Notes under the pieces: generated by a model
Databases searched by the model: none
The model's input: only the letters and a program-made list of their open reading frames with translations
Told to the model about the DNA's origin: nothing
Shown here: positions 1-61,328 of the stretch, piece after piece
How the letters are laid out: every line of letters begins with the position of its first letter
How positions within the stretch are numbered: the first letter of the stretch is position 1
Program-made: the position numbers and the translations under genes
Assembly (NCBI GenBank): GCA_041737595.1
Contig: JBGSRK010000013.1
Coordinates: forward strand, 1 to 61,328
Source of the DNA: Patescibacteria group bacterium
GTDB taxonomy: Bacteria; Patescibacteriota; CPR2; UBA1875
DNA: 61,328 nt
Direction: 5' to 3'

Positions 1-1797
1 GTAAACAGTTTTTTCTTCTTCATCTGAATTACCACCAATATTTTTCCCATTGTAAGTTGTGGCGGTTATATCCCATTCTTTAGTAGTGGCATAGGTTTCC
101 CAATCAGAAAAATCAGAACCATTATTGCTGAATCTCATTTGTGATATTCCCGAACCTCCTGTGTCCGTAGCAGATAATGTTAAATTAACATTCGGATCGT
201 TAGTATTCTCCCCATCATCAATAGTAACCGTTCCTGTTGGCGGGGCTTGTTCTATCTTAAAACTATTCTGAGTACTACTCCAAGGTGAGACTCGACCAGA
301 ACCATCGGTGTATCTTACTTTCCAATAATATGTATCAGATCCTGGTGGCATACCAGAGACTGTTCCTAGGTTTGCATTGGTTATCGGTGAGCCAGAGTAT
401 GAGATATCAGATGGAGTAAAGGTAATTCCTTCTGGTGTACCAGCTGTACCAGAGAAGCTTCCAGTAGTATTCATCTCTATCTCTGGTGTTAGGGTAGATG
501 GATTAGCGGCAGCTGTAGTAACATCTGCCTTTAGAGTAGTAGTACCGTTATTCCAACCATCTGTATCTATCTCTTCTGAATCTGAATTATATTGAGTAAG
601 GTTAGTTGGGGAGTCTATGTTATCGTAATCTACTGTAATATCAGTGAGGGTTGGGTTACCTACTCCGTCCTCAGAGAAAAGCGTGACCTTCATATCTAGC
701 CATTGAGAGTTAGAGAGGGATGATAAATCTCCGCTCCCTGTTGTAGACCCATCTGCATCTTGAGTAAAGTCGGCACTCCAGGCACTCCAAGCAGAACCAT
801 CATTTGATGTTCTAACGTTGACAATTATCTCGGTGTTAGCAGGGAGTGATGCAGAGCTCCAAGAGACAGTAGACCAATTTGTTTCGGTGTTTTGAGAATT
901 GATGCGGAGAGAGGAGAGGGTACTGGGAAGTAGATAGCCCTGGACACAACGAACATACTGGTCATACAGCTTGCCAGAAGCACCCAATCTGTTATCTGGG
1001 AATTTCCAGTTCATAGCAATGGCTGGGTAATCGTAGTACTCTGTAGCAGACCAATAATAACCCCCGCCAAAATTATTTCCATAAGAAGTCTGTCCGGCAT
1101 ATATTTCTCGAATCTCATCCATATATGGAAGGCGACCACCAATGTTTTTGCAAGCATTACGAGCAGGGTAGGCAGAGAAGTTGAGAGTATTATCAGCGAC
1201 CAGGGCATGGATATCAGGATAGACAGGATCCAGGCCAGTGACACACTGAGGGCCAACACAGGATGTTTCAGAGGTTTGCCATTGGTAAGTGCCAGCAAGG
1301 TTTTGGTAGTAAACTTCCTTACCTTCCAAGACGGTACCAATACGACCAGAAAGCCAGTTGGCGGGTACATAGTTTGGATCAGGCTCAACCAATTCATCTA
1401 TTTGAAGTAATCCAACCCCCGCATCATCGGGCGCTCCAAAACCATTTATCGTTATATTCGACTGACCAGTAGCCCCTGTATAGTTCGACCCCGTAGCACC
1501 ATTGTTTGTAAAGTGATTATAGGTGTTCCAAGTAACACTGTGGTTCCCAGCCTTCACTGGACTATCTTTCCAGAGATTAAATATATTAGGGAAAACTCCT
1601 TGAGCAAAAGTAAATATCATAAAAGAAGCTAAGAATGCTACAAGAGATGCTTTATGGATTTTAGATGAATAAGGTTTATCAGTCCATTTCTTATATCTTC
1701 CACCTTTGGCGTAGGTCTTATCATGAACTAGTCTTATTTGGAGATGGGGTAGATATCTAAGTTCTAGTAACTTTAGTCTTATTGCCTTCACCCACAT
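1..1797 (-). CDS. Large surface/secreted protein, N-terminal 599 codons (rest lies left of the window); paralog of 54042-61328
   Basis: Absent from the ORF track because it runs off the edge. Triplet scan of the minus frame from ATG 1797-1795 shows no stop down to base 1. It has a basic N-terminus plus hydrophobic anchor (KASLVAFLASFMIFTFA). A Cys-framed module follows (CVGPQC...YPARNACKNIGGRLPYMDEI...YYWSAT...YVRCVQG) that recurs twice in the giant ORF at the right edge. Confidence 0.75.
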   Translation of the reverse strand, partial: MWVKAIRLKLLELRYLPHLQIRLVHDKTYAKGGRYKKWTDKPYSSKIHKASLVAFLASFMIFTFAQGVFPNIFNLWKDSPVKAGNHSVTWNTYNHFTNNGATGSNYTGATGQSNITINGFGAPDDAGVGLLQIDELVEPDPNYVPANWLSGRIGTVLEGKEVYYQNLAGTYQWQTSETSCVGPQCVTGLDPVYPDIHALVADNTLNFSAYPARNACKNIGGRLPYMDEIREIYAGQTSYGNNFGGGYYWSATEYYDYPAIAMNWKFPDNRLGASGKLYDQYVRCVQGYLLPSTLSSLRINSQNTETNWSTVSWSSASLPANTEIIVNVRTSNDGSAWSAWSADFTQDADGSTTGSGDLSSLSNSQWLDMKVTLFSEDGVGNPTLTDITVDYDNIDSPTNLTQYNSDSEEIDTDGWNNGTTTLKADVTTAAANPSTLTPEIEMNTTGSFSGTAGTPEGITFTPSDISYSGSPITNANLGTVSGMPPGSDTYYWKVRYTDGSGRVSPWSSTQNSFKIEQAPPTGTVTIDDGENTNDPNVNLTLSATDTGGSGISQMRFSNNGSDFSDWETYATTKEWDITATTYNGKNIGGNSDEEEKTVY

Positions 1798-1806
1798 TGG
1801 CACCCT

Positions 1807-1902
1807 AAAAAGGGACAGTCCCTTTTTACGTCCCTTTTTACCATTCCCAGAAAGGGTTGCACTCTTTTTAGAAAGGTCCGTCCCTCCCGAGGGTCCGTCC
1901 CT
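1807..1902. repeat. Cluster of short GC palindromes/direct repeats (AAAAAGGGACAGTCCCTTTTT; GGTCCGTCCCT x2)
   Basis: The palindrome at 1807-1827 recurs at 18322-18342. GGTCCGTCC units are related to the GGACGGACC...GGTCCGTCC family at 2103, 18246 and 50191. Confidence 0.6.
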
Positions 1903-2097
1903 TTTTACTTTGGAAGAATTAAATCTAAATAAAGCTTTTGTTATTTTACTACCAAAAGAATATAAGTTATTTGTTTGTTTACCCTTCTTTTTCAAGCACT
2001 ATCCCCCAATAATTTCTATGTATATTTTAACTCTTAATATTTATGAATGCAAATATCCTCTTATATATTTAAAATATATAAGACTCTTTTAACCTTT

Positions 2098-2169
2098 GGG
2101 AAGGACGGACCTTCCGGAAGGTCCGTCCTTTGAATTAATAGATTGCCGCGCTAACGCTCGCAAAGACAA
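2098..2169. repeat. 72-nt composite repeat, copy 1 (GGACGGACCTTCCGGAAGGTCCGTCC palindrome + TAGATTGCCGCGCTAACGCTCGCAAAGAC REP unit)
   Basis: Near-identical (3 mismatches by eye) to 18241-18312. Confidence 0.85.
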
Positions 2170-2220
2170 TATATATATAATATTAATTTTTCGTTTTGCT
2201 CAGAATGACAAAAACACAAA

Positions 2221-2250
2221 ATAAAAACCACCCAAAAATGGGTGGTTTTT
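2221..2250 (-). terminator. Intrinsic terminator after rplL (symmetric, could act in both directions)
   Basis: CCACCC-aaaaa-TGGGTGG hairpin flanked by an A5 run and a T5 run, 18 nt downstream of the rplL stop. Confidence 0.8.
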
Positions 2251-2267
2251 AAATAGTTAGAACTTAA

Positions 2268-2792
2268 TTATTGTAGTTCAACTGTTGTGCCAGCGGCTTC
2301 TAATTTTTCTTTCATTACTTTTGCATCTTCAGCAGAAACACCTTCTTTGATTGTCTTTGGTGCACTTTCTACTAAAGTTTTGGCTTCAACAAGACCTAGT
2401 TCTGGAAGAATCTCTCTTACTGCTTTGATGGCACCAATTTTGTTTGATCCACCATCTTTAAGAACTACTGTGTATGAAGATTTTTCATCCTCTTCTTCAG
2501 CACCAGCTGCAGGTGCTGCACCACCGGCCATCATAGCCATAGGGGCTGCTGCAGAAACACCAAATCTGTCTTCAAGCTCTTTTACAAGTTCAGAAAGTTC
2601 TAAAGCTGTAAGCCCTTCGATTTCTTTGATTAAATCTTTAAACTTACCACTTGGGGCAGGTTTTTCTTCAGTTTTTTCAACTTTAGTTTCTTCTACTGGT
2701 TTAGCTTCTTCTTTTTTTTCTACAACTTCTACTACTTCTTCTTTAACTTCTTCAGTAGTTTCAGTAACTTCTTGTGTTTTGTCATCAGTCAT
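2268..2792 (-). CDS. rplL: 50S ribosomal protein L7/L12 with an acidic/lysine-rich N-terminal extension of about 50 aa
   Basis: C-terminal ...[22 protein letters not shown]...[21 protein letters not shown]...[15 protein letters not shown] is classic L7/L12. Start moved to ATG 2792 (AAGGAG 8 nt upstream), because the track start at 2816 lies inside a REP unit. Confidence 0.9.
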
Positions 2793-2811
2793 TTTAATCT
2801 CCTTTTTATAT

Positions 2812-2963
2812 GTCATCCTCGCGAAGACGGGGATCTAGATTCCGGATCAAGTCCGGAATGACATTTATTTAATTTTTTATTATTTATTACCTAGTAATCC
2901 TTGTCATCCTGAGTGTAACGAAGGATCTTGATTCACTTGATTCTTCGCTCCGCTCAGAATGAC
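2812..2963. repeat. Four GTCAT...GAATC-type REP units in two head-to-head pairs between rplJ and rplL
   Basis: GTCATCCTCGCGAAGACGGGGATCTAGATTCCGGATCAAGTCCGGAATGAC (2812-2862) and GTCATCCTGAGTGTAACGAAGGATC...GATTCTTCGCTCCGCTCAGAATGAC (2903-2963). Each unit is an internal hairpin. Confidence 0.8.
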
Positions 2964-2974
2964 ATAAACATTAA

Positions 2975-3493
2975 TTACTTTTTTGTATCAGCATATTGTG
3001 AAAGAACACTTACAAGCCCACGTAAATTTCCTGAAAGAACATTTACCATACCTCGAAGAGGTGATGCGAGTGAACCAACAATTTTTGCATACATTTCTTC
3101 TCGGCTAGGCATCATCGCAAGTGTCTTAAGCTCATCCATAGAAATACTATTTCCAGAAAGAGCACCACCAAGCATTTCGAATTTATCATTCTTTTTTGTG
3201 TATTCATAAATTGCCTTGGCCGGTTCGACCTCATCCATACCAAATGCAATTGCAACAGGGTGATCTTTAATAATACTCATATCAATATTTGCGCCCGCAT
3301 TACGAGCGGCAATATCAAAAAGAGTTCTTTTCATAACTTTAAGTTCGACTCCCTTAGAACGTAAGGTACTTCGAAGCTCAGTCATCTCTTCTACTGTAAG
3401 TCCACGATAATCAGTAAAAACGATTGCCTTAGATTCTTTAATCTTTTGGGTAACGCGCTCTACTAATTCTTCTTTTTGTTTTCTTGTGATCAT
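2975..3493 (-). CDS. rplJ: 50S ribosomal protein L10
   Basis: 172 aa, immediately upstream of rplL. Motifs: ...AIVFTDYRGLTVEEMTELRSTLR...GVELKVMKRTL. Confidence 0.9.
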   Translation of the reverse strand: MITRKQKEELVERVTQKIKESKAIVFTDYRGLTVEEMTELRSTLRSKGVELKVMKRTLFDIAARNAGANIDMSIIKDHPVAIAFGMDEVEPAKAIYEYTKKNDKFEMLGGALSGNSISMDELKTLAMMPSREEMYAKIVGSLASPLRGMVNVLSGNLRGLVSVLSQYADTKK

Positions 3494-3641
3494 ATACTTC
3501 CTTTATTTATAAAAAAAACTTTGGAAACATCCAAAGTGAAGATTTTGCTCCTCGGTAGCGAATTAAGGCGAATGCCTGCTACTTTCTTTGGATATTTAAC
3601 TGTAAAGATTTTAACAAATTTAATAATAATTGTCAATTATT

Positions 3642-3669
3642 TAGATTCTTCGACTTCGCTCAGAATGAC
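3642..3669. repeat. REP unit (reverse orientation: GTCATTCTGAGCGAAGTCGAAGAATCTA)
   Basis: Same family as 2812-2963. Confidence 0.75.
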
Positions 3670-3686
3670 AAAAAGCACAAATTACT

Positions 3687-4366
3687 TGTAAAAGACGAAG
3701 GGCTCCTCGTCTTTTCTCCTGAAGGAGTCAGACGAGAAGCCCAAAAGTAAGCAGCGGGTCTATGCCACCCTGCGACGTTTGGACCGTACTTGGTAACGTG
3801 GTTTAAGCGCCACGTAGCGCGGAAAGGTGCATGGACTCAGAGCACGCAGGAGGTCATTCCCCGGGGTGTATTCCGGCTGCCCGACCATTCGGGCTGACAA
3901 AGAGGTTTCCTTCTCTCCTTAGCAGAGCAGGCAGCTGCTTAAACGTGATAAGTCCTGTTTGTTCTCCCAGGGAGGACCAAGGAGAGCAAAACACGGTGGT
4001 GTGGTGGAGTTTGTGACTCCACGAGCATTACGCACGTTGAGGGCTCGAATATTCCGTTGCCCTAAACATTTAGAAACTGCGTTAGCTCCGCCCTCGCGCA
4101 CACCACCAAAACTGTCACAGATTGCTCTGTGTTTTTCTGTGGAGTCCAGAGAGAGGAAGTCGAACCTCTCAACTTTCCCTTAACAAGGGACTGTCTTACC
4201 TTAGAATATCTGGACGTTTGGTGCGGACCCTAACTCGCTCTCGCGGTTAATAGGACTTGATGCGACTCTTGTCTCACTACCTCGGCCTGGCGCATCCAGA
4301 AGGACTTTCCAGTCATACGAGGTAGGGTCCGCGTGTCAAAGTGTTGCAAGTAATTCTTTGCGACGA
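3687..4366 (-). ncRNA. Large GC-rich structured RNA of about 680 nt, class unassigned (carries an embedded tRNA-like module)
   Basis: No credible ORF. The minus-strand promoter is at 4400-4372 and a stem-loop plus U-run terminator at 3715-3687. Many nested helices are readable by eye, e.g. GCGGACCCTA/TAGGGTCCGC (4332-4323 with 4232-4223), GGTGGTGTG/CACACCACC (4107-4099 with 4003-3995) and CTCTCCTT/AAGGAGAG. Confidence 0.6.
4140..4215 (-). tRNA. tRNA-like element, exactly 76 nt with encoded CCA; possible GUU (Asn) anticodon; non-canonical D and T arms
   Basis: Minus strand reads GTCCAGA-TA-TTCT..AAGGTA..AGAC-A-GTCCC-TTGTTAA-GGGAA-AGTT-GAGAGG-TTCGACTT-CCTCTC-TCTGGAC-T-CCA. The 7-bp acceptor is perfect and a GGTTCGA T-loop motif is present. 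U33 and A37 flank GUU. However, the T-loop is 8 nt with a 6-bp stem, and the D stem is weak. Confidence 0.35.
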
Positions 4367-4371
4367 AAGAC

Positions 4372-4400
4372 ATAATATCAAAATTATTTATTAAAGTCAA
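4372..4400 (-). promoter_or_regulatory. Sigma70-type promoter of the 3687-4366 RNA
   Basis: On the minus strand, TTGACT (4400-4395), 17-nt spacer ending TGA, then TATTAT (4377-4372). Confidence 0.55.
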
Positions 4401-4470
4401 TTGATTAAAATTATTTATATATTTATTTATTAATGCTATAGGTGTTTAGATTCAAATATCTAAAACAGAG

Positions 4471-4498
4471 CACTACACTACTACGTAGTAGTGTAGTG
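4471..4498. repeat. Perfect 28-bp palindrome CACTACACTACTACGTAGTAGTGTAGTG
   Basis: Checked base by base. It sits in the AT-rich spacer between the thyX-like terminator and the ncRNA promoter. Confidence 0.9.
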
Positions 4499-4533
4499 TT
4501 TAAAATTATATATATTTGATTATATTAAAAGTG

Positions 4534-4563
4534 AAAACCCCACCATCCTTTCGGACAATGGGG
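4534..4563 (-). terminator. Intrinsic terminator of the thyX-like/tmk unit
   Basis: Minus-strand RNA CCCCAUUGUCC-GAAA-GGAUGGUGGGG followed by UUUU. Three positions are G.U wobbles only in the minus sense. The loop is a GNRA tetraloop. Confidence 0.75.
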
Positions 4564-4593
4564 CGTATCACCTCCAATCATATTGTTGTCGCG

Positions 4594-5958
4594 TTACACG
4601 CGACGACGAGGGAAGTAGTTTTCCCCTCGATCTTGTGTTGTCATGTCTCTTCCGCAAGGATCTCCTTCGCCACAAACCTTGCAACCGTAGCAAGGAGGAA
4701 CCATTGCTCTCGGCAACATGTGTCCAGGATACAGCAGCTCGATCTGTGGTGCGATCTGGATGTCCTTGTTGAAGTGCTCTTGCTGAGCCTTCATACATGA
4801 ACGCTTCGAAAGATCGTGGATCGCTGAGGCGAAGTCTGAGCTCTTGACGTAGGTGACCATCGCACCATAAGGCGCGAGGTTTACGTGCAGTGAGGGGTCA
4901 AGAGAATCACGAAGGCCCATCCAATTTCTCTGGACCTGCACAATCCCTTTCTCCATCCCGATTGCCTGAGCAATCGGTGGCACATAGATTTCACCTGTGA
5001 ACTTCGCCTCACTCCTCTTGACGCTTCGATGGCGTTGATCTTGTCCCATCGTCATCACCGACATTGTCTCACACGTTCGGAGGTTCAATGTTCGGAGATC
5101 GAGGTATTCGGGCTTCACGGGTAGGAAGTCGATCGGATGGATATCCTCCCTTGGAGGGGGATCGCCGTAATACGGATCGACATCGAGTACCACAGATATT
5201 GGATCATGAACAGGTTTGCACGAAGTCCCGATGAACTCCGGTTCCTTGTTCAGTTCACCGATATCTCCAAACATGTACCCGATCTTGGGGTCCTCAGCCA
5301 GAACAAGTTCCACCATCTTCTGAAGGACCAGACGCATGCCTGGCTTCCAAGCCGCTCTGTACTGAGTGACCAGAGTGACGAGATCGACGGTGTAATAGAA
5401 CGCAGTTGGGAAGATCACCGGGATCGCAACCCGAAGCTGCTCTTGGGCTAGCTTCTTGGCATTATTCTCGATGAACTTCTCGGACGCTCGAGGTCGCTCT
5501 TCACGAATGAGTTGAGCCGCTTCTTGCGTTGCGATGGGCATGTTCTCGTGGAAGAGCACCATGCCTTCTTCAACGAAATCAAGAACCATCTTGCGATCGG
5601 CCGCAGATGACTCCGGATAGACGGTATCAAGAAGATCACTGATCCGGCTTATCCCACTCGCATTGAACATGTCAGAGGTGTACCTACCACTTCGCTGATC
5701 TGTGTTGTACCAGGGCGTAGTGTAGTGGAACCCGAAAGTAACATCTCCGACAGAACATCCCTCAACACTGAACGTGTAGTTCCCATGCTCAAGTGTCGTG
5801 TGGTGTCCAGAGCCAAAGAGTTGACCGCGCACAGTAGGACGTTTCTTCATCCCACGACCCGGCAACTCCGCTTCGTAGCAAGTACGAGCTGCATGTTGAG
5901 CCATGGATTCGGCTGTAAGACGTGGCGAGTTGATCAAAGTTACCCTCATAGCTTTCAC
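4594..5958 (-). CDS. ThyX-family (flavin-dependent thymidylate synthase-like) protein; atypical 454-aa tandem-domain form with a Cys-rich tail
   Basis: N-half: SGHHTTLEH ... NTDQRSGRY ... RVAIPVIFPTAFYYTV. C-half: GQDQRHRSVKRSE ... RSCMKAQQEH. These resemble the ThyX motifs (GHxSxxEH, RHRxxS...S.RY, R....AQxE) split over two repeats. The C-terminus is CYGCKVCGEGDPC. GC-rich. The ORF overlaps the tmk stop by 4 nt. Confidence 0.6.
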   Translation of the reverse strand: MKAMRVTLINSPRLTAESMAQHAARTCYEAELPGRGMKKRPTVRGQLFGSGHHTTLEHGNYTFSVEGCSVGDVTFGFHYTTPWYNTDQRSGRYTSDMFNASGISRISDLLDTVYPESSAADRKMVLDFVEEGMVLFHENMPIATQEAAQLIREERPRASEKFIENNAKKLAQEQLRVAIPVIFPTAFYYTVDLVTLVTQYRAAWKPGMRLVLQKMVELVLAEDPKIGYMFGDIGELNKEPEFIGTSCKPVHDPISVVLDVDPYYGDPPPREDIHPIDFLPVKPEYLDLRTLNLRTCETMSVMTMGQDQRHRSVKRSEAKFTGEIYVPPIAQAIGMEKGIVQVQRNWMGLRDSLDPSLHVNLAPYGAMVTYVKSSDFASAIHDLSKRSCMKAQQEHFNKDIQIAPQIELLYPGHMLPRAMVPPCYGCKVCGEGDPCGRDMTTQDRGENYFPRRRV

Positions 5959-6581
5959 CTCCCTTCGAGGCGACGTGAGAAGTCATCCCAGATGAACTTC
6001 CCAATTGTGACTTCATCAGGCAAAGCATCAACGACAACGATCCGACCAGGATTCTCCTTCGCGATTGTATCGAAGCCGTTGGAAACACGATGATGGAACG
6101 CCATTTCCTCAAGATCGAAGGTCGTGTTCTCATCTTCGCGTCCGATTGCTCTCGGAACGCCGATCTCGGGGTCGATCTTGTTGTAGTAGGTGACGTCCGG
6201 AACCAAGCCCTGAATCGCGGCATTGTTGTACTGCTTCACATAGTAGATCGGTTGACCTCGACCATACCCCTGGTATGCAAGGGTTGAGTCGATATATCGA
6301 TCACACACTACATGAATCCCGGCTTCGAGCCACTTGTAGATCTGGTTGACGTGTAGTACTCGATCTGCTTCAAACAGGAATATCTCGGCCATAGAGCTGA
6401 GCTTCCTGGTCGGGTGCAGAAGTGCTTCCCTAATCGGGAGCGTCTCAGGAATCCCTCCAGGTTCCTTTGTCCAAACGTTTCGGATGTTCAGATTGTCGAG
6501 TTGGGCTTTGAGCCTCATCGACTGAGTGGTCTTACCTGATCCTTCGCCACCTTCAAAGGTGACAAATAGTCCTCTTTCCAT
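5955..6581 (-). CDS. tmk: Thymidylate kinase
   Basis: FVTFEGGEGSGKTTQ P-loop and DRYIDSTLAYQGYGRG. Start moved to ATG 6581 (GGAAGGAGGGG SD). GC-rich. Confidence 0.9.
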   Translation of the reverse strand: MERGLFVTFEGGEGSGKTTQSMRLKAQLDNLNIRNVWTKEPGGIPETLPIREALLHPTRKLSSMAEIFLFEADRVLHVNQIYKWLEAGIHVVCDRYIDSTLAYQGYGRGQPIYYVKQYNNAAIQGLVPDVTYYNKIDPEIGVPRAIGREDENTTFDLEEMAFHHRVSNGFDTIAKENPGRIVVVDALPDEVTIGKFIWDDFSRRLEGR

Positions 6582-6737
6582 TTCCCCTCCTTCCAATATG
6601 ATTTTCGGTGGTCAAAGTGCACAAAAACGACAGAAGATAACCTAAATCTTTCAGATTTGGTGCCCTCCTGTCGTTGTAATTGTCAATTACCAAGTTATAT
6701 TTATTTATAGTTATTGTAAATAGTTTTTTAATGAAGA

Positions 6738-6759
6738 GTGCCGCCCCGAAGGGCGGCAC
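6738..6759 (-). terminator. Stem-loop after the dcd-like gene
   Basis: GTGCCGCC-ccgaag-GGCGGCAC, 22 nt downstream of the stop, followed by only a weak U-run. Confidence 0.55.
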
Positions 6760-6780
6760 ATCAACGTCATACTTGGGAGG

Positions 6781-7920
6781 CTACTTGCAGATCTCGGGCA
6801 TTGCAAAATGCTTCGAGAGTCTGGGCCCAGCCTGATTGAGGTAGTTGTTTCCCGACTGACCGTAAAGCTTTGTGGGCCTTTCGATCATCGAATACAACTC
6901 CATTGCACAGACCGGATCGCCGTGACTTAGGATGATGTCCTCGTGAGGGATCACCTCAAGCACCGCCGGTCCTCCAGAAAGCCCATTGGTGTAACCCCAA
7001 CCTGGATCAAAGAATCCCGCAAAGTGTGAGCGGTATTCTCCAATCCCAACGTTGTAGGCGACCATTTCCGAACAGTAGCCCGGCGGTACAGAGAATGCCT
7101 CACGTGTCGAAAGGATATAGAAACCATCCTTGGAAAGAACGATGTCTTTTCCTTTCGACGCATAGATCGGTTCGAAGAACCCCAGGGGGTCAATTCCACG
7201 CTTGCGAAAATCGACTGCGTTGGTTGCAGCACCGCGGAAGCGAAATGCAGCAACCTCGCCGCAAAGATTCGCCGAAAGGACAATTGAAGTCTTGATTCTC
7301 TTCATATCATCCCATGGAATCTTGTTCCCCTCGAGATCAAACAGCAGACCAGTATCTTCGTGGGTAGTTTGGAGTTCGAGGAGAGAAACCTCGCACTCTT
7401 CCATCCGACCCTGATAGAAACGGATCTGGTTCAGAGTATCCCCGACCCTAACACGAACTGGGAAACTCTTCGCTACGACGACTACGTACATCGGGCCCTT
7501 GTAACCCATCTGTACATTGTCGAACTCATGAGCGCCATTAGTGAGCAATCGAACCTGAAGATTCAGACGGCCCGAAGAACTCTTGTTGTTGGCCCTGGCG
7601 CACATATAGTCGGGAAGGGAGATGTTCTCTGCAAGAGGTAGAAGATATGGAATACCCGTTTCAAGCAGAAAACCACTCTGAGAGATTGGGATGCGGAAGA
7701 ATCCCGCATCTTGTGATCTCTTTGTCGCATCTGCCAAAATATCTCGACCTCCAGGCGACATAATCGCCGGAAGACGGATTGCCTCTCCCTCACCTATCGA
7801 AAGATCGAGTGAAGCTGGTTGAATGTTCTTTCCGGGGATCTTCACACTTGACTTGATCATCCCAGAGCCGATCATGCTCCTTATGAGCTTGTCGGGGACA
7901 ACACCAGATGCCTTGGACAT
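6781..7920 (-). CDS. dcd: Long-form 2'-deoxycytidine 5'-triphosphate deaminase-like protein (about 370-aa DCD family)
   Basis: GVVPDKLIRSMI..G.I......NIQPASLDLSIG...ETGIPYLLPL.E...LP......ANNKSSSGRLNL..R......EFD.V..GY.GP.Y......SFPV.VR.GD.LNQIRF matches my recollection of the long DCD family. GC-rich; AAGGAGG SD. Confidence 0.8.
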   Translation of the reverse strand: MSKASGVVPDKLIRSMIGSGMIKSSVKIPGKNIQPASLDLSIGEGEAIRLPAIMSPGGRDILADATKRSQDAGFFRIPISQSGFLLETGIPYLLPLAENISLPDYMCARANNKSSSGRLNLQVRLLTNGAHEFDNVQMGYKGPMYVVVVAKSFPVRVRVGDTLNQIRFYQGRMEECEVSLLELQTTHEDTGLLFDLEGNKIPWDDMKRIKTSIVLSANLCGEVAAFRFRGAATNAVDFRKRGIDPLGFFEPIYASKGKDIVLSKDGFYILSTREAFSVPPGYCSEMVAYNVGIGEYRSHFAGFFDPGWGYTNGLSGGPAVLEVIPHEDIILSHGDPVCAMELYSMIERPTKLYGQSGNNYLNQAGPRLSKHFAMPEICK

Positions 7921-8017
7921 AAGTCCTCCTTAATGACGTTGTGGAAGGTTCGCAAGAAGGGCGCCGAACGCAAAAACCCCTTTGCGCAAGCGCCCTCCTC
8001 CTGTTTTTCAGACTTAC

Positions 8018-8046
8018 TTTATAACAAATTTTTCAATATATTTAAA
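8018..8046 (-). promoter_or_regulatory. Candidate promoter for the dcd-like gene
   Basis: Minus strand TTTAAA (8046-8041), 17-nt spacer, TATAAA (8023-8018) with TGT upstream. It begins 3 nt after the dut stop. A GC-rich hairpin lies in the 5' UTR at 7953-7995. Confidence 0.4.
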
Positions 8047-8048
8047 GT

Positions 8049-8477
8049 CTATTTATTTGTACTTCCAAAACCACCACGTGATTTATTTATAACTTCTTCT
8101 ATTTCTATAAATTTTGGTTTATCAACTCTGACAAAAATCCCTTGTGCTATTTTATCGCCTTTTTTTATTTCAACGTCATTATCTGAGAAATTATAAACAA
8201 GAACTTTAACCTCATCATTCGGCCCACAATAATCATTATCAATAACTCCAATCCCATGAGGTGGTGTTAGCCCTTTTTTAGGAGCACTAGAACGAGAAGC
8301 TATCATAAGCATATAACCTTCTGGTGTCTCTATAATAATATTACCAGGAAGAAGTGCGATCTCTTTTGAGGGTACCTTCGAATCTTCACGAATTAAAATA
8401 TCAAAACCAACTGACCCTTTGGTTTCATAGATTGGGAGAGGAAGTGACTTATCAATTCTTTTAATATTTATTTTCAT
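8049..8477 (-). CDS. dut: dUTP diphosphatase
   Basis: GSVGFDI...GIGVIDNDYCG...KGDKIAQ...SRGGFGSTNK. AT-rich like the host. Confidence 0.9.
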   Translation of the reverse strand: MKINIKRIDKSLPLPIYETKGSVGFDILIREDSKVPSKEIALLPGNIIIETPEGYMLMIASRSSAPKKGLTPPHGIGVIDNDYCGPNDEVKVLVYNFSDNDVEIKKGDKIAQGIFVRVDKPKFIEIEEVINKSRGGFGSTNK

Positions 8478-10415
8478 TTATTTCCTTGTAAAATACCACT
8501 GGAGAGTATCTTTAGCAACTGGGGCCGCAAAAGTTGAACCTTCACCTGCTCCCTCAACTAATATTACCATAGCAATAGTTGGATTATCATAAGGAGCAAA
8601 AGTTTCAAACCAAGCATGCTTTTTTGAATTATTTGGGCCATATTGTGCAGTACCAGTTTTACCAGCAACAGGAACTGGGAGTGTGTTTAATGACCTACCA
8701 GAACCAGATACAATGGTTTCCCTCATCCCTCGTCTAACGATATCTAATGTTTTTTTAGAAATAAAATCTTTTTTAACAACTTCTGAAGATTTTTCAGATT
8801 TTACCTTTCCGTCTGCATCTAATATTGCCTTTGCAAAATGTAGCTTATACATTGTGCCACTATTTGCTATGACTTGAAGCGCATTAACCATTTGAAGTGG
8901 GGTTACTAGCACATCTCCCTGCCCAATAGCCATATTATATGTATTACCTAAATACCAAGGTTCATTTTGGGTTCTTTCTTTCCACTCAGGAGATGGTATA
9001 TGACCCTTGGCTTCACCTCCGATATCAATGCCAACATAATTTGAAAAACCAAATAATTCTAGATATTTTTTCATTAGATCAGGCCCCAAACCTTGTATAT
9101 TTTTATACCCGCCACCAATTGCATAAAAAAATGTATTAACTGATTCAGCGATCGCTTTTACGACATTTGTAGTCCCATGACCACCAGCTTTCCAATCGGG
9201 GAATGACCATTCACCAATACTTATACCCCCTGTAGATTGTACTGTAGTTGATTCTGTAATTTTTCCCTCTTCAAGTGAAGCAGCAGCAATAAATGGTTTT
9301 ATAATTGAACCAGAAGGGTATTCACCAGAAATTACTCTATCAAGAAGTGGACTTGAATCGTCTTTTGTAAGCTTTAAATAATCAGATTCTGATATACCTT
9401 TTGCAAAAAGATTATTGTCATAAGTCGGGAGCGATACAAAAGCTAAAACTTCACCATTTTGTGGGTTAACCGCAACAGCCGCCGCTTTACTAACCTTAGA
9501 AAGTTCCATCTGTTTTGTTAAAGATTCGGTAAGTTTTTTTTGTAGTTCAAAATCTATTGTAAGTTGCATGTTATCACCTAAAATTGGTTCTTCAGAGCCG
9601 TAGGTTCTAATAACTTTCCCCTTTGAATCAACCTCAACTCTTTCAGCCCCTGATTTCCCTCGCAAAATAGTTTCAAAAGATTTCTCTAAACCTGATTTAC
9701 CTATGAAATCTGTTAAGATATAGCCTAAATTTTTATTTTTATTATATTCATCCTCTGATACTCTTCCAACATATCCAAAAACGTGAGAAAGTAATCCATT
9801 ATCCAAATATTCACGAATTGGGTTTATTGAAACATAAAATCCGCGGAGCTCAGTTTGTCTAGATTCAAATATTAAAGAGATATCCCTCGAAACTGTCTTT
9901 GAGATTAAAATTGATTGAGAAGATGTTAACCCTTTTGATTCTGCTATCTTTTTTATTTCTGCGACTGGCATATCTATTGTTTCTGATAATCTTTGGAAAA
10001 CCTTATCTCTATCTTTATTATCTTTTGGTAAATCATTTGGGATTACTGTTATTTCATAGTTTGGAATATTTTTCACAAGAGGTGTCATAAATCTATCATA
10101 AAATAATCCGCGAGGGGCTCTTATTACTTGTGGCCTAAATCTATTTTCCTGGGCATAAGAAAGACTATTTTTACCATCAATAACCTGTAAATAAAAACTT
10201 CTTCCCATTAAAACAATAAAAAATATGGCAATTATCCAAAATAAACCATAAAATTTATTAATTGATTTTTCGTCTTCAACAGTCGGGGCTTCATTATCTG
10301 ATGATAAAATACCATAAACCCACCTCTCATTAGTTGAATGCTTAGTTGAGGTTACATGAGTATTCTTTGATTTTACTCCAGTTAATGGAGCAAATACGTT
10401 TCTTTTATTTTTCAT
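8478..10415 (-). CDS. mrdA: Penicillin-binding protein 2 (elongasome transpeptidase)
   Basis: 645 aa with an N-terminal TM segment; motifs PSGSIIKP (SxxK), SVN (SxN) and AGKTGTAQ (KTG). Positioned after mreBCD. Confidence 0.85.
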   Translation of the reverse strand: MKNKRNVFAPLTGVKSKNTHVTSTKHSTNERWVYGILSSDNEAPTVEDEKSINKFYGLFWIIAIFFIVLMGRSFYLQVIDGKNSLSYAQENRFRPQVIRAPRGLFYDRFMTPLVKNIPNYEITVIPNDLPKDNKDRDKVFQRLSETIDMPVAEIKKIAESKGLTSSQSILISKTVSRDISLIFESRQTELRGFYVSINPIREYLDNGLLSHVFGYVGRVSEDEYNKNKNLGYILTDFIGKSGLEKSFETILRGKSGAERVEVDSKGKVIRTYGSEEPILGDNMQLTIDFELQKKLTESLTKQMELSKVSKAAAVAVNPQNGEVLAFVSLPTYDNNLFAKGISESDYLKLTKDDSSPLLDRVISGEYPSGSIIKPFIAAASLEEGKITESTTVQSTGGISIGEWSFPDWKAGGHGTTNVVKAIAESVNTFFYAIGGGYKNIQGLGPDLMKKYLELFGFSNYVGIDIGGEAKGHIPSPEWKERTQNEPWYLGNTYNMAIGQGDVLVTPLQMVNALQVIANSGTMYKLHFAKAILDADGKVKSEKSSEVVKKDFISKKTLDIVRRGMRETIVSGSGRSLNTLPVPVAGKTGTAQYGPNNSKKHAWFETFAPYDNPTIAMVILVEGAGEGSTFAAPVAKDTLQWYFTRK

Positions 10416-10918
10416 CTTCTTTTTAATTTATCTTCGAGTGAGACTATTTTCTCAAAATACCATATCGAAAATACATATATGAGTATAGCATATATCATAT
10501 TTACAAGCAGAAATGAAAGTGCCGGAATAATTAATGATTTATCTATAATAACTTTATCAAAATAGATAAATAATATTTGGGTTGTAATTGTACCAACAAG
10601 AGCAATAAATGAAATAATAGAAAAGCTCTGAAACGATAATGTTTTCATCCCCTCTTGATACATATATCTAACTGCCCCAGATATTAGGAGGAAAATTACA
10701 AGATACATACCAAAAGGATAAGATGAATATATATCAAAAATTATTCCAAAAAAGGCCGCTAGTAAAATTGGTTCAAATCCTTTTCTAAAATTTGAAAGGG
10801 CAACTAAAAAAAATATTGGCAATATTGGGGCAACACCAAATATTTTAAGGTTGGGTAAAAAACTCAAACTTAAAAAACTTAAAAAAATCATCATTAAAAA
10901 ATTTAAAATATATATCAT
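10412..10918 (-). CDS. mreD: Rod shape-determining protein MreD (polytopic membrane protein)
   Basis: 168 aa, entirely hydrophobic helices, between mreC and mrdA with a 4-nt overlap. Confidence 0.65.
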   Translation of the reverse strand: MIYILNFLMMIFLSFLSLSFLPNLKIFGVAPILPIFFLVALSNFRKGFEPILLAAFFGIIFDIYSSYPFGMYLVIFLLISGAVRYMYQEGMKTLSFQSFSIISFIALVGTITTQILFIYFDKVIIDKSLIIPALSFLLVNMIYAILIYVFSIWYFEKIVSLEDKLKRR

Positions 10919-10919
10919 A

Positions 10920-11708
10920 TTACTTTTTTATTATTATAATACCGGATAGATTACTTAAACCAGTTTCTGGTTTGATTTCTGCAGTTACAAATAAAGAGTT
11001 TTCTTGTTTTGATATGGTCGTAATGGTTCCAAGTATTAACCCCTTAGGAATTTCCCCACCCAGTCCAGATGAAATAACCGTATCTCCCTTATTAACTAAT
11101 TGCCCTTGTGGTATTTTTTCCATAGAAAGACCATACCCTATTTGCCCTTTTGCAATTCCATTAGTAGTTGATTGTTGAAGTGTCACGGGGATTGCTGATG
11201 TTGGGTCTGTTACAAGTTGAACTCGTGCACTATTTTTTGAAACATCAATAAGTCTTCCAACTAAAAAACCTTCAGAAATAACAGCCATTCCATTTGAAAG
11301 ACCGTTATTGCTTCCTTTATTAATTGTAATCATACCTCTTAAATTTGATGGGTCATATGATACAACTTGGGCCGTTTCATAAATGTAATTACCACTATTT
11401 AAAAAGCCTAAATCGCTACGTAGTTTTTCGTTTTCCTTTTTGGCCTCTGTTAGTTGAGCTAATTCTGCTTGAAGTTTATTTACAGTATCTTTTAATTGGG
11501 CATTTTCAGTTTGTAATTTAGATAAATTAAATAGGCTTGTGAAAGTTCCAGATGTTTTATTTGAGGTTTGAGAAAAAACTATCAAAACTGGTGATGTAGC
11601 TTTTCGTAAATAACCGAATGTATTATCTAAAAATCCTTTACTTTCAATAAATATAAGAATAGAGGCAAAGACTATTACTAAAAATATTATCGATAATTTT
11701 TTTTGCAT
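10920..11708 (-). CDS. mreC: Rod shape-determining protein MreC
   Basis: N-terminal TM segment, coiled coil (LQTENAQLKDTVNKLQAELAQL), then beta-rich domains with G.VG.V..V......V.L..D motifs. Confidence 0.8.
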   Translation of the reverse strand: MQKKLSIIFLVIVFASILIFIESKGFLDNTFGYLRKATSPVLIVFSQTSNKTSGTFTSLFNLSKLQTENAQLKDTVNKLQAELAQLTEAKKENEKLRSDLGFLNSGNYIYETAQVVSYDPSNLRGMITINKGSNNGLSNGMAVISEGFLVGRLIDVSKNSARVQLVTDPTSAIPVTLQQSTTNGIAKGQIGYGLSMEKIPQGQLVNKGDTVISSGLGGEIPKGLILGTITTISKQENSLFVTAEIKPETGLSNLSGIIIIKK

Positions 11709-11732
11709 AATTTTCCCTCTGAAATTAAATAA

Positions 11733-12788
11733 TTAAACCCTAGGAGATTTTTCGTGCTGAGTTGTCGCAAGTACGCCTTTTAATTTATCAAGATCTTCAA
11801 GAACTAATCCTGCCCCTCGAACTACACAAGTTAAAGGATCATCTGCAATATGAACTGGCATTTTAGTATTTAAAGAAATCAATTTATCAAGACCACGTAA
11901 GAGTGCTCCACCACCAGCAATTACAACACCTTTATCCATTATATCTGCAACTAACTCAGGTGGAGTTTCTTCAATAGTCATTTTTACTGAATCAACAATT
12001 GTTTGCACAGATTTAGATAACGCCCCACGTATTTGATCAGAATCAACTTTTATGGCTTTAGGTAACCCAGTTACTAAATCTCTTCCTCTCATTATTGCTT
12101 CTAATTTTTTATCTATTTGATAGGCAGAACCAATTTTCATTTTTATATCTTCGGCCGTTCTCTCACCTAACATTAAATTAAACTCATCACGAGCAAATTG
12201 AATTATATCTTCATTTAATTCATCCCCAGCAATTCGGAGTGAGCGGGAAGCAACAATCCCACCAAGAGAAATAACTGCAACCTCAGTTGTACCACCACCA
12301 ATATCAACAATCATCGAGCCTGCAGCTTCTTGTACCGGAAGTCTAGCTCCAATTGCAGCAGCCATTGGCTCTTCTATTAAAAAGGCTTGTCTTGCTCCAG
12401 CATTGAGTGTTGCGTTTTCTACAGCTCTTTTTTCTACCTCTGTTACCCCACTTGGGATTCCAATTACAACTCTTGGACGCGGAAATATAGTAAAACTTTC
12501 TCGGTGAACTTTTTCAATAAAATATTTAAGCATATATTCTGTTACTTCAAAGTCTGAAACAACTCCATCTACAAGTGGCCTTGTCGCAACAATATTTGCA
12601 GGGGTTCTCCCCACCATTGCCTTTGCATCGTTCCCAACCGCAAGGACTTGTCTAGTTTTTTGGTTCATTGAAACAACAGAAGGTTCATTAATCACAATCC
12701 CCTTACCTTTAACATATATTAAAGTATTGGCCGTTCCCAAATCGACCCCGATATCGTGACTAAAATATCCAAATATTTTATTTAACAT
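11733..12788 (-). CDS. mreB: Rod shape-determining protein MreB (actin homolog)
   Basis: DIGVDLGTANTLIY...IVINEPS...VVIGIPSG.TEVE.RA...DIGGGTTEVAVISLGG. Confidence 0.95.
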   Translation of the reverse strand: MLNKIFGYFSHDIGVDLGTANTLIYVKGKGIVINEPSVVSMNQKTRQVLAVGNDAKAMVGRTPANIVATRPLVDGVVSDFEVTEYMLKYFIEKVHRESFTIFPRPRVVIGIPSGVTEVEKRAVENATLNAGARQAFLIEEPMAAAIGARLPVQEAAGSMIVDIGGGTTEVAVISLGGIVASRSLRIAGDELNEDIIQFARDEFNLMLGERTAEDIKMKIGSAYQIDKKLEAIMRGRDLVTGLPKAIKVDSDQIRGALSKSVQTIVDSVKMTIEETPPELVADIMDKGVVIAGGGALLRGLDKLISLNTKMPVHIADDPLTCVVRGAGLVLEDLDKLKGVLATTQHEKSPRV

Positions 12789-12791
12789 TTT

Positions 12792-14225
12792 TTAGTAAGC
12801 CTTTGCAAAATATACTTTATACTTAGCCTTATCGGAACAGTGAAAACATTTATCACTTGGACCAACCTTCATATTTTCTGGGATGACTCTTGTAGTTGCT
12901 GAAGTTTCCTCTTTTATTTTAGCTTCGCATTCTTTTCCACCACACCATGAAGCTAAATAAAAACCTTTTTTATCTAAAATATCTTTTTTAAATGATTCAT
13001 AATTATCTACTTTATGTGTATTACTATTTCTTAGATTTAGAGCATCTGTATATAGCTCTTCTTGAATTTGGTATAACTCTTTTTCGATATCTAGATTGGA
13101 TATTTTTACTACATTTTTCCCTGGTCTATTCCTTTTTACTACCATTACAGACTTTTCTGAAAGATCTTTTGGACCAATTTCAATTCTTAAAGGAACACCT
13201 TTAATCTCCCATTCTGTAGATTTCCACCCAAAACTCATATTATCTCTATCATCAATTTTAATTCTAAGTATACCTTTATATTTTTCTTTAATTTTTTCTG
13301 CTTCTGCAATAACTGCTTTTTTTTCTTTTTCGTCCTTAAAAATAGGGATTATTACAGCTTGGGTTGGAGCAACAAGTGGAGGAAGAATAAGACCTTTATC
13401 ATCACCATGAGTTAAAATTAGTGCTCCTATCATTCTTGTAGTCATCCCCCAACTTGATTGCCAACCATATTTTCTTTTTCCATCTTTATCTTCAAATTGA
13501 ATATCAAAAACTTTTGAAAAATTTTGACCAAGATTATGGGAAGTTGCAGACTGTAGTGCTTTACCATCCTTAAGTAAAGCTTCTGTAGAAAGAGTATAAA
13601 CTGCCCCAGCAAATTTTTCTGACTCAGATTTCTTCCCAACATAGAGTGGTATAGCTAAAGTATTTTCAATAAATTTTCTATATTCAACTAAACGTTCATG
13701 AGTCAGCTCATCAACTTCCTTTTCAGTGGCAAGAACACTATGGCCTTCTTGCCATAAAAATTCTGAAGTTCTAATAAATGGTTTTGTTTTCTTTTCCCAA
13801 CGAACAATATTACACCATTGGTTTATATGAAAAGGCAAATCGCGATATGAACTAATCCACCTAGAAAAAGTATCATACATAATTGTTTCTGATGTTGGTC
13901 GAATGACAATTGGTTCAGTTAGCTTTTCCCCACCTGCAATAGTCACAACCGCAAGCTCTGGTGAAAAACCCTCAACATGTTCTTTTTCTTTATTTAAAAA
14001 ACTCTCGGGTATAAATAATGGGAAATATGCATTTTCAATGCCTTTCTCTTTAATCATGCCATCAAATATCCGTTGAATATTTTCCCAAATAGCATAGCCA
14101 TAAGGCCGAATTATCATTGTTCCCTTAACTGGTCCATAATCTGCAAGCTCAGCAAGTTTTACAACATCTGTATACCAATCTGAAAAACTAACTGATTGTT
14201 TTGTAAGAATAGATTTATTTGACAT
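12792..14225 (-). CDS. proS: Prolyl-tRNA synthetase, archaeal/eukaryote-like form
   Basis: 477 aa with class II motifs and a C-terminal Cys-containing domain ending ...FAKAY. Confidence 0.9.
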   Translation of the reverse strand: MSNKSILTKQSVSFSDWYTDVVKLAELADYGPVKGTMIIRPYGYAIWENIQRIFDGMIKEKGIENAYFPLFIPESFLNKEKEHVEGFSPELAVVTIAGGEKLTEPIVIRPTSETIMYDTFSRWISSYRDLPFHINQWCNIVRWEKKTKPFIRTSEFLWQEGHSVLATEKEVDELTHERLVEYRKFIENTLAIPLYVGKKSESEKFAGAVYTLSTEALLKDGKALQSATSHNLGQNFSKVFDIQFEDKDGKRKYGWQSSWGMTTRMIGALILTHGDDKGLILPPLVAPTQAVIIPIFKDEKEKKAVIAEAEKIKEKYKGILRIKIDDRDNMSFGWKSTEWEIKGVPLRIEIGPKDLSEKSVMVVKRNRPGKNVVKISNLDIEKELYQIQEELYTDALNLRNSNTHKVDNYESFKKDILDKKGFYLASWCGGKECEAKIKEETSATTRVIPENMKVGPSDKCFHCSDKAKYKVYFAKAY

Positions 14226-15403
14226 TAAAATAATCCTTTCAAAAAGCTAAATACACCGATACGACTCAAGTCGCCAATTGTAACTACTGCCATTAATAAC
14301 AATAATAGACTAAAACCTACATAATTAACAACATTCTTATATTGAGATGAAATTTCTTTCCCTAAAATTTTTTCAATCCCAAGAAATAAAATATGCCCAC
14401 CATCAAGTGCTGGGAAAGGTAATATATTAAGAAGTGCCACTGCCACAGACAAAACTGCCATTAGTTGAATAAGTGTCATAAAACCAAGTTTTGCTGCTGC
14501 ACCTGAAATTTGAGCAATTGCAATTGGGCCACCTACATCTTTAGATATTTTAAATTCTGTGAAAATTTGTTTGAAAAAATCGAACAGACCAACTGAATTA
14601 AGTTTTATAATATTACCAGTTTGAGATGCTGCTACAATTGGGGCTGCCCACCAAGAAGATTTAATATTACCCTTTTCAACCATTGTAATCCCAACTCTTT
14701 GAACATCTGCCGTAATGCCAGATTCTGTTATGGTTTCTTTATAAGTAGTAATATTTTTTACTAATTCTTCACCATTTCTTTCAATTTTCAATTCTACTTG
14801 TTTATCACTTAAATCAGAACCTTCATTTTGAACATAAGTGAAAACACTGCTCATATCGGAAACTGTCTTACCGTCTACTGAAACAATAATATCATCTTGT
14901 CTAATGTCAGCTTTTTCTGCTGGGGTATCTTTTGTTACTTCACTTATATAAACTTTCTGATTATTTTCAATTAATTTCGAATTATACATATTAGGAAGCA
15001 ATGGAGAACCACCAAATAAATAAAATATAGTTAAAAGAAGCCAAGTAAGCAAAATATTCATTGATATACCAGCCCCAAAAATTACTGCTCTTTGCCAAGG
15101 TTTCTTATTTTGTAAATTAGCTGGATTTTTAGTTTCTTTTTTATATAAAGCAAGGACTTCTTTTGAGGTTTCTTTTGGATCAACCCCAACTTCACCTAAA
15201 AGTTTTACATAACCTCCAATTGGAATGGCATTTATGGCATATTCTGTGTCACCAACTTTTTTACCCCAAATTTTAGGGGGGAAACCAAATGCAAATTCAT
15301 CAACTCTCACTTTAAATGCTTTTGCCGCGAGATAATGTCCAAGTTCATGAACAAATACTAATATCCCAAAAACAAATATAAAAGCTAAAATTGTAATTAA
15401 CAT
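14225..15403 (-). CDS. rseP: RIP site-2 metalloprotease (M50, RseP-like) with PDZ domain
   Basis: HELGHYLAA (HExxH) in TM1, a PDZ-like middle region, and NILPFPALDGGH near the C-terminus. Confidence 0.85.
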   Translation of the reverse strand: MLITILAFIFVFGILVFVHELGHYLAAKAFKVRVDEFAFGFPPKIWGKKVGDTEYAINAIPIGGYVKLLGEVGVDPKETSKEVLALYKKETKNPANLQNKKPWQRAVIFGAGISMNILLTWLLLTIFYLFGGSPLLPNMYNSKLIENNQKVYISEVTKDTPAEKADIRQDDIIVSVDGKTVSDMSSVFTYVQNEGSDLSDKQVELKIERNGEELVKNITTYKETITESGITADVQRVGITMVEKGNIKSSWWAAPIVAASQTGNIIKLNSVGLFDFFKQIFTEFKISKDVGGPIAIAQISGAAAKLGFMTLIQLMAVLSVAVALLNILPFPALDGGHILFLGIEKILGKEISSQYKNVVNYVGFSLLLLLMAVVTIGDLSRIGVFSFLKGLF

Positions 15404-16101
15404 TTCCCAAACCTCCTATCTCTATCATTAAACTCACGAATAACATCTTCTAGCGCTGCCATATCAAAATCAGGCCAGTGGTTTTGTATGAAATATAATT
15501 CACTATAAGCCGATTGCCACATCATAAAATTCGAAAGTCTTTTTTCTCCCGATGTTCTGACAATCATGTCAGGATCAGGCTGACCAGCTTCATAAATATA
15601 TTCATTAAATTTTTTTTCATCTATTTCTTCAGGTTTTAGATTATCTTTTATAATTCTTTGAACCGCCTGTAAAATTTCGATTCGTCCACCGTAAGAAAAT
15701 GCAATATTAAAGGTTAAAGATTTATTATCTTTTGTATCATCCATAACCTTATGGATCCCTTTTTGGATGTCCTCTTCAAAATCTTCTATGCGACCTATAA
15801 TATTAACTTTAACATCTTTTTCGTGTAGTTTTTTTGCAGTCTTTTTTAACATTTCACGAAAAAGATCCATTAAATATTTAACTTCTTCTTTTGATCTACC
15901 CCAATTTTCAGTTGAAAAAGCATAAACCGTAACATACTTAATCCCTTTTTCAATACAATTATCTGCGAGTTCTGTTAAGCGGTTAAATCCCCTTCTATGA
16001 CCTTCAAGTTGTGGCAGGTTATTTGCTTTCGCCCATCTACGATTACCATCTAATATAAACCCAACGTGAGTTGGGACTTTCATTTTACTAATGTCAGACA
16101 A
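15397..16101 (-). CDS. uppS: Undecaprenyl diphosphate synthase
   Basis: HVGFILDGNRRWA...YVTVYAFSTENW.R...RTSGE.RLSNF..WQ..YSE. Confidence 0.9.
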   Translation of the reverse strand: MSDISKMKVPTHVGFILDGNRRWAKANNLPQLEGHRRGFNRLTELADNCIEKGIKYVTVYAFSTENWGRSKEEVKYLMDLFREMLKKTAKKLHEKDVKVNIIGRIEDFEEDIQKGIHKVMDDTKDNKSLTFNIAFSYGGRIEILQAVQRIIKDNLKPEEIDEKKFNEYIYEAGQPDPDMIVRTSGEKRLSNFMMWQSAYSELYFIQNHWPDFDMAALEDVIREFNDRDRRFGKC

Positions 16102-16656
16102 TTAAACCTCCCTCAGTTCTATTTCTTTTGCGTTAAAAATTTCTTCTATTTTTTTATTCATTAGATCAACATATTTATTAATCTCGTCTTCTCGGCGGTA
16201 AAGATCATCTTCAGAAATAGCCCCTTCGTTTTTAGCTTTTTTTGTTTTTTCCCAAACTTCATGTCTTGCGTTTCTTATCCCGACTTTCGCTTCTTCGGCT
16301 TTTTCTTTAGCAAGTTTTACATATTCATTTCTTCTATCTTCCGTTAAATCTGGAATGTTTACTCGAATAGCATCGCCACTGTTTACAATCCCAAAACCTA
16401 AATTAGAATCACGAAGCGCATTTTCTATTTGTACCAAATTCCCCTTATCCCATGGCTGGATTGCAATCGATCTAGAATCTGTAACTGTAATATTTGCAAC
16501 CTGTTTAACTGGTGATTTTGTACCATAAACATCAACCAAGACATCTGAAACAAGCCCTGTTGTTGCTCTACCTGTATGAATATTTGCAAGTTCTGTCTCT
16601 AAATATTCGAGTGTCTTTTCTGAGCCATCCTTTAGATCTTTCATATAATCATCCAT
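16102..16656 (-). CDS. frr: Ribosome recycling factor
   Basis: 184 aa. ...L..IHTGRAT..L...V.VD.YG...P..QVA.I...D.R...I.PWD. Confidence 0.95.
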   Translation of the reverse strand: MDDYMKDLKDGSEKTLEYLETELANIHTGRATTGLVSDVLVDVYGTKSPVKQVANITVTDSRSIAIQPWDKGNLVQIENALRDSNLGFGIVNSGDAIRVNIPDLTEDRRNEYVKLAKEKAEEAKVGIRNARHEVWEKTKKAKNEGAISEDDLYRREDEINKYVDLMNKKIEEIFNAKEIELREV

Positions 16657-16668
16657 AGTAACCTCCGT

Positions 16669-17259
16669 TTATTTACCTAGTTCGTAACGTACAAATCTTT
16701 TAATTTCGATTTTTTCACCAATAGATACTAATTTATCATTCAATAGATCGCGAATTTTAATTGATGGGTCTTTTATATAATCTTGATCTAAAAGACAATT
16801 TTGTTCATAAAATTTTTCTATTTTACCTTCTAAAATTTTTTCTATCATTTCTGCGGGTTTACCTTCATTTTTTAACTTTTCTGATTCAATCTCTTTTTCC
16901 TTATCAATTATTTCCTTTGGAATTTCTTCCCTGGAAATATATGTTGGAGAAGATGCTGCAACTTGCATTGCAATCTCTTTTGCAAAATTCTGAAAGTCTT
17001 CATTTTTTGCTACAAAATCAGTTTCTGAGTTAACTTCAACCATAGCACCAATTCGACCACCATGAGAATAGGTAATAATTATTCCCTCTTTAGCTTCTCT
17101 ATCTGCTCTTTTTGCAGCAGAAGCTGCACCTTTTTTTCTAAGATATTCAATAGCCTTATCATAATCCCCTTTTGATTCCTCAAGGGCTTTTTTACAGTCA
17201 GACATCCCAGCACCAGTAGATTCTCTTAATGCTTTTATGTCATCTAAAGAAATTCCCAT
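16669..17259 (-). CDS. tsf: Elongation factor Ts (short form)
   Basis: IKALRESTGAGMSDCKKALEE..GD.DKAIEYLRKKG. Its start overlaps the rpsB stop by 1 nt. Confidence 0.9.
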   Translation of the reverse strand: MGISLDDIKALRESTGAGMSDCKKALEESKGDYDKAIEYLRKKGAASAAKRADREAKEGIIITYSHGGRIGAMVEVNSETDFVAKNEDFQNFAKEIAMQVAASSPTYISREEIPKEIIDKEKEIESEKLKNEGKPAEMIEKILEGKIEKFYEQNCLLDQDYIKDPSIKIRDLLNDKLVSIGEKIEIKRFVRYELGK

Positions 17260-18101
17260 TATTTATCCTCCTTGACCTTTGTTTTTTTAACAACAGTTTT
17301 TTCTTCAGCCTTCATTTCAATCTTTTCAAGCTTTTCATCTGTTTTATCTTCAGTTTCTTTTTCTTCTTTATTTTCTTGTATCAATTCTGCTTCTATTTCT
17401 GCAAAAGACTTTTTATTTTCTGAAATAGATTCTGAAATTTTATCCGCAATATATTTAACCGATCTCACTGCGTCATCATTTCCAGGAATTATATATTCTA
17501 CATTTGGGTTTGAATTAGTATCAGCTATCCCAATAACAGGTATTCCTAACTTTTGAGCTTCCTTTACTGCAATTGATTCTTTTAAAAGATCTGCGACAAA
17601 AACTACGTCTGGGGCTTTTTTCATCTCTTTAACCCCTTCAAAAACACTATTTAGTTTTTCAAGTTCTCTTTTAATTGTTAATGCTTCTTTTTTAGTTAAA
17701 GTAACACCTTTAACATTTGTAGTTTCATCTCCTGAACCAAGTTTTTCCTCAGAATCTTTCATATATTTTAATCTAGAAAGAACAGTAATAAAATTAGTTA
17801 AAAGACCACCTGGCCATCTTTCAGCAATAAACGGCATCCCAGCATTTCTTGCAGCTTCTTTTATAATCTCTTTTGTTTGATTCTTTGTCCCCACAAACAA
17901 AATTGTTCCACCCTTACTTGATACATCTGAAACAAACTTAATTGCTTCTTCGAGTGCTTTTTTAGTCTTTGATAAATCAAAGATATGTACTCCATTTTTT
18001 TCGGCATAAATAAAAGGTGCCATTTTTGGGTTCCAACGGTCGCTTTTATGCCCAAAGTGTACACCTGCCTCTAACATTTCTTTTAAAGAAATTTCTGTCA
18101 T
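17259..18101 (-). CDS. rpsB: 30S ribosomal protein S2 with an E/K-rich C-terminal tail
   Basis: MLEAGVHFGH...RWNPKM..FI. Start moved to ATG 18101 (GGAGGAAAAAAAGGAG upstream). Confidence 0.9.
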   Translation of the reverse strand: MTEISLKEMLEAGVHFGHKSDRWNPKMAPFIYAEKNGVHIFDLSKTKKALEEAIKFVSDVSSKGGTILFVGTKNQTKEIIKEAARNAGMPFIAERWPGGLLTNFITVLSRLKYMKDSEEKLGSGDETTNVKGVTLTKKEALTIKRELEKLNSVFEGVKEMKKAPDVVFVADLLKESIAVKEAQKLGIPVIGIADTNSNPNVEYIIPGNDDAVRSVKYIADKISESISENKKSFAEIEAELIQENKEEKETEDKTDEKLEKIEMKAEEKTVVKKTKVKEDK

Positions 18102-18240
18102 ATTGTCTCCTTTTTTTCCTCCGTTCCTCTCATCTGCCTTAAAACCCATATTACGGGAGGAATAAAGCATCAAGAAACGTGTGATTTTTAATACGTGCAT
18201 AAATAATAGCACTTTCTAATCTATATTTCAATAATTATTT

Positions 18241-18312
18241 AGGGAGGACGGACCTTCCGGAAGGTCCGTCCTTTGAATTAATAGATTGTCGCGCTAACGC
18301 TCGCAAAGACAA
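18241..18312. repeat. 72-nt composite repeat, copy 2
   Basis: See 2098-2169. It is followed by the AAAAAGGGACTGTCCCTTTTT palindrome (18322-18342). Confidence 0.85.
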
Positions 18313-18370
18313 AAGGATGGTAAAAAGGGACTGTCCCTTTTTAAATTTTTTAATCAGGTTAAATATTTAC

Positions 18371-18399
18371 TTGAAAAAATGTTTTATTTCAGATATAAT
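18371..18399 (+). promoter_or_regulatory. rpmE promoter, near-leaderless
   Basis: TTGAAA (18371-18376), 17-nt spacer, TATAAT (18394-18399). The ATG follows 10 nt later and no SD is present. Confidence 0.6.
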
Positions 18400-18409
18400 T
18401 ATCGTTGTT

Positions 18410-18808
18410 ATGAAAAAAGAGATACATCCTAAATATGAAAATGTAACTGTCAAGTGTGCTTGCGGCAATGAAATCAAAACCAAATCAACTGTTGGTGGTG
18501 AAATCCATGTCGAGCTTTGTAGTGCTTGCCACCCTTTTTATACTGGGAAACAAAAGTTCATAGATTCAGCTGGACGAGTTGATAAATTCCGAGCAAAAAT
18601 TGAAGCTGCAAAAGAAAAATCTAAATCTAAAGGTAAGAAAAACGAAGTGAAGAATGAAGGACAAAAATCTAACGCTGAAAAACTTACTGAAATAAAAGCA
18701 ACAATTGTCCCAGAAACACCAAAAGAAAAACCAGAAATAGAAGTTGGTGAACCAACTAATTCATCTGAAGAACTTGCAGCTGCCGAAGAACTAAAAGAAA
18801 ATAACTAA
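18410..18808 (+). CDS. rpmE: 50S ribosomal protein L31 with a K/E-rich C-terminal extension of about 60 aa
   Basis: [15 protein letters not shown]......ST.......[19 protein letters not shown]. Confidence 0.9.
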
Positions 18809-18886
18809 ATACTTATAAAGTCACTTTTTTGTATATTAAGTGGCTTTTTTGATACAATGGTTTTATAAATATTACCGAGGACGACA

Positions 18887-19948
18887 ATGTTACAAAAATA
18901 TGATCATTATAAAGAAGAGTTAAATAAAATTGAGAAAGAACTTTCCACCCTCGATGTTTCTTCAAATACAAGTAAGCTTACTGAACTTTCAAAAAAACAT
19001 CGAATTGCATCTGACATTGTAAAAGAATTTGAACTTTTAAAAAAAATTCAAGAACAAATAGAAGAGACTGAAAGTATTATTAGGACTGAAGAAGGCGAAA
19101 TGGCAGCAATGATGGAAGATGAACTTGCAAGACTTCAAAAGCTTCGGGATGATCAAAAATCTCGAATAGAACTTTCCTTGGCTCCTAAGGATCCAAATGA
19201 TTCAAAAAACGCAATTATAGAGATAAGAGCTGGGGCCGGTGGTGAAGAATCGTCACTTTTCGCATCTGAACTTTATCGTATGTATCACAATTATGCTGAA
19301 AAAAACAAATGGGAAATGAATATTATGAATCTCGCAGAATCTGACAATGGTGGTTTTAAGGAAGTTATTGCTGAAATTAAAGGAAAAGATATTTATAGTA
19401 AACTCAAATATGAATCAGGTGTTCATAGAGTTCAAAGAATTCCACAAACAGAATCACAAGGACGAGTTCATACTTCAACTGTCACCGTTGCTGTTTTGCC
19501 CGAAGCAGAAGAAGTTGATATTGAAATTTTACCAAATGACCTAAGAGTTGATGTGTTCCACTCTGGTGGTGCAGGAGGACAATCAGTCAATACAACAGAT
19601 TCTGCCGTTAGATTAACACATATTCCAACTGGTGTTGTTGTGACTTGTCAAAATGAACGAAGCCAATTACAAAACAGAATAAAGGCACTTGCAGTTTTAA
19701 GAACTAGACTTTATGAAGCAAAATTAGAAGAAGAGACAAAAAAACGAGGTGATGCTAGAAAATCTCAAATTGGGACTGGTGATAGATCTGAAAAGATAAG
19801 AACATATAATTTTCCTCAAGATAGAGTTACAGATCACAGAATTGGATTTTCTGCATCAAACCTTCCTGGATTTATGGATGGTAATATCCAATCTATGATT
19901 GATGCTCTTTATCAGGCTGACAGAGAAAAAGCGCTAAAAAAGGTTTAA
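18887..19948 (+). CDS. prfA: Peptide chain release factor 1
   Basis: RIPQTESQGRVHTS (PxT-type tripeptide region) and SGGAGGQSVNTTDSAVRLTHIPTG (GGQ). Confidence 0.95.
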   Translation: MLQKYDHYKEELNKIEKELSTLDVSSNTSKLTELSKKHRIASDIVKEFELLKKIQEQIEETESIIRTEEGEMAAMMEDELARLQKLRDDQKSRIELSLAPKDPNDSKNAIIEIRAGAGGEESSLFASELYRMYHNYAEKNKWEMNIMNLAESDNGGFKEVIAEIKGKDIYSKLKYESGVHRVQRIPQTESQGRVHTSTVTVAVLPEAEEVDIEILPNDLRVDVFHSGGAGGQSVNTTDSAVRLTHIPTGVVVTCQNERSQLQNRIKALAVLRTRLYEAKLEEETKKRGDARKSQIGTGDRSEKIRTYNFPQDRVTDHRIGFSASNLPGFMDGNIQSMIDALYQADREKALKKV

Positions 19949-19954
19949 TCTAGT

Positions 19955-21454
19955 TTATTTTACAACCGGGAAAAATTCCTCATTAATTTTTTTCAAAACT
20001 ATTTCCATATCTTCGCTACTCTTTAAATCAATATGACGTGATGAAGAATATGGAAATATAAAACGATAGAGTGCTTCATTTTTAATAGTAGGGCTTATTA
20101 CACGTCGCCAAATATAATAAAGTGTTTTAATAGATTTATCATCTCCAATATTACCGAGAGTAGAAATAATCTCAAGCAACTTATTTTCATCTTCTTGAGA
20201 TAAATCTTCTAAATTTAATTTAGAAACCTCAAGATAAAGATCATTAGAAATTCTTTCTAATGCTGGAGATAATATACTGGGTAAAATCATTATCCCACCA
20301 TCTTCTGATATTTCTTCTACTATTAATCTCTTATCCCCAACCTTAATATCTGCGTTTGGGCCTAATTCTCCTTTAGTTTTTTCCTCATTCTGTTCTATCG
20401 GGATATTTGTTAAATATGGAGCTTGTTCAATAATATCTGGGCTAAAGCTTCTTTTAGCTGATAGGACATCTGCATTATACGGATCTTTACTAACTATCGC
20501 ATAATCTGTTTCAATCGGGAAACCTCTGTGTTCATGGCCAACAAGTGTAGTAAAACCATCCACAATATAGATAGTCCCTGGATGATTTTTTGTAAAGGTT
20601 TCGGAAAGTCTTATCATCCCAGGTAAATTTTTAGGACCCCAATCTTCTCCTTTTGGGTGAAAAAGAGACGCTCTTTGTTCCTTGGGCATAAGTCCCATCA
20701 CATTTTTTCGTGAACAACTAAAAGTCATCTGACCATGGGATTTTGGCTGAGAAAGAATTATAAGTTGTCCAAAACCTGATGTATCATACATTTGAAGTTC
20801 AGTTTCGTCTGGACCTTTCTCAGTTACTTGCGGTAATGTTCTAATATCTAACAAACTTATTTTTGTATCCTCTGTTTCAAGAGATGAAAAATCATAACCA
20901 AGTTCTTTCTTAAAAATATCAAGAAGTTCTGTTTCAGTTTTTTGTACCCCATCGCGACTCTCCATAAACATATTAGCCGGTAAATCACCCACCATTATTT
21001 CTGCAGGTTTATATTTTAAAAGTGATTTTATGACCTGAATAACTGCCTCTTTTGTAATACATGAATTTGGGAATTCTGGATCAACCGCATTGACTTTAAT
21101 TAAAACTTTTTGGCCTTCTATATTTGATAAAACTTCTGGGGTCTGTTGCAAAAATTCACCCAAAGATCCTTCTAAATTTTTTTCTCTCCCCTTTCCAGAT
21201 TCACAAAATATTGGGGCTTTTTCCATGTCTTTATAAACTTCAGAAAGAGTTAGTGGTATTTTTTCGGATGAAGAATCTGATGTTTCATCAATAACTTCAG
21301 GAGCTTCTGTTTCATCTGAAGCCTCTGCCGGTGGTTTATCTGGTGAATCTTCGCCAGATTTCATTTTATCTAAAAAAGCTTTAGTCCCCTTAGTTTCAAG
21401 GCCACCCTTTTTAAATTGTTCAAATAGTTCAGTAAGTATTTCATCTCTGTTCAT
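19955..21454 (-). CDS. DUF362-like protein with a long acidic N-terminal region
   Basis: KVLIKVNAV...ITKEAVIQVIKSLL...EIMVGD and IYIVDGFTTL.GHEHRG.P resemble DUF362 from memory. Function unknown. Confidence 0.5.
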   Translation of the reverse strand: MNRDEILTELFEQFKKGGLETKGTKAFLDKMKSGEDSPDKPPAEASDETEAPEVIDETSDSSSEKIPLTLSEVYKDMEKAPIFCESGKGREKNLEGSLGEFLQQTPEVLSNIEGQKVLIKVNAVDPEFPNSCITKEAVIQVIKSLLKYKPAEIMVGDLPANMFMESRDGVQKTETELLDIFKKELGYDFSSLETEDTKISLLDIRTLPQVTEKGPDETELQMYDTSGFGQLIILSQPKSHGQMTFSCSRKNVMGLMPKEQRASLFHPKGEDWGPKNLPGMIRLSETFTKNHPGTIYIVDGFTTLVGHEHRGFPIETDYAIVSKDPYNADVLSAKRSFSPDIIEQAPYLTNIPIEQNEEKTKGELGPNADIKVGDKRLIVEEISEDGGIMILPSILSPALERISNDLYLEVSKLNLEDLSQEDENKLLEIISTLGNIGDDKSIKTLYYIWRRVISPTIKNEALYRFIFPYSSSRHIDLKSSEDMEIVLKKINEEFFPVVK

Positions 21455-21473
21455 AATATTATTTTATCATTAT

Positions 21474-21845
21474 TTATTTAGACTGCCAAAGTCCATGTAT
21501 ATTACAATATGCAAGTGCTGTAACTTTTTCTGATTTTATATGAAATTCTACTTCTGGTTTATTATCTGGTTTTAAATATATTCTTTCAAACTTATCATCG
21601 AATCTTAATTCAATCCACATAATATAATGCGAATCTTCCATCGGGTGAGGCTCTGAACCAACTTTTACCAAATAACCATCTTTTGTTTTTTCAATAACTG
21701 GGACGTGTTTTTCTAAAGATGCATCAACAGTATTTGGTTCTAACTTTTCCATTGGTTGGCCACAACAAACTATAGGGCCTTGGCCATCTTCTAAAACTTC
21801 AATAATTCTTCCACAGATATTACATCGATATATTTCATTTTTCAT
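21474..21845 (-). CDS. dfx: Desulfoferrodoxin-type superoxide reductase (2Fe-SOR)
   Basis: YRCNICGRIIEVLEDG.GPIVCCGQPM..L.PNT.DAS.EKHVPV... and a C-terminal CNIHGLW. Confidence 0.85.
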   Translation of the reverse strand: MKNEIYRCNICGRIIEVLEDGQGPIVCCGQPMEKLEPNTVDASLEKHVPVIEKTKDGYLVKVGSEPHPMEDSHYIMWIELRFDDKFERIYLKPDNKPEVEFHIKSEKVTALAYCNIHGLWQSK

Positions 21846-21909
21846 AATGTCTCCTTTGCTTTATACCTTACATTATATATAATATATAACATATTAAAAA
21901 GGAGCATTT

Positions 21910-23735
21910 ATGTGTGGAATAGTTGGATACATCGGTGATAAAAATGTAAAAAATGTACTTTTAGAGGGATTAAAGAGACTTGAATATAGAGGATATGATT
22001 CTTCTGGGATTGCATCAATAACAAATGGGAAATTAGAAATCGAAAAATCTATTGGTAGAATTGTAAATCTTGAAAAAAAATAACCAATACAAATAAAGCA
22101 ACTTCAGGTATTTGTCATACTAGATGGGCAACTCATGGTGAACCTACAGAAAATAATGCACATCCACACATTAGCTGTGATAAAAAAATTGCCGTTGTTC
22201 ATAATGGGATTATTGAAAACTATCAAGAGTTAAAAACTGAGTTATTAAAAAAAGGTCATAAATTTATTTCAGATACTGACACAGAAGTCCTAACACATCT
22301 GATTGAAGAGTTCTATAAAGATGATATTTTACAGGCGATTCTAGATGCTCTTTCAAAGGTCAGGGGTACTTACGGGATTGCAGTTATTACCTCGAGAGAG
22401 CCTGAAAGAATAATTGCTGCAAGAATGGGTAGCCCACTTATCCTTGGAGTTTCAGATAAAGGCAACTTTATCGCTTCAGATGTATCAGCTTTTCTGGGTT
22501 ATACCAACCAAGTTGTATATTTAAATGATGGTGAGGTCGCAGATGTAAGAAAAGATGGATTTGAACTTTTAGATCTCCATAAAAATAAACTTACATCAAA
22601 TATTGATGAAGTTGAATGGTCTCTCGAAGAGTCTAAAAAAGGCGGTTATGAGCATTTTATGCTTAAGGAGATTATGGAGCAGCCAGAAGTGATCATAAAT
22701 TCAACCAGAGGTAGAATAAATATAGAAGAAGGACTAGTAATTTTAGGTGGACTCCGAGATGTTTCCGACAGATTAAAAACAATAGAAAGAATTATTATAG
22801 TCGCATGTGGGACTGCTAGATATGCAGCTATGATTGGTGAATATATGCTAGAAGAATATGCCGGAATTCCAGTTGAAGTTGAATACGCATCTGAATTCAG
22901 ATATAGAAATCCAATTATTAATAAAAATACCGCGGTAATTGCTGTGAGCCAATCAGGTGAAACAGTGGATACTTTGGCTGCGATTCGTGAAGCAAAACTT
23001 AAGGGGGCATTAACTCTCGGTATTGTTAACGTTGTTGGCTCAACAATTGCAAGAGAAACTGATGCTGGTGTATATAATCATGCCGGGCCAGAAATTGCAG
23101 TTGCCTCTACAAAGGCTTTCACATCACAAATTACAATACTTGCACTTCTAACAGTTCTTTTAGGAAGACAAAGAAAAATGTCCGCGTCTCAAAGTAGGGA
23201 GATATTAAATGAAATCTCGAATTTACCCGAAAAACTTAAAAAAATATTAAAAAAGTCAGATGATATAAAAAAATTAGCCAATGAATATAAAAATTATAAA
23301 CACTTTATGTATCTTGGACGCAAATATTGTTTTCCACTTGCAGAAGAAGGCGCTCTCAAACTTAAAGAAATATCATATATTCACGCAGAAGGTTATCCAT
23401 CTGGTGAAATGAAACATGGACCAATTGCGTTGATTGATAGCGAATTCCCAACTTTTGCAATAATCCCAAAGGATAGTGTTTATGAAAAAGGAGTTTCAAA
23501 CGTTGAAGAAATTAGAGCCAGAAAAGGTAAAATTATTGCACTTACTACCGAAGGACAAAAAAAGAACATCGAAAATATAGTTGATAATGTAATAGAAATT
23601 CCAGAGACAATTGAAATACTTACTCCCTTGCTTGCTATCGCCCCAATTCAACTTTTTGCTTATTATGTTTCAGTTCTAAAAGGGATAGATGTAGATAAGC
23701 CAAGAAATCTTGCCAAAAGTGTTACGGTTGAATAA
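21910..23735 (+). pseudogene. glmS: Glutamine-fructose-6-phosphate aminotransferase, interrupted by a frameshift in an A8 run (pseudogene, slippage site or sequencing error)
   Basis: MCGIVGYIG... runs 57 codons to TAA at 22081. The GlmS sequence (..ICHTRWATHGEPTENNAHPH..VVHNGIIENY...) continues in another frame into track ORF 22425-23735. One extra A in A8 (22073-22080) would restore ..[20 protein letters not shown]. Confidence 0.8.
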
Positions 23736-23736
23736 A

Positions 23737-24873
23737 TTATTTACTCTCTGTCAGAACAGCGGTAGTTTTTGATTCTTTACCGTCTCTAATATAAGTTATA
23801 TTAATCTTATTTCCTGGTTCATATTTAGAAAGAAGACTTATTAGTGATTTCCCTTGACCAAGTACATCATCATTAATTTTAATTAAAATATCTCCTTCCT
23901 TTAAACCAGCTTTTGATGCAGGAGAGTTTGGGATCACTGCAAGATCAGACCCCGAAGAATATATTAGTGCACCATTTTCGGTTGACAAGTTATTCCTTGT
24001 AGCAAATTCTTTAGTAATATTTATATACCTGACACCGAGCATTGGCCTTATTACTCTTCCCTTTTCAATTACCGATTTAAGCGCTGTTCGAGCTAAATTT
24101 ATTGGGATTGCAAAACCTATACCCTGAGCCTCTGCATCCACGGCAGTGTTTATACCTATAACTTGCCCCGCAATATTAACAAGTGGACCACCTGAATTCC
24201 CTGGATTTATTGCAGCATCAGTTTGGATCATATTTTCAAGAGTTTCTGAAGAATAACCACTTGAATCACCTGCCTCAATAGCACGACCGACTGCAGATAT
24301 AACCCCCACAGTTACGGTATTTTGATATTGGCCTAGGGCATTACCAATTGCGATTGCCTTTTGACCAACCTGAATACTATTAGAATCACCTAACTCTACT
24401 GGGGTAAGATTATCCGCCTCTATTTGTAGGAACGCTATATCAAAACTGGAGTCTATAGCTTTAACTTTTGCCTTATATTCTTTCCCATCTGAAGTAAAAA
24501 CTGAATAATCAGCAATTGCACTAGAAACAACGTGTTTATTTGTAATTATAAGACCATCTTTGGTTACAATAAAACCAGTCCCTGCACTTTGTGATTTACT
24601 CACTTGACCAAAAAAATTTAATGTAGACTGTTCAGATGTAATTGAAACAACTGAAGGACTGACTTTTTTAACAACATCTATGGTTGCTGATTGTTCTTCT
24701 ACGTTCGTAACTTTATTTTCTAAATTTTCAACCTTATCGCCTACTTTTTCTTTTAATTTGTAAATCCCAAAACCAAAAACTAAACCAAAACATAAAGATG
24801 TAATAGTAATTAACCCAATAAATATTAAGGTTTTATTCTTAATAATATTTTTTAATACAATTTTTTCAGCCAT
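23737..24873 (-). CDS. htrA: HtrA/DegP-family serine protease with PDZ domain
   Basis: N-terminal TM segment, GTGFIV...ITNKHV, DIAFL and GNSGGPLVN (catalytic triad context), with a C-terminal PDZ. Confidence 0.85.
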   Translation of the reverse strand: MAEKIVLKNIIKNKTLIFIGLITITSLCFGLVFGFGIYKLKEKVGDKVENLENKVTNVEEQSATIDVVKKVSPSVVSITSEQSTLNFFGQVSKSQSAGTGFIVTKDGLIITNKHVVSSAIADYSVFTSDGKEYKAKVKAIDSSFDIAFLQIEADNLTPVELGDSNSIQVGQKAIAIGNALGQYQNTVTVGVISAVGRAIEAGDSSGYSSETLENMIQTDAAINPGNSGGPLVNIAGQVIGINTAVDAEAQGIGFAIPINLARTALKSVIEKGRVIRPMLGVRYINITKEFATRNNLSTENGALIYSSGSDLAVIPNSPASKAGLKEGDILIKINDDVLGQGKSLISLLSKYEPGNKINITYIRDGKESKTTAVLTESK

Positions 24874-24922
24874 TTCCCCTCCTTTTATATTAATTATATT
24901 AGTTTAATAAACTTAATTTTAG

Positions 24923-25723
24923 TTAAGCCGGCATCCATTGAGCTGTTACAAAAATTATAAGTACAAATATAGTAGATATCAATAAATACTCTACTAATAT
25001 TTTTTTTGTAAGTGATTCTTCTAAGCGATGATGAGATAACCCCCAAAAAATGTAAAAATAAACAGCAGCAAAAATTGCCGGAAGTGGGACCCCTGTTTGT
25101 GTAATTCTTTCAGATTCAGGGTAAGAAATTAACCAATATGATGACAACCAAACAATTTGTGAAATAGCAAACGATACCACTAGTGAATAAATTAATGAAT
25201 CAGGAAAACCATGAAGTTCAAATAAAAATTCACTCATTACAAATATAGAGGCAAAAACAAATATGATTGATAAAATTTCAACCGACCTGAGATTATATAT
25301 AGAAACCCATCTGGTCAAATCAGATATTACAAAAAAGACACCTAAAATTGCAGATAAAGAAACAATATTTCTTATATATAAAGCGGGTTTGATATTTCTT
25401 TTCATTCTTGAGGCTGCTACATATGTAAAATATAAACTTATGCCGGTGGCTCCAAGTATTAAAGCCTGAACGATTGGATGTGGGATTAGATATGCAAATA
25501 CTCCGGATGAAAAAACTAAAAGAAAAATATATATAATAGTGAACCAATCTTCTTTTAATCTTTTCAAATTTATTTTTTCTGTAAAAACCCAAAAAATAAA
25601 AAAAGATGATAATAAGGAAACACCACCAATGATATACCAGAATAAAGAAGGGAATCTGAGCGGTATCAAAAGCCCAATAAATATCCCCACTGCTGCTATT
25701 AACGATCTTGCTTTATATTCCAT
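24923..25723 (-). CDS. Polytopic membrane protein, unknown function
   Basis: 266 aa, about 8 hydrophobic helices, no recognised motif. Confidence 0.5.
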   Translation of the reverse strand: MEYKARSLIAAVGIFIGLLIPLRFPSLFWYIIGGVSLLSSFFIFWVFTEKINLKRLKEDWFTIIYIFLLVFSSGVFAYLIPHPIVQALILGATGISLYFTYVAASRMKRNIKPALYIRNIVSLSAILGVFFVISDLTRWVSIYNLRSVEILSIIFVFASIFVMSEFLFELHGFPDSLIYSLVVSFAISQIVWLSSYWLISYPESERITQTGVPLPAIFAAVYFYIFWGLSHHRLEESLTKKILVEYLLISTIFVLIIFVTAQWMPA

Positions 25724-25751
25724 AATTAAATTATATTAAATTTATTTATTA

Positions 25752-27158
25752 TTAATATAAAAAGTCTTTACCAATTATTACTTTTATCTCATATGAATCA
25801 TTTTCTGATTCTTCTTTAATCGCTTTTACGCCAAATTTATTTTCGAGAGCTTTTATTGTATCTGGTTTTTTACCTGAAGAGTAATCTATAATTTGAGTTT
25901 TTGTATAGTTTCTGGTTGGCATATCACCAGTAAGAGTTATATCATAACCTGATTCTTTCATCTCTTTACCTGTTGAAGTTGCAAGACCTGTTGTCCATGT
26001 ACCGTTGTATATTGCAATTTTTGCCTTCTCGGCCTTTGCTGCAGCTTCAGCAAAAATATTTTTAATTACAGCTTGTATTTCTTTAAAATTACCTGTTCTT
26101 GGTTTTAAAATATATCCTGCGGTTGTTGAACTATCTGAAACTAATAGCCCTCCAGTAGAATTATCAAAATTTCTTGAAATAATTTTTGAAGTATCTATAT
26201 CCGTCGCAAGTTCAATAAGTCTTGGGATTTCAGATAATGAAAAATCGGTTTTAACATGTTTACCAAGTGCAGACATAATGTCTATAATTTTTTTAGGATT
26301 AAGAGCGGTCCCCGCTGATAATGATTTTTCTTTAATCGCGACAAGGACTTTTTGTTGTCTTTTTGAGCGAGCAAAATCAGAACCTTCTGGACCATAAGCA
26401 TGTCTTGAACGTGAATATTGGAGAGCTTTTATCCCATTCATCAATTGAGGGCCCTTTTTAAAGCAGACTGTTCTTGTATCTCCCTTTCTTTCGGTTGGAT
26501 AATTATAATCACAAAAATCTCTTTCCACATCAACAGTTACCCCACCGAGTGCGTCAACTAAATCAGAAAGTCCAGAAAAATCAACACGAGCATAATAATG
26601 TATTGTTATATCAAAAGTATTTTCAATTGTTTGTTCTGCAACAGATGGACCCGTTCCCTCTGCCTTTTGTTCACCATAAGCATGTGCGGCATTAATTTTT
26701 GTGTATCCGTTAGATGGGATTTTTACATATAAGTCTCGCGGGATAGAAAACATGGCCACTGATTTAGTTTTAGTGTCATAAGAAGCAATGATCATTGTAT
26801 CTGAAAGTGTTGAGCCTGAATGACCTTCATCCCCAATCCCTAATAAAAGTACATTTACCCTACCATCTTTTTCCCCTTTGAGTGGTTGGGTCGTATTCCC
26901 AGAAAGAAGATTTAATATACCCGTACCATCACCATTAAATATATTTTTTGCAGAATCATATATTTTAAATCCAAAAAATCCAAGAAGTATAAGTATTACA
27001 ACAGATAATAAAATAATAGTGTACTTTTTAGACCACTTTTTTTTATTTGATTTCTTTTCTCCCCTTTTTAATTTTTCAGCTCGGGAAAATTTTACAGGTG
27101 TTTTTTCACCCTTATCCTCTTCGGATTTACTATTTTTTATCTTTTTAAATAAAATCAT
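25752..27158 (-). CDS. LytR-CpsA-Psr (LCP) family cell-envelope phosphotransferase with a LytR_C-like tail
   Basis: N-terminal TM anchor. ...VNVLLLG.D.......SDTMI.AS........FSIPRDL.V...G..KIN.A...G. Confidence 0.8.
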   Translation of the reverse strand: MILFKKIKNSKSEEDKGEKTPVKFSRAEKLKRGEKKSNKKKWSKKYTIILLSVVILILLGFFGFKIYDSAKNIFNGDGTGILNLLSGNTTQPLKGEKDGRVNVLLLGIGDEGHSGSTLSDTMIIASYDTKTKSVAMFSIPRDLYVKIPSNGYTKINAAHAYGEQKAEGTGPSVAEQTIENTFDITIHYYARVDFSGLSDLVDALGGVTVDVERDFCDYNYPTERKGDTRTVCFKKGPQLMNGIKALQYSRSRHAYGPEGSDFARSKRQQKVLVAIKEKSLSAGTALNPKKIIDIMSALGKHVKTDFSLSEIPRLIELATDIDTSKIISRNFDNSTGGLLVSDSSTTAGYILKPRTGNFKEIQAVIKNIFAEAAAKAEKAKIAIYNGTWTTGLATSTGKEMKESGYDITLTGDMPTRNYTKTQIIDYSSGKKPDTIKALENKFGVKAIKEESENDSYEIKVIIGKDFLY

Positions 27159-27190
27159 AATGACCTAGAAAGTATATCTTAATTTTATAC

Positions 27191-27219
27191 TTGATTCAAA
27201 CGTTTTTTTTTGTGATAAT
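27191..27219 (+). promoter_or_regulatory. lepB promoter, apparently leaderless mRNA
   Basis: TTGATT (27191-27196), 17-nt spacer, TGTGATAAT extended -10 (27211-27219). The ATG at 27227 is 7 nt after the -10, with no SD. Confidence 0.55.
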
Positions 27220-27226
27220 TAATTCA

Positions 27227-27886
27227 ATGGCAAAACAAGTAAAAATACAAACAAGTGCAGATTTTGATCAAGATGAAGAAATGGGAAATTTCGGCTGGGA
27301 AGTCGCTAAAACAATTGGCGGTATTCTTTTATTCTTAATAATTTTTAGATTTTATATTTTTCAACCATTCTCAATTAATGGCTCTTCTATGGAACCAAAT
27401 TTCCATGATGGAGAATATTTAATAGTAAATGAGTTTACTTATCATTTTTCTAGTCCTAAAAGAGGAGACGTTGTTATATTTAAACACCCAGAACCTGCTT
27501 GTACTGATTTTGTAGAGTCAAATTATTTAAATAAGGTGTTTTTTCAAGGGCCATGTGTAAACTACATTAAACGAGTTATTGGTGTTCCAGGAGACACAAT
27601 ATCAGTAAAGGATGGTAAAGTCTCGATTGTTAATGATGAAAATCCTGATGGGATTATCTTGGAAGAGGATTATATTTTAGATAATATACCTACCTTAGGT
27701 AATCAAACCGTAACTGTTGGTGAAAAAGAATATTTTGTAATTGGCGATAATAGAAACCCAAATGCTTCTTCTGATTCTCGCGAATGGGGAATTTTACCAA
27801 AATCACATATAGTTGGTAAAGGATTAATTATACTTTTACCAGCTGATAAATTTGGTACAGTCGACTCACCAGAATATAATTTCTAA
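27227..27886 (+). CDS. lepB: Signal peptidase I
   Basis: GSSMEPNF (catalytic Ser box), RGDVVIF, YIKRVIGVPGD, GDNRNPNASSDSREWG. Start moved to ATG 27227. Confidence 0.9.
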   Translation: MAKQVKIQTSADFDQDEEMGNFGWEVAKTIGGILLFLIIFRFYIFQPFSINGSSMEPNFHDGEYLIVNEFTYHFSSPKRGDVVIFKHPEPACTDFVESNYLNKVFFQGPCVNYIKRVIGVPGDTISVKDGKVSIVNDENPDGIILEEDYILDNIPTLGNQTVTVGEKEYFVIGDNRNPNASSDSREWGILPKSHIVGKGLIILLPADKFGTVDSPEYNF

Positions 27887-28719
27887 TCTATCCCTTTAAT
27901 TTTTTGATAAATTCTTGCGAGTTCTTCCTGAGAGTAATATTCAATTTCAACTTTACCGCCTTTTGCGGTATTTTTTATTAAAACTTTAGCACCTAAATAA
28001 TTTTTTAAATCATCGGCAAGCTGTCTAGTCACTAGTTCATTTTCATTCGGAAGTGATTTTTCTTTTTTATGGTGTATGCTAGCGCTTTTTTCAACATCTC
28101 GAACATTGTATTCACCAGTAAGTATTTTTTGAAAAACTAATTCTCTTTCTTTAAGATTTTCTATAGAAAGTAATGCTTTGCCGTGACCTTCTGAAATTTT
28201 GCCATCTTTTAAGGCTTTCTTCATATCAATTGGAAGAGATAATAATCTAATTTTGTTAGAAATAGTTGTTCTTGATTTTCCTATCATTTCTGAAATCTTA
28301 TCTTGAGTATAATTAAATTCTTCCATTAATTTACGATAAGAAATAGCCTCATCAATTGGGTTAAGATCCGAACGATGAACATTCTCTATTATCGCTATTT
28401 CTAATTTTTCATGCTCTTCTGCATCTCTTACAATGACTGGCACCTTTTTGAGACCTGCAATTTTAGAGGCTCTTAATCTTCTTTCTCCTGCTATTAATTC
28501 ATAATGATCACCCTTAGGGGTTACCACTAAAGGCTGAAGAATCCCGTGTTTTTTTATTGATGATGCGAGCTCAGCTAATTCTTCTTCGCCAAAAACTGAC
28601 CTTGGTTGGTGTGGGTTTACATCAATTAGTGCTGACGGTATTTCGTTTGAATTAATATTATTATCACCGTTTTCACCCATTGGTATTAGAGCATCTAATC
28701 CTTTTCCTAATCCTGACAT
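27883..28719 (-). CDS. parB: Chromosome partitioning protein ParB/Spo0J
   Basis: NPHQPR, GILQPLVV, YELIAGERRLRASK, and a helix-turn-helix region. Confidence 0.9.
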   Translation of the reverse strand: MSGLGKGLDALIPMGENGDNNINSNEIPSALIDVNPHQPRSVFGEEELAELASSIKKHGILQPLVVTPKGDHYELIAGERRLRASKIAGLKKVPVIVRDAEEHEKLEIAIIENVHRSDLNPIDEAISYRKLMEEFNYTQDKISEMIGKSRTTISNKIRLLSLPIDMKKALKDGKISEGHGKALLSIENLKERELVFQKILTGEYNVRDVEKSASIHHKKEKSLPNENELVTRQLADDLKNYLGAKVLIKNTAKGGKVEIEYYSQEELARIYQKIKGID

Positions 28720-29474
28720 CTTTTTATTACCTCCTTAGCTAAATTTTTATAAGCTACTGCGCCTTTTGAAAACATATCATAATCGTTAATTGTTTTCCCA
28801 TGACTTGGAGCTTCGGCAAGTCTTATGCTCCTTGGGACAACTGTATCAAATACTCTTTCACCAAAATGTTTTTTCAACTCACCTTCTACTTCTCGTGAAA
28901 GTATTGTTCTCTTGTCATACATTGTAACAAGTACCCCCAAAAGGTCCAATGTTGGATTTAATGAAGAGCGAACTCTTTTTACTGTTGATAGTAGTTGACC
29001 AAGACCTTCTAGAGCGTAATATTCGGCCTGTACGGGGATTAATACTGCGTCTGCTGCCACTAACCCATTAACGGTTAAAAGCCCTAAAGAAGGCGGGTTA
29101 TCTATTAATATAAAATCATAATCAGAATCAGCTTCTAGGAGGGCAGTTTTTAATTTATGTTCACGGGCAAGTTGTGGAACAAGTTCTACTTCCGCTGCCG
29201 CAAGATTAATGCTTGCAGGGGCAAGGTGTAAACCTTTTTGTTTTGTCTCTTTTTTAACTCGATGAATTGGAGCACCATCTATTAAAACATTATAAACACA
29301 CCCCTTTATTTCTTCATGTAAAAAACCAAGACCACTTGTTGTATTCCCTTGTGGATCTAAATCTAAAATTAAAACCCGCTTACCTGATTTTGCAAGATAA
29401 GCACCAAGATTTATGGCAGTGGTTGTTTTCCCGACACCACCCTTCTGATTTATAATTGCGATTTTTTTAGCCAT
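28707..29474 (-). CDS. parA: Chromosome partitioning ATPase ParA/Soj
   Basis: IINQKGGVGKTTTAINLGAYLA deviant Walker A; LILDLDPQGN. Confidence 0.9.
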   Translation of the reverse strand: MAKKIAIINQKGGVGKTTTAINLGAYLAKSGKRVLILDLDPQGNTTSGLGFLHEEIKGCVYNVLIDGAPIHRVKKETKQKGLHLAPASINLAAAEVELVPQLAREHKLKTALLEADSDYDFILIDNPPSLGLLTVNGLVAADAVLIPVQAEYYALEGLGQLLSTVKRVRSSLNPTLDLLGVLVTMYDKRTILSREVEGELKKHFGERVFDTVVPRSIRLAEAPSHGKTINDYDMFSKGAVAYKNLAKEVIKRCQD

Positions 29475-29480
29475 GTTTAT

Positions 29481-29592
29481 GTCATTGCGAGGGCAAAGTA
29501 GCCCATGGCAATCTTTTTTGTCATTTTATCCGCCTTAGGCTGAATGATCCAGAATCTATTTTTATAGATTCCGTGTCGTAGCACGGAATGAC
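29481..29592. repeat. Three REP units (GTCATTGCGAGGGCAAAGTAGCCCATGGCAATC; GTCATTTTATCC...CCAGAATCTA; TAGATTCCGTGTCGTAGCACGGAATGAC)
   Basis: Same GTCAT...GAATC family. Each unit has an internal hairpin. Confidence 0.75.
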
Positions 29593-29670
29593 AGAACGAG
29601 TCCCCCTTTCACAATCATATTCTAACAAATATCTTACTTAACTAAAAGCTAAACATTTTAAAACATCAAA

Positions 29671-30270
29671 CTATTTATTGTGGTTTTTCGATCTTTCTTC
29701 GTTTTTACGAATATATGGATAAAAATCTTCTGGGAATGTGTTTACAACATCTTTCCAGGCAACATAAATACCTTCAAGTTTTTTCTTCTCTTCAGGGAAT
29801 AATAATAGATCTCTATAATCTCGCTCTATTTTTTCTAGGGCACTTTTTTTACCATATTTTCCAGCTGCAAGATAAAGGTAAACATCTGGTGCAGTTATAT
29901 GACTAGCTGAATCAGAAAAAGTCAAAATTTTTGCTTCAATGGTTTGAGGTTTAACATCTGAATTCCGATGAGCACGAACTGCATGAGCTACTTTATTAAT
30001 AAGTTCATCAGACTCACCTTCTTTTTTTAAAAATTTAATTGCTTCTCTTTCTGAAACTACGGCATGATCCTCACCGTTAACGTTAATAAAGTGGCCAATA
30101 TCATGAAATAATGCAGCAATAATGACGGCTTTTCTATCTGCCTCTGGATGAGTATCACAAAGCTTTTCAGCCCAGTGAGTGACTATTTCTACATGATGAG
30201 GAAATGTAGCATAAAACACATCTGATTTTTTGAATGCGTCTAAAAAATGTTTTCTATATTTTGTGTACAT
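29671..30270 (-). CDS. HD-domain phosphohydrolase
   Basis: H...HDIGH...D motif (ALFHDIGHF); 199 aa. Confidence 0.75.
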   Translation of the reverse strand: MYTKYRKHFLDAFKKSDVFYATFPHHVEIVTHWAEKLCDTHPEADRKAVIIAALFHDIGHFINVNGEDHAVVSEREAIKFLKKEGESDELINKVAHAVRAHRNSDVKPQTIEAKILTFSDSASHITAPDVYLYLAAGKYGKKSALEKIERDYRDLLLFPEEKKKLEGIYVAWKDVVNTFPEDFYPYIRKNEERSKNHNK

Positions 30271-30299
30271 ATTTAATATATTCTAACAGATAAATTTAA

Positions 30300-30330
30300 A
30301 AAGGTTAAGGGCAGCCAGTAGGCCGCCCTG
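30300..30330 (-). terminator. Terminator of the GC-rich orphan gene
   Basis: Minus RNA GGGCGGCC-uacu-GGCUGCCC followed by UUAACCUUUUU. Confidence 0.55.
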
Positions 30331-30360
30331 TTCCCCCTTACTATTCGATTGTAGCTGATT

Positions 30361-30972
30361 TCAGGCGTAATGCCCCTTCCTTGCAATCACTTCGTCTGAG
30401 AGACAATCAAGAGTCAGAGAAAGATACTTGTGACTTTCTGCGACTTTTTTCTTACTTTTCTCTGACCCCCACATCAAGTTTCGCAAATGGAAGAGAAGTC
30501 TTGCCGGAGGTGTACCAGTAAGTTCCACGAGAGTCTGGGCGCTCACCTGTCTTGTTGAGCACTCAGTGACATTTACAAGCATGACTTCACTTCTTGTTCC
30601 ACCTCGCGGGTGCTGATCATCTTTCCTGCACAGTGTCATCTCGAGAACACACCAATTTCCTGTGTCATCAAGATAACCCGCTACATGTTGTCTGGTTTCT
30701 CCGATTCTCATAGTCTCGATCATGAAGTTGGTCTGTACCTCCATGCCATTGAGCTTTGTCAGTTTGTTTTCTGAAAGCTCAGTAGGAGACCAAGAGAATT
30801 TGATGTCGCTGGGGAGAACCTTAAGTTTTCCCAAGCTTATCTCCCGTACGTTGCTCGCAACGAGCATTCGCGCTGCTTCTACGTGGGTAAATATCTCTTC
30901 TCGAGACATTGTACCCTTCTTGGCCCATGCGCGTTCTTGCTTCTTCTTGCGAATATCACTTATCCAACTCAT
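30361..30972 (-). CDS. GC-rich orphan protein (203 aa), no recognisable family
   Basis: Long ORF in a visibly GC-rich island. A GGAAGG SD lies 9 nt before ATG 30972 (the track start 30981 is too close to the SD). The unit has its own promoter and terminator. Confidence 0.6.
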   Translation of the reverse strand: MSWISDIRKKKQERAWAKKGTMSREEIFTHVEAARMLVASNVREISLGKLKVLPSDIKFSWSPTELSENKLTKLNGMEVQTNFMIETMRIGETRQHVAGYLDDTGNWCVLEMTLCRKDDQHPRGGTRSEVMLVNVTECSTRQVSAQTLVELTGTPPARLLFHLRNLMWGSEKSKKKVAESHKYLSLTLDCLSDEVIARKGHYA

Positions 30973-31037
30973 TGCTACCATCCTTCCAAGGTCCGTGGCA
31001 TTGGGGGCATACCCACCGCAGCCAACAATAGGTGGTT

Positions 31038-31066
31038 ATGTTATCATATTTTTTAAATTTAGTCAA
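31038..31066 (-). promoter_or_regulatory. Promoter of the 30361-30972 orphan
   Basis: Minus strand TTGACT (31066-31061), 17-nt spacer ending TGA, TAACAT (31043-31038). This is the same TGATAACAT -10 as the 37521 RNA promoter. Confidence 0.55.
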
Positions 31067-31080
31067 TATTTATCATATTA

Positions 31081-31105
31081 AAAAAAACCCGCTCTCTAGC
31101 GGGTT
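31081..31105 (-). terminator. rplU intrinsic terminator
   Basis: AACCCGC-tagaga-GCGGGTT followed by U8 on the minus strand, directly after the rplU stop. Confidence 0.8.
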
Positions 31106-31107
31106 CT

Positions 31108-31521
31108 TTATGCAATTTTTGTAATTTGGACCTTTGTAAGTGATTGGCGATGCCCGTAGGTTTTTTTGTATCTTTTCTTTGGTTTATATTTAAGAACGGT
31201 AACCTTTTCGTCTCTAAATTGTTCAAGAACTTTTCCGGTGACTTTAGCACCATCAACTAACGGAGTACCAACCTTAACCGTTCCACCATTTGAAACTAAA
31301 AGGACATCAAAAATTATCTCTTTTCCCTCTTCTAAATCAAGTTTTTCAAATTCATACCATTTACCCTCTTCGACGATATATTGTTTCCCACCAGTTTTGA
31401 TTACAGCAAATAAATCCGATTTTTCTGTTTTTTTAGGAACAGCTTTTACTTCGGTCTTTTTAACTTCTTTTTTTGGTGCTACTTTTTTTGTAGTAGTTTT
31501 TGTTGTTTTTTCTTCTGTCAT
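31108..31521 (-). CDS. rplU: 50S ribosomal protein L21 with a K/T/E-rich N-terminal extension of about 37 aa
   Basis: FAVIKTGGKQY.V.EG.......L ... YKPKKRYKKTYGHRQ..T.V.I..I. Confidence 0.9.
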   Translation of the reverse strand: MTEEKTTKTTTKKVAPKKEVKKTEVKAVPKKTEKSDLFAVIKTGGKQYIVEEGKWYEFEKLDLEEGKEIIFDVLLVSNGGTVKVGTPLVDGAKVTGKVLEQFRDEKVTVLKYKPKKRYKKTYGHRQSLTKVQITKIA

Positions 31522-31568
31522 AATTTCACGCTAGATAATATTAGCAGATAATCTGATACTTTTCAAGA

Positions 31569-31979
31569 TTATTTTAGATACTCAAGTTTATTTAAATCAG
31601 AATATATTTTTTTTCCAAGTCCAAGCATATTTATTTTTTGAGCTTCTTTTAAAGTAAAAAGTTTTATGCTTTTGCGAATATCGCCTTCTTCTGTTTCAGA
31701 AAATGCATCAATCCCGGGGAAACGAGATACAAAAAGATGAACAAGAAGATCTGATTTTTCTGAATAATAATCTGCGATATATTTTGAATCTTTTATCTCG
31801 AAACCGAGTTCTTCCTTAATTTCCCTTTTTAGAGCATCAAGCGGTGTTTCATTTTTTTCTACGCGACCACCAATAAGCCCCCAGTTTTCACCAAAACGAC
31901 TCTTACCATCTTTGGCCCGATTGTGTAAAAGAATCTTTTTATCGTCACTTATAAATGCAACCGCGCTTCCTTCGTACAT
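31569..31979 (-). CDS. NUDIX hydrolase
   Basis: Nudix box GGRVEKNETPLDALKREIKEELG. Confidence 0.8.
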   Translation of the reverse strand: MYEGSAVAFISDDKKILLHNRAKDGKSRFGENWGLIGGRVEKNETPLDALKREIKEELGFEIKDSKYIADYYSEKSDLLVHLFVSRFPGIDAFSETEEGDIRKSIKLFTLKEAQKINMLGLGKKIYSDLNKLEYLK

Positions 31980-31987
31980 TTTCCTCC

Positions 31988-33088
31988 TTAAAAATCTATC
32001 TTTTTATAACGCGAATATATACTTTCTAAAATTCCAATTGCAAATAGATCAACAACTATAGGTGTCCCACCATAAGACAAAAATGGGAGAGGAATGCCAG
32101 TCACAGGTAAAAGACCAAGATTCATACCAATATTAACAAAAACATGAACAAATAACATTGCAAGAATACCAATTGAAAGATAAGTACCAAAAAAATCTCG
32201 AGCAAGTACTGCAATTTTTATTCCTCTGTAAAAAAGAAGTGTAAAAAGGCCGATTACAACAGACACACCGAGAAAACCCATTTCTTCTGCCATTGCAGCA
32301 AAAATAAAATCAGTATGTTTATATGGTATAAAATTTAATTGTGATTGAGTCCCGTGCCCAAGACCTCGCCCCCAAAACTGTCCCGAACCTATCGCGATAA
32401 GAGCCTGTGAAACATTCCAACCTGCTCCCTGGGGATCGGCGGTCGGGTTAAGAAAAGTCAAAACTCTTTGTCTTTGGTAGTCATGTAAAAGAGTCCAGAT
32501 AACCGGTAGTGATGCGAGTCCTACAATTGCAACAAGTGCTAAATAAATTCTTTTTGCATTAGAAACAAGTAGCATTACTGCCCACATAAATATAAATACA
32601 ATTGCGGTCCCAAGATTTGGTTCAAAATAAACCAAAACGGCGGGGATACCTACATATATTGCAGATTTAATAATTGGCCAAGGTTTCTGCAACTCTTCAT
32701 AATTTTCAGAGAAATATTTAGCAAGTATTATCGCCATTAAAAACTGTGAAAGAAGCGACGGCTGAAATTGGAAAAATCCTAAATCAATCCATCGCTGAGC
32801 CTCATTGGCCGTTTTACCAAAAAATTGTACAGAAAGAAGCATAATAATAAGTAAAATATATAAAATACCTGTATATGATTTAAAGATACGGTAATCAACC
32901 CTTGATAAAACTAAAAGTCCTGAAAAACCGATTATCATATTAAAAACCTGTCTTGTAGCTTCAGATTTTACGTTCAAATCGTAAGTAGTTGAAAACAAGA
33001 CAGCAAGCCCAATGGCACATAAAAATATCGTTGCCGCAAGCAAGAACCAATCATAATTTTTAAAAAATCTAAATATTATATTTTTCAT
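31988..33088 (-). CDS. SEDS-family peptidoglycan polymerase (RodA/FtsW)
   Basis: 366 aa, about 10 TM helices. ...QPS...K........DFIFA...EE.GF.G...PLPF.SYGG. Confidence 0.85.
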   Translation of the reverse strand: MKNIIFRFFKNYDWFLLAATIFLCAIGLAVLFSTTYDLNVKSEATRQVFNMIIGFSGLLVLSRVDYRIFKSYTGILYILLIIMLLSVQFFGKTANEAQRWIDLGFFQFQPSLLSQFLMAIILAKYFSENYEELQKPWPIIKSAIYVGIPAVLVYFEPNLGTAIVFIFMWAVMLLVSNAKRIYLALVAIVGLASLPVIWTLLHDYQRQRVLTFLNPTADPQGAGWNVSQALIAIGSGQFWGRGLGHGTQSQLNFIPYKHTDFIFAAMAEEMGFLGVSVVIGLFTLLFYRGIKIAVLARDFFGTYLSIGILAMLFVHVFVNIGMNLGLLPVTGIPLPFLSYGGTPIVVDLFAIGILESIYSRYKKIDF

Positions 33089-33364
33089 AGTTTTATATCA
33101 GACTAATAATCAATTTTAATAAATCTAAACAAAATAATGTTAATCTTATTTATAATTTATAAAATTGTTTACTTAATAAGAATACTACATTTTTATAAAT
33201 ATTTCCCGAGTAATCTAATAAATTATTATTATTTTTTATACAAACATATTCAAAACATAAGCACATTATGTACTTCACTTTAGTGACGTGTTTATGTAGA
33301 TTAGTTTTATATAAGAAACACGGGGAAGAGATATTAAATAATAAAGAGATATAAAATAATTATG

Positions 33365-36300
33365 TTACTTTTTAACGGATATTCCGAATGTGATTTCTTT
33401 CCCGTCAAGTTTTACGGATTCATTATAAGTAGACGAAGAAACTCCGCGTTCAAATTTAACTGATAGGGTTTCATGTGCAATATATTTTGATTGAGATTCA
33501 ATCGCATGCGCAATTTCTGGGTCCACAGTTTCCCAAAATGTTTCAATCCTGTCCTCAACATTAAACTCAGCTTTTTTACGACCATCCTGAATAGAGCGGA
33601 TAAAGTCACGGGCCATACCCTCGGCCTTTAGCTCAGGTGAAATTTTTATATCAAGTAAGGTTTTAAAATCACTCCCCTTCTTAAGCTTAAGAGTTTTAAG
33701 ATTTACCTCCTCAAGTATTATATTAATTAAATCGTCTGGGAGTTTATTAATATTTGAGGTGACTTCAAGCGAGGCCAACGGCTGACGAACTTTGATCCCC
33801 TTTTCATTTCTTTCCGCAAGACCTGCCTCTACTATCTTTCTTACTAATATCATTTGTTCTTCTAACCCTGCATCAATTGCCTTTTTGTCTTCTTTTGGCC
33901 AGTTTGTAAGATGGATGGATTTAGAAGATTTTTTATCAATATCTCTAACAAGTCCTTGATACATTTCTTCTGTAACAAATGGCATATATGGCGCTAGCAA
34001 TTTTATATAAGTCGTAAGTGAAAAATATAAGGTTTCATATGCCGCAAGCTTATCATTATCATCTTCTGATTTCCAAAATCGTTTTCTTGAGCGACGAATA
34101 TACCAATTTGAAAGTTCATCTAAAAATTCTGAAAGATGTCTAGCACCAAGTGAAATATCATATTTTTCAAGCGATTCCGTAACTTCTGCGATTAATGTGT
34201 TAACTTTTGAAAGCATCCATTTGTCGAGCAAATTTTTAGAGTTCAATTTTCCGGCCCGCTTCGCCGAATCGAGGCGAGTTGGTTTAAAATCATCTAAACT
34301 TGCATACATCGTAAAAAAGCTGTAAGAATTCCAAAGTCTCAAGATTACCTTTTTTAAAACTTCGTCTACCTCCTTGTCAGAAAATTTTGTATCTTCTGCT
34401 TTTACTGCCGTTGATCCCATCATATAAAATCTCATTGCATCTGCTCCAAACCTATTCATAAGAATCATTGGATCAGTAAAATTATTTTTACTTTTAGACA
34501 TTTTATTACCATCTTCAGCAAGCACAATCCCATTTACAACCACATTATCAAACGGGGATTTATCAAAAAGAGCTGTTCCAAGAACCATAAGTGACCTAAA
34601 CCAACCTCGGGTCTGGTCAATCCCTTCTGCAATAAAATCTGCTGGAAATTCTCGAGCAAATTGTTCTTTGTTTTCAAAAGGATAGTGAAGCTTACCATAT
34701 GGCATCGAGCCAGAATCGAACCAAACATCTAAAATTTCACCAGATAATTTTGCAGTTTCTCCACATTTACATTTAATATCAATATCTTGAATTTTATGTA
34801 AATGAATATCATCGATTTTTTTGCCGGTTGCTTTTTCTAATTCAGAAATACTACCAAAAACTTTTATTTCTCCACAATCGCACTTCCAGGCAGGAATTGG
34901 GACCCCCCAAAAACGGTTTCGTGAGATATTCCAATCTGGGGCGGTTTCTACCATTTTTGCATAACGGTTTTTCCCAACAAATTCTGGGACCCAATGAACT
35001 TTTTTATTGTTCGCAAGAACCTTATCACGAATTTTATCAATATTAATAAACCAACTATCTATTGCCCTATAAATTAAAGGTGAATCACAACGCCAACAAT
35101 AAGGATATGGATGGGTATAATCTTCAACCTTAATTATTTTATCTCCTAAATCTTCAATAATTTTTTCGTTAGTTTTTGGATCAACTACACTCATACCATC
35201 ATAATCGGTTTCAGCCGTAAGATGACCAAGCTCATCAACAGGCATAAAAAAGTCGATACCAAATTTCTGTCCGACAATTGCATCGTCTTCACCAAAAGCA
35301 GGTGCAGTGTGAACAATTCCAGTCCCATCTTCGGTGGTTACAAAGTCACCAGAAATTACTTCAAAAGATTTCCCATTTGTTTTTTCCAAAAGTTGTGCTT
35401 TTTCATAATAACCAAAAAGTGGTTTGTATTTTTTACCAACCAGGTCTTTGCCCTTAAATTCAGCTATTAGCTTATAGCCAACTTGCTTTTCGGTCTCCTT
35501 ATTTGAGTCAACATAAACTGTTGGGCCTCCGAGCTCGGGTAAAATCATCAGATCTAATGTTCGACCAACACCTAGGGCATCCCTAGCTAAAATATACTTC
35601 TCGCCGCTATTAACTTCCTCTACTTTTACATAATCAATTTTCCCACCAACGGTTAACGCCAGGTTACCAGGGAGTGTCCATGGTGTTGTTGTCCAGGCAA
35701 GAAAATATGTACCCTTCTCATCCTCAAGTTCAAACTTAATTGTAACTGCTTTATCAGTTTTATCTTTATACCCACCTTCACTTACTTCAAAACTAGAAAG
35801 TCCAGTTGAACATCGTGGACAATAAGGCATAACCTTATGGCCTTCATAGACTAAATCTTTATTCCAAAGTTCTGAAAAAACCCACCAAATAGATTCCATA
35901 TAATTTTTATCCATTGTGATGTATGCATTTTCCATATCTGCCCAGCGACCCGTTCTTGCAATAACATTTTTCCAGGCTTCAACATAACCAAAAACCTTTG
36001 AGCGACACTTTTCATTAAATTTATCAACTCCGTACTCAAATATTTCGTCTCTGGATTTAAAACCGAGATCTTCTTCAACAATATTTTCAATTGGTAAACC
36101 ATGAGTGTCCCAACCCCAAATACGTTCGACTCGAAAGCCTTGCATCGTTTTATAACGAGGAATTACGTCTTTAATTAAACCAGCAAGAATATTCCCAAAA
36201 TGTGGCATATTGGTCGCATACGGCGGTCCATCATAAAAATTAAATGACTTTGATTTTGGTCTTTCTGAAATAGATTTTTCAAATATTTTATTTTTATCCC

Positions 36301-36367
36301 AAAATTCTAAAACTTTCTCTTCAAGTTCAGGAAAATTTACTCGCGATTCAGCTTTTTTAAAACTCAT
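33365..36367 (-). CDS. ileS: Isoleucyl-tRNA synthetase
   Basis: 1000 aa; PHFGNILAG (HIGH-type) and KMSKSKNN (KMSKS). Confidence 0.95.
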   Translation of the reverse strand: MSFKKAESRVNFPELEEKVLEFWDKNKIFEKSISERPKSKSFNFYDGPPYATNMPHFGNILAGLIKDVIPRYKTMQGFRVERIWGWDTHGLPIENIVEEDLGFKSRDEIFEYGVDKFNEKCRSKVFGYVEAWKNVIARTGRWADMENAYITMDKNYMESIWWVFSELWNKDLVYEGHKVMPYCPRCSTGLSSFEVSEGGYKDKTDKAVTIKFELEDEKGTYFLAWTTTPWTLPGNLALTVGGKIDYVKVEEVNSGEKYILARDALGVGRTLDLMILPELGGPTVYVDSNKETEKQVGYKLIAEFKGKDLVGKKYKPLFGYYEKAQLLEKTNGKSFEVISGDFVTTEDGTGIVHTAPAFGEDDAIVGQKFGIDFFMPVDELGHLTAETDYDGMSVVDPKTNEKIIEDLGDKIIKVEDYTHPYPYCWRCDSPLIYRAIDSWFINIDKIRDKVLANNKKVHWVPEFVGKNRYAKMVETAPDWNISRNRFWGVPIPAWKCDCGEIKVFGSISELEKATGKKIDDIHLHKIQDIDIKCKCGETAKLSGEILDVWFDSGSMPYGKLHYPFENKEQFAREFPADFIAEGIDQTRGWFRSLMVLGTALFDKSPFDNVVVNGIVLAEDGNKMSKSKNNFTDPMILMNRFGADAMRFYMMGSTAVKAEDTKFSDKEVDEVLKKVILRLWNSYSFFTMYASLDDFKPTRLDSAKRAGKLNSKNLLDKWMLSKVNTLIAEVTESLEKYDISLGARHLSEFLDELSNWYIRRSRKRFWKSEDDNDKLAAYETLYFSLTTYIKLLAPYMPFVTEEMYQGLVRDIDKKSSKSIHLTNWPKEDKKAIDAGLEEQMILVRKIVEAGLAERNEKGIKVRQPLASLEVTSNINKLPDDLINIILEEVNLKTLKLKKGSDFKTLLDIKISPELKAEGMARDFIRSIQDGRKKAEFNVEDRIETFWETVDPEIAHAIESQSKYIAHETLSVKFERGVSSSTYNESVKLDGKEITFGISVKK

Positions 36368-36711
36368 AATTTTATCTCTTTACCATATTTATCGTACCGA
36401 CCTTCAATTTTTTTAATTTTATCACTCAATGCCTTCTGAGGGTCAACCCCAACTAGTTCTGAAAGAATTAAGGTTGTTATAAGGACATCTGCAACTTCAC
36501 TTTCTATTTCTTCATGTTTATTGTTTTTTAATTTTTCTGATCGTTGTTTACCACATTTTTTTAAAACCTGTGAACATAATTCTCCGACTTCTTCAACCAA
36601 CTTAACTGTTGCAGAGAATTTAAGTTTATCCTCATCATAATCACTATAGTAATTAGAGATGAGGCGTTCGTTTTCGTTTTTAATAAATTTTAGTAAATCG
36701 TTAAATTCCAT
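36364..36711 (-). CDS. MazG-like NTP pyrophosphohydrolase (small all-alpha type)
   Basis: KLVEEVGEL......E.ESEVADVLITTLILSELVGVD; AAGGAG SD before ATG 36711. The stop overlaps the ileS start (ATGA). Confidence 0.65.
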   Translation of the reverse strand: MEFNDLLKFIKNENERLISNYYSDYDEDKLKFSATVKLVEEVGELCSQVLKKCGKQRSEKLKNNKHEEIESEVADVLITTLILSELVGVDPQKALSDKIKKIEGRYDKYGKEIKL

Positions 36712-36722
36712 ATACTCCTTAT

Positions 36723-36777
36723 AAAAAAACCACTTCTTGAGATCCGCCTGTTGGCGAAGGTACCATCTCAATAGTGG
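36723..36777 (-). terminator. Long hairpin + U7 immediately upstream of the mazG-like/ileS SD (attenuator-type leader terminator)
   Basis: Minus RNA CCACUAUUGAGAUGGUACCUUCGCC-aaca-GGCGGAUCUCAAGAAGUGG-UUUUUUU, then AUAAGGAGUAUAUG. There is no room for a promoter between the terminator and the SD. Confidence 0.6.
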
Positions 36778-36948
36778 AACTTAATTTTGACTTTTACGTT
36801 AGTCTTACGCTGAGTTCTAATTTAACGTCATTGCGAGAAGCTTGCGACGAAGCAATCTAGATCGCCACACTTTGTTCGCGATGACAGGTTATTTCTTCTC
36901 AGAGCTTGTGATTGATAGTCACTCAAATGCTTTAAATGTATTTTACAA

Positions 36949-37170
36949 CTAAATTCCCTTTATTCCAACTACTTTTTCTTTTGACGTTTTACCAATAATT
37001 ATTTCAATATTAGATTTCGGGACTTTAAAGAATCCCGAAAGCATTTCAACCACTTTTATATTTGCTCGACCGCCACTAGGAGAAACGTTAAAATAGCAAT
37101 TATAAATACCTTCGTATTCAATAACTTTTTCAAATTTTGATTTTGGATGTGCCTTAACAGTTATTTTCAT
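36949..37170 (-). CDS. DUF167/YggU-family small protein
   Basis: 73 aa: ...V.V.P.....GRANIKVVEMLSGFFKV.KSNIEII.GKTSKEKVV.I. Confidence 0.7.
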   Translation of the reverse strand: MKITVKAHPKSKFEKVIEYEGIYNCYFNVSPSGGRANIKVVEMLSGFFKVPKSNIEIIIGKTSKEKVVGIKGI

Positions 37171-37188
37171 ATAATCATTTTGAGAATA

Positions 37189-37446
37189 TTATTGATTTAA
37201 AAAATTCTTTATATCACCTGCTATTGGAATAACACCCCGCCATCTTTCAACTTCTGATCCATCATCTCTTACAATAATGAAAGTTGGGAATGAATATACA
37301 TCATAAAGTTCAATCTGTGATGATGTTTTTTCCTCTTCAATATCTAGATATTCAACTGAATATCCGTCTGTTTCTAATTTAGAACCAAACTCTTTTGCTT
37401 CTCGCATTTCTGGACCATTTTCTTTTGTAAATACTTTGACTATCAT
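37189..37446 (-). CDS. Thioredoxin-fold (glutaredoxin/NrdH-like) protein lacking the CxxC cysteines
   Basis: 85 aa with a beta-alpha-beta start (IVKVFTKENGPEMREAK, where CxxC normally sits), then ..YSFPTFII. Confidence 0.45.
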   Translation of the reverse strand: MIVKVFTKENGPEMREAKEFGSKLETDGYSVEYLDIEEEKTSSQIELYDVYSFPTFIIVRDDGSEVERWRGVIPIAGDIKNFLNQ

Positions 37447-37485
37447 TATAAATATTTTACACCTTCTAAATATAAATTAAACCCA

Positions 37486-37514
37486 TTGACAATAACTACA
37501 TTTTGTGATAACAT
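37486..37514 (+). promoter_or_regulatory. Promoter of the 37521-38327 RNA
   Basis: TTGACA (37486-37491), 17-nt spacer, TGATAACAT (37506-37514). Confidence 0.6.
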
Positions 37515-37520
37515 ATCTGC

Positions 37521-38327
37521 CAAGGTGAGACTACACCGGCAGGTAACCGTAAAGGGTCTTTAAACTCAGTGGCTTCGAGCCACAACGTGACCCACCTCGT
37601 TTGAGTAGTCATGTACCTTCCTCAGGAAACTGAGGAAAAACTAAAAAGGTATGGGGCAATGCTGTCGACCCCGAAAAAAAAGAAAATAAATATAATATCG
37701 ACAGCGCAATAAAAAAAGAATAAGTGGCGATAGGCCACTAAAGTGTTCGCCTTCGGGCGGCAACCCTCCCCTTGAATGCGACATTAGGGTGTCGTGGGAG
37801 CGGAATCATAGTTCTAGAGTGCAGGTCACACTCTTGGACAAAACAGACGGTTGGACTGATTGTAGCATGGCAAGACCCGAGAAAAAGCTCATCCCGAAGC
37901 CCATTGCACGAAATGACCAGGGAGAGAGTCGAGCCCTAAATCGACTTTCTCCGCTAGAAACTCCACGGCACTAGCTGCCGTTCCCCTGGAAATTACCGAG
38001 GAGGATAGTGTAATGAACCCGGAAGTGAAGCAAGCCGAGCCAGGGCGGTGAGCTGTCACTTCCAAGCACCTTAGAATCGATACGAGCAGGGAGTAAACCC
38101 ACCAAAAATCCTCTTTGGTACACGCTTTTTCAAGGGTGTGCTACTTGAGAAGTTACGCTCGTTCGAGAATGTCCCGGCGACACATACGGCACAGCCGTCG
38201 CAGTCGCTATTGACCCTTGCGCCAAAGTGCGCACGTAAATCCCGGGTCAGCATTTCACCGCCGCAAGGTGTGTAGAATTGTGGGGCAAGGGTGGCCCGGC
38301 GGTTATTCCGTCGGGCCTCTTTTTTTT
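37521..38327 (+). ncRNA. Large GC-rich structured RNA of about 800 nt, class unassigned
   Basis: No credible ORF. It runs on the strand opposite to both neighbours and has a strong promoter and terminator. Many tetraloop-capped hairpins are visible: CCUCAG-GAAA-CUGAGG, CGCC-UUCG-GGCG, GUGGC-uucga-GCCAC, GUGGC-gaua-GGCCAC, GGAAGUGA...UCACUUCC, CACC-gccgcaa-GGUG. An AT-rich loop is closed by UGCUGUCGA/UCGACAGCG. Confidence 0.6.
38293..38327 (+). terminator. Intrinsic terminator of the large RNA
   Basis: GGCCCGGCGG-uuauu-CCGUCGGGCC, then CU followed by U8. Confidence 0.8.
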
Positions 38328-38348
38328 AAAAAAAATAATTCAAATATT

Positions 38349-39083
38349 TTAAAAATTTTCTCTAATATTTACTTCTGTGACATATTTTTTCATAGTATCT
38401 GCAATTTCTTCTAAATCTTCTTTCTTAAATTTATCAGTCCCAAGTAAAGTTTTATCAAAAGTAACTTCATCTCGAAACCCTTGGATTGTGTATCTTTGGG
38501 CACCTTTTATTAATTCCCCCATTTCCATAAAATCAGAAATTTCATGAAAGGCAGGTAAAACTGTTGTTCGAAATTCGTGAGGTAACCCAGATTTTATAAT
38601 AATATCGATACTCTCTTTAATTTTTCCAACATCATCAAATCGTGATATCTGAGAATATTTCTTTAAAGGACCTTTTATATCCATCGCCACAAAATCTATC
38701 ATTTCAGAATCAATTAATCTTTTAAGTACAACTGGGTTTCCCCCATTAGTATCAAGTTTTACAGAAAAACCATGATCTTTTATTCTTGCAATAAAATTTT
38801 CCAAATCAATTTGGATAGTCGGCTCACCACCAGTAATAACAACTCCATCTAATTTTCCCTTTCGACTCTCAAGAAATTCAAAGAATTCAATTTCTGAGAG
38901 GTTTCCTTTATCAGGGTCGGACCCTGCAAACACAGGGTCCGACCCTGTGGCAGAGTAAGAAGGGATTAAATCTGGATTATGGCAAAAACCACATCTAAAA
39001 TTACAGCCCTGTGTAAAAACAACACAAGAAACTCGAGATGGATAATCTATAAGAGATGATTTAACAAGGCCACCTAATCGCAC
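38349..39083 (-). CDS. nrdG: Anaerobic ribonucleotide reductase activating protein (radical SAM) with an in-frame repeat-derived insertion
   Basis: SLIDYP......VFTQGCNFRCGFCHNP ... LDGVVITGGEPT. Likely GTG start at 39083 (GAGG 8 nt upstream). Confidence 0.85.
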   Translation of the reverse strand: MRLGGLVKSSLIDYPSRVSCVVFTQGCNFRCGFCHNPDLIPSYSATGSDPVFAGSDPDKGNLSEIEFFEFLESRKGKLDGVVITGGEPTIQIDLENFIARIKDHGFSVKLDTNGGNPVVLKRLIDSEMIDFVAMDIKGPLKKYSQISRFDDVGKIKESIDIIIKSGLPHEFRTTVLPAFHEISDFMEMGELIKGAQRYTIQGFRDEVTFDKTLLGTDKFKKEDLEEIADTMKKYVTEVNIRENF

Positions 39084-39094
39084 AGCTATACCTC

Positions 39095-39162
39095 GTCATT
39101 CCGGACTTGATCCGGAATCTATATTAATAAAACAGTGGATCCTGAATCAAGTTCAGGATGAC
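39095..39162. repeat. Two REP units (GTCATTCCGGACTTGATCCGGAATCTA; GGATCCTGAATCAAGTTCAGGATGAC)
   Basis: Same family, located between nrdG and the small nrdD fragment. Confidence 0.8.
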
Positions 39163-39169
39163 AAAACCT

Positions 39170-39328
39170 CTATTCGCAATCGCAAACACTGAATTCTGTT
39201 CTGTCGGCAAATTCTGCTTGCTTACCTTCATTCCATTGTTGTACTGGTCTGATATAACCAACAACTCTTGAATAGACCTCACAAGGCGTTCTTTGCGCTT
39301 CTAGCGCGTTTAATTCTTGGTTTGTCAT
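39170..39328 (-). CDS. Stand-alone glycyl-radical domain of class III RNR (52 aa)
   Basis: ...TPCEVYSRVVGYIRPVQQWNEGKQAEFADR matches the NrdD C-terminal glycyl-radical motif (R..GY...WN.GK..E...R). It has its own GGAGG SD 8 nt before ATG 39328. The longer track ORF N-terminus (to 39397) is REP-encoded. Confidence 0.7.
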   Translation of the reverse strand: MTNQELNALEAQRTPCEVYSRVVGYIRPVQQWNEGKQAEFADRTEFSVCDCE

Positions 39329-39347
39329 CTTAGGCTCCTCCCTTTTT

Positions 39348-39395
39348 ATTCCGGTTTTATTCCGGAATCTAGATTCCCGCTTTCGCGGGAATGAC
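39348..39395. repeat. REP units separating the two nrdD pieces
   Basis: ATTCCGGTTTTATTCCGGAATCTAGATTCCCGCTTTCGCGGGAATGAC, beginning 3 nt after the stop of the large nrdD ORF. Confidence 0.8.
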
Positions 39396-39398
39396 ACA

Positions 39399-41534
39399 TT
39401 AACTTTTAATTTTTACTTTTTTCTTTTTATTACTTAATAAATCTAATTGTTCGTTCCATCCAATTTCTTGATCACAAATCGGACAAAATTTATGTTCTCC
39501 TGCAAGATAACCATGAGTTGGGCAAACAGAAAATGTTGGAGAAATAGTAAAGTAAGGCAAGTGATAATTTTCAGCAATTTTTCGAATAAGATTTTTTACT
39601 GCTTCTACATCATCAAGTTTTTCACCAATAAATCCGTGTAAAACCGTACCACCTGTGTATAATGTTTGGAGCCCATCCTGGAGATCAAGTGCCTCAAAAA
39701 TATCATCAGTAAAACCAACAGGAAGAGCAGTTGAGTTAGTGTAATAAGGTTTTGCGTTTAGGGTTCGATATGCCTCATCGTTCGCAACCAAAATATCTTT
39801 ATACTGTTCTGTGTCTCTTTTAGCAAATCTATAAGTTGTGCCTTCCCCAGGTGTGGCCTCAAGATTATAAATATTCCCAGTCTCTTCTTGATAACCGGCG
39901 ATTCTATCTCGCATAAAATTCATCACTTTAATAGAGAATGCATGTCCTTTTTTTGTAGTAATATCTTCTTTTTTACCTAAAAAGTTTGTAATTGATTCAT
40001 TCATTCCTAAAAGCCCAATTGTTGAAAAGTGGTTTGCCCAATATCTTCCAAATCTCTTTTTTATATCAACTAAATAATAACGTGCAAATGGGTAAAGACC
40101 ACCCTCCATATATCTTTCAAGAATTTTTCTCTTAATCTCAAGTGATTCTTTTGATATGTCCATTAAATATGTGAGTCTTTCAAAATAATCTTTTTCATTT
40201 TTTGCTAAATATCCAAGCCGAGGCATATTTATAGTAACAACCCCAACAGAGCCAGTTAGTGGGTTTGAACCAAATAAACCACCACCACGTTTTCTTAATT
40301 CTCGGTTATCAAGTCTTAATCTACAACACATTGAACGTGCATCATCTGGTGACATGTCAGAATTAATAAAATTAGAAAAATATGGAATTCCATATTTTGC
40401 CGTCATTTCCCAAACAGATTTTAAAACTGGATTATTCCAATTAAAATCTTTGGTAATGTTGTAAGTTGGGATTGGGAATGAAAAAATTCTACCTTGCGCA
40501 TCCCCTTCAAGCATAACCTCTGCAAAAGCCTCGTTAATCATGTCCATCTCTTTTTGAAAATCTTTATATTTTTCAGGTTTAACTTCCCCACCAACTACAA
40601 CATTTTCATTAGCAAGTTCCCCTACTGGGGTCAAATCCATTGTGATATTAGTAAAAGGAGTTTGGAAACCAACCCGGGTTGGAATATTCATACCATAAAC
40701 GAATTCCTGCATTGCCTGTTTTACTTGTTTATAATCAAGGTTGTCATATCTTACAAAAGGAGCAACTAAAGTATCAAAGCTAGAAACCGCTTGTGCCCCA
40801 GCGGATTCTCCTTGCATTGTGTACATAAAGTTTACTAATTGGTTAAGCATCGCCTTTATATGTTTTGGAGGTCTTGATGTAATTTTCCCCGGTACTCCAC
40901 CAAACCCACGAATAATTAGTTCTTTAAGATCCCAACCACAACAATAGGTTGATAGATAACCTAAATCATGGATATGTAAATCTGCATTAAGATGTCCTTC
41001 TTTGATATTTTTTGGATAAAGTTTATCGAGCCAATATTTTTCTGTAATTTGTGCAGAAACATAATTATTAAGTCCCTGGAGAGAGTAAGTCATATTTGAG
41101 TTTTCTTTGACTTTCCAATCTCCCTGAGAAAGGTAATCTTCCATTAAAACCGCTGAATCTAAAAGATTTGCCTTCCTTAAATTTTCATGTTGTCTTCGGT
41201 AAACAATATATGATTTTGCAGTTTCTTCAAAAACAGAATCCATTAGGATGTGTTCAACAACATCCTGTACTTTTTCAACCGTTGGAAGGTTGTGGGCATC
41301 AAACTGACGATGAAGATGAGCAGAAACTTGTTCTGATAATTTCCCAGCAATTTTTTGATTAAATTCACCCGTCGCCTCACCGGCTTTAGTAAGGGCAAGT
41401 GTAATTTTTTCTAACTCAAATTTTGCAATTTTACCATCGCGTTTAATTATCTTATCAAAAGGCTTTCTCTCGGTATATTTTTTTCCGATTGCAAGCGTTT
41501 CTTGTTTTTCTTGATTTTCAGTTTTTTTGGCCAC
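39399..41534 (-). CDS. nrdD: Anaerobic (class III) ribonucleoside-triphosphate reductase, large piece lacking the glycyl-radical tail
   Basis: N-terminal ATP-cone (IIKRDGKIAKFELEKI), a long catalytic core, and a C-terminal Cys/His cluster (CPTHGY...FCPICD). It ends in a K-rich tail with no RxxGY motif. Confidence 0.9.
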   Translation of the reverse strand: MAKKTENQEKQETLAIGKKYTERKPFDKIIKRDGKIAKFELEKITLALTKAGEATGEFNQKIAGKLSEQVSAHLHRQFDAHNLPTVEKVQDVVEHILMDSVFEETAKSYIVYRRQHENLRKANLLDSAVLMEDYLSQGDWKVKENSNMTYSLQGLNNYVSAQITEKYWLDKLYPKNIKEGHLNADLHIHDLGYLSTYCCGWDLKELIIRGFGGVPGKITSRPPKHIKAMLNQLVNFMYTMQGESAGAQAVSSFDTLVAPFVRYDNLDYKQVKQAMQEFVYGMNIPTRVGFQTPFTNITMDLTPVGELANENVVVGGEVKPEKYKDFQKEMDMINEAFAEVMLEGDAQGRIFSFPIPTYNITKDFNWNNPVLKSVWEMTAKYGIPYFSNFINSDMSPDDARSMCCRLRLDNRELRKRGGGLFGSNPLTGSVGVVTINMPRLGYLAKNEKDYFERLTYLMDISKESLEIKRKILERYMEGGLYPFARYYLVDIKKRFGRYWANHFSTIGLLGMNESITNFLGKKEDITTKKGHAFSIKVMNFMRDRIAGYQEETGNIYNLEATPGEGTTYRFAKRDTEQYKDILVANDEAYRTLNAKPYYTNSTALPVGFTDDIFEALDLQDGLQTLYTGGTVLHGFIGEKLDDVEAVKNLIRKIAENYHLPYFTISPTFSVCPTHGYLAGEHKFCPICDQEIGWNEQLDLLSNKKKKVKIKS

Positions 41535-41617
41535 TTCTCTTCCCCCTAATTTTTATTGTCTACTTTTGTTTATTCCTGAACCTAGATTCTAGAAATTATT
41601 AAGTATGACTTTTAATA

Positions 41618-42091
41618 TTATTTAGTTATTGTGCACTTTATATTATCAGATATTTTTTCAGCTTCACGTGTAAAGGCTTCTACATCCTGAAATGCCTTAT
41701 AAACACTCGCGAATCTCAGATAAGCCACCGGATCAACCTCTTTTAAGCGGTTCATTACTATATCCCCAACTTCTGTACTCTTTATTTCTCCACCAGATTT
41801 TTCTCGAATTTCATGATCAATTGAATCAACTAATTCTTCTAACTTATCAGGATCAATTGGGCGTTTTTTAAGTGCCTTATGAATTCCTGAAGACATTTTA
41901 TCTTTATTATAAAGTTCCAAAGAACCATCTTTTTTTACTACATTTATGAGAGATGCTTCTATCCTTTCATATGTAGTGAACCTGTGCCCACACTTATTAC
42001 ACTCCCGGCGCCTTCTTATGGCTGCATCTACTGGGAGGTCTCGCTTCTCATTTACTTTTAGTTCTTCCGAACTACATTTTGGACATTTCAT
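41618..42091 (-). CDS. nrdR: Transcriptional repressor NrdR
   Basis: MKCPKCSS....V...R...........RRRECNKCGHRFTTYE zinc ribbon plus ATP-cone. Confidence 0.9.
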   Translation of the reverse strand: MKCPKCSSEELKVNEKRDLPVDAAIRRRRECNKCGHRFTTYERIEASLINVVKKDGSLELYNKDKMSSGIHKALKKRPIDPDKLEELVDSIDHEIREKSGGEIKSTEVGDIVMNRLKEVDPVAYLRFASVYKAFQDVEAFTREAEKISDNIKCTITK

Positions 42092-42157
42092 TTTGTTCCT
42101 TTTTGCTCTTTAGGGTCTCCCCAAGATAGGTGAGACCCATTTAAGAGGTTATAAGCA

Positions 42158-42210
42158 CCCCCATATATAGTGCTCAATCATTATATACCTACACCATATA
42201 TAGCGTGTCA
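42158..42210 (-). promoter_or_regulatory. nrdR-nrdD-nrdG promoter with two NrdR boxes
   Basis: CCCCCATATATAGTGC (42158-42173) and ACACCATATATAGCGT (42191-42206) resemble the ACACnATATATnGTGT consensus, with centres 33 bp apart. On the minus strand, TTGACA (42210-42205) and TATATAAT (42187-42180) bracket box 2. Confidence 0.65.
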
Positions 42211-42368
42211 AGCTCTTTCTTTTCCACACGTATACAAAAATATTTTTAACCGAAATAGAGCCAAAAAATCGATTGTTGATAACTATTTATACAACCATTG
42301 TGGATAAAATCACTCCATTATTTTAAGAATTAAATTATAAAATTGTAATATAATAATTATTTTATATC

Positions 42369-42719
42369 GTGTATACTGAGTATATGAATTTAGGTCATCA
42401 TCATTACACTCATCACTATATAAAAAACCAGAAAAAATTTGATCTTCTGCATTCTAAAAAATCTGTAAAAAGATTAGATAGAATGGTCTTAGTTATTGGT
42501 ATATTAAGTCCACTATTTACCCTCCCTCAGGTTTGGCAAATTTGGACTACTCATGATGTAGAAGGAATAAATCTAATTACTTGGATAGCTTGGGCCACTT
42601 TCAATGGTTTTTGGTTCGTTTATAGTGTTGCTCACAAAGAATTACCTTTAATTGTGAACTGTACTATTTGGATATTTATATATATTTCAGTAATTACAGG
42701 CATAATAATATTTAGATAA
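42369..42719 (+). CDS. Small 3-TM PQ-loop/SemiSWEET-like membrane protein (start uncertain)
   Basis: His-rich N-terminus, then three TM helices with LPQVWQIW after TM1. Confidence 0.45.
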   Translation: MYTEYMNLGHHHYTHHYIKNQKKFDLLHSKKSVKRLDRMVLVIGILSPLFTLPQVWQIWTTHDVEGINLITWIAWATFNGFWFVYSVAHKELPLIVNCTIWIFIYISVITGIIIFR

Positions 42720-42733
42720 TTAAATATACTTTT

Positions 42734-42766
42734 AAAAAAACAGACGTTCATTACGTCTGTTTTTTT
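42734..42766. terminator. Bidirectional terminator between the SemiSWEET-like gene and ftsZ
   Basis: A7-CAGACG-ttcatta-CGTCTG-T7. Confidence 0.8.
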
Positions 42767-42825
42767 AATATTTATTTTTGATTTTAGAATTTAAAATTTG
42801 AAAATTAGAATTAAAGCAAGGTACC

Positions 42826-43944
42826 TTATTCCATTCTTTTTCGAATAAAGGCTGGGATTTCTAAATCATCAAATGCATCATCTTTTTTATCTTCGACGGG
42901 TGTTGTTGTTCCACCTCCAAAGAAATCATTATCATCTTCATCCGCATCAAGACCAGTTGTTACTGAATTTGAAGGAACAGATGTTTTTTCAATACCAGCA
43001 AAACCGGTTGCAATAACAGTAATTCTAATTTCGTTAGATATTTCAGGGTCAATTACAGAACCAAAAATGATATTTGCTTGAGGATCAGCTGCTTGAGTAA
43101 TTACCTTAGCTGCTTCATCGATTTCAAACATTCCAAGATCTGCACCCCCTGTAACATTAAATAGAACACCTTTAGCCCCATTTATTGATAGTTCAAGCAA
43201 TGGAGAGTTTATAGCTTGTTTTGCGGCGTCAACTGCTCTATTATCTCCTGAACCACGTCCAATTCCCATTAACGCACTACCTGCATTTGACATAATAGTT
43301 TTTACGTCAGCAAAGTCGACATTAATTAGACCGTTTACAGTGATTAAGTCAGAAATAGACTGGATACCTTGTCTTAGAACATCATCTACAATACCAAACG
43401 CTTCTAAAAGTGATGTTTTTCGATCAATTATCTGCAACAGGCGATCATTTGGAATAGTAATAAGTGTGTCAACCTTATCATGTAAAAGATCAATTCCTTC
43501 TTCAGAAACTCTTTTACGTCTTTCACCCTCAAAAGAGAAAGGCTTTGTAATAACTCCAACTGTTAGAGCACCTATTTCTTTAGCTAAAGAAGCTACAACA
43601 GAAGAAGCTTTTGTCCCTGTTCCACCACCCATACCACAAGTGACAAAGACCATATCTGCGCCTTTAAGCACTTCTTTAATAAGTTCAGCATCTTCCTCAG
43701 CAGCTTTAAGACCAACTTCAGGATCAGCACCAGCACCAAGGCCACGAGTTAAGTTTTTACCTATATGAACCTTTTTTCGAGCCTTTGAATGATGTAATGA
43801 TTGCGCATCTGTGTTAATTGCAACAAATTCTACACCACGAACACCCGCGTCAATCATACGATTAACTGCGTTTACACCGGAACCACCAATACCCACCACT
43901 TTAATGCGGGCAAATGTTTCCATTTCTGGTTTGATTTCTGCCAT
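42826..43944 (-). CDS. ftsZ: Cell division protein FtsZ
   Basis: [36 protein letters not shown]. Start moved to ATG 43944 (GGAG SD). Confidence 0.95.
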
Positions 43945-44193
43945 TTGATCTCCTAAATCCTGTACTACTATATAGTACAAACCCCTGAGTTAAAGTTTGT
44001 TTATACTAGACTTAGTGTATTGAATTTGTACTCATTTGTAAACCCTTTTTATCTTTGAACAATTCTATTGTACAAGATATGAATAAATTTCTTAAAAACT
44101 ACAGAGTTATCCACAATCAATCTTAGAGCTTTATTTATTTTATAGATAAAATATTAATAAATGTGTCAAATACAGAGTACTAAAGTTATACAA

Positions 44194-45435
44194 TTATGGT
44201 AAAAATATTTTAAATATCTTTTTTAGAAAAGAGATTATATTATTAAAAATATTATCTCCTACGGGACCTCGTCTACCACTATTATTAGATTCTTCAAAGT
44301 TATAGAGTACAAGACCAGTTGCAACACTCATTATAGGGTCATAAACTTTATCAGTAATACCAAACAAATTATGAGGTTTCCCTATCTCGACAGGTAATTT
44401 AAGTACTTGTTTAGCCTTTTCTTCTAGGCCAGGTAAATTTGTTGTCCCCCCAGTTAAGATAACCCCAGCAGGGAGTAAAGATTCGTGTCCAATTTTTTTA
44501 AATTCTTCTCGAACCATTTTAAGGATTTCTTCAATTCTTGCTTCAATAATTTCCGAAATGTGACGCCTTGAAACAATTCCTTCTTCTTTTATATCTATTG
44601 CCGAAAGATCTACTTTATCTTTTTCTGAAACATCTTTATGGAATGAGTGACCAAACCGAACTTTTACTTTCTCTGCAATATCTATAGAGGTTCTAAGCCC
44701 AATTGCAACATCATTTGTTATATGGAGACCTCCGATAGGTAAAACAGTCGTATAAAGCAGTTCACCGTCTTCATAAACACATATTCCAGTTGTTGCAGAA
44801 CCAATATCAACTACTGCACAACCCAAATCTATCTGTCTTTTTTTAGCGATTGCTTTTGATGCAGCTATAGGAGTAGCGATCATATCCTGAACCTTAACAC
44901 CAGCCTGTGAAAGACATTTATCAAGATTTCTAACTGCCTGAGAAGAAACTGCAACAATATGTGTTTCTACTTCAAGACGTATTCCTGTCATCCCAACTGG
45001 GTCTTTAATCCCTTCTTGGTCATCGACTTTATAGGTTCTTGGGAAAACGTGTAATATCTCCTTGTTTGGTGATATTTGGACCGCTTGGGCAGCATCCTGA
45101 GCTCTTGCGGCATCTTCTGATGTAATTTGTTGGTCAGCTCGTCCAACGCCAACAATACCATTTGAATTTATAGAAGAAATCCCAGCGCCATTAATATTTA
45201 CTGAAGCGCTATCAATTTCAACTCCAGCCATTCTTTCGGCGATTTCGATAGATTCAGATATCCCAGAAACGGTTTCTTCTATTTCTGTGACCACCCCTTT
45301 TTTAAGGCCAGTCATCGAAGATTTTCCAACTCCAATAATAGAAAGGTGTTCATCCCCCTCTCTTTTTGCAATTACAGTGGATATTTTTGATGATCCAATA
45401 TCAATACCGACAAAGATTTCTTCTTTTTGAGTCAT
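44194..45435 (-). CDS. ftsA: Cell division protein FtsA
   Basis: GIDIGSSKI..VIA... and VVDIGSATT actin-fold phosphate motifs. Located upstream of ftsZ. Confidence 0.9.
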   Translation of the reverse strand: MTQKEEIFVGIDIGSSKISTVIAKREGDEHLSIIGVGKSSMTGLKKGVVTEIEETVSGISESIEIAERMAGVEIDSASVNINGAGISSINSNGIVGVGRADQQITSEDAARAQDAAQAVQISPNKEILHVFPRTYKVDDQEGIKDPVGMTGIRLEVETHIVAVSSQAVRNLDKCLSQAGVKVQDMIATPIAASKAIAKKRQIDLGCAVVDIGSATTGICVYEDGELLYTTVLPIGGLHITNDVAIGLRTSIDIAEKVKVRFGHSFHKDVSEKDKVDLSAIDIKEEGIVSRRHISEIIEARIEEILKMVREEFKKIGHESLLPAGVILTGGTTNLPGLEEKAKQVLKLPVEIGKPHNLFGITDKVYDPIMSVATGLVLYNFEESNNSGRRGPVGDNIFNNIISFLKKIFKIFLP

Positions 45436-45513
45436 AAGCTAAGTAGATTATATACATTTGGTATACAAATTAAAAGTAGTTTATTTTATTTGTTATTCTC
45501 TTTTCCCCCAAAT

Positions 45514-45594
45514 GTCATTCTGAGCGGAGCGAAGAATCTAATAATAGATCCTTCATATTCATTCAGGATGACAGCCCGATAGATTCAATATGAC
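45514..45594. repeat. REP units (GTCATTCTGAGCGGAGCGAAGAATCTA; GATCCTTCATATTCATTCAGGATGAC; AGATTCAATATGAC)
   Basis: Same family, at the left border of the GC-rich array. Confidence 0.75.
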
Positions 45595-45675
45595 AAATAT
45601 AAATGAAAATGGCGGACTAAAGTTCGGGTTTCCCCGTTCCTTAGCCCGCCGTGTCTAACAGATCGTGTTGTTGGT

Positions 45676-46422
45676 CTACTTGTCGCCGGCCACAGTCGTG
45701 TACTCCTTCGGCTTCTGCGGAAGCTTGTGCAAGCTCCAGCCTGCCTCCTTCAGCAGAACCTTGAAACTCTCGAGGTTACCATGGTAGATGGCATCCTTGA
45801 GAGCCACGATCCAAGGATAGAGCTTGTGCTGAGAGGCGATAACCATCACCTCTGCACCTTGAACCTTGAAGTAATCCTCAAGGGAGAAAGGATAGCCATC
45901 GCGGCAAACATCGGTAATGGCCTGAAGGGCCATTGCCTTGTCGGACCCCGCCATGACAACTTGGGCAGCGACGCCGTACTCGACCTCGAGAAGCCTCTCC
46001 AAGCCCATGTAGCCGTCCTCATCGTTGATCATCCCGAGAACTTTCGTAACGATCGCACTTCGAGATGTCAACTGAGAGAGAATGACTTGCTCGATGCCCC
46101 TCAAGCTGGCAACCTTCGATGTAGCCTCGAACAACTCTTCGATACTATCCGGAGGGGTGTCCACAAGCTTCTTGACCTCCTCGACCATCTCGACGAAACA
46201 GCCGCAAACATCTTCGCAGTCACTCTGTTCATGACTTGCGATGTACATCTCGAGCTCTTTGATCGTCTCTCGATTGAGCTCAAGTGAAACACCTGCCTCC
46301 TTCGCCAACTCGGCGAGGGTGACAACCGTTTCAAGGCGGTTGTTAGTCGTGTTCACTCTCTTCAAGAGTGATGAGGTAACTCCTGCTCTTGCCATTTCTC
46401 TCCAATCATCGTATTTGTACAC
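45676..46422 (-). CDS. GC-rich orphan protein, array module I (248 aa; start GTG 46422 or ATG 46395)
   Basis: Long ORF in a GC-rich block with no recognisable motif. A 3' hairpin lies at 45611-45650. Confidence 0.6.
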   Translation of the reverse strand: MYKYDDWREMARAGVTSSLLKRVNTTNNRLETVVTLAELAKEAGVSLELNRETIKELEMYIASHEQSDCEDVCGCFVEMVEEVKKLVDTPPDSIEELFEATSKVASLRGIEQVILSQLTSRSAIVTKVLGMINDEDGYMGLERLLEVEYGVAAQVVMAGSDKAMALQAITDVCRDGYPFSLEDYFKVQGAEVMVIASQHKLYPWIVALKDAIYHGNLESFKVLLKEAGWSLHKLPQKPKEYTTVAGDK

Positions 46423-46480
46423 TTCACACAGAAGTATTCTCCCCTCCCAGGTTTCTTCTGTGTTTTTTGATCTGTTTTTA

Positions 46481-46608
46481 CAAGTTGCACTGCAGTAACT
46501 AATCTGCAGATTTTATCTATTGTCATTCTGAACTTGATTCAGAATCTAGTATAAATATTATCTGAAGATTAGGTAAAGCTGGTGCCACTCTGTGAACAGA
46601 GCGACACC
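46481..46608 (-). repeat. Inter-module structured repeat, copy 1
   Basis: CAAGTTGCACTGCAGTAA-CTAATCTGCAGAT (46499-46511) ... REP unit ... ATCTGAAGATTAG (46560-46572), then a GC hairpin. Confidence 0.8.
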
Positions 46609-46633
46609 ATAGTGCGATTCAACAAGAACACCT

Positions 46634-46915
46634 TCAGTTAGCATCTTGCGAGTACACCGAGTTAAGCCTTGCAACGACTTCTTTGACTGAGCCGTCGACA
46701 CGTACCTTCAGTTCTGGACCCTTTGGAATGGGGATGCCCTTGAGAATGAGATAGCTACTCTCGTTTGGCATGTCGAGCCCATTGTAGTAAAAGGTTCCTG
46801 CATCAATCACTTGCCCCACTTCTTCGGGATCAACACTGTAATCCTCAGTTCTGCTGAAAATGTTGTCTTGCCCATCCTCTTCTACAACTACTCTCTCAAG
46901 CAGTACCTTCTTCAT
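46634..46915 (-). CDS. GC-rich orphan protein, module II second gene (93 aa)
   Basis: The start lies 8 nt after the stop of 46924-47307, with a GAGG SD in the gap. A 3' hairpin lies at 46581-46608. Confidence 0.6.
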   Translation of the reverse strand: MKKVLLERVVVEEDGQDNIFSRTEDYSVDPEEVGQVIDAGTFYYNGLDMPNESSYLILKGIPIPKGPELKVRVDGSVKEVVARLNSVYSQDAN

Positions 46916-46923
46916 GATATACC

Positions 46924-47307
46924 TCAGTTATCTTCGTTTATAGGGGATCTTGCCACTCGCATCAACACATAGTTCTCAACAGTTGCACTCGCAGCCTTAA
47001 GAGAAACTATGAATGGTTCTTCCGAACCACCCATAATATCATAAACCGCGAGTTTGTAGTAACGAGAGAAAAGCTCCTCGTACGATTCGTCCCATGCCGA
47101 AATCTCATCCATACCATCCTGACATTTCTGTTTCGCTCTCATTAAGAGAGTTTGCAGAAAATCTGTCTCAAAGATGATCTGTTTTACGAGTTCCCGACGA
47201 GATAGTTCGTAATCTATGATTAGCCCTCCAGTTATCACTATAAAAAGAGTGACTAATACGAGAAAGAAAATCCCCAGTATTACAAATGCCGATATTATGG
47301 CGTCCAT
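46924..47307 (-). CDS. GC-rich orphan membrane-anchored protein, module II first gene (127 aa)
   Basis: Start moved to ATG 47307 (GGGAG 8 nt upstream). N-terminal TM helix AIISAFVILGIFFLVLVTLFIVITGGLII. Confidence 0.6.
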   Translation of the reverse strand: MDAIISAFVILGIFFLVLVTLFIVITGGLIIDYELSRRELVKQIIFETDFLQTLLMRAKQKCQDGMDEISAWDESYEELFSRYYKLAVYDIMGGSEEPFIVSLKAASATVENYVLMRVARSPINEDN

Positions 47308-47350
47308 ACTAATCACTCCCGTCTGGGTATCGATGTATGTCGACTTATTC

Positions 47351-47491
47351 AAGTTGCACTGCAGTAATTAACCTGCAGATAGTTCATTTTGTTTATAGAT
47401 TCTGAATCAAGTTCAGAATGACAAAAGGATTTTATCTGAAGATTAGTGATTGTGGTGGGTGAGGTTCGGATTGCTCCGTTCCCCACCCACC
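47351..47491 (-). repeat. Inter-module structured repeat, copy 2
   Basis: AAGTTGCACTGCAGTAAT-TAACCTGCAGAT (47368-47380) ... inverted REP unit ... ATCTGAAGATTAG (47434-47446), then a GC hairpin nearly identical to that of copy 4. Confidence 0.8.
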
Positions 47492-47514
47492 GTACTCAAC
47501 TGATCGTCTTGTGG

Positions 47515-47883
47515 TTAGCCTGTATAAGGCATAACCTTAGTTGAGTTGTGATTCGGCGAGCGCATGAGCTCACCGTTCGACTCCCGGATCTTCCCCAAGA
47601 GAAATTTCTGATCCCTGACCCGCTTAAGGAGCGAGTCAGGGGGCAGTGAATCATCCTTCGCGGCGTCCACAAGTTCGTGGATAACCTCGAAGAAGACCCT
47701 TGGGGATTTCTTCTTCACCACGACGATCTCGTGGCGTCGTTCTATCTCATTGATCACGGGCCCAGAAAAGGCACCCGAATAACCTGCCTCCTCAAGCATG
47801 TGACAGGACGTGAAAATCAGTGTCCTTGTGTCCAAACGGTTGAACCCTAGAAGCCCAAGCTCGCGTGCACTTTCATCGTTCAT
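47515..47883 (-). CDS. GC-rich orphan protein, module III (122 aa)
   Basis: GGGAGGG SD 4 nt before ATG 47883. A 3' hairpin lies at 47452-47490. Confidence 0.6.
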   Translation of the reverse strand: MNDESARELGLLGFNRLDTRTLIFTSCHMLEEAGYSGAFSGPVINEIERRHEIVVVKKKSPRVFFEVIHELVDAAKDDSLPPDSLLKRVRDQKFLLGKIRESNGELMRSPNHNSTKVMPYTG

Positions 47884-47929
47884 AATGCCCTCCCTGAGTT
47901 GATCCCTTCCGGGACATTTTCTGAGTAAA

Positions 47930-48049
47930 GCTACTTGCAGCTTAGAATTAGCTCAAAGGCTATTAGTCTAATCTGCAAATCTTTGTACAATTTTATTGTT
48001 CAATTTGATTTGAAGATTAGGTGATGTGCGCGGAACGAGGTCCGCGCAC
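47930..48049 (-). repeat. Inter-module structured repeat, copy 3 (divergent, no REP core)
   Basis: CTAATCTGCAAAT (47968-47980) ... ATTTGAAGATTAG (48008-48020), then a GC hairpin. Confidence 0.7.
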
Positions 48050-48069
48050 GTTTTCACCCGAGAGATGGT

Positions 48070-48546
48070 TCAGTCGAACATGTGGCAAGCTGAGCACGAC
48101 TTAGGGTTTGGGTTCCTGCAGTCGGTGCAGTCTGCCGCATATCGCGGCTCTAGACCAGGGGCCATTGAGTAGGCCTCGTCGTAATCGTACTCGTCCGGAT
48201 AAGAATCTCCGAACATTACGTCGGGATCACGGCTCATCTGCTGCCAAACAAGGTCCATAATCTCGATACTTGCTCGCTCTTCGAGCTTGCGCTCTGCATA
48301 GCTAATCGCGCAGTTCCGGACCCTGTGAATGATCTCCGTCTGCAACTCCATGGAGGTGCAGTTGTAGTCATCAAGCGAGTCCCAATATGCACTATCTTCG
48401 CCGTCTCTTTCCAGAAGACTTTTATACGTCCTCATGGAACGATCATAGGCGCCTTTGTGAATTAGTTCTTTAACCTCTGGCATTGCCAGAAGATCAGCCT
48501 GAGTCATACCAGGCTCTACCATGATGCCACAAGGCAGACGCAGCAT
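48070..48546 (-). CDS. GC-rich orphan protein, module IV second gene (158 aa), C-terminal CxxC-x7-CxxC
   Basis: The ATG lies 1 nt after the stop of 48548-48730 (TGAaATG). It ends ...CTDCRNPNPKSCSACHMFD. A 3' hairpin lies at 48026-48049. Confidence 0.6.
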   Translation of the reverse strand: MLRLPCGIMVEPGMTQADLLAMPEVKELIHKGAYDRSMRTYKSLLERDGEDSAYWDSLDDYNCTSMELQTEIIHRVRNCAISYAERKLEERASIEIMDLVWQQMSRDPDVMFGDSYPDEYDYDEAYSMAPGLEPRYAADCTDCRNPNPKSCSACHMFD

Positions 48547-48547
48547 T

Positions 48548-48730
48548 TCAGTTCACCTTCCTGTCGAGGTAGATTCCCAGTAGAACTGCGCCCGTTAGAA
48601 CATCGTGCACCCTGTCTGACATCTGTATAAATATCAGAGCTACGATGATAGAGATGATGAATATGTTATAGACAGCTTCGACTGCGGCTGTTAAAGCCGC
48701 AGCCCTTCTTTCTGACATTCTTGAGCTCAT
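48548..48730 (-). CDS. GC-rich small membrane protein, module IV first gene (60 aa)
   Basis: Start moved to ATG 48730 (GGGGGG SD). Hydrophobic core VYNIFIISIIVALIFI. Confidence 0.5.
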   Translation of the reverse strand: MSSRMSERRAAALTAAVEAVYNIFIISIIVALIFIQMSDRVHDVLTGAVLLGIYLDRKVN

Positions 48731-48760
48731 TTTCCCCCCCATTTTTCTCGGGTGTATATT

Positions 48761-48921
48761 CAAGTTACACTGCAGTAACTAACCTGCAGATTTTATTCAT
48801 TGTCATTCTGAATTTGGCTGGCCCGAGGCGGACTCGCCCAGGGATTCAGAATCTATAAATATTATCTGAAGATTAGTGATTGTGGTGGGTGAGGTTTGGA
48901 TTGCTCCTTCCCCCACCCACC
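48761..48921 (-). repeat. Inter-module structured repeat, copy 4
   Basis: CAAGTTACACTGCAGTAA-CTAACCTGCAGAT (48779-48791) ... REP unit with a nested GC insertion ... ATCTGAAGATTAG (48864-48876), then a GC hairpin. Confidence 0.8.
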
Positions 48922-48948
48922 AAATTCGAAACCCAAAACGCATTGAGG

Positions 48949-49305
48949 TTACTTCTTGCGCCGAAACTCAGCTATCTTGGGCACACCATTTTTATCCGTG
49001 AAGACAAAAACGGTGTCACCGACCTCTATTCCAAGGTCAGTTGGGGGAAGAGCCACCGGCACTTCCTCAAATTCTGCCACGACGACTTCTTCGTAAATGG
49101 CAGTGACGGTACCTCCTTGGTGATAGCCAGACCAGAGTAGAGGCGTAAGGAAGAATGCGATAAGAGCTACAACCACAGCAGCTGTTATCAGAAACCCCTT
49201 TGCAGTTCCTTTCGAATACGTCATTAGTGCCATCAGCGCCACAATGATAAGGGCAATGATAGCCAAGACAAGCGGTCCCGTTAGCCAAGCTTCCCAGATA
49301 ATCAT
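48949..49305 (-). CDS. GC-rich orphan 2-TM protein, module V (118 aa)
   Basis: Start moved to ATG 49305 (AAGGGAGG SD). TM helices PLVLAIIALIIVALMALM and FLITAAVVVALIAFFLTPLL. A 3' hairpin lies at 48885-48920. Confidence 0.6.
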   Translation of the reverse strand: MIIWEAWLTGPLVLAIIALIIVALMALMTYSKGTAKGFLITAAVVVALIAFFLTPLLWSGYHQGGTVTAIYEEVVVAEFEEVPVALPPTDLGIEVGDTVFVFTDKNGVPKIAEFRRKK

Positions 49306-49383
49306 TATTCCTCCCTTGAACGTATTGGATATTGATCGCGTTGGTTTCGAATTCAAGTTACTTGTCCACAAAGTGAACTAAGT

Positions 49384-49412
49384 AATTTAACATATATTTA
49401 TATAAAAGTCAA
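49384..49412 (-). promoter_or_regulatory. Promoter upstream of the GC-rich array
   Basis: Minus strand TTGACT (49412-49407), 17-nt spacer ending TGT, TAAATT (49389-49384). It starts 3 nt after the map stop. Confidence 0.55.
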
Positions 49413-49414
49413 TA

Positions 49415-50173
49415 CTATTTGAGTTCTGTCAAAATTTCATAACCGTCATCGGTTACAAGCACAGTATGTTCATAATGGGAAGCTAATGAGTTATCATCTG
49501 TAAAATATGTCCACTTATCTTCTGAAAGAGCAACATCAATACAGCCACTCATAGTAAGCATTGGTTCTATTGCGATAGTCATTCCTGTTTTTAATATTGG
49601 ACCAGTCCCTTTTTCACCATAATTTGGAACATGTGGGTCTTCATGAACTTCTTTGCCAATACCGTGTCCAACTAACATTCTTATAACTCCATAACCTTCT
49701 TTTTCTGCAGTTTCTTGTATTTTAGCTGAGATATCGCCTAATCTAACCCCATCCTTAATAAGAGACGCTCCGGCATAAAATGATCTTTCGGTTGTTCTTA
49801 TAAGCTTATTTTGTTCCTTGGCCCCTTCACTCCCACATACAAAACTGAGAGCAGAATCAGTATGGAAGTCTGCATATAAAACACCCATATCAAGTGAAAC
49901 TAAATCACCTACCTGGATCACTTCATCGGTTGGTATACCGTGAACAACTTCAGTGTTCAAAGAAACACAAAGAGCCGCAGGATACCCTCCATAATTAAAA
50001 AAAGATGGCTTCACATGATATTTGAGACAAAGCCTTTTTGCAAGTTCGTCTAACTCTTTTCTTTTGACTCCAGGAACACATTTATTTTTTAATTCTATAA
50101 GAATACGTGCAAGTATTTGACCACCTTGGCGCATTGCTTCTTGTTCTTGTTTAGATTTAATATTTATAGTCAT
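49415..50173 (-). CDS. map: Methionine aminopeptidase type I
   Basis: 252 aa. ...VVHGIP......GD.VSLD......D....F..G......L......AL ... GHGIG...HE.P.V. Confidence 0.9.
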   Translation of the reverse strand: MTINIKSKQEQEAMRQGGQILARILIELKNKCVPGVKRKELDELAKRLCLKYHVKPSFFNYGGYPAALCVSLNTEVVHGIPTDEVIQVGDLVSLDMGVLYADFHTDSALSFVCGSEGAKEQNKLIRTTERSFYAGASLIKDGVRLGDISAKIQETAEKEGYGVIRMLVGHGIGKEVHEDPHVPNYGEKGTGPILKTGMTIAIEPMLTMSGCIDVALSEDKWTYFTDDNSLASHYEHTVLVTDDGYEILTELK

Positions 50174-50184
50174 ATTTGTCTTTT

Positions 50185-50222
50185 AAGGAAGGACGGACCT
50201 TCAGGAAGGTCCGTCCTTCCTT
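50185..50222. repeat. GGACGGACC...GGTCCGTCC palindrome, third copy; probable adk terminator
   Basis: AAGGAAGGACGGACCTTCAGGAAGGTCCGTCCTTCCTT between the adk stop and the map start. Confidence 0.75.
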
Positions 50223-50235
50223 GATTATATTAGAT

Positions 50236-50886
50236 TTAGAGAACCTTTCGTATTTCTTCCCTTATTTCTTCTGGGCTTGGGGTACCGTCAACCCGAGAAA
50301 GTACACTCATTTCTTCATAAAAATCAACAATTGGTTCATTATTTTCTTTAAAGATTTTAAATCTTCTTTTAACTGACTTGGGTTTGTCATCTTCACGTAC
50401 TGTTAATTTGCCACCACAATTTGGGCATGTTTTGTTTTTATTACTAGTGAATGAACCACATGCTTCACAAACGCGCCTTTTACTTATTCTACTAATTGCA
50501 TCTTTTTCTGAAAGCTCTATGTATATTACTTTATCAAGCATTCGGTTGTTTTCTTTAAGAATATCAATAAGTTTTTTCGCTTGTTCTAAACTTCTTGGAT
50601 ATCCGTCAATAATAACAGGTTGACCGTCTGGGAGTAAAACAAATGCTGAAATAAGCTCATCTTCTACGATTGAATCAGGTATAAGCTCACCTTTTTTCAA
50701 TTTTTCATGGATTTCTTCATTATGACCCGCAACTATTCGCATCAGTTCACCAGTTGAAATTATTTGATATCCAAGTGTTTCTGATAAAAATTCCGCTTGA
50801 GTATCTTTCCCAGAACCAGGAGCTCCAAGAATAATTATTGTTTCTGGTGCTGTTCTTTCTTCTATTGTAATTTCATTTTCGCTCAT
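50236..50886 (-). CDS. adk: Adenylate kinase with zinc-finger lid
   Basis: ILGAPGSGKDTQA P-loop; lid CEACGSF....NKTCPNCGG. Confidence 0.9.
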   Translation of the reverse strand: MSENEITIEERTAPETIIILGAPGSGKDTQAEFLSETLGYQIISTGELMRIVAGHNEEIHEKLKKGELIPDSIVEDELISAFVLLPDGQPVIIDGYPRSLEQAKKLIDILKENNRMLDKVIYIELSEKDAISRISKRRVCEACGSFTSNKNKTCPNCGGKLTVREDDKPKSVKRRFKIFKENNEPIVDFYEEMSVLSRVDGTPSPEEIREEIRKVL

Positions 50887-50903
50887 ATTTTTCCCTTTCG
50901 TTT

Positions 50904-50960
50904 GTCATCTTGAGCGAAGTCGAAAGATCTATTAGATTTCTCCACTTCGGTCGAAATGAC
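50904..50960. repeat. Head-to-head REP pair
   Basis: GTCATCTTGAGCGAAGTCGAAAGATCTATTAGATTTCTCCACTTCGGTCGAAATGAC. Confidence 0.8.
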
Positions 50961-50961
50961 A

Positions 50962-51375
50962 TTACCTACAAATATCTACTCTAAGTTTAGATAATATTAA
51001 TTGTTCTGTGTCTTCCATTTTATCACGATCTGCATCTTTTATATGATCAAAACCTGCTAGATGTAATATCCCATGAATAAAATATAAAATGACTAAATCT
51101 GCCGCATCATAATTAAGCTCATTTGCTTCTTTTTCTACTACAGATTCACATATAACAATATCTCCGTTTTTAGAGTCTTCATCAGTATTAAAAGAAAGTA
51201 CATTAGTTGGTTCGTCTTTACCTCTATATTCCTTATTCAAACCTCTTATACAATTTTCACAAGCAAATTTAACCCCAATATCAAAAGATTCATTTAAATA
51301 TTCAAAAATTACCTCGGTCACTTTCTCGAGTTCTTCTTTTTTAATGTACTTTGATGATTTTTCAATTTTTAACAT
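50962..51375 (-). CDS. ybeY: rRNA maturation endoribonuclease YbeY
   Basis: HGILHLAGFDH metal-binding motif; 137 aa. Confidence 0.9.
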   Translation of the reverse strand: MLKIEKSSKYIKKEELEKVTEVIFEYLNESFDIGVKFACENCIRGLNKEYRGKDEPTNVLSFNTDEDSKNGDIVICESVVEKEANELNYDAADLVILYFIHGILHLAGFDHIKDADRDKMEDTEQLILSKLRVDICR

Positions 51376-51624
51376 TAAATTATCTTTCTGCTCGACTATT
51401 AGTTTGAAAAGCGAATGAAAAGTGAGTAAATTTTTGAAAAATTACTTCCCGAAGGGCGCTTGCGTTGTAATTTTTTAAATTTGAGCGAATGCATGAATGA
51501 CACTTTGAAAACTTTTTTGTCGACAGTTTTGCATTACTTTTGCTGCCAAAAGTAATAAAAGAATAAAATAGATTCCCGATCAACTTATTATTTTTTTTGG
51601 TTAGTCGGGAATGACAAAAAATGA

Positions 51625-52062
51625 TTATACTCCCATAACCTCACGTACGATTTTTTGGACCAAAGCTCCATCGGCCTTACCTTTAAGTTCACCCATACAG
51701 GCACCCATGACACGACCGAAATCTTGACCTTCAAGTTCTTTGACTTTTATTTGAACAATTTTTTTTATATCTTCTTCATTCATTTTTTCTGGTAGATATT
51801 CTTCAATAATTTTTAATTCTGATTTTTCGTTTTCAGCGAGATCAGCTCTACCGCCTGCTTCAAATTGTGTTATTGAATCTTTTCTTTGTTTAGCTTCCTT
51901 TTCTAAAACTGAAAGTATTTCATCATCTTCAAGTTCATGGCCTTTTGCAATTTCTGAATTTTTAATCGAACTTTTTATCATACGTAAAAGACTAACAATC
52001 TGATCGTCATGTGCAATCATTGCATTTTTTAACCTCAAATCAAGATCTGACTTTAAACTCAT
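51625..52062 (-). CDS. GatB/YqeY-domain protein
   Basis: 145 aa. L...MK..D...V..LR.....I...E......L.D.E...VL.KE.KQR..S... Confidence 0.75.
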   Translation of the reverse strand: MSLKSDLDLRLKNAMIAHDDQIVSLLRMIKSSIKNSEIAKGHELEDDEILSVLEKEAKQRKDSITQFEAGGRADLAENEKSELKIIEEYLPEKMNEEDIKKIVQIKVKELEGQDFGRVMGACMGELKGKADGALVQKIVREVMGV

Positions 52063-52074
52063 CTTAACTCCTTT

Positions 52075-52287
52075 TTAATAACCCTTAAGTAGCATTGATT
52101 TAGTTTTTTGTGCCTTACGAGATGCTTTTCTTATAGCAGTTTCTCTTAGTTCTTTTTTAGATGGTCCTTTTTCAAAATGTTGTCGTTTTTTGATATCTGA
52201 AAGAACACCGCTTTGCTGAACTTTTCTGTTAAAGCGACGTAATAGGTTTTCAAAAGATTCACTTGGTTTTCTTGATACATGTTGCAA
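52075..52287 (-). CDS. rpsU: 30S ribosomal protein S21
   Basis: ..ESFENLLRRFNRKVQQSG...........EKPS.K.... Start moved to TTG 52287, 8 nt after AAGGAGG. Confidence 0.8.
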   Translation of the reverse strand: MQHVSRKPSESFENLLRRFNRKVQQSGVLSDIKKRQHFEKGPSKKELRETAIRKASRKAQKTKSMLLKGY

Positions 52288-52417
52288 ACGTATCACCTCC
52301 TTAAAAATAGAATATTGGTTTATTATTAAATGTAAAACCAAATATAATAATAGCAGATTTTTTACTTATCGTAAAGCCAAATTGTTAATATTAATTTTAA
52401 AACCATTTTAAATATTA

Positions 52418-52446
52418 TTGACAATATATTGATTATATGATATTAT
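52418..52446 (+). promoter_or_regulatory. Promoter of the 52559-52975 orphan
   Basis: TTGACA (52418-52423), 17-nt spacer ending TGA, TATTAT (52441-52446). Confidence 0.6.
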
Positions 52447-52558
52447 CTTTTTTGCTAATCGTACCTTATATATCGACTGGTAGTAAATTAAATACATATA
52501 AATTGCTTTTAATTTACTGCCAGTCGGCAGTAGCAGTCTAGACACTGGAGGTGTCAAG

Positions 52559-52975
52559 ATGGACCAGTCTCCGACATGTACTACCCCTGTAGCCATGGAC
52601 ATTTTTGTTCAGGCGCAGCGGGCCGCGGCAGCGGGTCTCATTCGAGTCAATGGATTGCCTCTTTGGCAATTCGGCGACTTCGGACGTGAAGTAATGCACG
52701 TCATCGACCCGCCCGTTTCAGAGGTGGGGTTCCATAGTTCCAACAACTCCCGCTTCGCACTTGTGACGCGTGAGGGGAACATGTACTGGGGTCACTCGAG
52801 CGGTTCAATGACGGTTATTGAGCTTCGCTATGACTTCATGGCAGAGTTCAGTATCGAACCCGGTTTCATCTGGGTGCCTGCATCAAATGGAGAGGAGTTC
52901 CTCCCACATCATTTGATGCAACGGCTTGCAGATCCGTTCTGCCAGCCGGCAAGAGGTCATACAAGTCGATTCTAG
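52559..52975 (+). CDS. GC-rich orphan protein (138 aa), no recognisable family
   Basis: GGAGG SD 7 nt before the ATG. The block is GC-rich and has its own promoter, a 17-bp 5' UTR hairpin (52474-52490 with 52510-52526) and a terminator. Confidence 0.6.
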   Translation: MDQSPTCTTPVAMDIFVQAQRAAAAGLIRVNGLPLWQFGDFGREVMHVIDPPVSEVGFHSSNNSRFALVTREGNMYWGHSSGSMTVIELRYDFMAEFSIEPGFIWVPASNGEEFLPHHLMQRLADPFCQPARGHTSRF

Positions 52976-53000
52976 AAGTCGACTGGACTACTGCAACATT

Positions 53001-53030
53001 GGGGCGGCCGCAAGGCCGCCCTTTCACTTT
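53001..53030 (+). terminator. Terminator of the orphan gene
   Basis: GGGGCGGCC-gcaa-GGCCGCCC followed by TTTCACTTT; GNRA loop. Confidence 0.65.
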
Positions 53031-53061
53031 CTAAATATTTAAGATATATATTAAAAAACAC

Positions 53062-53090
53062 TTGACATCTTGTGTCAAGCGTGATATACT
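53062..53090 (+). promoter_or_regulatory. Promoter of the transglycosylase gene with an overlapping inverted repeat
   Basis: TTGACA (53062-53067), 17-nt spacer ending TGA, TATACT (53085-53090). The CTTGACA-tcttg-TGTCAAG dyad (53061-53079) covers the -35 and spacer. Confidence 0.55.
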
Positions 53091-53209
53091 TCTCCGCGTC
53101 ATAGAAAAAGTAGGATTTTTCTGGGCTTTTGTCTCCGGGTCAGATGTCAAACTAAAACGGCCCACGACAAAATATCACCGTAAGGTGGAAAGGTAGGTGC
53201 ATCTAACTG

Positions 53210-53872
53210 ATGCGTAACAAAATTATTGCTATTGTGATGCTTGCATCAACTCTAGCAAGTCCGGTTACAGCAGTAGCTGAACCGACTATCGAGAACGGAA
53301 CTGATGCTACGAAAGTCATCACTAACGTTCACAAGGCGATAGAAATCGAGAAAACTCTTACAAAAGAGCAGATCGCCCAAAAACAAATAGAAGAGAACCT
53401 TAAGAAAATAGAAGAAGAAAAAAGATTAATTGCTGAAGAAGCTGCACGTGTTGCTGAAGCTGCTAGAATCGCAGCTACGCGTAAAGTAACTATTGTTACC
53501 CCTAAAGGTGACTTTACTGCTCTTTACGCTGCTGCTGGTAGCCGTTTCGGTGTTTCACCCGCTATTTTAGCCGCTGTCCATTATGTGGAGACCGGTCAAC
53601 GTGGTGATACCACAGTTGCTTCTTATGCAGGTGCTCAAGGTCCTATGCAGTTTATGCCTGCGACCTTTAGAGCTTATGCCGTTGATGGTGATGGTGATGG
53701 TGTTGCAAGAATTAATGACGTCCATGACGCTGTTTTTACTGCCGCTCGTTACCTTGCTGCAAACGGTGCTGCATCTGGTAATGTTACCGGTGCACTATAT
53801 CGTTACAACCACTCAAACGCTTACGTAAACAAAGTTTTAGGTATAGCTCGAGGGTTTGGTTATAACGGGTAA
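53210..53872 (+). CDS. Secreted lytic transglycosylase (SLT/MltB-like domain)
   Basis: Signal peptide (IIAIVMLASTLASPVTAVA), a coiled-coil linker, then GAQGPMQFMPATFRAYAVDGDGDG....D..DAVFTAARYLAANG. Confidence 0.75.
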   Translation: MRNKIIAIVMLASTLASPVTAVAEPTIENGTDATKVITNVHKAIEIEKTLTKEQIAQKQIEENLKKIEEEKRLIAEEAARVAEAARIAATRKVTIVTPKGDFTALYAAAGSRFGVSPAILAAVHYVETGQRGDTTVASYAGAQGPMQFMPATFRAYAVDGDGDGVARINDVHDAVFTAARYLAANGAASGNVTGALYRYNHSNAYVNKVLGIARGFGYNG

Positions 53873-53897
53873 TCTAAAATAAAAAACAAACAATTCA

Positions 53898-53922
53898 AAA
53901 GCCGCCCTCCGAGGCGGTTTTT
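53898..53922 (+). terminator. Intrinsic terminator
   Basis: GCCGCC-ctccga-GGCGG followed by TTTTT. Confidence 0.75.
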
Positions 53923-54041
53923 GAATATCTTAAACATTATATTTTTATCTATATTTATTGTAACCGTTTTTTGCGATCGGACATTTTGGTTACAAAATTA
54001 CCAATATAATTAATATATCTATAATTAAGACAGATTAAAAA

Positions 54042-57000
54042 TTATTGGGTTTTTTTGCCTAAATTACTAAAGAATGAACCAACATTACGTGTCCAACTAA
54101 ATGTTTCTTCTAGACTTTTTAATATTAATTGAAGAATAGATTTTTCCTTGGAAGGTGTAACAAAAGTATAATCACTAGATTTTGTTTGATTTAATCTCTT
54201 ATCCTTTGAAACAATTCTAAAATGGTAGGTAGAAGCAGGGTTTAGGTCTTTAATAATAACTGTATGGGAGTTATTAAGCGATTCGTCTTCAATAGAAGCT
54301 TTGCCATATTTACCGCCGATTACACCCTCGTCATATTCAATTTTTGTTGTGGCTGGCTTATTTGTTGACCAAGAAATTATAGCTTGTGCATATTCATCAG
54401 ACTCACCTAGTGGGAGAATATCTATCTTAACTTTATCTATTTCTGGGCCTGTTTTATCTATTGGAGTCTCAAAAGAAAGATTTGACGACTTTGAAGAATT
54501 ACCTATCTTATCTTTTACTTCAACATAATATGCATATGTTGTGCCGTCTGTTAGATTTTTTAACTCTATTTGATGTATTTTAGAATATTGAGCAACCCCC
54601 GCCTTTTGATCAAATTTACCCTTTTCACCATAAGATACCGACGATTCGGTTTCAACATTTGTGGTAAATGTAACTACAGCCAGATATGGATCTTCTAAAT
54701 TAATTTTAAGATTTTGGATTTCAGGTTTAAGAACGGCAGTGAATTTATATTCTTTTGATGTATATTCTACATCATTAATATCAAGACCTCGAACTTTATA
54801 AAAATAAGTCGTCCCAGGAGTTAAATTTTTAAGCTCAACAACATGAACTGTATTATATTCATTACTACCTGCAGACTGCCCATATTCTTCAGATTTAGTT
54901 CCGAAATCGACCCAAGTAGTTGTTGCAATCAAAGTGTTCCAAACAATTTTTGCACTAGTTGCGGTAATATTTTCTTCTGCAATATTTGAGGCATCTGGCT
55001 GAATTACAAATTGAGAAGAATCAAATGGCTTTGTACTAAATGTCGCAAATTGGGTATTAGCAATATATTTATCTTCAGTCACAGAACGTATTTTATATGT
55101 ATAAGTAGTCGCCGGTTTAAGAGATTTTATTACAACCTCATGTGATCTGAGTAAAGCTGGATCGCCTGCTGTTTGTGAATCTTCGGACGACGATTCTCTT
55201 TTATATTCAACCGATGAATCAGCATTAATATTTGTTGTCCATTTAACTTTAGCAGTTGTTGTAGTTGGTTCTACTGTTATTCCTGAAATTGAGAAATCTT
55301 GGGTTTTAAATTCTTTCCAAGTGTTAGCTGCAGTTGTATCAATATTCCCTAGAGAATTTCTAGAAACAATTCTATATTCATAAGTTTTGCCCTTTTCTAA
55401 TCCAAGTAAATTTATTGTATGTGATGTAACTGGGGTAGTTCTATCTTTACCAGCGGCAATTACTATATTTGTATCTTTAATTCTATATTCAACAAGTGAA
55501 TCTGCCTGTTGATCTGTGGACCAGGTTATTGTAGCAGAAGAAACACCTACCCCAGTGTAATTAATATTAGAAACAATCGGTATAGCTGACCCAGGGTTAA
55601 TCGAAACCGGTGATTGATAAGTACTTCTATTGGAAATATTATTAATAACTGTTTCATCTGCATATTTATAATCTGTACCAGCATCATCAACGGAGATAAC
55701 ATAATATGAGTATTCTTTATCCTTTTCAGCAATAGAAATACCGTCAACATGATAGTTATCACCAATATCTGTTTTTTCTGTAATTTTCGTGGCACTTGCA
55801 ATACCTAAGGTTGATTCAAAGCGCCAAACTTCATATTTTGAAAAATCACTTTGACTGTTTCTTTGAGGATCTGATATCATCTGCCAAGTAACAATATTTC
55901 GGACCATTGAGTCGTTAGCATGGATATTTTTAACAGTTACCTCTTGAGGTTGATCTGGCGCGGTTATATCTGGGACAGTATCCCAACCGCTATTATGAGT
56001 TCCGAGGCCAATAGACGAAAGACCAGACTTAACTATCTGCTCATTTTCAGGTGTACCTGGGTCATTTTCAATCGAAACATTTAAACCATATGCAATAATT
56101 TTATAATAATAAGTTGTTGCATCGTCTTCAACTGTATCAGTATAACTTCTTTCAATATCCTGGATCTCTCCCGCAATAGAAAGATTATTTATTTCATGTA
56201 TTGGGGTAAGAGCTTCCCACTCGCCATCATTTTCATAGTTAATTGTAGAACGATATATTTTATAATCAGTGATCGAATTTTCAATTACTTTTATTTTTGA
56301 TCCTAAAAATGTTATGTTAATTTTATTACCAACGTTTGAGTCAGTATTTGGGTCCCCTTTTACAGCTTGAACAGTTACGTTTGAAGGGGAGGTTGGAACC
56401 TGAGAATTTTTTGTTCTAACGCTCTTATAAGTACTTAAAACACTAGTTAAATCTGCATTATCAGTTGATGAAACTCGATAATAAAAATATGTATCTTCGG
56501 TTAGACCATTATCAGAATAACTCACTCCAGTACCAGTATAGATTAATTGTTCTCCGGCTCCTTGATCTGACGTCGCACGATAAAGCTTATAATTTTTTAT
56601 TCCCGAACCGTTTCCCGTTGGTATTCTATCTATTGTTCTTGTATCTGTTGAAGCAGACCAGGTTATATTTGTTCCTTGAGTTTCGCCTGTATTATCTACC
56701 CCAATTGCAGAAGCAGAGAGGCCAGTTGGAGTTGATGGAGGTGTTTTATCTGTAGTTTTGGCTGTCCCTGAGTTATATGCCATATTAAGCGGATACCCAG
56801 GTTCTGAAGCAATAACATCAGTCTCATTTAGATTATCATCTACAGCTGTTACACGATAAAAATAATCAACATAATCATTAAGTCTAGTTGTTGCTTGAGA
56901 TTTTATTGAACCGATTGTTACATCAGTGAATGTAGCGTCATTATTTGTATCATTATCATAATAGGTAGTAATTGGATTTTCTGGTGCAACAACTTGGTTT

Positions 57001-60000
57001 TTTGGTGGGTTAATGTCTATATAACCAACTATTACATAATCACTTGCTTCAGATGAGTAGGTCCCTGTTTTACGATAGATTTTATAGCCTGTTACCCCAG
57101 AACCAGCATCTGTTGTGGCATTCCAAGTAAGTTTTATTTCGTAACCCTTATTTGCAATATTTGAACATTTTTGTGATGTACCATCACATGCAACTGCCGT
57201 AACACCACCAAAAGCAACAGGATCAACCCCATCTACAGTTAATCCCCTTGTAACTGAAACTGGCCAGACTCCCCAATCTGCTGGATGGGCCAAGTCTTTT
57301 GCACGAATTCGATAATAATATGAAACAGATTGTTCAATCGCGCTACCAGTCGTGAGCGTACAACCAGCCGTAGACACACCAGTTATGGTTTCAGTGAGTG
57401 AAGTGTTTATGGCACAATCGACTAACGCATATGTTTGAGAGTTGCTCCAAGTACCTGTTGGGGTTAAGACATCTTGTTCATATATAGTTTTTTTAACTCT
57501 TTCTATTTGATGGTTAGAAATGGCAGATCCGGCAGCATTGTAACTCCAAGAAAGATTAATATTATTTGTATCATTTTGAGATACTGAGAATGTTTGAGGA
57601 GTAGTCGGAACAGCTGTATCAAGGATTATTGTGTCTAAAATAGTATTAAAATTTGGGTTTACTGTTCTAACACAAATTATTTTTTTAGACATTGTTTTTG
57701 TTCCAGATCCGCTTCCACTTGGATATGGATAAGGTATATATCTTGCTGAACTTTCACTTGATTCTGTAGCAATCCAAATATCTTCTGTAAAATCTAAATC
57801 GAAGGTCACATTATGATTCAAAATATAACTTAACTCACTATAATATGGTAGTCTACCGCCAACAAGTTGACATGCATTTTGAGCTGGATATGCAGAAAAA
57901 TCGACACTTGAACTTTCAACTAATGAGTAATTAGTTGGGTATTTTGCATCTAAACCAACCTCACACTGAGGACTCGTGCAAGAAGTTACTGTCGATTTCC
58001 ATTGATAATTTGTTGGAAGATATTGATGATAGACTTGTTTATCATCTAGAACTGTACCAGAGGGCCCATCAATATAATCATCTGCAAATAAATCTGGTTC
58101 TCCCGCTACATTCCCAGCCTCATCTTTTACTCGTATATAAATTTCTTTAGCACCATCAGAACCTTCTAAATACCAAGCATCTGTAATAGTTTGAACATTG
58201 ATTTCATGAGGATTAATTGTTTCATAATACGTCCAATCGGTTGATTTGTTATTTGTGGTTCCACTGCCAGAATAAGTCCCCCAATTTGTCCCATCTTGTG
58301 AAAATTGAACTTTTAAATCTTTATTATTACCATTGTCATAATAAACACCTTTTGTTGTAACTAAACGATTTGCTTCGGTTATATATTCTGTACTTCCACC
58401 TGAAGATTCAACATAAAATCCAGAAAGGGTCGGAGTACTTAAATCTAAAATAATAGAGTCAGAGACATTCACCGAATCAAACTGAATATCATAAAAAGTT
58501 GGTGTATTATTACCATCACCTGTTAGAGTGGCTTTGTATTGAAGGTATTGATGATTATCAAGCTCACTTGGAGCGTCTTCGCCAGAGGTAAGAGTATAGT
58601 AGCCTGTCCAGGTACCGTCTGGTATAGCGGTATTGCCAGCTCTGGCCTTGATAGAAATGGCAGTATTTGCAGGAGTAGTGTCGACATTGAAAATGACTAC
58701 ACCAAAATCAGTTACCTCTTGGCCAGAATCAAAGACTTCTGAATTAAGTAATCCTAAATAATTAAGGGTGTTTGTGGGGATATCCCTAACACAACGAACA
58801 TAATAATTGGTAGTTTTGTCGCTTAATCCTAAGCCTCCATTAGAAAAAGTAACAAAAATGGCCTGGCTGTCACTAGTTTGAGTAGCACTCCAAAAAAAGC
58901 CTGTACCAAAATTATTTCCATAAGAAGCACTATCCACATAAAGATCATGCAACTCATTGTAATATGGGAGTCTTCCACCCAACACACTACATGCATTCCG
59001 AGCAGGATAATCAGAATAATCCACAGCATTAGAGGCATTTAGGGCCATCTTTGCCGTAAAAGCAGGATCAATGCCTAGAGAACACTGTGGCTCACTACAG
59101 TTTGTACTATACAACCCCCAACCATACCTCTCTGAGAGATTTTGAGAGTACACCTGCTTGCCCTCTAGATAAGACTCGGCCAAACCATCGTAAATCCATC
59201 CTGAATTATTTACTGGTGATAAAGTAACATTGCCGTTTTCGGCGCTTAGACCTTGCAAAGTATCCCCCGCAAAGTCATCATCACTGGTCTGTAACCATGT
59301 TCCGCTCACATTCCCAGCATTATCCCGATATTGAGCATAAACTGTTTTTTCACCTTCTCCAGAAGTTAGGTTCCAGGATTTTGAGGCAGCATATGCCTCC
59401 CACTCCTCTGTATCGAAAACCCCATCATTACTAAACCTCATCTGCCCAAGATTAGACCCACCTATATCAACCGCTGAAGATGTATCAAGGGTTACATTTT
59501 GAGAATTAGCATAGGCACCACCGTTAATAACTACATTACCAGTCGGAACAGACTGGTCAATAGTGATATCTGCTGACGTTTCTTCATTAGCACCATAAGC
59601 TGTCCAGCCAGAAACCCTGCCCTGATCATCTATGGCTCTTACTTGGAGGTGATATTCTGAGCCATTCGTAAGGCTTGTGATATCAACATAATTATTTCCA
59701 GCCTCAGCGGTGTATATATTATCAGAAGAATCGAAGGCGGTACCAATTTCTTCAATCTCTACTTCTGGGCGAATATTTTCAGGTGTGACACAACCCGTAC
59801 AAGTTAGATTATTAGCCGTAACTCTTAGAGTTGATTCGTTAGACCAAGCATCTGGCACTCCGCCGCTGACAGTAGTTCCAGACGAGTTTTTTAGACTTGT
59901 GGCGTCTGTTTTTGTAAGCACGATATTGGCGTTTGTAGGAGCCTCGAGGGTGTCATAGGTAATAGTGAAATCATTAAGAATTGGGGTACTAATTCCGTCA

Positions 60001-61328
60001 ATTGATTCTAATGTGAGTTCTACTTCCAGCCATTGTGACGGGGCTGAAGTGATTATACTGCCCGAGACTTCATAATAACCTGACCATTCAGCTGTAGTAA
60101 GTTCTAATTCTGTATTAGCACCTCGAGTTCGAAATTTTATATTAGTATTTACTGGTTCTGTGCCATTCCATGATATGGTCGACCAAGAAACAATAGAACC
60201 ACCATTAATTTTTAATCCACCTAAAACACCCTGGGTATAGTAATTATCTTGGCTTTTTATACCTATAAAATTAGATATACTTGATGTGTAACCTACTTTA
60301 AAAATATTTCCAGAATTATCTAACCCCATCATACAATCTCTTGAAGCTGATATATATTCTATACCTGTCCAATTTTGTGCAGGAGTATAATCCCACGCAT
60401 ATTGGGAAAGAGAAGGAGACACTAATAATTCTCCATTTTGAGTTAACGCAAATGTGTTATATCTTCCAACCGTGATTTGTTTTACGCCACTCCAACTTCC
60501 AACATCAATTCCCCCATAATATGGATTGCTTGGGTATTCTGCAACAACAGTACCATCATTTTTAAGACCAATTACGTGGCTATCACCAGCTTTGATAGAA
60601 ATAATATCGCTCCACAGGGTTGTAATTGAAAGATCTGAGCCATTATAATGAAGTTTACCTAACACATTGCCTGATTCATTTAAACCAACTGTTTTATCAC
60701 CCCCAGTTGATATAATTTTAACATTTGTCCACTGTGACAAATTTGATGCTGCAATACTATCCCCTCCTACATAAACGACAGTGCCTGTTTCGGTTATTGC
60801 AACTGTATGATCTAAATATGCAGAAACTGATTTAAGGTTAGGCCATGAACCAAAATTCAATTGACCATATAAATTACTACCACTACCAACTATTGTTCCA
60901 TCTGATTTTAACCCCACAATATGATTTCTACCTGCACTTACTTCAATTAGATTATTCCAAGTAGTTGATAAACAACTTACTCCAGCACCACTACAAACAG
61001 CCGTACCATCAGATTTAATAGCAACTGCGACATTATCAGACCCAATAAATGTATTATGATTACTTTCAGAATCAATAATTACTCTATCACTTAAATCTGT
61101 CACTACATTATTAGATATTGTAGGAGAACCAGTACTAGTTTCGTTATTGCTAAAATCACCTTTTGTTGTCCAAGTAACTGAGTTAGCAGCCGATTTAACC
61201 TCACGCGGTTTCCAGAGATTCAAATATGGGAATAATTGTTGAGCTCCTTGAAAAATTACAAATGAAAGTATAAAAGAAACAAAAACGGTTTTATGAATAG
61301 GAGAAGTATATTTTTTATCTGAATATTT
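54042..61328 (-). CDS. Giant surface protein (over 2,428 aa; the 5' end lies just beyond the right edge): anchor, RCC1-like propeller repeats, two Cys-framed lectin-like (DUF1566-like) modules, many FN3/Ig-like repeats
   Basis: The track ORF 54042-61223 is open upstream to 61328 in my reading (..KYSDKKYTSPIHKTVFVSFILSFVIFQGAQQLFPY-LNLWKP..). Repeats of the type H.VGLK.DGT.V..G.N..GQ near the N-terminus. Modules YPARNACSVLGGRLPYYNEL...FFWSAT...YYVRCVRD and YPAQNACQLVGGRLPYYSEL...ICVRT. About six C-terminal repeats of the type A.I.W.T....DS.VEY......Y.Y.V.S. Confidence 0.85.
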   Translation of the reverse strand, partial: KYSDKKYTSPIHKTVFVSFILSFVIFQGAQQLFPYLNLWKPREVKSAANSVTWTTKGDFSNNETSTGSPTISNNVVTDLSDRVIIDSESNHNTFIGSDNVAVAIKSDGTAVCSGAGVSCLSTTWNNLIEVSAGRNHIVGLKSDGTIVGSGSNLYGQLNFGSWPNLKSVSAYLDHTVAITETGTVVYVGGDSIAASNLSQWTNVKIISTGGDKTVGLNESGNVLGKLHYNGSDLSITTLWSDIISIKAGDSHVIGLKNDGTVVAEYPSNPYYGGIDVGSWSGVKQITVGRYNTFALTQNGELLVSPSLSQYAWDYTPAQNWTGIEYISASRDCMMGLDNSGNIFKVGYTSSISNFIGIKSQDNYYTQGVLGGLKINGGSIVSWSTISWNGTEPVNTNIKFRTRGANTELELTTAEWSGYYEVSGSIITSAPSQWLEVELTLESIDGISTPILNDFTITYDTLEAPTNANIVLTKTDATSLKNSSGTTVSGGVPDAWSNESTLRVTANNLTCTGCVTPENIRPEVEIEEIGTAFDSSDNIYTAEAGNNYVDITSLTNGSEYHLQVRAIDDQGRVSGWTAYGANEETSADITIDQSVPTGNVVINGGAYANSQNVTLDTSSAVDIGGSNLGQMRFSNDGVFDTEEWEAYAASKSWNLTSGEGEKTVYAQYRDNAGNVSGTWLQTSDDDFAGDTLQGLSAENGNVTLSPVNNSGWIYDGLAESYLEGKQVYSQNLSERYGWGLYSTNCSEPQCSLGIDPAFTAKMALNASNAVDYSDYPARNACSVLGGRLPYYNELHDLYVDSASYGNNFGTGFFWSATQTSDSQAIFVTFSNGGLGLSDKTTNYYVRCVRDIPTNTLNYLGLLNSEVFDSGQEVTDFGVVIFNVDTTPANTAISIKARAGNTAIPDGTWTGYYTLTSGEDAPSELDNHQYLQYKATLTGDGNNTPTFYDIQFDSVNVSDSIILDLSTPTLSGFYVESSGGSTEYITEANRLVTTKGVYYDNGNNKDLKVQFSQDGTNWGTYSGSGTTNNKSTDWTYYETINPHEINVQTITDAWYLEGSDGAKEIYIRVKDEAGNVAGEPDLFADDYIDGPSGTVLDDKQVYHQYLPTNYQWKSTVTSCTSPQCEVGLDAKYPTNYSLVESSSVDFSAYPAQNACQLVGGRLPYYSELSYILNHNVTFDLDFTEDIWIATESSESSARYIPYPYPSGSGSGTKTMSKKIICVRTVNPNFNTILDTIILDTAVPTTPQTFSVSQNDTNNINLSWSYNAAGSAISNHQIERVKKTIYEQDVLTPTGTWSNSQTYALVDCAINTSLTETITGVSTAGCTLTTGSAIEQSVSYYYRIRAKDLAHPADWGVWPVSVTRGLTVDGVDPVAFGGVTAVACDGTSQKCSNIANKGYEIKLTWNATTDAGSGVTGYKIYRKTGTYSSEASDYVIVGYIDINPPKNQVVAPENPITTYYDNDTNNDATFTDVTIGSIKSQATTRLNDYVDYFYRVTAVDDNLNETDVIASEPGYPLNMAYNSGTAKTTDKTPPSTPTGLSASAIGVDNTGETQGTNITWSASTDTRTIDRIPTGNGSGIKNYKLYRATSDQGAGEQLIYTGTGVSYSDNGLTEDTYFYYRVSSTDNADLTSVLSTYKSVRTKNSQVPTSPSNVTVQAVKGDPNTDSNVGNKINITFLGSKIKVIENSITDYKIYRSTINYENDGEWEALTPIHEINNLSIAGEIQDIERSYTDTVEDDATTYYYKIIAYGLNVSIENDPGTPENEQIVKSGLSSIGLGTHNSGWDTVPDITAPDQPQEVTVKNIHANDSMVRNIVTWQMISDPQRNSQSDFSKYEVWRFESTLGIASATKITEKTDIGDNYHVDGISIAEKDKEYSYYVISVDDAGTDYKYADETVINNISNRSTYQSPVSINPGSAIPIVSNINYTGVGVSSATITWSTDQQADSLVEYRIKDTNIVIAAGKDRTTPVTSHTINLLGLEKGKTYEYRIVSRNSLGNIDTTAANTWKEFKTQDFSISGITVEPTTTTAKVKWTTNINADSSVEYKRESSSEDSQTAGDPALLRSHEVVIKSLKPATTYTYKIRSVTEDKYIANTQFATFSTKPFDSSQFVIQPDASNIAEENITATSAKIVWNTLIATTTWVDFGTKSEEYGQSAGSNEYNTVHVVELKNLTPGTTYFYKVRGLDINDVEYTSKEYKFTAVLKPEIQNLKINLEDPYLAVVTFTTNVETESSVSYGEKGKFDQKAGVAQYSKIHQIELKNLTDGTTYAYYVEVKDKIGNSSKSSNLSFETPIDKTGPEIDKVKIDILPLGESDEYAQAIISWSTNKPATTKIEYDEGVIGGKYGKASIEDESLNNSHTVIIKDLNPASTYHFRIVSKDKRLNQTKSSDYTFVTPSKEKSILQLILKSLEETFSWTRNVGSFFSNLGKKTQ

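Follow-up and report, generated by a model that had tools for sequence, protein, structure and literature searches.

A probable gene for a large structured RNA with an embedded tRNA-like module between thyX and rplJ in a Patescibacteria lineage

In a 61,328-nt stretch of Patescibacteria DNA (hereafter the window), the interval between thyX and rplJ probably contains a free-standing non-coding gene whose product is a structured RNA, the family of which is not in Rfam 15. This tRNA-embedding structured RNA has not been described previously; its layout is GOLLD-like, but it is a member of neither GOLLD nor ROOL. A preliminary description of the DNA had proposed an independent large structured RNA gene belonging to no housekeeping family, a proposal that is supported by the negative Rfam searches and by the homologous units found in related bacteria, which share the same layout of promoter, tRNA and terminator.

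Transcription unit and genomic context

The predicted primary transcript (3690..4365, minus strand) runs from ~4365 to 3690 and is ~676 nt long. The promoter scan placed a sigma-70 promoter at 4372..4400 (-), with a -35 box TTGACT (4395-4400), a 17-nt spacer and an extended -10 element TGaTATTAT (4372-4380), in which a TG precedes the -10 sequence TATTAT (4372-4377). The promoter matches 10 of the 12 consensus positions, and transcription is predicted to start at ~4365. At the opposite end, an intrinsic terminator, AAGACGAGG-agcc-CUUCGUCUU followed by UU, occupies 3690-3713 (-). Both signals named in the preliminary description, TTGACT-N17-TATTAT and a terminator stem-loop, are therefore present. 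The earlier remark that the interval has only short ORFs also held: no usable ORF was found in 3690-4400 (-), each of the six frames being interrupted by 4-13 stops with a longest open stretch of 86 codons, and the seven largest ORFs of the RNA region had no Pfam match at E<=1. The RNA gene has 52.7% GC, compared to 36.8% for the whole window.

The gene is located at the 3′ end of a dTTP-synthesis cluster, with thyX, tmk, dcd and rplJ as neighbours; thyX lies on one side and, on the other, the L10 leader and rplJ, which have a promoter of their own. The RNA gene is separated from thyX by two terminators (4537-4564 and 4471-4498). On the other side, the Ribosomal protein L10 leader (RF00557) scored 56.7 bits, with a threshold of 44 bits, at 3503-3609 (-), directly upstream of rplJ, and the promoter scan assigned rplJ and its leader their own promoter at 3608-3636. 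The L10 leader is a neighbouring element, outside the RNA.

Domains of the RNA

The 5′ leader hairpin, UCUUUCGUCGCAAAGA (4355..4370, -), straddles the predicted start, and its UUUCGUCGCAAAGAA stretch is identical in the closest homologue (locus L085) and nearly identical in L098. The branched domain D1 (4223..4332, -) is closed by a helix of 15-17 bp, in which GCGGACCCUACCUCG (4318-4332) pairs with CGAGUUAGGGUCCGC (4223-4237), and is followed by a linker, ACCAAAC. Helix 2, in D1, comprises 16 pairs, 4 of them changed on both sides, with 96.9% of cells paired. After the tRNA-like module, described below, come an A-rich linker (CAGAAAAAC), a small hairpin CACAGAGCAAUCUGUG (4116-4131) and then CAGUUUUGG, together covering 4108..4139 (-). 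This order of linker, hairpin and GUUUGG after the tRNA is common to L085, L101, L095 and L098, and helix 6, in this part, shows 2 double changes.

Domain D2 (3995..4107, -) is closed by GGUGGUGUG (4099-4107) and CACACCACC (3995-4003), a helix of 9 pairs with 2 double changes and no mismatch, and contains a hairpin, UGGAGUcacaaaACUCCA, at 4005-4021. D2 is 88% identical to L085, compared to ~68% for thyX, and its interior is different in L098. The central region D3 (3845..3994, -) varies, being 56-66% identical to L085 with indels of 2 and 14 nt, and includes purine/pyrimidine tracts for which several pairings compete; the helices proposed for it are inconsistently kept in homologues. The conserved 3′ domain (3743..3844, -) is 86% identical to L085 and contains GCACCUU (3824-3830), a GC hairpin GCGCUACGUGGCGC (3807-3820), the loop and 3′ arm of which can alternatively pair with CCACGU (3796-3801), and a terminal long hairpin (3746-3794) of stacked helices AAGUA/UGCUU, GGUC/GACC and GUCGC/GUGGC with an AGG loop. 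In the terminator region (3690..3742, -), read from the sequence and 89% identical to L085, the terminator is overlapped by an alternative longer hairpin, GGGCUUCUCGUC...GACGAGGAGCCC (3701-3742), and 2 of the 9 pairs of helix 24 show double changes, all cells (100%) being paired.

All seven helices quoted in the preliminary description exist as written; homologues support three of them, whereas the rest are unsupported or ambiguous. Compensatory changes favour GCGGACCCUA/UAGGGUCCGC (16-17 bp, 4 double and 4 single changes) and UGGAGU/ACUCCA, which reads UGAAGU/ACUUCA in L085, and the third is the 9-bp GGUGGUGUG/CACACCACC helix that closes D2. For CCUCG/CGAGG and GAGGGC/GCCCUC, competing alternative pairings suit the homologues better, and CUCUCCUU/AAGGAGAG and the GCCCG hairpin are retained in neither L085 nor L098.

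The embedded tRNA-like module

The tRNA-like module that had been noticed earlier is real, lies at 4140..4215 (-) and scored 26.3 bits against the Rfam tRNA model, below its 29-bit threshold. ARAGORN with default settings reported no tRNA anywhere in the window, whereas with relaxed settings (-ps90) it called a 76-nt 'tRNA-Asn(GUU)' with a 7-bp acceptor stem and an encoded UCCA. The acceptor stem is GUCCAGA/UCUGGAC (7 bp), followed by U-CCA; the D stem has 3 bp, the anticodon stem carries one mismatch, the anticodon loop, UUGUUAA, is canonical, and the T arm, GAGGUUCGACUUCCUC, has one extra base and a loop of the GUUCRANY type.

The corresponding position in homologues is taken by tRNA or tRNA-like modules that have other anticodons and score 27.5-63 bits, and tRNA identity is different in every family member. 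The module is also the least conserved part of the RNA relative to L085 (55% identity). Across the family the anticodon arms decay and the acceptor stem and T arm are kept, with an encoded NCCA end in 5 of 7 members. Several modules would be unable to decode, U33 being absent (3 of 7 family members) or the anticodon stem disrupted. Some members may nevertheless carry a working tRNA, the candidate being the canonical-looking tRNA-Cys(GCA) of L085, with U73.

Homologous units in related Patescibacteria

The same kind of unit was found in related Patescibacteria after dTTP-synthesis genes, after thyX in 6 of 7 loci, and it mostly precedes the L10 leader (thyX-to-L10-leader interval in 5 of 7 loci). 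Seven distinct versions of the RNA family were detected, each beginning with a promoter and a 5′ region, continuing through a tRNA or tRNA-like module, an A-rich linker, a hairpin and a variable middle part, and ending with a conserved 3′ domain and a terminator. A promoter equivalent lies upstream of all seven homologous units, and the 5′ region is a long hairpin domain in most versions. The window holds every part by which we define the family, from promoter through terminator, 3′ of a dTTP-synthesis cluster. The closest homologue, L085:1915-2647, is full length and 74% identical overall (nhmmer E 3e-108); L098-L100 matched with E 1e-24. Shorter forms occur at L086, L095, L101 and L081, and the homologues lie in synteny. 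Short forms measure 450-500 nt and long forms ~680-780 nt, one 3′ core being common to both.

The 5′ part differs among these units. It is nearly absent from L081 (37-46 nt), where an MscS gene comes next after the unit, and a covariance model built from D1 (R3) failed to recover the short forms. In L101 and L086 the 5′ region is closed by a long helix, with a sequence different from that of D1 in the window; this helix abuts the tRNA in L101, and a degenerate tRNA-like copy intervenes in L086. The L086 module also shows a duplicated T arm. In L101, an HNH-like ORF lies beside the RNA, following the unit.

Identity between the window and L085 breaks sharply near 3670, from 88-96% in rplJ to 52-88% in thyX and the RNA, with thyX at ~68%, D1 at 66% and the tRNA module at 55%; indels within the RNA are not multiples of three. 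The family is built of modules: its 5′ part and the kind of tRNA embedded in it change freely, even between strains in which rplJ is 88-96% identical. The 3′ hairpin is kept family-wide, and the long forms also preserve D2 and the remainder of the 3′ domain well.

No counterpart of the RNA was found upstream of rplJ in the close relatives L105-L108, L123 and L124. With so patchy a presence, the RNA is less likely to be essential, and it could be an element that is decaying or selfish. An L10-anchored scan of GTDB genomes covered 80 loci and found the RNA in 0 of them, and a pattern derived from the long-form 3′ domain had no match in metagenomes.

Tests of structural conservation

The MFE z-score was -6.1 for the RNA, -6.5 for the antisense strand and -6.2 for an equal-length dcd coding segment. 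As the antisense strand and nearby coding DNA fold equally well, this score was rejected as evidence of structure, and the thermodynamic argument alone is worthless here. Alignment-wide RNAalifold covariation counts, obtained from a long-form set of only three distinct sequences, too few for statistics of the R-scape kind, were also rejected, given that a thyX coding control produced as many. A non-circular replacement test was therefore applied to pairs of sequences, in which one sequence was folded and its MFE pairs were then scored in the other. Doubly changed pairs were still paired in 16/22 and 19/27 cases in the RNA (70-73%), compared to 10/27, 14/29, 5/20, 4/13, 8/29 and 9/25 in the thyX coding controls (25-48%). 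This fold-one, test-other comparison does discriminate the RNA from the coding controls. Selection on the RNA is further suggested by the 86-89% identity of D2, the 3′ domain and the terminator, as opposed to ~68% for thyX and 55% for the tRNA module.

The 3′ hairpin and a ribH-linked RNA

All three helices of the 3′ terminal hairpin covary across 16 sequences. When a covariance model (R1) built only from other members was used, 3746-3794 was the best match in 173 kb (19.3 bits, E 0.003), and the same model also matched L098 (E 2e-9). A near-identical hairpin, GGUUGAUAGCCACAGGGUGGCGAGAACC, with its closing helix, ends a ~150-nt RNA located beside ribH in high-GC bacteria (loci L111-L122), which no Rfam family matches. 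As in the window RNA, the three-helix hairpin of the ribH-linked RNA is placed directly before an intrinsic terminator. The likeness is limited to the hairpin, the ribH-linked RNA having no tRNA module, D1 or D2, and its neighbourhood differs as well, since it is arranged tail-to-tail (convergent) with ribH. A covariance model of the whole ribH-linked RNA (R2) was discarded, as it transferred only through the hairpin. On visual inspection the hairpin did not fit a K-turn, a CsrA site, a UGGN/NCCA pairing of the T-box type or a mimic of a segment of 23S rRNA.

Known RNA families and mobile DNA

The preliminary description had suggested a cmsearch against all Rfam models, and this returned no full-length family match. 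At the gathering threshold, Rfam 15 found only the L10 leader in the window, and the 1.1-kb region 3500-4600 searched at E<=10 gave the sub-threshold tRNA; models of RNase P, tmRNA, 6S, SRP, GOLLD, ROOL, OLE, raiA, HEARO and introns had no match in that region at the same cutoff. At E<=1, six loci representing six of the seven versions (L083, L085, L086, L095, L100 and L102) likewise had no match to any of these models, and ARAGORN found no tmRNA. The YrlA model gave a chance-level match of 28 bits on L086 (threshold 69), and neither rsr nor smpB is linked. The literature searches brought up no earlier account of such an RNA, whether from Patescibacteria or linked to thyX or ribH.

Three known types were considered individually and rejected. 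RNase P RNA was prompted by GGAAAGUCC (4258-4266, -), which resembles RNase P conserved region I, together with a CR-V-like stretch; the motif is absent from L085 and L098, and no covariance model matched. For tmRNA, including its permuted form, there was no ARAGORN call, the cloverleaf is contiguous and no tag frame is present. For group I/II introns, Rfam gave no match; the promoter and terminator belong to the RNA gene itself, and nothing interrupts its tRNA module.

Links to mobile DNA were sought in several collections. Blastn against phage and plasmid collections gave no match; four patterns and one protein query gave no true match in IMG/VR, the 17-mer matches being chance; around the block there were no att-like direct repeats and no integrase; and PADLOC reported nothing relevant in the neighbouring genes, its two matches both being thymidylate kinase. 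The preliminary description had placed the RNA beside a GC-rich imported gene block. The block is indeed GC-rich, but the position of this dcd-tmk-thyX block is common to the whole clade, relatives carrying (dCMP deaminase or DCD)-tmk-thyX, also GC-rich, and a phage or plasmid link was not found. The shared position indicates that the 'imported' block is a repeatedly exchanged, divergent cassette and not a one-off insertion.

Discussion

The tRNA-like module would not act as a decoder but as a handle, for structure or for processing. The expected RNase P cleavage lies 5′ of the module, at 4216/4215, and tRNA 3′-end enzymes could act at the CCA (4140). The product may be processed into pieces, namely one from D1, the tRNA-like part and a ~450-nt 3′ RNA, or it may be an intact RNA bearing a tRNA elbow. 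The 3′ domain would be the functional core, serving as an RNA scaffold or a protein-binding module and not as a cis-regulator.

A broader interpretation is put forward tentatively. The family could represent a new class of large bacterial RNAs, so far confined to one Patescibacteria lineage, in which a swappable tRNA or tRNA mimic is covalently built in, with a 5′ hairpin domain that varies before it and a 3′ core that is conserved after it, the core hairpin being found also in an unrelated ribH-adjacent small RNA of high-GC phyla. It might then be the third, independently evolved 'ornate RNA with tethered tRNA' after GOLLD and ROOL, and the hairpin a module that moves between RNAs and binds or docks a conserved partner.

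We consider it unlikely that the locus is an ordinary tRNA transcription unit, a pseudogene in the window, with leader and trailer kept for processing and termination signals and no separate large functional RNA. Every member does hold a tRNA or tRNA-like module in transcript orientation, L085 with a canonical-looking tRNA-Cys(GCA), and the very short 5′ domain of L081 (37-46 nt) and the patchy presence of the unit would suit such an origin. However, the flanks are 86-88% identical where the tRNA itself is 55% identical, tRNA identity switches between members, several of whose modules would be unable to decode, and a 450-nt trailer with compensatory changes and a cross-phyla hairpin is unlike pre-tRNA trailers.

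The chances are low that the RNA is a relic or cargo of mobile DNA, from either a tRNA-gene integration hot spot or a phage-derived cassette exchanged with the thyX block, with a structure that is incidental or serves the element. The identity break against L085 near 3670, a GC content foreign to the flanks, the HNH-like ORF adjoining the RNA in L101, the T-arm duplication in L086 and the phage linkage of GOLLD and ROOL all point that way. Against them stand the lack of an integrase and of flanking direct repeats, the absence of matches in the phage, plasmid and IMG/VR collections and of a relevant PADLOC match, and a locus order that is conserved in the clade. A mobile-DNA history is compatible with the RNA-gene explanation and does not exclude it.

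A cis-regulatory element is highly improbable, whether as an extended rplJ-rplL leader or as a thyX 3′ UTR or attenuator, with the overlapping hairpins of 3690-3742 as a switch. Such a role would fit the position between thyX and the L10 leader in 5 of 7 loci, and both alternative 3′ hairpins, conserved in L085 and L098, use GACGAGGAGCCC. But thyX is followed by two terminators and the RNA has its own promoter, rplJ is likewise equipped with a separate promoter and with an L10 leader that is complete, and the unit is followed by an MscS gene in L081 and by an HNH-like ORF in L101.

A highly divergent housekeeping RNA of the lineage (RNase P RNA, tmRNA, 6S or SRP RNA) is scarcely credible and already largely refuted: although the GGAAAGUCC motif resembles a conserved region of RNase P, and a pseudoknot-like element plus the tRNA-like part recall tmRNA, no such model scores at E<=10 in the 1.1-kb region or at E<=1 in six of the seven versions, the motif is not retained in L085 and L098, ARAGORN finds no tmRNA, the cloverleaf is contiguous and not the split tRNA-like domain of tmRNA, and the RNA is missing from this locus in close relatives.

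Few structured bacterial RNAs exceed ~500 nt in length, and the discovery of each (RNase P, group I/II introns, OLE, GOLLD, ROOL) opened a biochemical question. Members of the candidate phyla radiation have reduced genomes with little room for dispensable DNA, and the present RNA family would be the first of its kind reported from this group. It would offer a second, independent case of a tRNA tethered inside a large RNA, making ideas of cargo, handle or processing signal open to comparative testing, and its small, modular nature, with short and long forms around one 3′ core, should make it tractable for structure determination. The hairpin common to the ribH-linked small RNA points to a conserved partner. 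For annotation, a sub-threshold 'tRNA' by rplJ in these genomes would be part of a larger RNA gene.

GOLLD and ROOL form homo-oligomeric RNA-only cages, and ROOL is linked to phages and Firmicutes. GOLLD combines a less conserved 5′ region with a conserved 3′ region, sometimes with tRNAs in the linker between them (PMC12286853). ROOL is a large multi-pseudoknot RNA, often found beside tRNAs, which is not cis-regulatory and is not known to have a protein partner (PMC5737381; PMC12286853). Both are phage-linked (PMC12286853), and the statement in the preliminary description that such RNAs occur near tRNAs and on mobile DNA agrees with this literature. What the window RNA shares with GOLLD is layout only, namely a free-standing bacterial RNA of >600 nt with a variable 5′ region, a tRNA in the linker and a conserved 3′ region. 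The Rfam GOLLD model did not match at E<=10, homology was not detected, and the window RNA is shorter (~676 nt, with short forms of 450-500 nt). ROOL is likewise a large RNA associated with tRNA, but its Rfam model had no match, and its tRNAs are neighbours, whereas the tRNA module is embedded in the window RNA. The context of GOLLD and ROOL is phage, prophage or tRNA island; for the present family, the hosts of which are Patescibacteria, no phage or prophage context was found.

tRNA-like modules inside larger RNAs are also known from the tmRNA TLD, YrlA (a bacterial Y RNA), MALAT1-mascRNA and the spacer tRNAs of rRNA operons. The acceptor/T-arm half is the part recognised by RNase P, the CCA-adding enzyme and elbow-binding partners, and it can punctuate a longer transcript. 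The module of the window RNA differs from these in being a complete, contiguous cloverleaf, perhaps a real tRNA in some members.

Locus, transcription signals and coding potential

The RNA interval (3690-4400, minus strand) lies between its upstream neighbour, a long-form thyX (4594-5958, minus strand; PF02511), and a complete L10 leader (RF00557, 56.7 bits; 3503-3609, minus strand), which stands directly downstream of the RNA terminator and is followed by rplJ (2975-3493, minus strand) and then rplL. A promoter scan assigned the L10 leader and rplJ their own promoter (TTGACA-17-TAAAAT; 3608-3636, minus strand), and rplJ is therefore a predicted transcription unit apart from the RNA. The promoter and terminator that the preliminary description had attributed to the RNA itself were both recovered as sequence predictions: an extended -10 promoter in the same scan (TTGACT, 17 nt, TGaTATTAT; 4372-4400, minus strand) and an intrinsic terminator (AAGACGAGG-agcc-CUUCGUCUU plus UU; 3690-3713, minus strand), whose positions predict a transcript of about 676 nt. 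Two strong terminator-like hairpins (4537-4564 and 4471-4498, minus strand) separate thyX from the RNA promoter; of the two, one forms a perfect palindrome of 28 nt (CACTACACTACTACGTAGTAGTGTAGTG), and the other has a 12-bp stem resembling a terminator with a T-run after it. A 2393-codon ORF (54042-61223, minus strand) occupies the window's far end.

The RNA stretch has a GC content of 52.7% versus 36.8% for the window, and it encodes no protein, as had been proposed: all reading frames of the interval carry stops (4 to 13 each), its ORFs of 42-74 codons had no Pfam match at E≤1, and the indels with respect to its closest homologue, the relative's locus L085, measure 1, 2, 4 and 14 nt. The L10 leader was the sole Rfam 15 match at gathering thresholds in the whole window. 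None of the Rfam 15 models for RNase P, tmRNA, 6S, SRP, GOLLD, ROOL, OLE, raiA, HEARO or introns matched the interval at E≤10, so that no such family explains the RNA, in line with the earlier expectation. The outcome was the same at E≤1 in six loci, representing six of the seven versions of the family, and blastn against phage and plasmid collections returned no match.

Homologues and distribution

The window comes from a Patescibacteria/CPR bacterium. Among the GTDB species-representative genomes scanned, the nearest L10 (54% identical) belonged to an unclassified MAG and the next to Saccharibacteria, and this L10-anchored scan recovered no copy of the RNA. Homologues were obtained through ThyX and L10 relatives in a large protein collection and their contigs, giving seven distinct versions of the RNA unit, the window counted. 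L085:1936-2660 aligns with the window RNA over its full length (74% identity; nhmmer E 3e-108) and L098:4020-4800, with an identical version in L099 and L100, matches at E 1e-24; with the window, these are the only three long-form sequences found, L086, L095, L101 and L081 carrying shorter and more divergent versions. The unit lies 3' of thyX in six of the seven versions (in L101 it follows a dCMP deaminase gene) and upstream of the L10 leader in five, and each of the seven has a sigma-70 promoter and a terminator, with a GC-rich body and, always oriented alike, a tRNA or tRNA-like module. Close relatives (L105-L108, L123 and L124) have unrelated genes or nothing in its place, and the distribution is therefore patchy; L110 is uninformative on this point, its contig ending too near rplJ.

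Anatomy and the tRNA-like module

From 5' to 3' on the minus strand, the window RNA consists of a leader hairpin, the hairpin domain D1 (4223-4332; closing helix of 15-17 bp), a linker (ACCAAAC), the tRNA-like module (4140-4215), an A-rich linker with a small hairpin, a second domain, D2 (3995-4107; closing helix GGUGGUGUG/CACACCACC), a variable middle (3845-3994) and a conserved 3' domain (3743-3844), followed by the terminator. The module had been noticed previously and is borne out by a perfect 7-bp acceptor stem, an encoded U-CCA and a near-normal T arm, together with a 3-bp D stem and a UUGUUAA loop; it is the sole relevant extra Rfam match at E≤10 within 3500-4600 (tRNA, 4145-4213), its 26.3 bits falling below the 29-bit threshold, and ARAGORN found neither tRNA nor tmRNA in the window. 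At the same position L085 has a canonical-looking tRNA-Cys(GCA) with U73, and the other five members show GCU, 'ACU', 'AUC', 'UGU' or AAC loops (27.5-63 bits). U33 is missing in three of the seven modules and several anticodon stems are broken; the acceptor/T-arm half is retained in all seven and the encoded NCCA end in five, whereas the decoding half is not retained.

The 5' region of L086 (2068-2100 and 2104-2176, plus strand) is a degenerate second tRNA-like copy, with a 20-nt T-arm stretch (TCGCAGGTTCGAATCCTGCC) duplicated 78 nt 5' of the embedded tRNA. The 9-mer CCAAACGUC (minus strand) occurs twice in the window RNA, at 3774-3789 and 4213-4228, one copy bridging the D1 linker and the 5' end of the tRNA-like module and the other within the 3' hairpin's internal loop, a repetition that may be due to chance.

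Conservation and the GC-rich cassette

Compared with L085, the window shows 98% protein identity for L10 and 88-96% DNA identity for rplJ; identity breaks sharply at about 3670, and thyX reaches only about 68% at the DNA level (69% for the protein). The RNA is therefore part of a divergent GC-rich cassette. This difference in identity between rplJ and thyX (window 2970-6300 compared with L085) suggests that the GC-rich dcd-tmk-thyX-RNA cassette is swapped by recombination among otherwise very close strains. Identities along the RNA were 66% for D1, 55% for the tRNA module, 88% for D2, 56-66% for the middle, 86% for the 3' domain and 89% for the terminator, D2 and the 3' domain being far better conserved than the coding sequence beside them.

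The dTTP-synthesis block of the window (4594-7920, minus strand; 51-52% GC, flanking genes 33-37%) encodes a two-domain dCTP deaminase of 379 aa (DCD), thymidylate kinase and a long-form ThyX of 454 aa whose tail is Cys-rich. In most relatives a dCMP deaminase takes the place of DCD (L123, like the window, has DCD), and some have a ThyX of 250 aa. The GC-rich block beside the RNA was thus correctly described, but it is no unique import: most relatives are GC-rich at the same position too (dTTP-synthesis genes 0.52-0.59 vs rplJ 0.36-0.47; the L101 upstream gene, 0.43, is the exception). The block is a frequently exchanged, clade-wide cassette.

Evidence for structure

The MFE z-score of the RNA was -6.1 in sense and -6.5 in antisense, and coding controls of the same length gave -2.9 (thyX) and -6.2 (dcd; 6900-7588, minus strand). 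The dcd segment reaches a value as low as that of the RNA; z-scores therefore cannot serve to identify RNA genes within this GC-rich block, and the thermodynamic signal is uninformative. On the long-form alignment, RNAalifold proposed 122 pairs (94.6% of cells paired), 37 of which carried double changes; slid partners yielded only 4-7. A three-sequence thyX control run through the same pipeline, however, gave 26-37 double changes with 86-88% of cells paired, so that this measure is weak with three sequences; only the covariation term separated the two (-0.95 for the RNA vs a worse +6.6 to +7.7 for thyX). In a non-circular test, a single sequence was folded and the fate of its pairs was scored in the other: doubly substituted pairs were still paired in 16 of 22 cases (window to L085) and 19 of 27 (L085 to window) for the RNA, and in 10/27, 14/29, 5/20, 4/13, 8/29 and 9/25 in six thyX comparisons. 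The D1 closing helix (17 pairs, 4 double and 4 single changes, 3 unpaired cells) exceeds every control helix in length, at a similar rate of unpaired cells, and that of D2 (9 pairs, 2 double changes) has no mismatches, whereas no control helix of at least 6 pairs was mismatch-free. Long closing helices of different sequence occur in the 5' region of L101, directly before the tRNA, and of L086. Of the predicted fold, D1, the D2 stem, the previously proposed UGGAGU hairpin, the terminator and the 3' hairpin are supported, the middle region being excepted.

A 3' hairpin shared with a ribH-linked RNA

The final element ahead of the terminator is a long hairpin in which three helices stack; it comprises an outer helix, a middle helix (GGUU/AACC), an internal loop (GAUA/GAG), an inner helix (GCCAC/GUGGC) and an AGG loop. 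A degenerate pattern derived from the short forms retrieved 12 metagenome loci of 51-69% GC (L111-L122), in which the nearly base-for-base identical hairpin forms the 3' end of an RNA of about 150 nt with its own terminator and without a tRNA (for example L118:660-900 and L114:6200-6400, plus strand). This RNA starts near a conserved GUUCGUCGAAUCGAAC hairpin and is arranged tail-to-tail with ribH in the six loci checked (L114 and L121 from listed ORFs, four by eye). Searched at E≤10 it matches nothing in Rfam, which makes it a candidate for a separate new small-RNA family. All three helices covary across the high-GC loci and the CPR members (outer, UCCA/UGGA, GGGUUUA/UGAACCC, GGUA/UACC, ACCA/UGGU and, in the window, AAGUA/UGCUU; middle, GGUU/AACC vs GGUC/GACC; inner, GCCAC/GUGGC, GCUAC/GUAGC, GCGAC/GUCGC and GUCGC/GUGGC), and G-U pairs fix the strand. 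With a hairpin covariance model built without the window, L085 and L098, window positions 3746-3794 were the top match in 173 kb (19.3 bits, E 0.003) and L098 scored 38 bits. A model of the entire ribH-linked RNA transferred via the hairpin only; the hairpin is thus a module common to the two RNAs, which is no proof of homology along their full length.

Interpretation and comparison with known RNAs

These sequence data are best read as a free-standing gene that would encode a structured RNA belonging to no catalogued family. An ordinary tRNA unit whose flanks are long would account for part of the observations, as would a relic of mobile DNA; in L101, a 140-aa ORF (3596-4018, plus strand) that matches an HNH endonuclease family weakly (PF13392, E 1e-3) separates the RNA unit from the L10 leader and hints at mobile DNA at this locus. 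A cis-regulator acting on rplJ or thyX and a divergent housekeeping RNA would likewise explain part; each of these four readings is at odds with how conservation is distributed, with the independent transcription signals or with the outcome of the model searches. For a free-standing RNA gene, established tRNA-processing biology suggests that the tRNA-like module would most likely be a processing or recognition handle, with RNase P cutting at 4216|4215 and tRNA 3'-end enzymes acting at the CCA, and the conserved 3' domain would most likely be the functional core.

Membership in GOLLD or ROOL was rejected on two counts: the RNA matches neither Rfam model, and no phage context turned up in the collections searched. 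Its layout parallels that of GOLLD, with a 5' part that varies, a linker holding a tRNA and a 3' part that is conserved; the GOLLD linker sometimes holds tRNAs (PMC12286853).

Follow-up and report, generated by a model that had tools for sequence, protein, structure and literature searches.

A putative large structured non-coding RNA of a size-variable family, encoded beside an 85-aa thioredoxin-fold gene in Patescibacteria

The window, meaning the whole 61,328-nucleotide stretch of DNA that was analysed, contains a GC-rich island at 37486-38327 on the plus strand, with a G+C content of 46-52% against about 30-35% in its surroundings (0.46-0.52 across 37501-38400 versus 0.28-0.36 on both flanks). 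The island holds a putative RNA gene at 37517..38327 (+) of about 807-811 nt, recognized by its composition, its fold z-score, the absence of a conserved ORF and a full-length homolog at a second locus, L035. The promoter (37486..37514, +) consists of a -35 box TTGACA (37486-91), a 17-nt spacer ending in TGA as an extended -10 element, and a -10 box TAACAT (37509-14); it matches at 10 of 12 positions and is the top promoter-like site in a 3-kb scan. Transcription is inferred to start at about 37519-37522. The intrinsic terminator (38293..38327, +) has the form GGCCCGGCGG-UUAUU-CCGUCGGGCC at 38293-38317 followed by U8, its 10-bp stem containing nine G-C pairs and closing a 5-nt loop. The strong, sigma-70-type promoter and the terminator bound a discrete transcript, for which no expression data are available. 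The RNA overlaps neither neighbouring ORF, and no complementarity to other parts of the window was found. The -35 box lies just 39 nt from the start codon of the divergent gene for an 85-aa thioredoxin-fold protein. Another GC-rich stretch, at 45.4-49.4 kb, was considered as a further RNA and rejected, as it looks like protein genes.

Within the RNA gene the longest start-to-stop ORF is 61 aa and the longest stop-to-stop frame 92 aa in code 11, rising to 118-129 aa in codes 4, 25, 15 and 16 and to 231 aa in the ciliate code 6; the genes on either side read normally in code 11. Comparison with L035, the closest homolog (positions 146-980 of that locus, 84% identical), revealed no conserved frame, the open frames switching between both sequences, and the indels separating the two RNAs measure 1, 2, 10, 16, 18, 19 and 26 nt and are not multiples of three. 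Substitutions between this pair are three times rarer in paired columns.

The minimum free energy of the RNA is -301.6 kcal/mol, with z = -6.1 on the plus strand versus -4.5 on the minus strand relative to shuffled sequences. The consensus fold gives -235 kcal/mol on the plus versus -214 kcal/mol on the minus strand, and G.U accounts for 35 of 388 pair cells. Long-range pairings and the register of helix D remain unresolved. The predicted fold includes a pairing of a 5' RGGUG with the CACCY of a conserved block; it is possible in most members and too short to test.

A 5' domain of about 400 nt is common to the window RNA, L035 and L036. It begins with a three-way domain (37522..37619, +) formed by P1, AAGGU (37522-26) with ACCUU (37615-19), P2, GACUAC/GUAGUC, and P4, GGGUC/GACCC, and containing a conserved bulge ACCGUAA. 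The domain is kept in all three RNAs; its helices 1-4 are paired in 89-100% and double changes occur in P2 and P4. Within it, hairpin HP1 (37569..37583, +), GUGGC-UUCGA-GCCAC, has an invariant loop on a covarying stem, a U-A pair being replaced by C-G in L036 with UUCGA unchanged. The loop is inferred to resemble a T-loop. The same UUCGA contains the palindrome UCGA. The next hairpin (37620..37635, +), CCUCAG-GAAA-CUGAGG, corresponds to CCCGG-UUCG-CCGGG in L036, with two pairs changed on both sides. The hairpin at 37661..37705 (+), GCUGUCGA/UCGACAGC, has eight Watson-Crick pairs and one G.U around a 29-nt A-rich loop; L035 shows one compensated pair (A-U to G-C) and L036 a complete turnover of the stem, with GAAAAAGCU/AGCUUUUUC around a 23-nt A-rich loop. 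Further downstream in the extension lie, all on the plus strand, GUGGC-GAUAG-GCCAC (37724-37738), UCGCC-UUCG-GGCGG (37747-37760) and CUCCC...GGGAG enclosing GCGACA-UUAGGG-UGUCGU (37766-37800); these helices 7-10 are 100% paired, each with one to three pairs changed on both sides. A long hairpin (37921..37952, +; helices 11-12), GGAGAGAGUCGA-GCCCUAAA-UCGACUUUCUCC, is followed by the conserved GCUAGAAAC. Its L036 equivalent is GGAG..AGGAGC-CCAA-GCUCCU..CUCC, followed by GCCUAGAAC.

The part common to the family is a core of about 400 nt, composed of a hairpin H1, the single-stranded block AAGCACCUUAGAA, a helix BC with an insert, and a helix D. H1 (38021..38063, +), GGAAGUGA...UCACUUCC, lies directly 5' of the block; a hairpin of different sequence occupies this position in all eight aligned homologs, and all six basal pairs are changed on both sides. 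The block itself (38064..38076, +) was located by a profile of AAGCACCUUAGAA plus the next strand that was built without the window RNA or L035: its top match in the window is 38062-38087 (E = 4.9e-4), the next best having E = 32. The 10-mer GCUCGUUCGA follows 70 nt after the match, as in L003 and L008. Helix BC (38077..38166, +) pairs UCGA-U-ACGAGC (38077-87) with GCUCGU-UCGA (38157-66) and closes a variable insert of 69 nt (38088-38156), which is 25-100 nt long in homologs. Its inner six base pairs (ACGAGC/GCUCGU) are invariant in eight of eight sequences, whereas the flanking helices covary freely; the outer four base pairs are ACAA/UUGU in L002 and include a U-A in L033, where the helix also gains one extra U-A pair. 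The 3' multi-helix domain in the D position (38167..38292, +) is closed by GUCCC (38171-75)/GGGGC (38282-86) and encloses GGCGAC..GUCGCU, UGACCC..GGGUCA with an inner hairpin UGCGC/GCGCA, and a GCAA-capped hairpin. This domain rests on the fold of the window RNA and the consensus fold with L035, against which the register of helix D is uncertain; in every homolog a helix of differing sequence begins 1-5 nt after helix BC. The family is defined by H1, single-stranded (A)AGCACCUU(A)GAA, the helix UCGA.ACGAGC/GCUCGU.UCGA with a variable insert, and helix D, and the window RNA has all four at 38021-38292. A motif suited to searches for the RNA would be of the type CCAAGGTGAGAC-N77-CATGTACCTT.

Several resemblances noticed in the RNA were rejected. 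For an internal tandem duplication (5' CCAAGGUGAGAC...GUACCUU versus CCAGGGAGAGAG...GCACCUU) the local alignment score was 21, whereas shuffled sequences averaged 22.5. The motif CACCU(U/C) is not kept in L003, L038 and L033, so that anti-Shine-Dalgarno mimicry is not supported, and an SRP-like GGAAGUGAAGCA and a sarcin-ricin-like UACGAGCAGG are judged coincidental, with no model match and no conservation.

Helices of the RNA are kept by compensatory changes. In the alignment of the 5' domain, 59 pairs are 97% paired and 16 are changed on both sides, versus 5.4 +/- 1.8 in shuffles (0 of 500) and 0-1 in slid controls. The core alignment comprises 25 pairs, 99% paired, again with 16 changed on both sides, versus 6.9 +/- 1.7 in shuffles (0 of 500) and 2-5 in slid controls. 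Global MAFFT alignments of all homologs were unusable, and the alignments were instead adjusted manually to the proposed helices, N standing in for the loops; they are biased towards structure, and the shuffle counts are not probabilities. Homology between the loci became apparent only by eye and with block profiles. Neither nhmmer nor blastn, run with the window RNA as single query, returned anything from the first syntenic loci or from the window itself, and a profile of blocks C and D failed because its D part was poorly aligned. A mini-core covariance model, R1, whose loops had been shortened to four Ns, missed the window core (best matches at E of about 4-9, elsewhere). The real loops and inserts are 27-120 nt long, and the miss is therefore put down, by inference, to the design of the model and not to absent homology; no confirmation by a covariance model remains.

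Homologous genes of 411-835 nt with the same type of promoter were found on eight other distinct contigs of related Patescibacteria (L002, L003/4, L007/8, L033, L035, L036, L037 and L038), each lying upstream of the 85-aa gene, on the same strand. The known family thus amounts to only nine distinct sequences, two of them truncated. The promoter design TTGACA-17-TGnTAnnAT precedes all homologs, and all complete homologs end in a G+C-rich hairpin and a U-run; the feature, recurring with the same signals in relatives, is more than chance. Forms of 411, 472, 534, about 540, 623, 683, 811 and 835 nt are built around one core. Whole domains have been gained or lost around it, and the window copy, with its extra 5' domain of about 400 nt, is a large form of a size-variable family. 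The RNA evolves faster than the flanking proteins, single-sequence nhmmer failing between loci whose NrdG is 74-77% identical.

The 85-aa gene adjoins the RNA gene, divergently and with the RNA upstream, in nine of nine distinct RNA-bearing contigs; the two are direct neighbours in all but L037, which has one gene in between. In every case the RNA gene diverges from the 85-aa gene and converges with the upstream gene. The latter encodes a DUF6580 protein in L037 and L038 and is nrdG in the window, L035, L002, L003 and L007/8; in L036 and L033 the contig ends before this flank. The nrdG flank varies while the 85-aa neighbour is constant, so adjacency to the nrd operon is inherited gene order and not a functional link. 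Three relatives (L005, L006 and L012) have no RNA gene at the site, and without it a gap of 12-48 nt lies between nrdG and the 85-aa gene, which look co-transcribed. Given these absences, the RNA gene is either dispensable or mobile within genomes. Each locus has a single copy, and the 165 kb of fetched DNA contain no other; the gene's constant position beside the 85-aa gene fits vertical descent with losses. Scans for the 85-aa protein gave one relative in the genome collection and two in the metagenome collection. The family is rare, and its members so far come from one narrow part of the candidate phyla radiation (CPR), a Saccharibacteria/Howlettbacteria-like branch.

Searches against known families were negative. 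At the gathering score, cmscan of the whole window against Rfam 15 reported only an L10 leader; at E <= 10 the RNA region gave only chance matches to small RNAs, mostly on the terminator, and the eight homolog loci at E <= 0.1 only weak T-box matches elsewhere. Covariance models for GOLLD, ROOL, OLE, HEARO and raiA matched neither the window RNA nor its homologs. ARAGORN detected no tRNA or tmRNA in the 61-kb window, and the RNA has no tRNA-like ends, its 3' end being the intrinsic terminator. Of RNase P, no GGAAAGUCC/ACAGAA P4 strands were seen and there was no match to RF00010, RF00011 or RF00373 at E <= 10. A group II intron is not indicated in the RNA region, which has no intron-model match, no ORF above 61 aa and no exon context. 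No match to the RNA was found by blastn among 50,697 phage records, and three motif scans of IMG/VR viral contigs gave 19, 0 and 16 matches, all by chance. No paper describing the RNA was found in the literature searched. The RNA is very likely a member of a genuine, so far undescribed family of structured RNAs.

An earlier note, made from the sequence alone, had claimed a stand-alone structured non-coding RNA of about 807 nt, antisense to its neighbours, with a TTGACA-N17 promoter, a terminator and no plausible ORF. These claims held, all coordinates included, and the RNA call is strengthened by the homologs and by covariation. The hairpins it listed, CCUCAG-GAAA-CUGAGG, GCC-UUCG-GGC, GGAAGUGA/UCACUUCC and GAGAGAGUCGA/UCGACUUUCUC, are all present. 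Its GAUA tetraloop failed, GUGGC-GAUAG-GCCAC being a pentaloop, and its AT-rich 45-nt loop on a 9-bp stem held in part, the loop being 29 nt and the ninth pair a G.U. Its statement that RNase P, tmRNA and group II domain V signatures are lacking was borne out by Rfam and ARAGORN. The lack of similarity to a second large RNA that it had placed at 3687-4366, now corrected to about 3690-4372 on the minus strand, held too. On checks that it had proposed, no Rfam family matches the window RNA or its relatives, compensatory changes occur in both the 5' domain and the core, and synteny is kept with the thioredoxin-like gene on all nine contigs and not constantly with nrdG. The position next to the nrd operon was correct for the window, with DUF6580 in place of nrdG in L037 and L038. 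Beyond that note are the finding that the window copy is a large form of a size-variable family and the finding that related genomes can lack the gene.

The reading preferred here is that an independent transcription unit at 37517-38327 (+) encodes a large and highly structured non-coding RNA. As a whole, together with the inferred mode of action, this explanation is held with moderate confidence, with neither experiments nor expression data behind it. The RNA would act in trans as a folded molecule, rather than through antisense or cis-regulatory action. Its functional centre is inferred to be the invariant junction around helix BC (a partner-binding, tertiary or active site), and the variable hairpins, A-rich linkers and GNRA and T-loop-like loops would build a peripheral architecture. 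By analogy with OLE, ROOL and GOLLD, the molecule may be an architectural or scaffolding RNA, working as a ribonucleoprotein or as an RNA-only assembly. Such a mechanism is possible, and assembly is itself inferred: the A-rich linkers, the GCAA- and GAAA-capped hairpins and the invariant UUCGA loop are hints only, and the analysis turned up neither a conserved partner protein nor, in the shared core, any self-complementary loop that is conserved. The data do not specifically favour scaffolding over catalysis or protein sequestration. A bolder reading, which remains a possibility, is that the RNA represents a wholly new modular 'ornate' class specific to this CPR branch, whose invariant core has a novel RNA function in these minimal, host-dependent cells; if true, the function could be catalytic or that of a protein-free self-assembling particle, and the RNA would be a lineage-defining machine and not a regulator.

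Among the rival explanations, two are regarded as unlikely. The RNA could be a ribozyme, with the helix BC junction and the single-stranded AAGCACCUUAGAA as active site and the periphery stabilizing it, as in RNase P or group I/II introns. Large ribozymes typically combine such a size with a modular periphery and a small core of invariant sequence, and inner helix BC is invariant in all eight sequences amid freely covarying helices; however, there is no Rfam ribozyme match, no evident flanking exon or substrate and no processing-site signature, and some relatives lack the gene at the site. Alternatively, a very strong antisense unit between nrdG or DUF6580 and the 85-aa/DUF167 genes could act in cis as a transcriptional insulator or by interference, uncoupling or tuning the expression of these genes, with the product of minor importance. 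The apparent co-transcription of nrdG and the 85-aa gene at a spacing of 12-48 nt without the RNA, the constant convergent and divergent orientations, and the 39 nt between -35 box and start codon in the window fit this. Against it, insulation does not need 400-800 nt of compensatorily kept helices, and the RNA spares both neighbouring ORFs and carries its own efficient terminator.

The remaining rivals are weaker still. It is very unlikely that the RNA is a divergent housekeeping RNA (RNase P RNA, tmRNA, SRP RNA or 6S RNA) missed by the models. A core of about 410 nt and a stand-alone gene of predicted high expression would fit RNase P or tmRNA, and CPR lineages often carry divergent RNAs, but none of these families matches at E <= 10 in the window copy or E <= 0.1 in the homologs, ARAGORN found no tmRNA, P4 strands and tRNA-like ends are lacking, the 3' end is a terminator, evolution is faster than that of the flanking proteins, and three relatives miss the gene at the site. 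A mobile or selfish RNA element, or what is left of one (degenerate intron, retroelement RNA or IS-linked guide RNA), inserted into an operon is equally improbable. Patchy presence among close relatives, interruption of what would otherwise be an operon in opposite orientation and a GC content differing from the host speak for it; against it stand the absence of a nearby reverse transcriptase, transposase or nuclease gene, of group I/II intron, HEARO or similar model matches and of phage-record or viral-contig matches, the single copy per locus with none elsewhere in 165 kb, the constant place beside the 85-aa gene and a housekeeping-type promoter of its own. That the region is no RNA gene at all, and instead a decayed or horizontally acquired GC-rich coding fragment or one read in another genetic code, is all but excluded. 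Other GC-rich islands of the window do encode proteins (thyX, tmk and dcd at 4594-7920), but here the longest frame is 92 aa in code 11, frames are not kept in L035, indels are not multiples of three, stems show compensatory changes and the neighbours use code 11 normally.

Very few bacterial non-coding RNAs above about 400 nt have complex conserved folds, and every one of them has brought new insight; RNase P and the self-splicing introns among them are catalysts. An RNA of up to 0.8 kb, predicted to be highly transcribed and taking up about 0.1% of the genome, suggests a real benefit, because CPR genomes are tiny yet keep the gene. What is new is a large RNA family with its core and its linkage to the 85-aa gene; the broad kind, ornate large RNAs, is already known. 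The family forms a natural deletion and insertion series around one core, which makes it attractive for solving the structure and for finding out which parts the RNA cannot do without.

The second large RNA, at about 3690-4372 on the minus strand, has a length of about 680 nt, a fold z-score of -5.9 and no Rfam family. It resembles the present one in lying in the same genome in a GC island, with a TTGACT-17-TGnTATTAT promoter and a terminator. The two share no sequence blocks, and a sub-threshold tRNA-like element occurs only in the other RNA. That a single 61-kb window has two unrelated large RNAs suggests more unexplored structured RNA in these organisms than family libraries show. RNase P RNA (RF00010/RF00011) is comparable in that peripheral helices vary around a small conserved core, the core measures about 400 nt, the gene stands alone behind a strong promoter, and T-loop-like and GNRA-type modules occur. 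It differs in that none of its conserved regions CR-I to CR-V, nor the P4 helix, is present here, no model matches at E <= 10, and the present RNA evolves faster and is absent at the site in some relatives. GOLLD and ROOL typically occur near tRNA genes and in phages or prophages. The present RNA has no match to the GOLLD (RF01998) or ROOL (RF03087) models, no tRNA within 61 kb, no match in the phage records or viral-contig scans and a fixed chromosomal neighbourhood, but shares with them a length of 0.5-0.8 kb, an ornate multi-hairpin build, A-rich linkers, GNRA-type loops and a patchy distribution. ROOL and GOLLD self-assemble without protein, and OLE, ROOL and GOLLD form RNA-only assemblies (PMC12286853). 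OLE RNA (RF01071) shows no sequence or structure match to the window RNA, occurs in extremophilic Firmicutes and is usually linked to oapA, a partner not seen here; the present family also varies two-fold in length. The likeness to OLE lies in a stand-alone bacterial non-coding RNA of about 0.6 kb with many conserved helices, narrow hosts and a function that long remained unclear, and OLE forms higher-order complexes (PMC12286853).

The RNA gene at approximately 37517-38327 (plus strand) is very likely genuine and represents a new family, absent from Rfam 15 and from the literature searched. All of its neighbours lie on the minus strand. These are the genes for IleRS (33365-36367), a MazG-like protein (36364-36771), a DUF167 protein (36949-37170) and an 85-aa protein with a faint thioredoxin signal (37189-37446; E = 0.04), and, beyond the RNA 3' end, nrdG (38349-39083), a 75-aa ORF encoding the C-terminal glycyl-radical piece of NrdD (39170-39397) and nrdD (39399-41534). 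Neither adjoining gene is overlapped; the gaps are 39 nt on one side (-35 box to 85-aa start codon) and 22 nt on the other (end of the U-run to nrdG stop codon). The nearest named relatives of the flanking proteins are assigned to 'Patescibacteria group bacterium', 'Candidatus Saccharibacteria' and 'Candidatus Howlettbacteria'. The glycyl-radical C-terminus of the anaerobic ribonucleotide reductase (RVVGY motif) is split off into its own small ORF (48-93 aa) immediately following nrdD, an arrangement conserved in related contigs (L003 3066-3221, L005 1448-1606, L007 2767-2913). A Logan contig of 2132 nt (L001, SRR28170473) is 100% identical to window 37034-39165 (nrdG, RNA and 85-aa gene), which means that this sequencing run sampled the same organism.

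The G+C content is 45-52% at 37501-38400 versus 28-36% in the flanking genes. In a consensus scan the neighbourhood's best promoter candidate was 37486-37514 (+; TTGACA, 17-nt spacer with a TG extension, TAACAT; 10/12 consensus positions), which is inferred to be of the strongest type, and a terminator was placed at 38293-38327 (+; 10-bp hairpin with 9 G-C pairs, then eight U). The 808-nt transcript has a folding energy of -301.6 kcal/mol; relative to dinucleotide shuffles its z-score is -6.1, and that of the opposite strand is -4.5. The earlier note had called a GC-rich, 'ornate' RNA of about 800 nt, and all hairpins it named were found. Two details failed: the supposed GAUA tetraloop is a pentaloop, GAUAG, and the A-rich loop has 29 nt, not 45. 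The strand is fixed as plus by the conserved promoter and terminator. The consensus fold reaches -235 kcal/mol on the plus and -214 kcal/mol on the minus strand, and G.U occupies 35 of 388 pair cells, which would be A.C if read on the other strand. On the minus strand, 37739-37723, hairpin HP4 (GUGGC-GAUAG-GCCAC) with its A-rich linker reads as a terminator-like hairpin plus U-run, which would probably end read-through transcription from nrdG within the RNA gene.

A look-up of contigs with closely related NrdG, 85-aa and IleRS proteins revealed GC-rich, ORF-poor inserts that lie upstream of the 85-aa gene and run in the opposite direction. A TTGACA/extended -10 promoter precedes every homolog, and wherever the copy is complete its 3' end is formed by a G+C-rich hairpin and a U-run. 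The copies measure 835 nt (L035, 84% identity with the window RNA), 683 nt (L037, divergent), 623 nt (L002), about 540 nt (L038), 534 nt (L003/L004), 472 nt (L007) and 411 nt (L008); contig ends limit L036 and L033 to the first 557 and 525 nt. On its other side the RNA gene borders nrdG in the window, L035, L002, L003 and L007/8, and a DUF6580 gene in L037 and L038. Three contigs (L005, L006, L012) lack the RNA at this site, with only 12-48 nt between nrdG and the 85-aa gene; the RNA is thus linked to the 85-aa gene side and not to nrd. The gene is also inferred to have been lost, gained or moved several times. The 85-aa protein profile had only 75 matches in 5.8 billion proteins. Scans of 185,579 species genomes and of JGI metagenome contigs gave one relative and two relatives, respectively; in the collections searched with this protein, the lineage bearing its gene is rare. 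Contig L034 carries an approximately 300-nt GC-rich element (2100-2400; 50-59% G+C) immediately upstream of a remote homolog (45% identical) of the 85-aa gene, with a hairpin plus U-run beside that gene, without the conserved block B of the family and without an Rfam match; this could be either another kind of small RNA or a much reduced relative.

The shared core of approximately 400 nt comprises the entire L008 RNA and corresponds to window 37915-38327. It contains hairpin H1 (38021-63), a single-stranded AAGCACCUUAGAA segment (38064-76), helix BC (UCGA-U-ACGAGC, 38077-87, with GCUCGU-UCGA, 38157-66), which closes an insert of 25-100 nt, and helix D, which begins 1-5 nt past helix BC (all plus strand), followed by more hairpins and the terminator. 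A 5' extension of approximately 400 nt (37520-37915), common to the window RNA, L035 and L036, contains a three-way domain whose closing helix is AAGGU/ACCUU; two hairpins, one with an invariant UUCGA loop and one whose tetraloop is UUCG in L036 and GAAA in the other two; another with an A-rich loop of 23-29 nt; and several additional hairpins with A-rich linkers between them. L037 and L038 have different 5' additions, and share with L003 the block UGGCAGGSGUUGYCAGUCSCGYCACC. A tandem-duplication origin of the 5' extension was not supported.

Because single-sequence nhmmer found no link between the window RNA and the shorter homologs, homology was tested separately with a block profile (H1 end, single-stranded segment and 5' strand of helix BC) built only from L002, L003, L007, L008 and L033. 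Its best match in the 61-kb window was 38062-38087 (+; E = 4.9e-4), the runner-up having E = 32. The sequence GCUCGUUCGA, which matches the 3' strand of L003 and L008 exactly and is complementary to the block, lies 70 nt downstream of the match. An 8-sequence profile gave one match per complete RNA-bearing locus and none elsewhere in 165 kb of fetched DNA. As block match, position, strand and promoter agree, homology to the shorter RNAs is well supported.

Both covariation alignments were hand-fitted to the proposed helices, with N in place of loops and inserts, and were ungapped after MAFFT. In the 5' domain (window RNA, L035, L036; 59 pairs, 97.1% of cells paired) both sides had changed in 16 pairs versus 5.4 +/- 1.8 in shuffles (0/500), and slid controls gave 0-1 doubly changed pairs with 36-45% pairing. 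The A-rich-loop hairpin, excluded from this run, adds 8 pairs, every one different in L036 yet paired. For the core, eight sequences gave 25 pairs with 99.4% of cells paired; both sides had changed in 16 of these, versus 6.9 +/- 1.7 in shuffles (0/500) and 2-5 in slid controls. H1 and helix D change at all pairs, and outer helix BC covaries (ACAA/UUGU in L002, U-A in L033). Inner helix BC (ACGAGC/GCUCGU) is invariant except for two G.U pairs and one C.U mismatch (L002); L033 has an extra U-A pair inserted there. Between the window RNA and L035, substitutions affect 6.4% of paired versus 20% of unpaired columns and leave every predicted pair intact; indels measure 1, 2, 10, 16, 18, 19 and 26 nt. 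The alignments are biased to the proposed structure, the sequences are few and related, and the shuffle results should not be read as probabilities. The register proposed for helix D when the window RNA is set against L035 is tentative, as are all long-range pairings.

Rfam 15 at gathering score yielded only an L10 leader in the whole window. At E <= 10 the RNA region gave only chance matches to small RNAs, mostly at the terminator, and at E <= 0.1 the eight homolog loci gave only weak T-box matches upstream of ileS. The T-box-like matches before mazG/ileS (L036 1411-1558, L037 3500-3642; 28-29 bits, E ~0.01-0.02) are well under the gathering score, and none was found in window 36300-37250. 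Nothing in the literature searched describes an RNA of this sort from CPR bacteria.

A second large RNA called in the earlier note (3690-4372, minus strand) has a TTGACT-17-TATTAT promoter with a TG extension (4400-4372), a terminator-like hairpin GACGAGGAGCCCUUCGUC followed by UUUU (~3716-3690) and a fold with z = -5.9. It includes a sub-threshold tRNA-like element with a GGUUCGA T-loop (4145-4213, minus; 26.3 bits versus a gathering score of 29, E = 0.004) and the string GGAAAGUCC, yet has no RNase P match. A 4-kb GC-rich stretch between ftsA and map (45436-49414; 43-55% G+C) holds six minus-strand ORFs of 93-248 aa, the four tested having no Pfam match, with intergenic CACTGCAGTAACTAAYCTGCAG hairpins at 46473, 47342 and 48753, a 63-nt repeat at 47429 and 48859, and four copies of TATCTGAAGATTAG; it probably resembles an acquired gene cassette array more than RNA. 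L002 has merely ~1 kb of GC-rich DNA at the matching position. A second GC-rich block (4594-7920; ~50-53% G+C) carries ThyX-like, thymidylate kinase and dCTP deaminase genes, a nucleotide-metabolism cluster foreign in composition to the remaining window, and a single ORF of 2393 aa occupies the window end (54042-61223, minus).

Function has not been shown. A trans-acting folded RNA is the favoured inference, because helices are under selection along the full length, a small core is invariant in sequence, peripheral domains are gained and lost freely, the adjoining genes are neither overlapped nor complementary, and the promoter is of the strongest type. Coding DNA is all but excluded: no ORF >61 aa lies inside the region, those frames that stay open are short and do not keep the same phase from the window RNA to L035, and codes 4, 25, 15 and 16 give no open frame >129 aa, only ciliate code 6 reaching 231 aa. 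A cis-acting transcriptional insulator inside a former nrdG-to-85-aa operon would account for an RNA gene that always converges on the upstream gene and diverges from the 85-aa gene, but leaves the covariation unexplained and is unlikely. A catalytic RNA (ribozyme) is likewise improbable. A divergent housekeeping RNA is very unlikely, ARAGORN having found no tRNA or tmRNA in the 61 kb, and so is a mobile-element remnant; phage records contained nothing resembling the RNA.

The preferred reading of its role, with low confidence and no functional data, is a scaffold or assembly RNA centred on the helix BC junction. Its known distribution is narrow, and mechanism is beyond the reach of sequence alone. 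Three things make it of real interest to RNA biologists: how large it is, the series of natural lengths between 411 and 835 nt, and its presence in a minimal CPR genome that bears another, unrelated large RNA 33 kb away. The new family belongs to a known broad kind, the large structured bacterial RNAs of unknown function. It is like RNase P in its conserved core and variable periphery, and its nearest analogues in behaviour are OLE, ROOL and GOLLD, 'ornate' RNAs which form RNA-only dimers or cages (PMC12286853).

Follow-up and report, generated by a model that had tools for sequence, protein, structure and literature searches.

A variable slot between map and ftsA holds a GC-rich array of orphan genes in a Patescibacteria group bacterium

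What kind of locus places seven GC-rich genes outside all known families between two housekeeping genes of a tiny Patescibacteria genome, and by what route might its content change? We addressed this question for the map-ftsA junction of the 61,328-nt stretch analysed here (the window), in which GC content is 0.44-0.49 across the island and ~0.30-0.37 across most of the remainder, with an abrupt step at both island edges. Seven same-strand ORFs, arranged as five modules, occupy the junction:

map, 49415-50173, minus strand (that of the array): flanking housekeeping gene
W7, 48949-49305, minus strand: 118 aa, two TM helices by hydropathy, then a small soluble domain at the C-terminus; module 1; GC3 0.49
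W6, 48548-48730, minus strand: 60 aa, one TM helix by hydropathy; module 2, first gene
W5, 48070-48546, minus strand: 158 aa, acidic; module 2, second gene
W4, 47515-47883, minus strand: 122 aa, soluble, member of an 'AGYSGAxS...NGEL' family; module 3
W3, 46924-47307, minus strand: 127 aa, N-terminal TM helix by hydropathy; module 4, first gene
W2, 46634-46915, minus strand: 93 aa, acidic, soluble; module 4, second gene
W1, 45676-46395, minus strand: 239 aa from its ATG, acidic, predicted all-helical; module 5; GC3 0.67
ftsA, 44194-45435, minus strand (that of the array): flanking housekeeping gene

This layout of GC-rich ORFs and modules is as described in an earlier note made from the letters alone. 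Hydropathy agrees with the TM helices it proposed in three ORFs (two segments in W7, one each in W6 and W3, none in the other four), and the CxxC-x7-CxxC terminus was found as CTDC-x7-CSAC at the end of the W5 C-terminal zinc ribbon (AADCTDCRNPNPKSCSACH), W5 also possessing a TPR-like motif at residues 10-58. Two coupled pairs, W3/W2 and W6/W5, have the expected stop-to-start gaps of 8 nt and 1 nt, respectively, and a strong, purine-rich SD precedes all seven starts. The proposed length of 248 aa for W1 is possible from a GTG at 46422 (45676-46422), but the ATG at 46395, with GGAGAG 4 nt upstream, is more likely the true start; database protein P0001 corresponds to the 239-aa form. Each array protein is membrane-anchored or else acidic and soluble, and the set resembles accessory factors associated with the envelope.

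Third codon positions account for the compositional difference, with GC3 of 0.41-0.67 in W1-W7 versus 0.18-0.22 in ftsZ, ftsA, map and adk. The values for GC1, GC2 and G1 are those of ordinary coding sequence, and codon-position asymmetry is seen in all seven ORFs. The composition of W1-W7 is foreign to the host, as had been claimed, and so is their codon usage. Searches of Pfam, PHROGs, NCBIfam and PADLOC returned no match for W1-W7 (for W7, none above threshold), and hence no housekeeping family. A word-indexed search of 5.8 billion proteins yielded no relatives of W1 or W4, and HMMER, run in full against 1.84 billion representatives, yielded none of W5 beyond the generic TPR-like motif. With respect to known families, W1-W7 are genuine orphans.

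Homologues were identified for two of the seven ORFs, confined to the map-ftsA slot of close relatives: W4 matches L055_109 (38% identity, E 7e-15) and L057_130, and the C-terminus of W5 matches L057_52 and L059_54. Nucleotide identities at codon positions 1, 2 and 3 are 47, 63 and 26% between W4 and L055_109, with third positions saturated, and 77, 73 and 45% for the W5 zinc ribbon, substitution patterns of the coding type. FtsA is 84% identical between the two genomes whose W4 family members share 38%; the divergence of recurrent slot families far outpaces that of FtsA. Diverged counterparts of both genes at this locus in the closest relatives mark the two as older residents of the slot within the clade. 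The block did not arrive as a single recent insertion, and its earlier description as 'inserted' holds only in part. The membrane-plus-soluble layout itself was found in L003 and L059, but their proteins lack detectable similarity to W6/W5 or W3/W2, and no pair recurs as a homologous unit. None of the functions previously suggested for the pairs (effector/immunity, phage exclusion, host interaction) could be linked to them; they have no homology to draw upon, and structure predictions for array proteins (pLDDT 48 and 45) gave models that are not usable.

The sharp GC step at both edges, together with this contig being the sole record of the exact W1-W7 proteins, might raise the suspicion of a chimeric assembly of GC-richer foreign DNA with an AT-rich genome, or of non-coding DNA with chance ORFs. 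We regard such an artefact as highly improbable. The order adk-map-[slot]-ftsA is kept in 13 distinct related Patescibacteria arrangements from independent assemblies, and the layout of promoter, GC3-rich ORFs, terminal hairpin and ftsA promoter recurs in more than 10 of independent origin and from different projects. Samples with identical FtsA carry base-identical arrays, which also argues that array turnover is slow, and no module exchange was caught in progress among them. The codon-position asymmetry, and the W4 and W5 homologues with coding-type substitutions at the same slot, likewise speak against an artefact, as does a host repeat unit within the array (below).

Comparison of the slot among relatives bore out the view of an accessory, variable region. 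With the window included, it holds from 0 to 7 genes, and every occupied slot in relatives is GC3-rich:

Empty (67-194 nt): L004, L066/67, L070
One ORF: L002, L055, L071
Two or three ORFs: L003, L057, L059, L060, L064
Four genes: L072, with two orphan ORFs and a Phd-ParE toxin-antitoxin pair
At least four ORFs: L068

From one genome to the next, most slot genes show no relationship, and the few families that do recur are exclusive to the map-ftsA slot. A direct repeat of ~50 nt brackets the Phd-ParE module of L072, showing that the slot is able to accept such a module. The slot, a probable 'ORFanage', is a feature of one family-level group of Saccharibacteria-like Patescibacteria.

How might genes in such a slot be expressed? 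The following elements bound the array:

Array promoter, 49384-49412, minus strand: sigma70-like TTGACT-17-TAAATT, TG-extended, directly after the map stop codon
Terminal GC hairpin, 45611-45650, minus strand: GGCGGGCTAAGGAACGGGGAAACCCGAACTTTAGTCCGCC with a GAAA tip, then a T-rich tract
REP-like inverted pair, 45514-45572, unstranded: host 25-nt unit, GTCATTCTGAGCGGAGCGAAGAATC / GTCATCCTGAATGAATATGAAGGATC, past the likely array terminator and ahead of the ftsA promoter

The promoter, which had been called the single clear sigma70 promoter, is the sole 9/12 match facing the array from upstream; promoter-like matches in the array region show no excess over shuffles. Some 25 nt at this promoter match the corresponding position of L055 with 96% identity, and equivalent TTGAC(T/A)...TATAAT-like promoters occur just after map in L002, L003, L055, L057, L064, L068 and L071. 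The hairpin at 45611-45650 is likely the array terminator; homologous terminal hairpins with T-runs lie ahead of the ftsA promoter in L002, L003, L059, L071 and L072. Members of the REP-like unit family were also detected elsewhere in the window, at 2185, 2903/2939, 3659 and 39152.

Between modules, the conserved structured element reported earlier was recovered in four copies (joints), repeated at 88-94% identity:

Joint A, 48757-48921, minus strand: GC hairpin, imperfect hairpin and conserved leader; 65.8 bits
Joint D, 47968-48049, minus strand: GC hairpin and the shortest, 'naked' imperfect hairpin; 57.8 bits
Joint B, 47346-47491, minus strand: GC hairpin, imperfect hairpin and conserved leader; 65.4 bits
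Joint C, 46478-46608, minus strand: GC hairpin, imperfect hairpin and conserved leader; 69.7 bits

All four follow one design, a GC hairpin without a T-run and then an imperfect hairpin of 53-98 nt, with a leader ending in AACTTG in three. In joint A the GC hairpin (48884-48921; GGTGGGTGGGG...CCTCACCCACC, GGA-GCAA-TCC tip) precedes an imperfect hairpin of 98 nt (48779-48876) and the leader TTACTGCAGTGTAACTTGAATA. The GC hairpin of joint B (47454-47491) is 94% identical to that of A, and its 79-nt imperfect hairpin (47368-47446) has a core inverted relative to A and C. Joint C combines GGTGTCGCTCTGT...ACAGAGTGGCACC (46581-46608) with a 74-nt imperfect hairpin (46499-46572), and joint D combines GTGCGCGG...CCGCGCAC (48026-48049) with one of 53 nt (47968-48020) lacking both the REP-like core and the conserved leader. 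The cores of joints A, B and C are variants of the host REP-like 25-mer, found also at 39152, and the A-B and A-C homologies are sharp-ended, running from the GC hairpin base to AACTTGAATA; on these grounds joints A-C were duplicated within this genome, and the host unit inside them indicates that the island has resided there.

Elsewhere in the window no joint motif occurs, and none of 100 shuffles reached the observed counts. A covariance model searched over 413 kb identified seven copies (54-70 bits; next match 18.6 bits), four in the window and one each in L001, L068 and L072, exclusively in map-ftsA arrays. All seven lie on the sense strand, each directly 3' of a GC hairpin without a T-run, and fold as a single long hairpin; strand asymmetry of folding was inconsistent. 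A 7-bp stem I and a T.C mismatch are invariant across the copies, the second stem spans 5-6 bp, and the interior is free in length. Two compensatory pairs were found, both in stem II: G-C to A-T (D, L001, L072) and T-A to A-T (L068).

Together, these findings lead us to view the array, with about even confidence, as a lineage-specific, hyperplastic accessory operon whose modules are co-transcribed via read-through joints that double as recombination points. Under this model each module would have entered whole, with leader, ORF(s) and hairpin together, and the joint would turn a would-be terminator into a read-through hairpin, letting the one promoter drive every appended module. On architectural grounds, the long imperfect hairpin would probably stabilise RNA 3' ends or mark a processing site, and the repeated joints are probably sites of module gain, loss or swap by recombination, a role also proposed for PeSL elements of T4-type phages and attC sites of integrons. 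Among the closest relatives of the window (L055, L057, L059 and L060) slot content varies and the joint is absent, so the joint cannot be the sole route of change.

The array resembles integron or phage 'ORFanage' cassettes, but no integrase was found in the ORFs and gene tables covered, and the array does not pass the integron site test. CALINs are attC clusters without an integrase. One could take the imperfect hairpins as non-canonical attC-type sites, served by a tyrosine recombinase encoded elsewhere, and the array as a CALIN counterpart with a Pc-like promoter. CALINs with no intI in their vicinity are common (PMC4889954), and promoterless orphan cassettes in one orientation behind a single promoter, each with a 3' site, would fit. 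So would the sites themselves, which are imperfect palindromes (53-101 nt) whose outer boxes are conserved and in which an unpaired position never varies; their loop differs in length and sequence, and their stems are conserved across genera (FtsA ~74% identical). The boxes CCTAAT...RTTAG resemble RYYYAAC...GTTRRRY, a TTAG follows the array promoter (ACTTAGTT), and the repeated unit around the L072 toxin-antitoxin module (52-53 nt) is bounded exactly by CCTAAT and ATTAGG. Nevertheless, none of the seven sites meets both R-box consensus sequences: AAC, the best-conserved attC triplet, is AAT here, and R' reads GTTAGTT, GTTAATT, ATTAGTT, ATTAGAC, GTTAGAA or GTTAAGA. The conserved duplex, of 13-14 bp, departs from R-spacer-L geometry, and joint homology reaches well past the imperfect hairpin, taking in the GC hairpin and ~25 nt of leader. 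Furthermore, no Phage_integrase/IntI family member was found among ~48 window ORFs (Pfam) or precomputed gene tables of related loci, most arrays vary although they lack such a site, and the last cassette, W1, has none after it. We consider an integron-like system unlikely.

A slightly better, still doubtful alternative is that the joints only punctuate a polycistronic mRNA as processing or stability hairpins, comparable to the RNase III sites in the early operon of T7, or to REP and Correia elements between cistrons. Array change would then come from illegitimate recombination of the ordinary kind, from duplication and from very rapid vertical divergence, and gene flux would not involve the joints. 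Consistent with this are the single promoter, the T-runs present at terminal and absent at internal GC hairpins, the GNRA-type tips (GCAA, GAAA), and elements that all fold to a single 20-40-bp hairpin, as large as RNase III substrates are. A U.G pair, seen in five of seven copies and read as paired on the sense strand only, also agrees, as do the two compensatory changes and shared families that keep their relative order and whose identities roughly track the FtsA tree. Against it, 10 + 10 stem nucleotides and the mismatch are exact across genera with only two covarying positions, which selection on structure alone would not usually yield. The element is also patchy relative to the FtsA tree, missing in the relatives nearest to the window yet found in three lineages farther away, and in L001 it follows the last cassette, where no downstream cistron needs separating. 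Lastly, W4 and L055_109 retain GC3 of 0.63-0.70 in hosts of 0.21-0.34 despite saturated third positions, which prolonged exposure to the mutation bias of the host would not readily explain.

Returning to the accessory-operon reading, cassettes would come from, or be kept like, a GC-richer gene pool common to these lineages; GC-biased gene conversion at a recombination hotspot could be the source of the high GC3 instead of an outside pool. Across 12 arrays, cassette GC3 (0.41-0.80) correlates weakly with host GC3 (0.21-0.48; r = 0.42). Wherever two of the zinc-ribbon, HPH and AGYSG families co-occur they keep that order, a pattern that fits plain vertical descent with indels as well.

ORF calling on the window returned seven minus-strand ORFs between map and ftsA at the coordinates that the earlier note had assigned to them; they are designated W7 to W1 in order of transcription and form five modules (W7; W6/W5; W4; W3/W2; W1). 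The flanking genes are ordinary and co-oriented with the array:

Genes flanking the array
42826-43980, minus strand, ftsZ
44194-45435, minus strand, ftsA
49415-50173, minus strand, map
50236-50886, minus strand, adk

The array DNA, hereafter the island (about 45.6-49.4 kb), has a GC content of 44-49% compared with about 30-37% across most of the window. This excess lies almost wholly at third codon positions, with GC3 values of 0.41-0.67 for the seven array ORFs and 0.18-0.22 for ftsZ, ftsA, map and adk; GC1 (0.48-0.60), GC2 (0.31-0.41) and the frequency of G at position 1 (0.33-0.43) resemble those of ordinary genes. The Shine-Dalgarno (SD) sequences of the array ORFs, the coupling gaps of 1 nt and 8 nt and the CxxC-x7-CxxC tail of W5, all previously proposed, are legible in the sequence. 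Hydropathy likewise agreed with the three membrane proteins described earlier, identifying two TM-like segments in W7, further segments in W6 and W3, and none in the other array ORFs; the soluble array proteins are acidic. For W1, first given as 248 aa, the ATG at 46395 is the more probable start (239 aa; GGAGAG lies 4 nt upstream), and by exact look-up the protein database records the 239-aa form and not the 248-aa form. Upstream, the only promoter-like site facing the array was found at 49412-49384.

No family match above threshold was obtained for W1-W7 in Pfam, PHROGs, NCBIfam or PADLOC, nor did these resources reveal, above threshold, any kinship to toxin, antitoxin, immunity or defence proteins, roles of the kind that the earlier note had entertained; among the related loci described below, a Phd/ParE pair occurs in L072 only. 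A word-indexed search of 5.8 billion proteins yielded self-matches only for W1 and W4. At full HMMER sensitivity against 1.84 billion representatives, W5 matched itself and one 2554-aa kinase/TPR protein, a match that corresponds to a single generic TPR-like repeat (W5 residues 10-58) and hence provides no family link. For the five window proteins other than W4 and W5, relatives were not detected anywhere searched. Island DNA had no blastn match in phage and plasmid collections, and W1 and W4 had no tblastn match in phages. AlphaFold2 single-sequence models of W1 and W5 were unusable for fold searching because of their low confidence (pLDDT 48 and 45, respectively). Possible homology among the membrane proteins W3, W6 and W7 and three ORFs of related loci (L002_140, L003_147 and L059_136) was not significant.

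Using a DNA pattern for the inter-module hairpin, we identified a metagenome contig, L001, in which a joint-type hairpin lies upstream of ftsA after two unrelated GC-rich ORFs, and whose FtsA is 74% identical to that of the window. Relatives were gathered by FtsA searches in genomes and by look-up of FtsA homologues in assemblies, resulting in 13 distinct related arrangements, all of them from Patescibacteria or 'Saccharibacteria' MAGs or contigs. The order ybeY-adk-map-[X]-ftsA, where X denotes the content of the map-ftsA interval, was kept in all arrangements extending far enough upstream, with X occupied to differing degrees:

Content of the map-ftsA interval (X) in the window and related loci
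Empty, 67-70 nt: L066/67, L070
Empty, 194 nt: L004
One ORF: L002, L055, L071
Two or three ORFs: L003, L057, L059, L060, L064
Four genes (two orphan ORFs and a Phd-ParE toxin-antitoxin pair): L072
At least four ORFs (contig begins within the array): L068
Seven ORFs: window

In every occupied slot, the GC3 of the cassette ORFs exceeds that of ftsA and map in the same genome, and across 12 arrays cassette GC3 (0.41-0.80) correlates weakly with host GC3 (0.21-0.48; r = 0.42). Independent samples with identical FtsA possess arrays that are base-identical or one base apart. This agreement across independent samples excludes misassembly as a general explanation, and also indicates that turnover is slower than strain divergence, since identical-FtsA strains share identical arrays; the best FtsA identity of any relative to the window is 84%. 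Occupied loci have in common a sigma70-type promoter right after the map stop codon, a leader often containing GCAACTT or AACTTG and, just before a conserved ftsA promoter (TTGTATACC...TATAAT), a terminal GC hairpin that combines a small tip of the GNRA type with a T-run (e.g. GGCGG...GAGGAAC-GAAA-GAACCTC...CCGCC, or GGAGCAATCC in L059). Blastn alignment of the window with L055 recovered only two promoter regions, those of the array and of ftsA.

Two further features were noted among the relatives. At 9595-9849 of L060 (also in L061-L063), a cassette encodes a HupF/HypC-like small protein with an MCLALP... start, this hydrogenase-maturation chaperone family being an odd passenger for a Patescibacteria array. 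Between ftsA and ftsZ, a gene for an Rce1-like CPBP protease of about 203-223 aa was also identified in L057, L059, L060, L064, L068 and L071; it is absent from the ftsA-ftsZ gap of the window (43981-44193), L001, L055, L066, L070 and L072, constituting a second presence/absence polymorphism of the division cluster.

Based on all-against-all blastp and a Smith-Waterman shuffle test, cassette families shared between arrays were defined, to which a fourth was added by eye:

Cassette families shared between arrays
'AGYSG' family (motif AGYSGAxS...NGEL): W4, L055_109, L057_130
Zinc-ribbon tail (AADCxDCxxPxPxxCSxCH): W5, L057_52, L059_54
'HPH' family (motif HPHEVLVNK): L057, L059, L060; absent from the window
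Fourth family (seen by eye): L002_140, L071_137

The AGYSG, zinc-ribbon and HPH families are confined to the clade with FtsA at least 76% identical to that of the window. Identities at codon positions 1/2/3 of 47/63/26% between W4 and L055_109 correspond to a coding-type substitution pattern, the signature that the earlier note had called for in relatives, and the HPH pair gave 81/82/53%. Divergence is extreme relative to housekeeping genes (38% identity for W4 and L055_109 versus 84% for FtsA). Despite saturation at third positions, GC3 stands at 0.63-0.70 in hosts of 0.21-0.34. It is possible that the cassette genes have resided for most of their history in a GC-richer background, i.e. a shared pool; alternatively, the locus may have a compositional equilibrium of its own, maintained, for instance, by GC-biased gene conversion at a recombination hotspot. 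L064_163 and L001a were considered as additional members of the W4 family (shuffle z = 5.1), but had an hhalign probability of at most 1% and were therefore rejected. Structurally, the reading of the locus as an accessory, modular and foreign-looking orphan array was right; the description of this array as 'inserted' needs qualifying, with part of it representing an old, fast-evolving resident of the map-ftsA slot.

The four inter-module regions, termed joints A (W7/W6), D (W5/W4), B (W4/W3) and C (W2/W1), follow one design comprising a GC hairpin, a linker, a long imperfect hairpin and, in A, B and C only, a leader (TTACTGCAGTGYAACTTG). Every joint opens with a GC hairpin of the GGTGGGTGGGG...CCCACC type lacking a T-run; between A and B this hairpin is 94% identical, and the tip of both, GGAGCAATCC, equals that of the L059 terminal hairpin. 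The linker, ACAATC(A), is followed by the long imperfect hairpin, in which stem I (CTAATCT/AGRTTAG) leads through an invariant T.C mismatch to stem II (CAGAT/ATCTG) and to an interior (27-75 nt) of unconstrained sequence. Three further copies were identified in L001, L068 and L072, the last retaining GGTTAGTTACTGCA, and all seven copies lie directly 3' of a T-less GC hairpin within a map-ftsA array. RNAalifold recovered ten pairs from the seven copies, including one pair that changes by compensation between G-C (four copies) and A-U (three copies), and a U.G/U-A alternation, and a second compensation, T-A to A-T, was found for L068 in the pairing table. Comparison of sense and antisense folding energies as a discriminator between RNA and single-stranded DNA gave inconsistent results across copies.

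A covariance model built from the seven copies (R1) scored these at 54-70 bits, with the next match at 18.6 bits, in a scan of 413 kb covering the window and 23 related loci. A looser regular expression applied to 1.08 Mb had the same outcome. As both scans found array copies only, the joint represents a discrete, array-specific element and not a dispersed repeat. Rfam scans (gathering thresholds for the window, E-values for the island) identified no family for the joints, the matches being an L10 leader elsewhere and a chance miRNA; the attC family is absent from Rfam. Joint patterns had no matches among viral contigs. A DGR or CRISPR-like explanation was rejected, with no template/variable repeat pairs or spacer arrays present and all repeats corresponding to intergenic joints. 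Similarly, a promoter in each joint was unsupported: a 9/12 promoter-like match occurs in joint C, none in A, B or D, and the clear promoter lies only upstream of the whole array. Two 45-46-aa ORFs cross joints A and B (48803-48943 and 47349-47486, minus strand) with the sequence '...GAI(Q/R)TSPTTITNLQI...' in common; lacking an SD, and with a similarity mirroring the DNA repeat, they are probably not genes.

A 25-nt REP-like unit (GTCATTCTGAACTTGATTCAGAATC), inverted in B relative to A and C, makes up the interiors of joints A, B and C; variants of this unit, often as inverted pairs (e.g. 2903/2939 and 45514/45562), occur elsewhere in the window:

Intergenic occurrences of the REP-like unit (GTCATTCTGAGCGGAGCGAAGAATC and variants)
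2185-2209
2903-2963
3659-3669
39152-39162
45514-45572

The interiors of joint D and of the L001, L068 and L072 copies differ from this unit. A, B and C therefore derive from one joint already containing the host repeat, and joint duplication, together with module addition, took place within this lineage. Homology between A and B begins exactly at the base of the GC hairpin, and that among A, B and C stops at AACTTGAATA/AACTTGTAA; given these abrupt ends on both sides, the repeated unit is sharp-bordered and the modules between its copies are unrelated. A GC-richer variant of the unit (GTCATCCCGAGCGCAGTCGAGGGATC) was also observed at the end of the L057 array.

Hairpins between cistrons are familiar from the RNase III sites of the phage T7 early operon, from REP/BIME elements in Escherichia coli operons and from the Correia and ERIC MITEs. 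Like RNase III and REP hairpins, the joints comprise 20-40 bp repeated between cistrons of one transcript and could set differential stability or processing, and the resemblance to REP extends to the cores of A-C as copies of a host repeat that is itself dispersed. REP elements and MITEs are dispersed genome-wide; the joint hairpin, in contrast, is confined to map-ftsA arrays, with stems conserved in sequence across genera. The 13-nt joint arms behave like terminal inverted repeats, and no target-site duplication was found in the flanks.

Also comparable are phage morons, chromosomal integration hotspots and flexible genomic islands between core genes, in which, as here, accessory genes of foreign composition occupy one fixed core-gene interval with content varying among relatives. 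Unlike hotspots, the modules of the array share one promoter and a dedicated joint, the map-ftsA interval is tiny (0-4 kb), and the cargo consists almost entirely of small orphan proteins instead of recognisable defence or metabolic genes. No tRNA or tmRNA was found in the window as an integration anchor, nor was an integrase marking the spot found in the window or the related loci.

The presence of one promoter, of internal hairpins without and a terminal hairpin with a T-run, and of joints repeated at 88-94% identity forms the basis of a proposed mechanism. Modules of leader, one or more ORFs and GC hairpin would be chained end to end, with the joint replacing the T-run of the terminator such that transcription would read through; in size and shape, the 20-40-bp hairpin resembles an RNase III or stability element. 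By analogy with the promoter-early stem-loop (PeSL) cassettes that T4-type phages carry in their hyperplastic regions (Arbiol et al. 2010, PMC2839356; Comeau et al. 2014, PMC4122927), the repeated joints might offer a safe place for recombination to add, delete or swap modules. A concrete insertion footprint was identified in L072, in which an AT-rich Phd/YefM-ParE pair of host-like GC3 (0.35-0.36) lies between the array terminator and ftsA (1915-2990). A 52-53-nt unit containing the ftsA promoter, and bounded by CCTAAT and ATTAGG, the outer bases of the joint, flanks the pair as two copies; this single case fits either a Campbell-type homologous insertion or a site-specific event. That the map-ftsA arrays might constitute an undescribed cassette platform of ultra-small Patescibacteria, in which small envelope-protein genes from a shared GC-richer pool are captured at hairpin joints and chained behind one promoter as a cellular counterpart of PeSLs and integrons, is a speculative reading that we consider unlikely. 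Under this platform reading, capture would occur at the hairpin joint with arms CTAATCTTCARAT / ATYTGCAGRTTAR and would be catalysed either by an unrecognised recombinase or by the general recombination machinery of the host.

The likeness to PeSL cassettes, for which the authors knew of no cellular example (PMC2839356), involves clusters of small database-orphan ORFs in a hyperplastic region flanked by conserved core genes, modules bounded by a conserved composite motif with a G-run/C-run stem-loop, repetition of this motif at the borders, such that recombination between copies may delete, insert or swap modules, and no identified dedicated recombinase. Unlike PeSL cassettes, the arrays reside in a cellular chromosome and not in a phage, one upstream promoter takes the place of a consistent sigma70 promoter in the joint, where the PeSL motif contains a strong sigma70-like early promoter, and the joint adds a long, AT-rich imperfect hairpin with sequence-conserved stems.

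Integron cassette arrays and CALINs, with their attC sites, provided a second reference system (Cury et al. 2016, PMC4889954). The map-ftsA arrays similarly comprise promoterless, co-oriented and mostly orphan cassettes behind one promoter, and one of them (L072) includes a toxin-antitoxin module. The joint, like attC, is a 3' imperfect palindrome with conserved outer boxes, unpaired bases and a variable terminal structure, and has the attC-type shape (53-101 nt, within the range of about 50-150 nt for attC, invariant T.C mismatch, conserved stems, interior free in length and sequence). Neither IntI/PF00589 nor another recombinase was found by Pfam among about 48 window ORFs or in the gene tables of L055-L072. 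CALINs require no integrase, and resemble the locus in having none nearby. Unlike attC, the joint boxes read AAT...RTT and not AAC...GTT. In place of R'' (RYYYAAC), all seven copies possess a 5' box (C/A)CTAAT without AAC, and R' (GTTRRRY) is matched incompletely by GTTAGTT (twice), GTTAATT, ATTAGTT, ATTAGAC, GTTAGAA and GTTAAGA. The joint geometry of 7 bp, a 1x1 mismatch and then 5-6 bp also differs from that of attC, as do the long extra conserved flanks. Four co-oriented sites close modules 1-4; module 5 and most related arrays are without a site. In further contrast to integrons, the host genome is very small, and our literature search yielded no account of integrons in the phylum. Given that no integrase was found in the window or the related loci, the divergent R-boxes, the long flanks and the many site-less arrays, the locus is not filed as an integron; an integron-like mechanism may apply.

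The genomes of Patescibacteria (CPR) are tiny and streamlined, and how these bacteria acquire and try out new genes is poorly understood. Here, a fixed slot beside cell-division genes holds zero to seven small, mostly membrane or acidic orphans with a foreign codon signature and turnover between close relatives, and the locus is unusual in combining a CPR chromosome, adjoining division genes and its own array-specific hairpin joint. Should the joints be exchange points, they would represent the first analogue, in a cellular genome, of the 'mobile regulatory cassette' mechanism of PeSLs (PMC2839356) and an integrase-less parallel to integrons in a phylum with none described. Read conservatively, the slot offers a compact natural system for orphan-gene birth and flux, candidate envelope or host-interface proteins of episymbionts, and a well-defined RNA/DNA element (model R1) searchable in other genomes.

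Four other regions of the window also drew attention:

Other regions of the window
4594-7920, minus strand, second GC-rich island
30361-30981, minus strand, 206-aa ORF
about 37500-38350, stretch downstream of a radical-SAM (NrdG-like) gene
54042-61223, minus strand, giant 2393-aa ORF

The second island (46-52% GC versus about 33%) is a nucleotide-metabolism block of foreign composition, encoding a 454-aa ThyX-domain protein, a thymidylate kinase and a two-domain dCTP deaminase with weak-to-good PHROG matches. The 206-aa ORF, flanked by an HD-domain gene and the gene for ribosomal protein L21, has no Pfam match and sits in a kilobase of locally raised GC (0.43). The roughly 850 nt downstream of the NrdG-like gene contain no convincing ORF (GC about 0.39) and matched nothing in Rfam at E<=0.1; in L057/L064 the NrdG-like gene is likewise followed by a gap of about this size, and the stretch may represent either an RNA not yet described or the remains of a gene. 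The giant ORF contains repeats of the RCC1, FN3, Lcl-C and purple-acid-phosphatase-N types and probably encodes a surface protein; at the corresponding position, relatives possess comparable giants bearing Kelch/RCC1 repeats.
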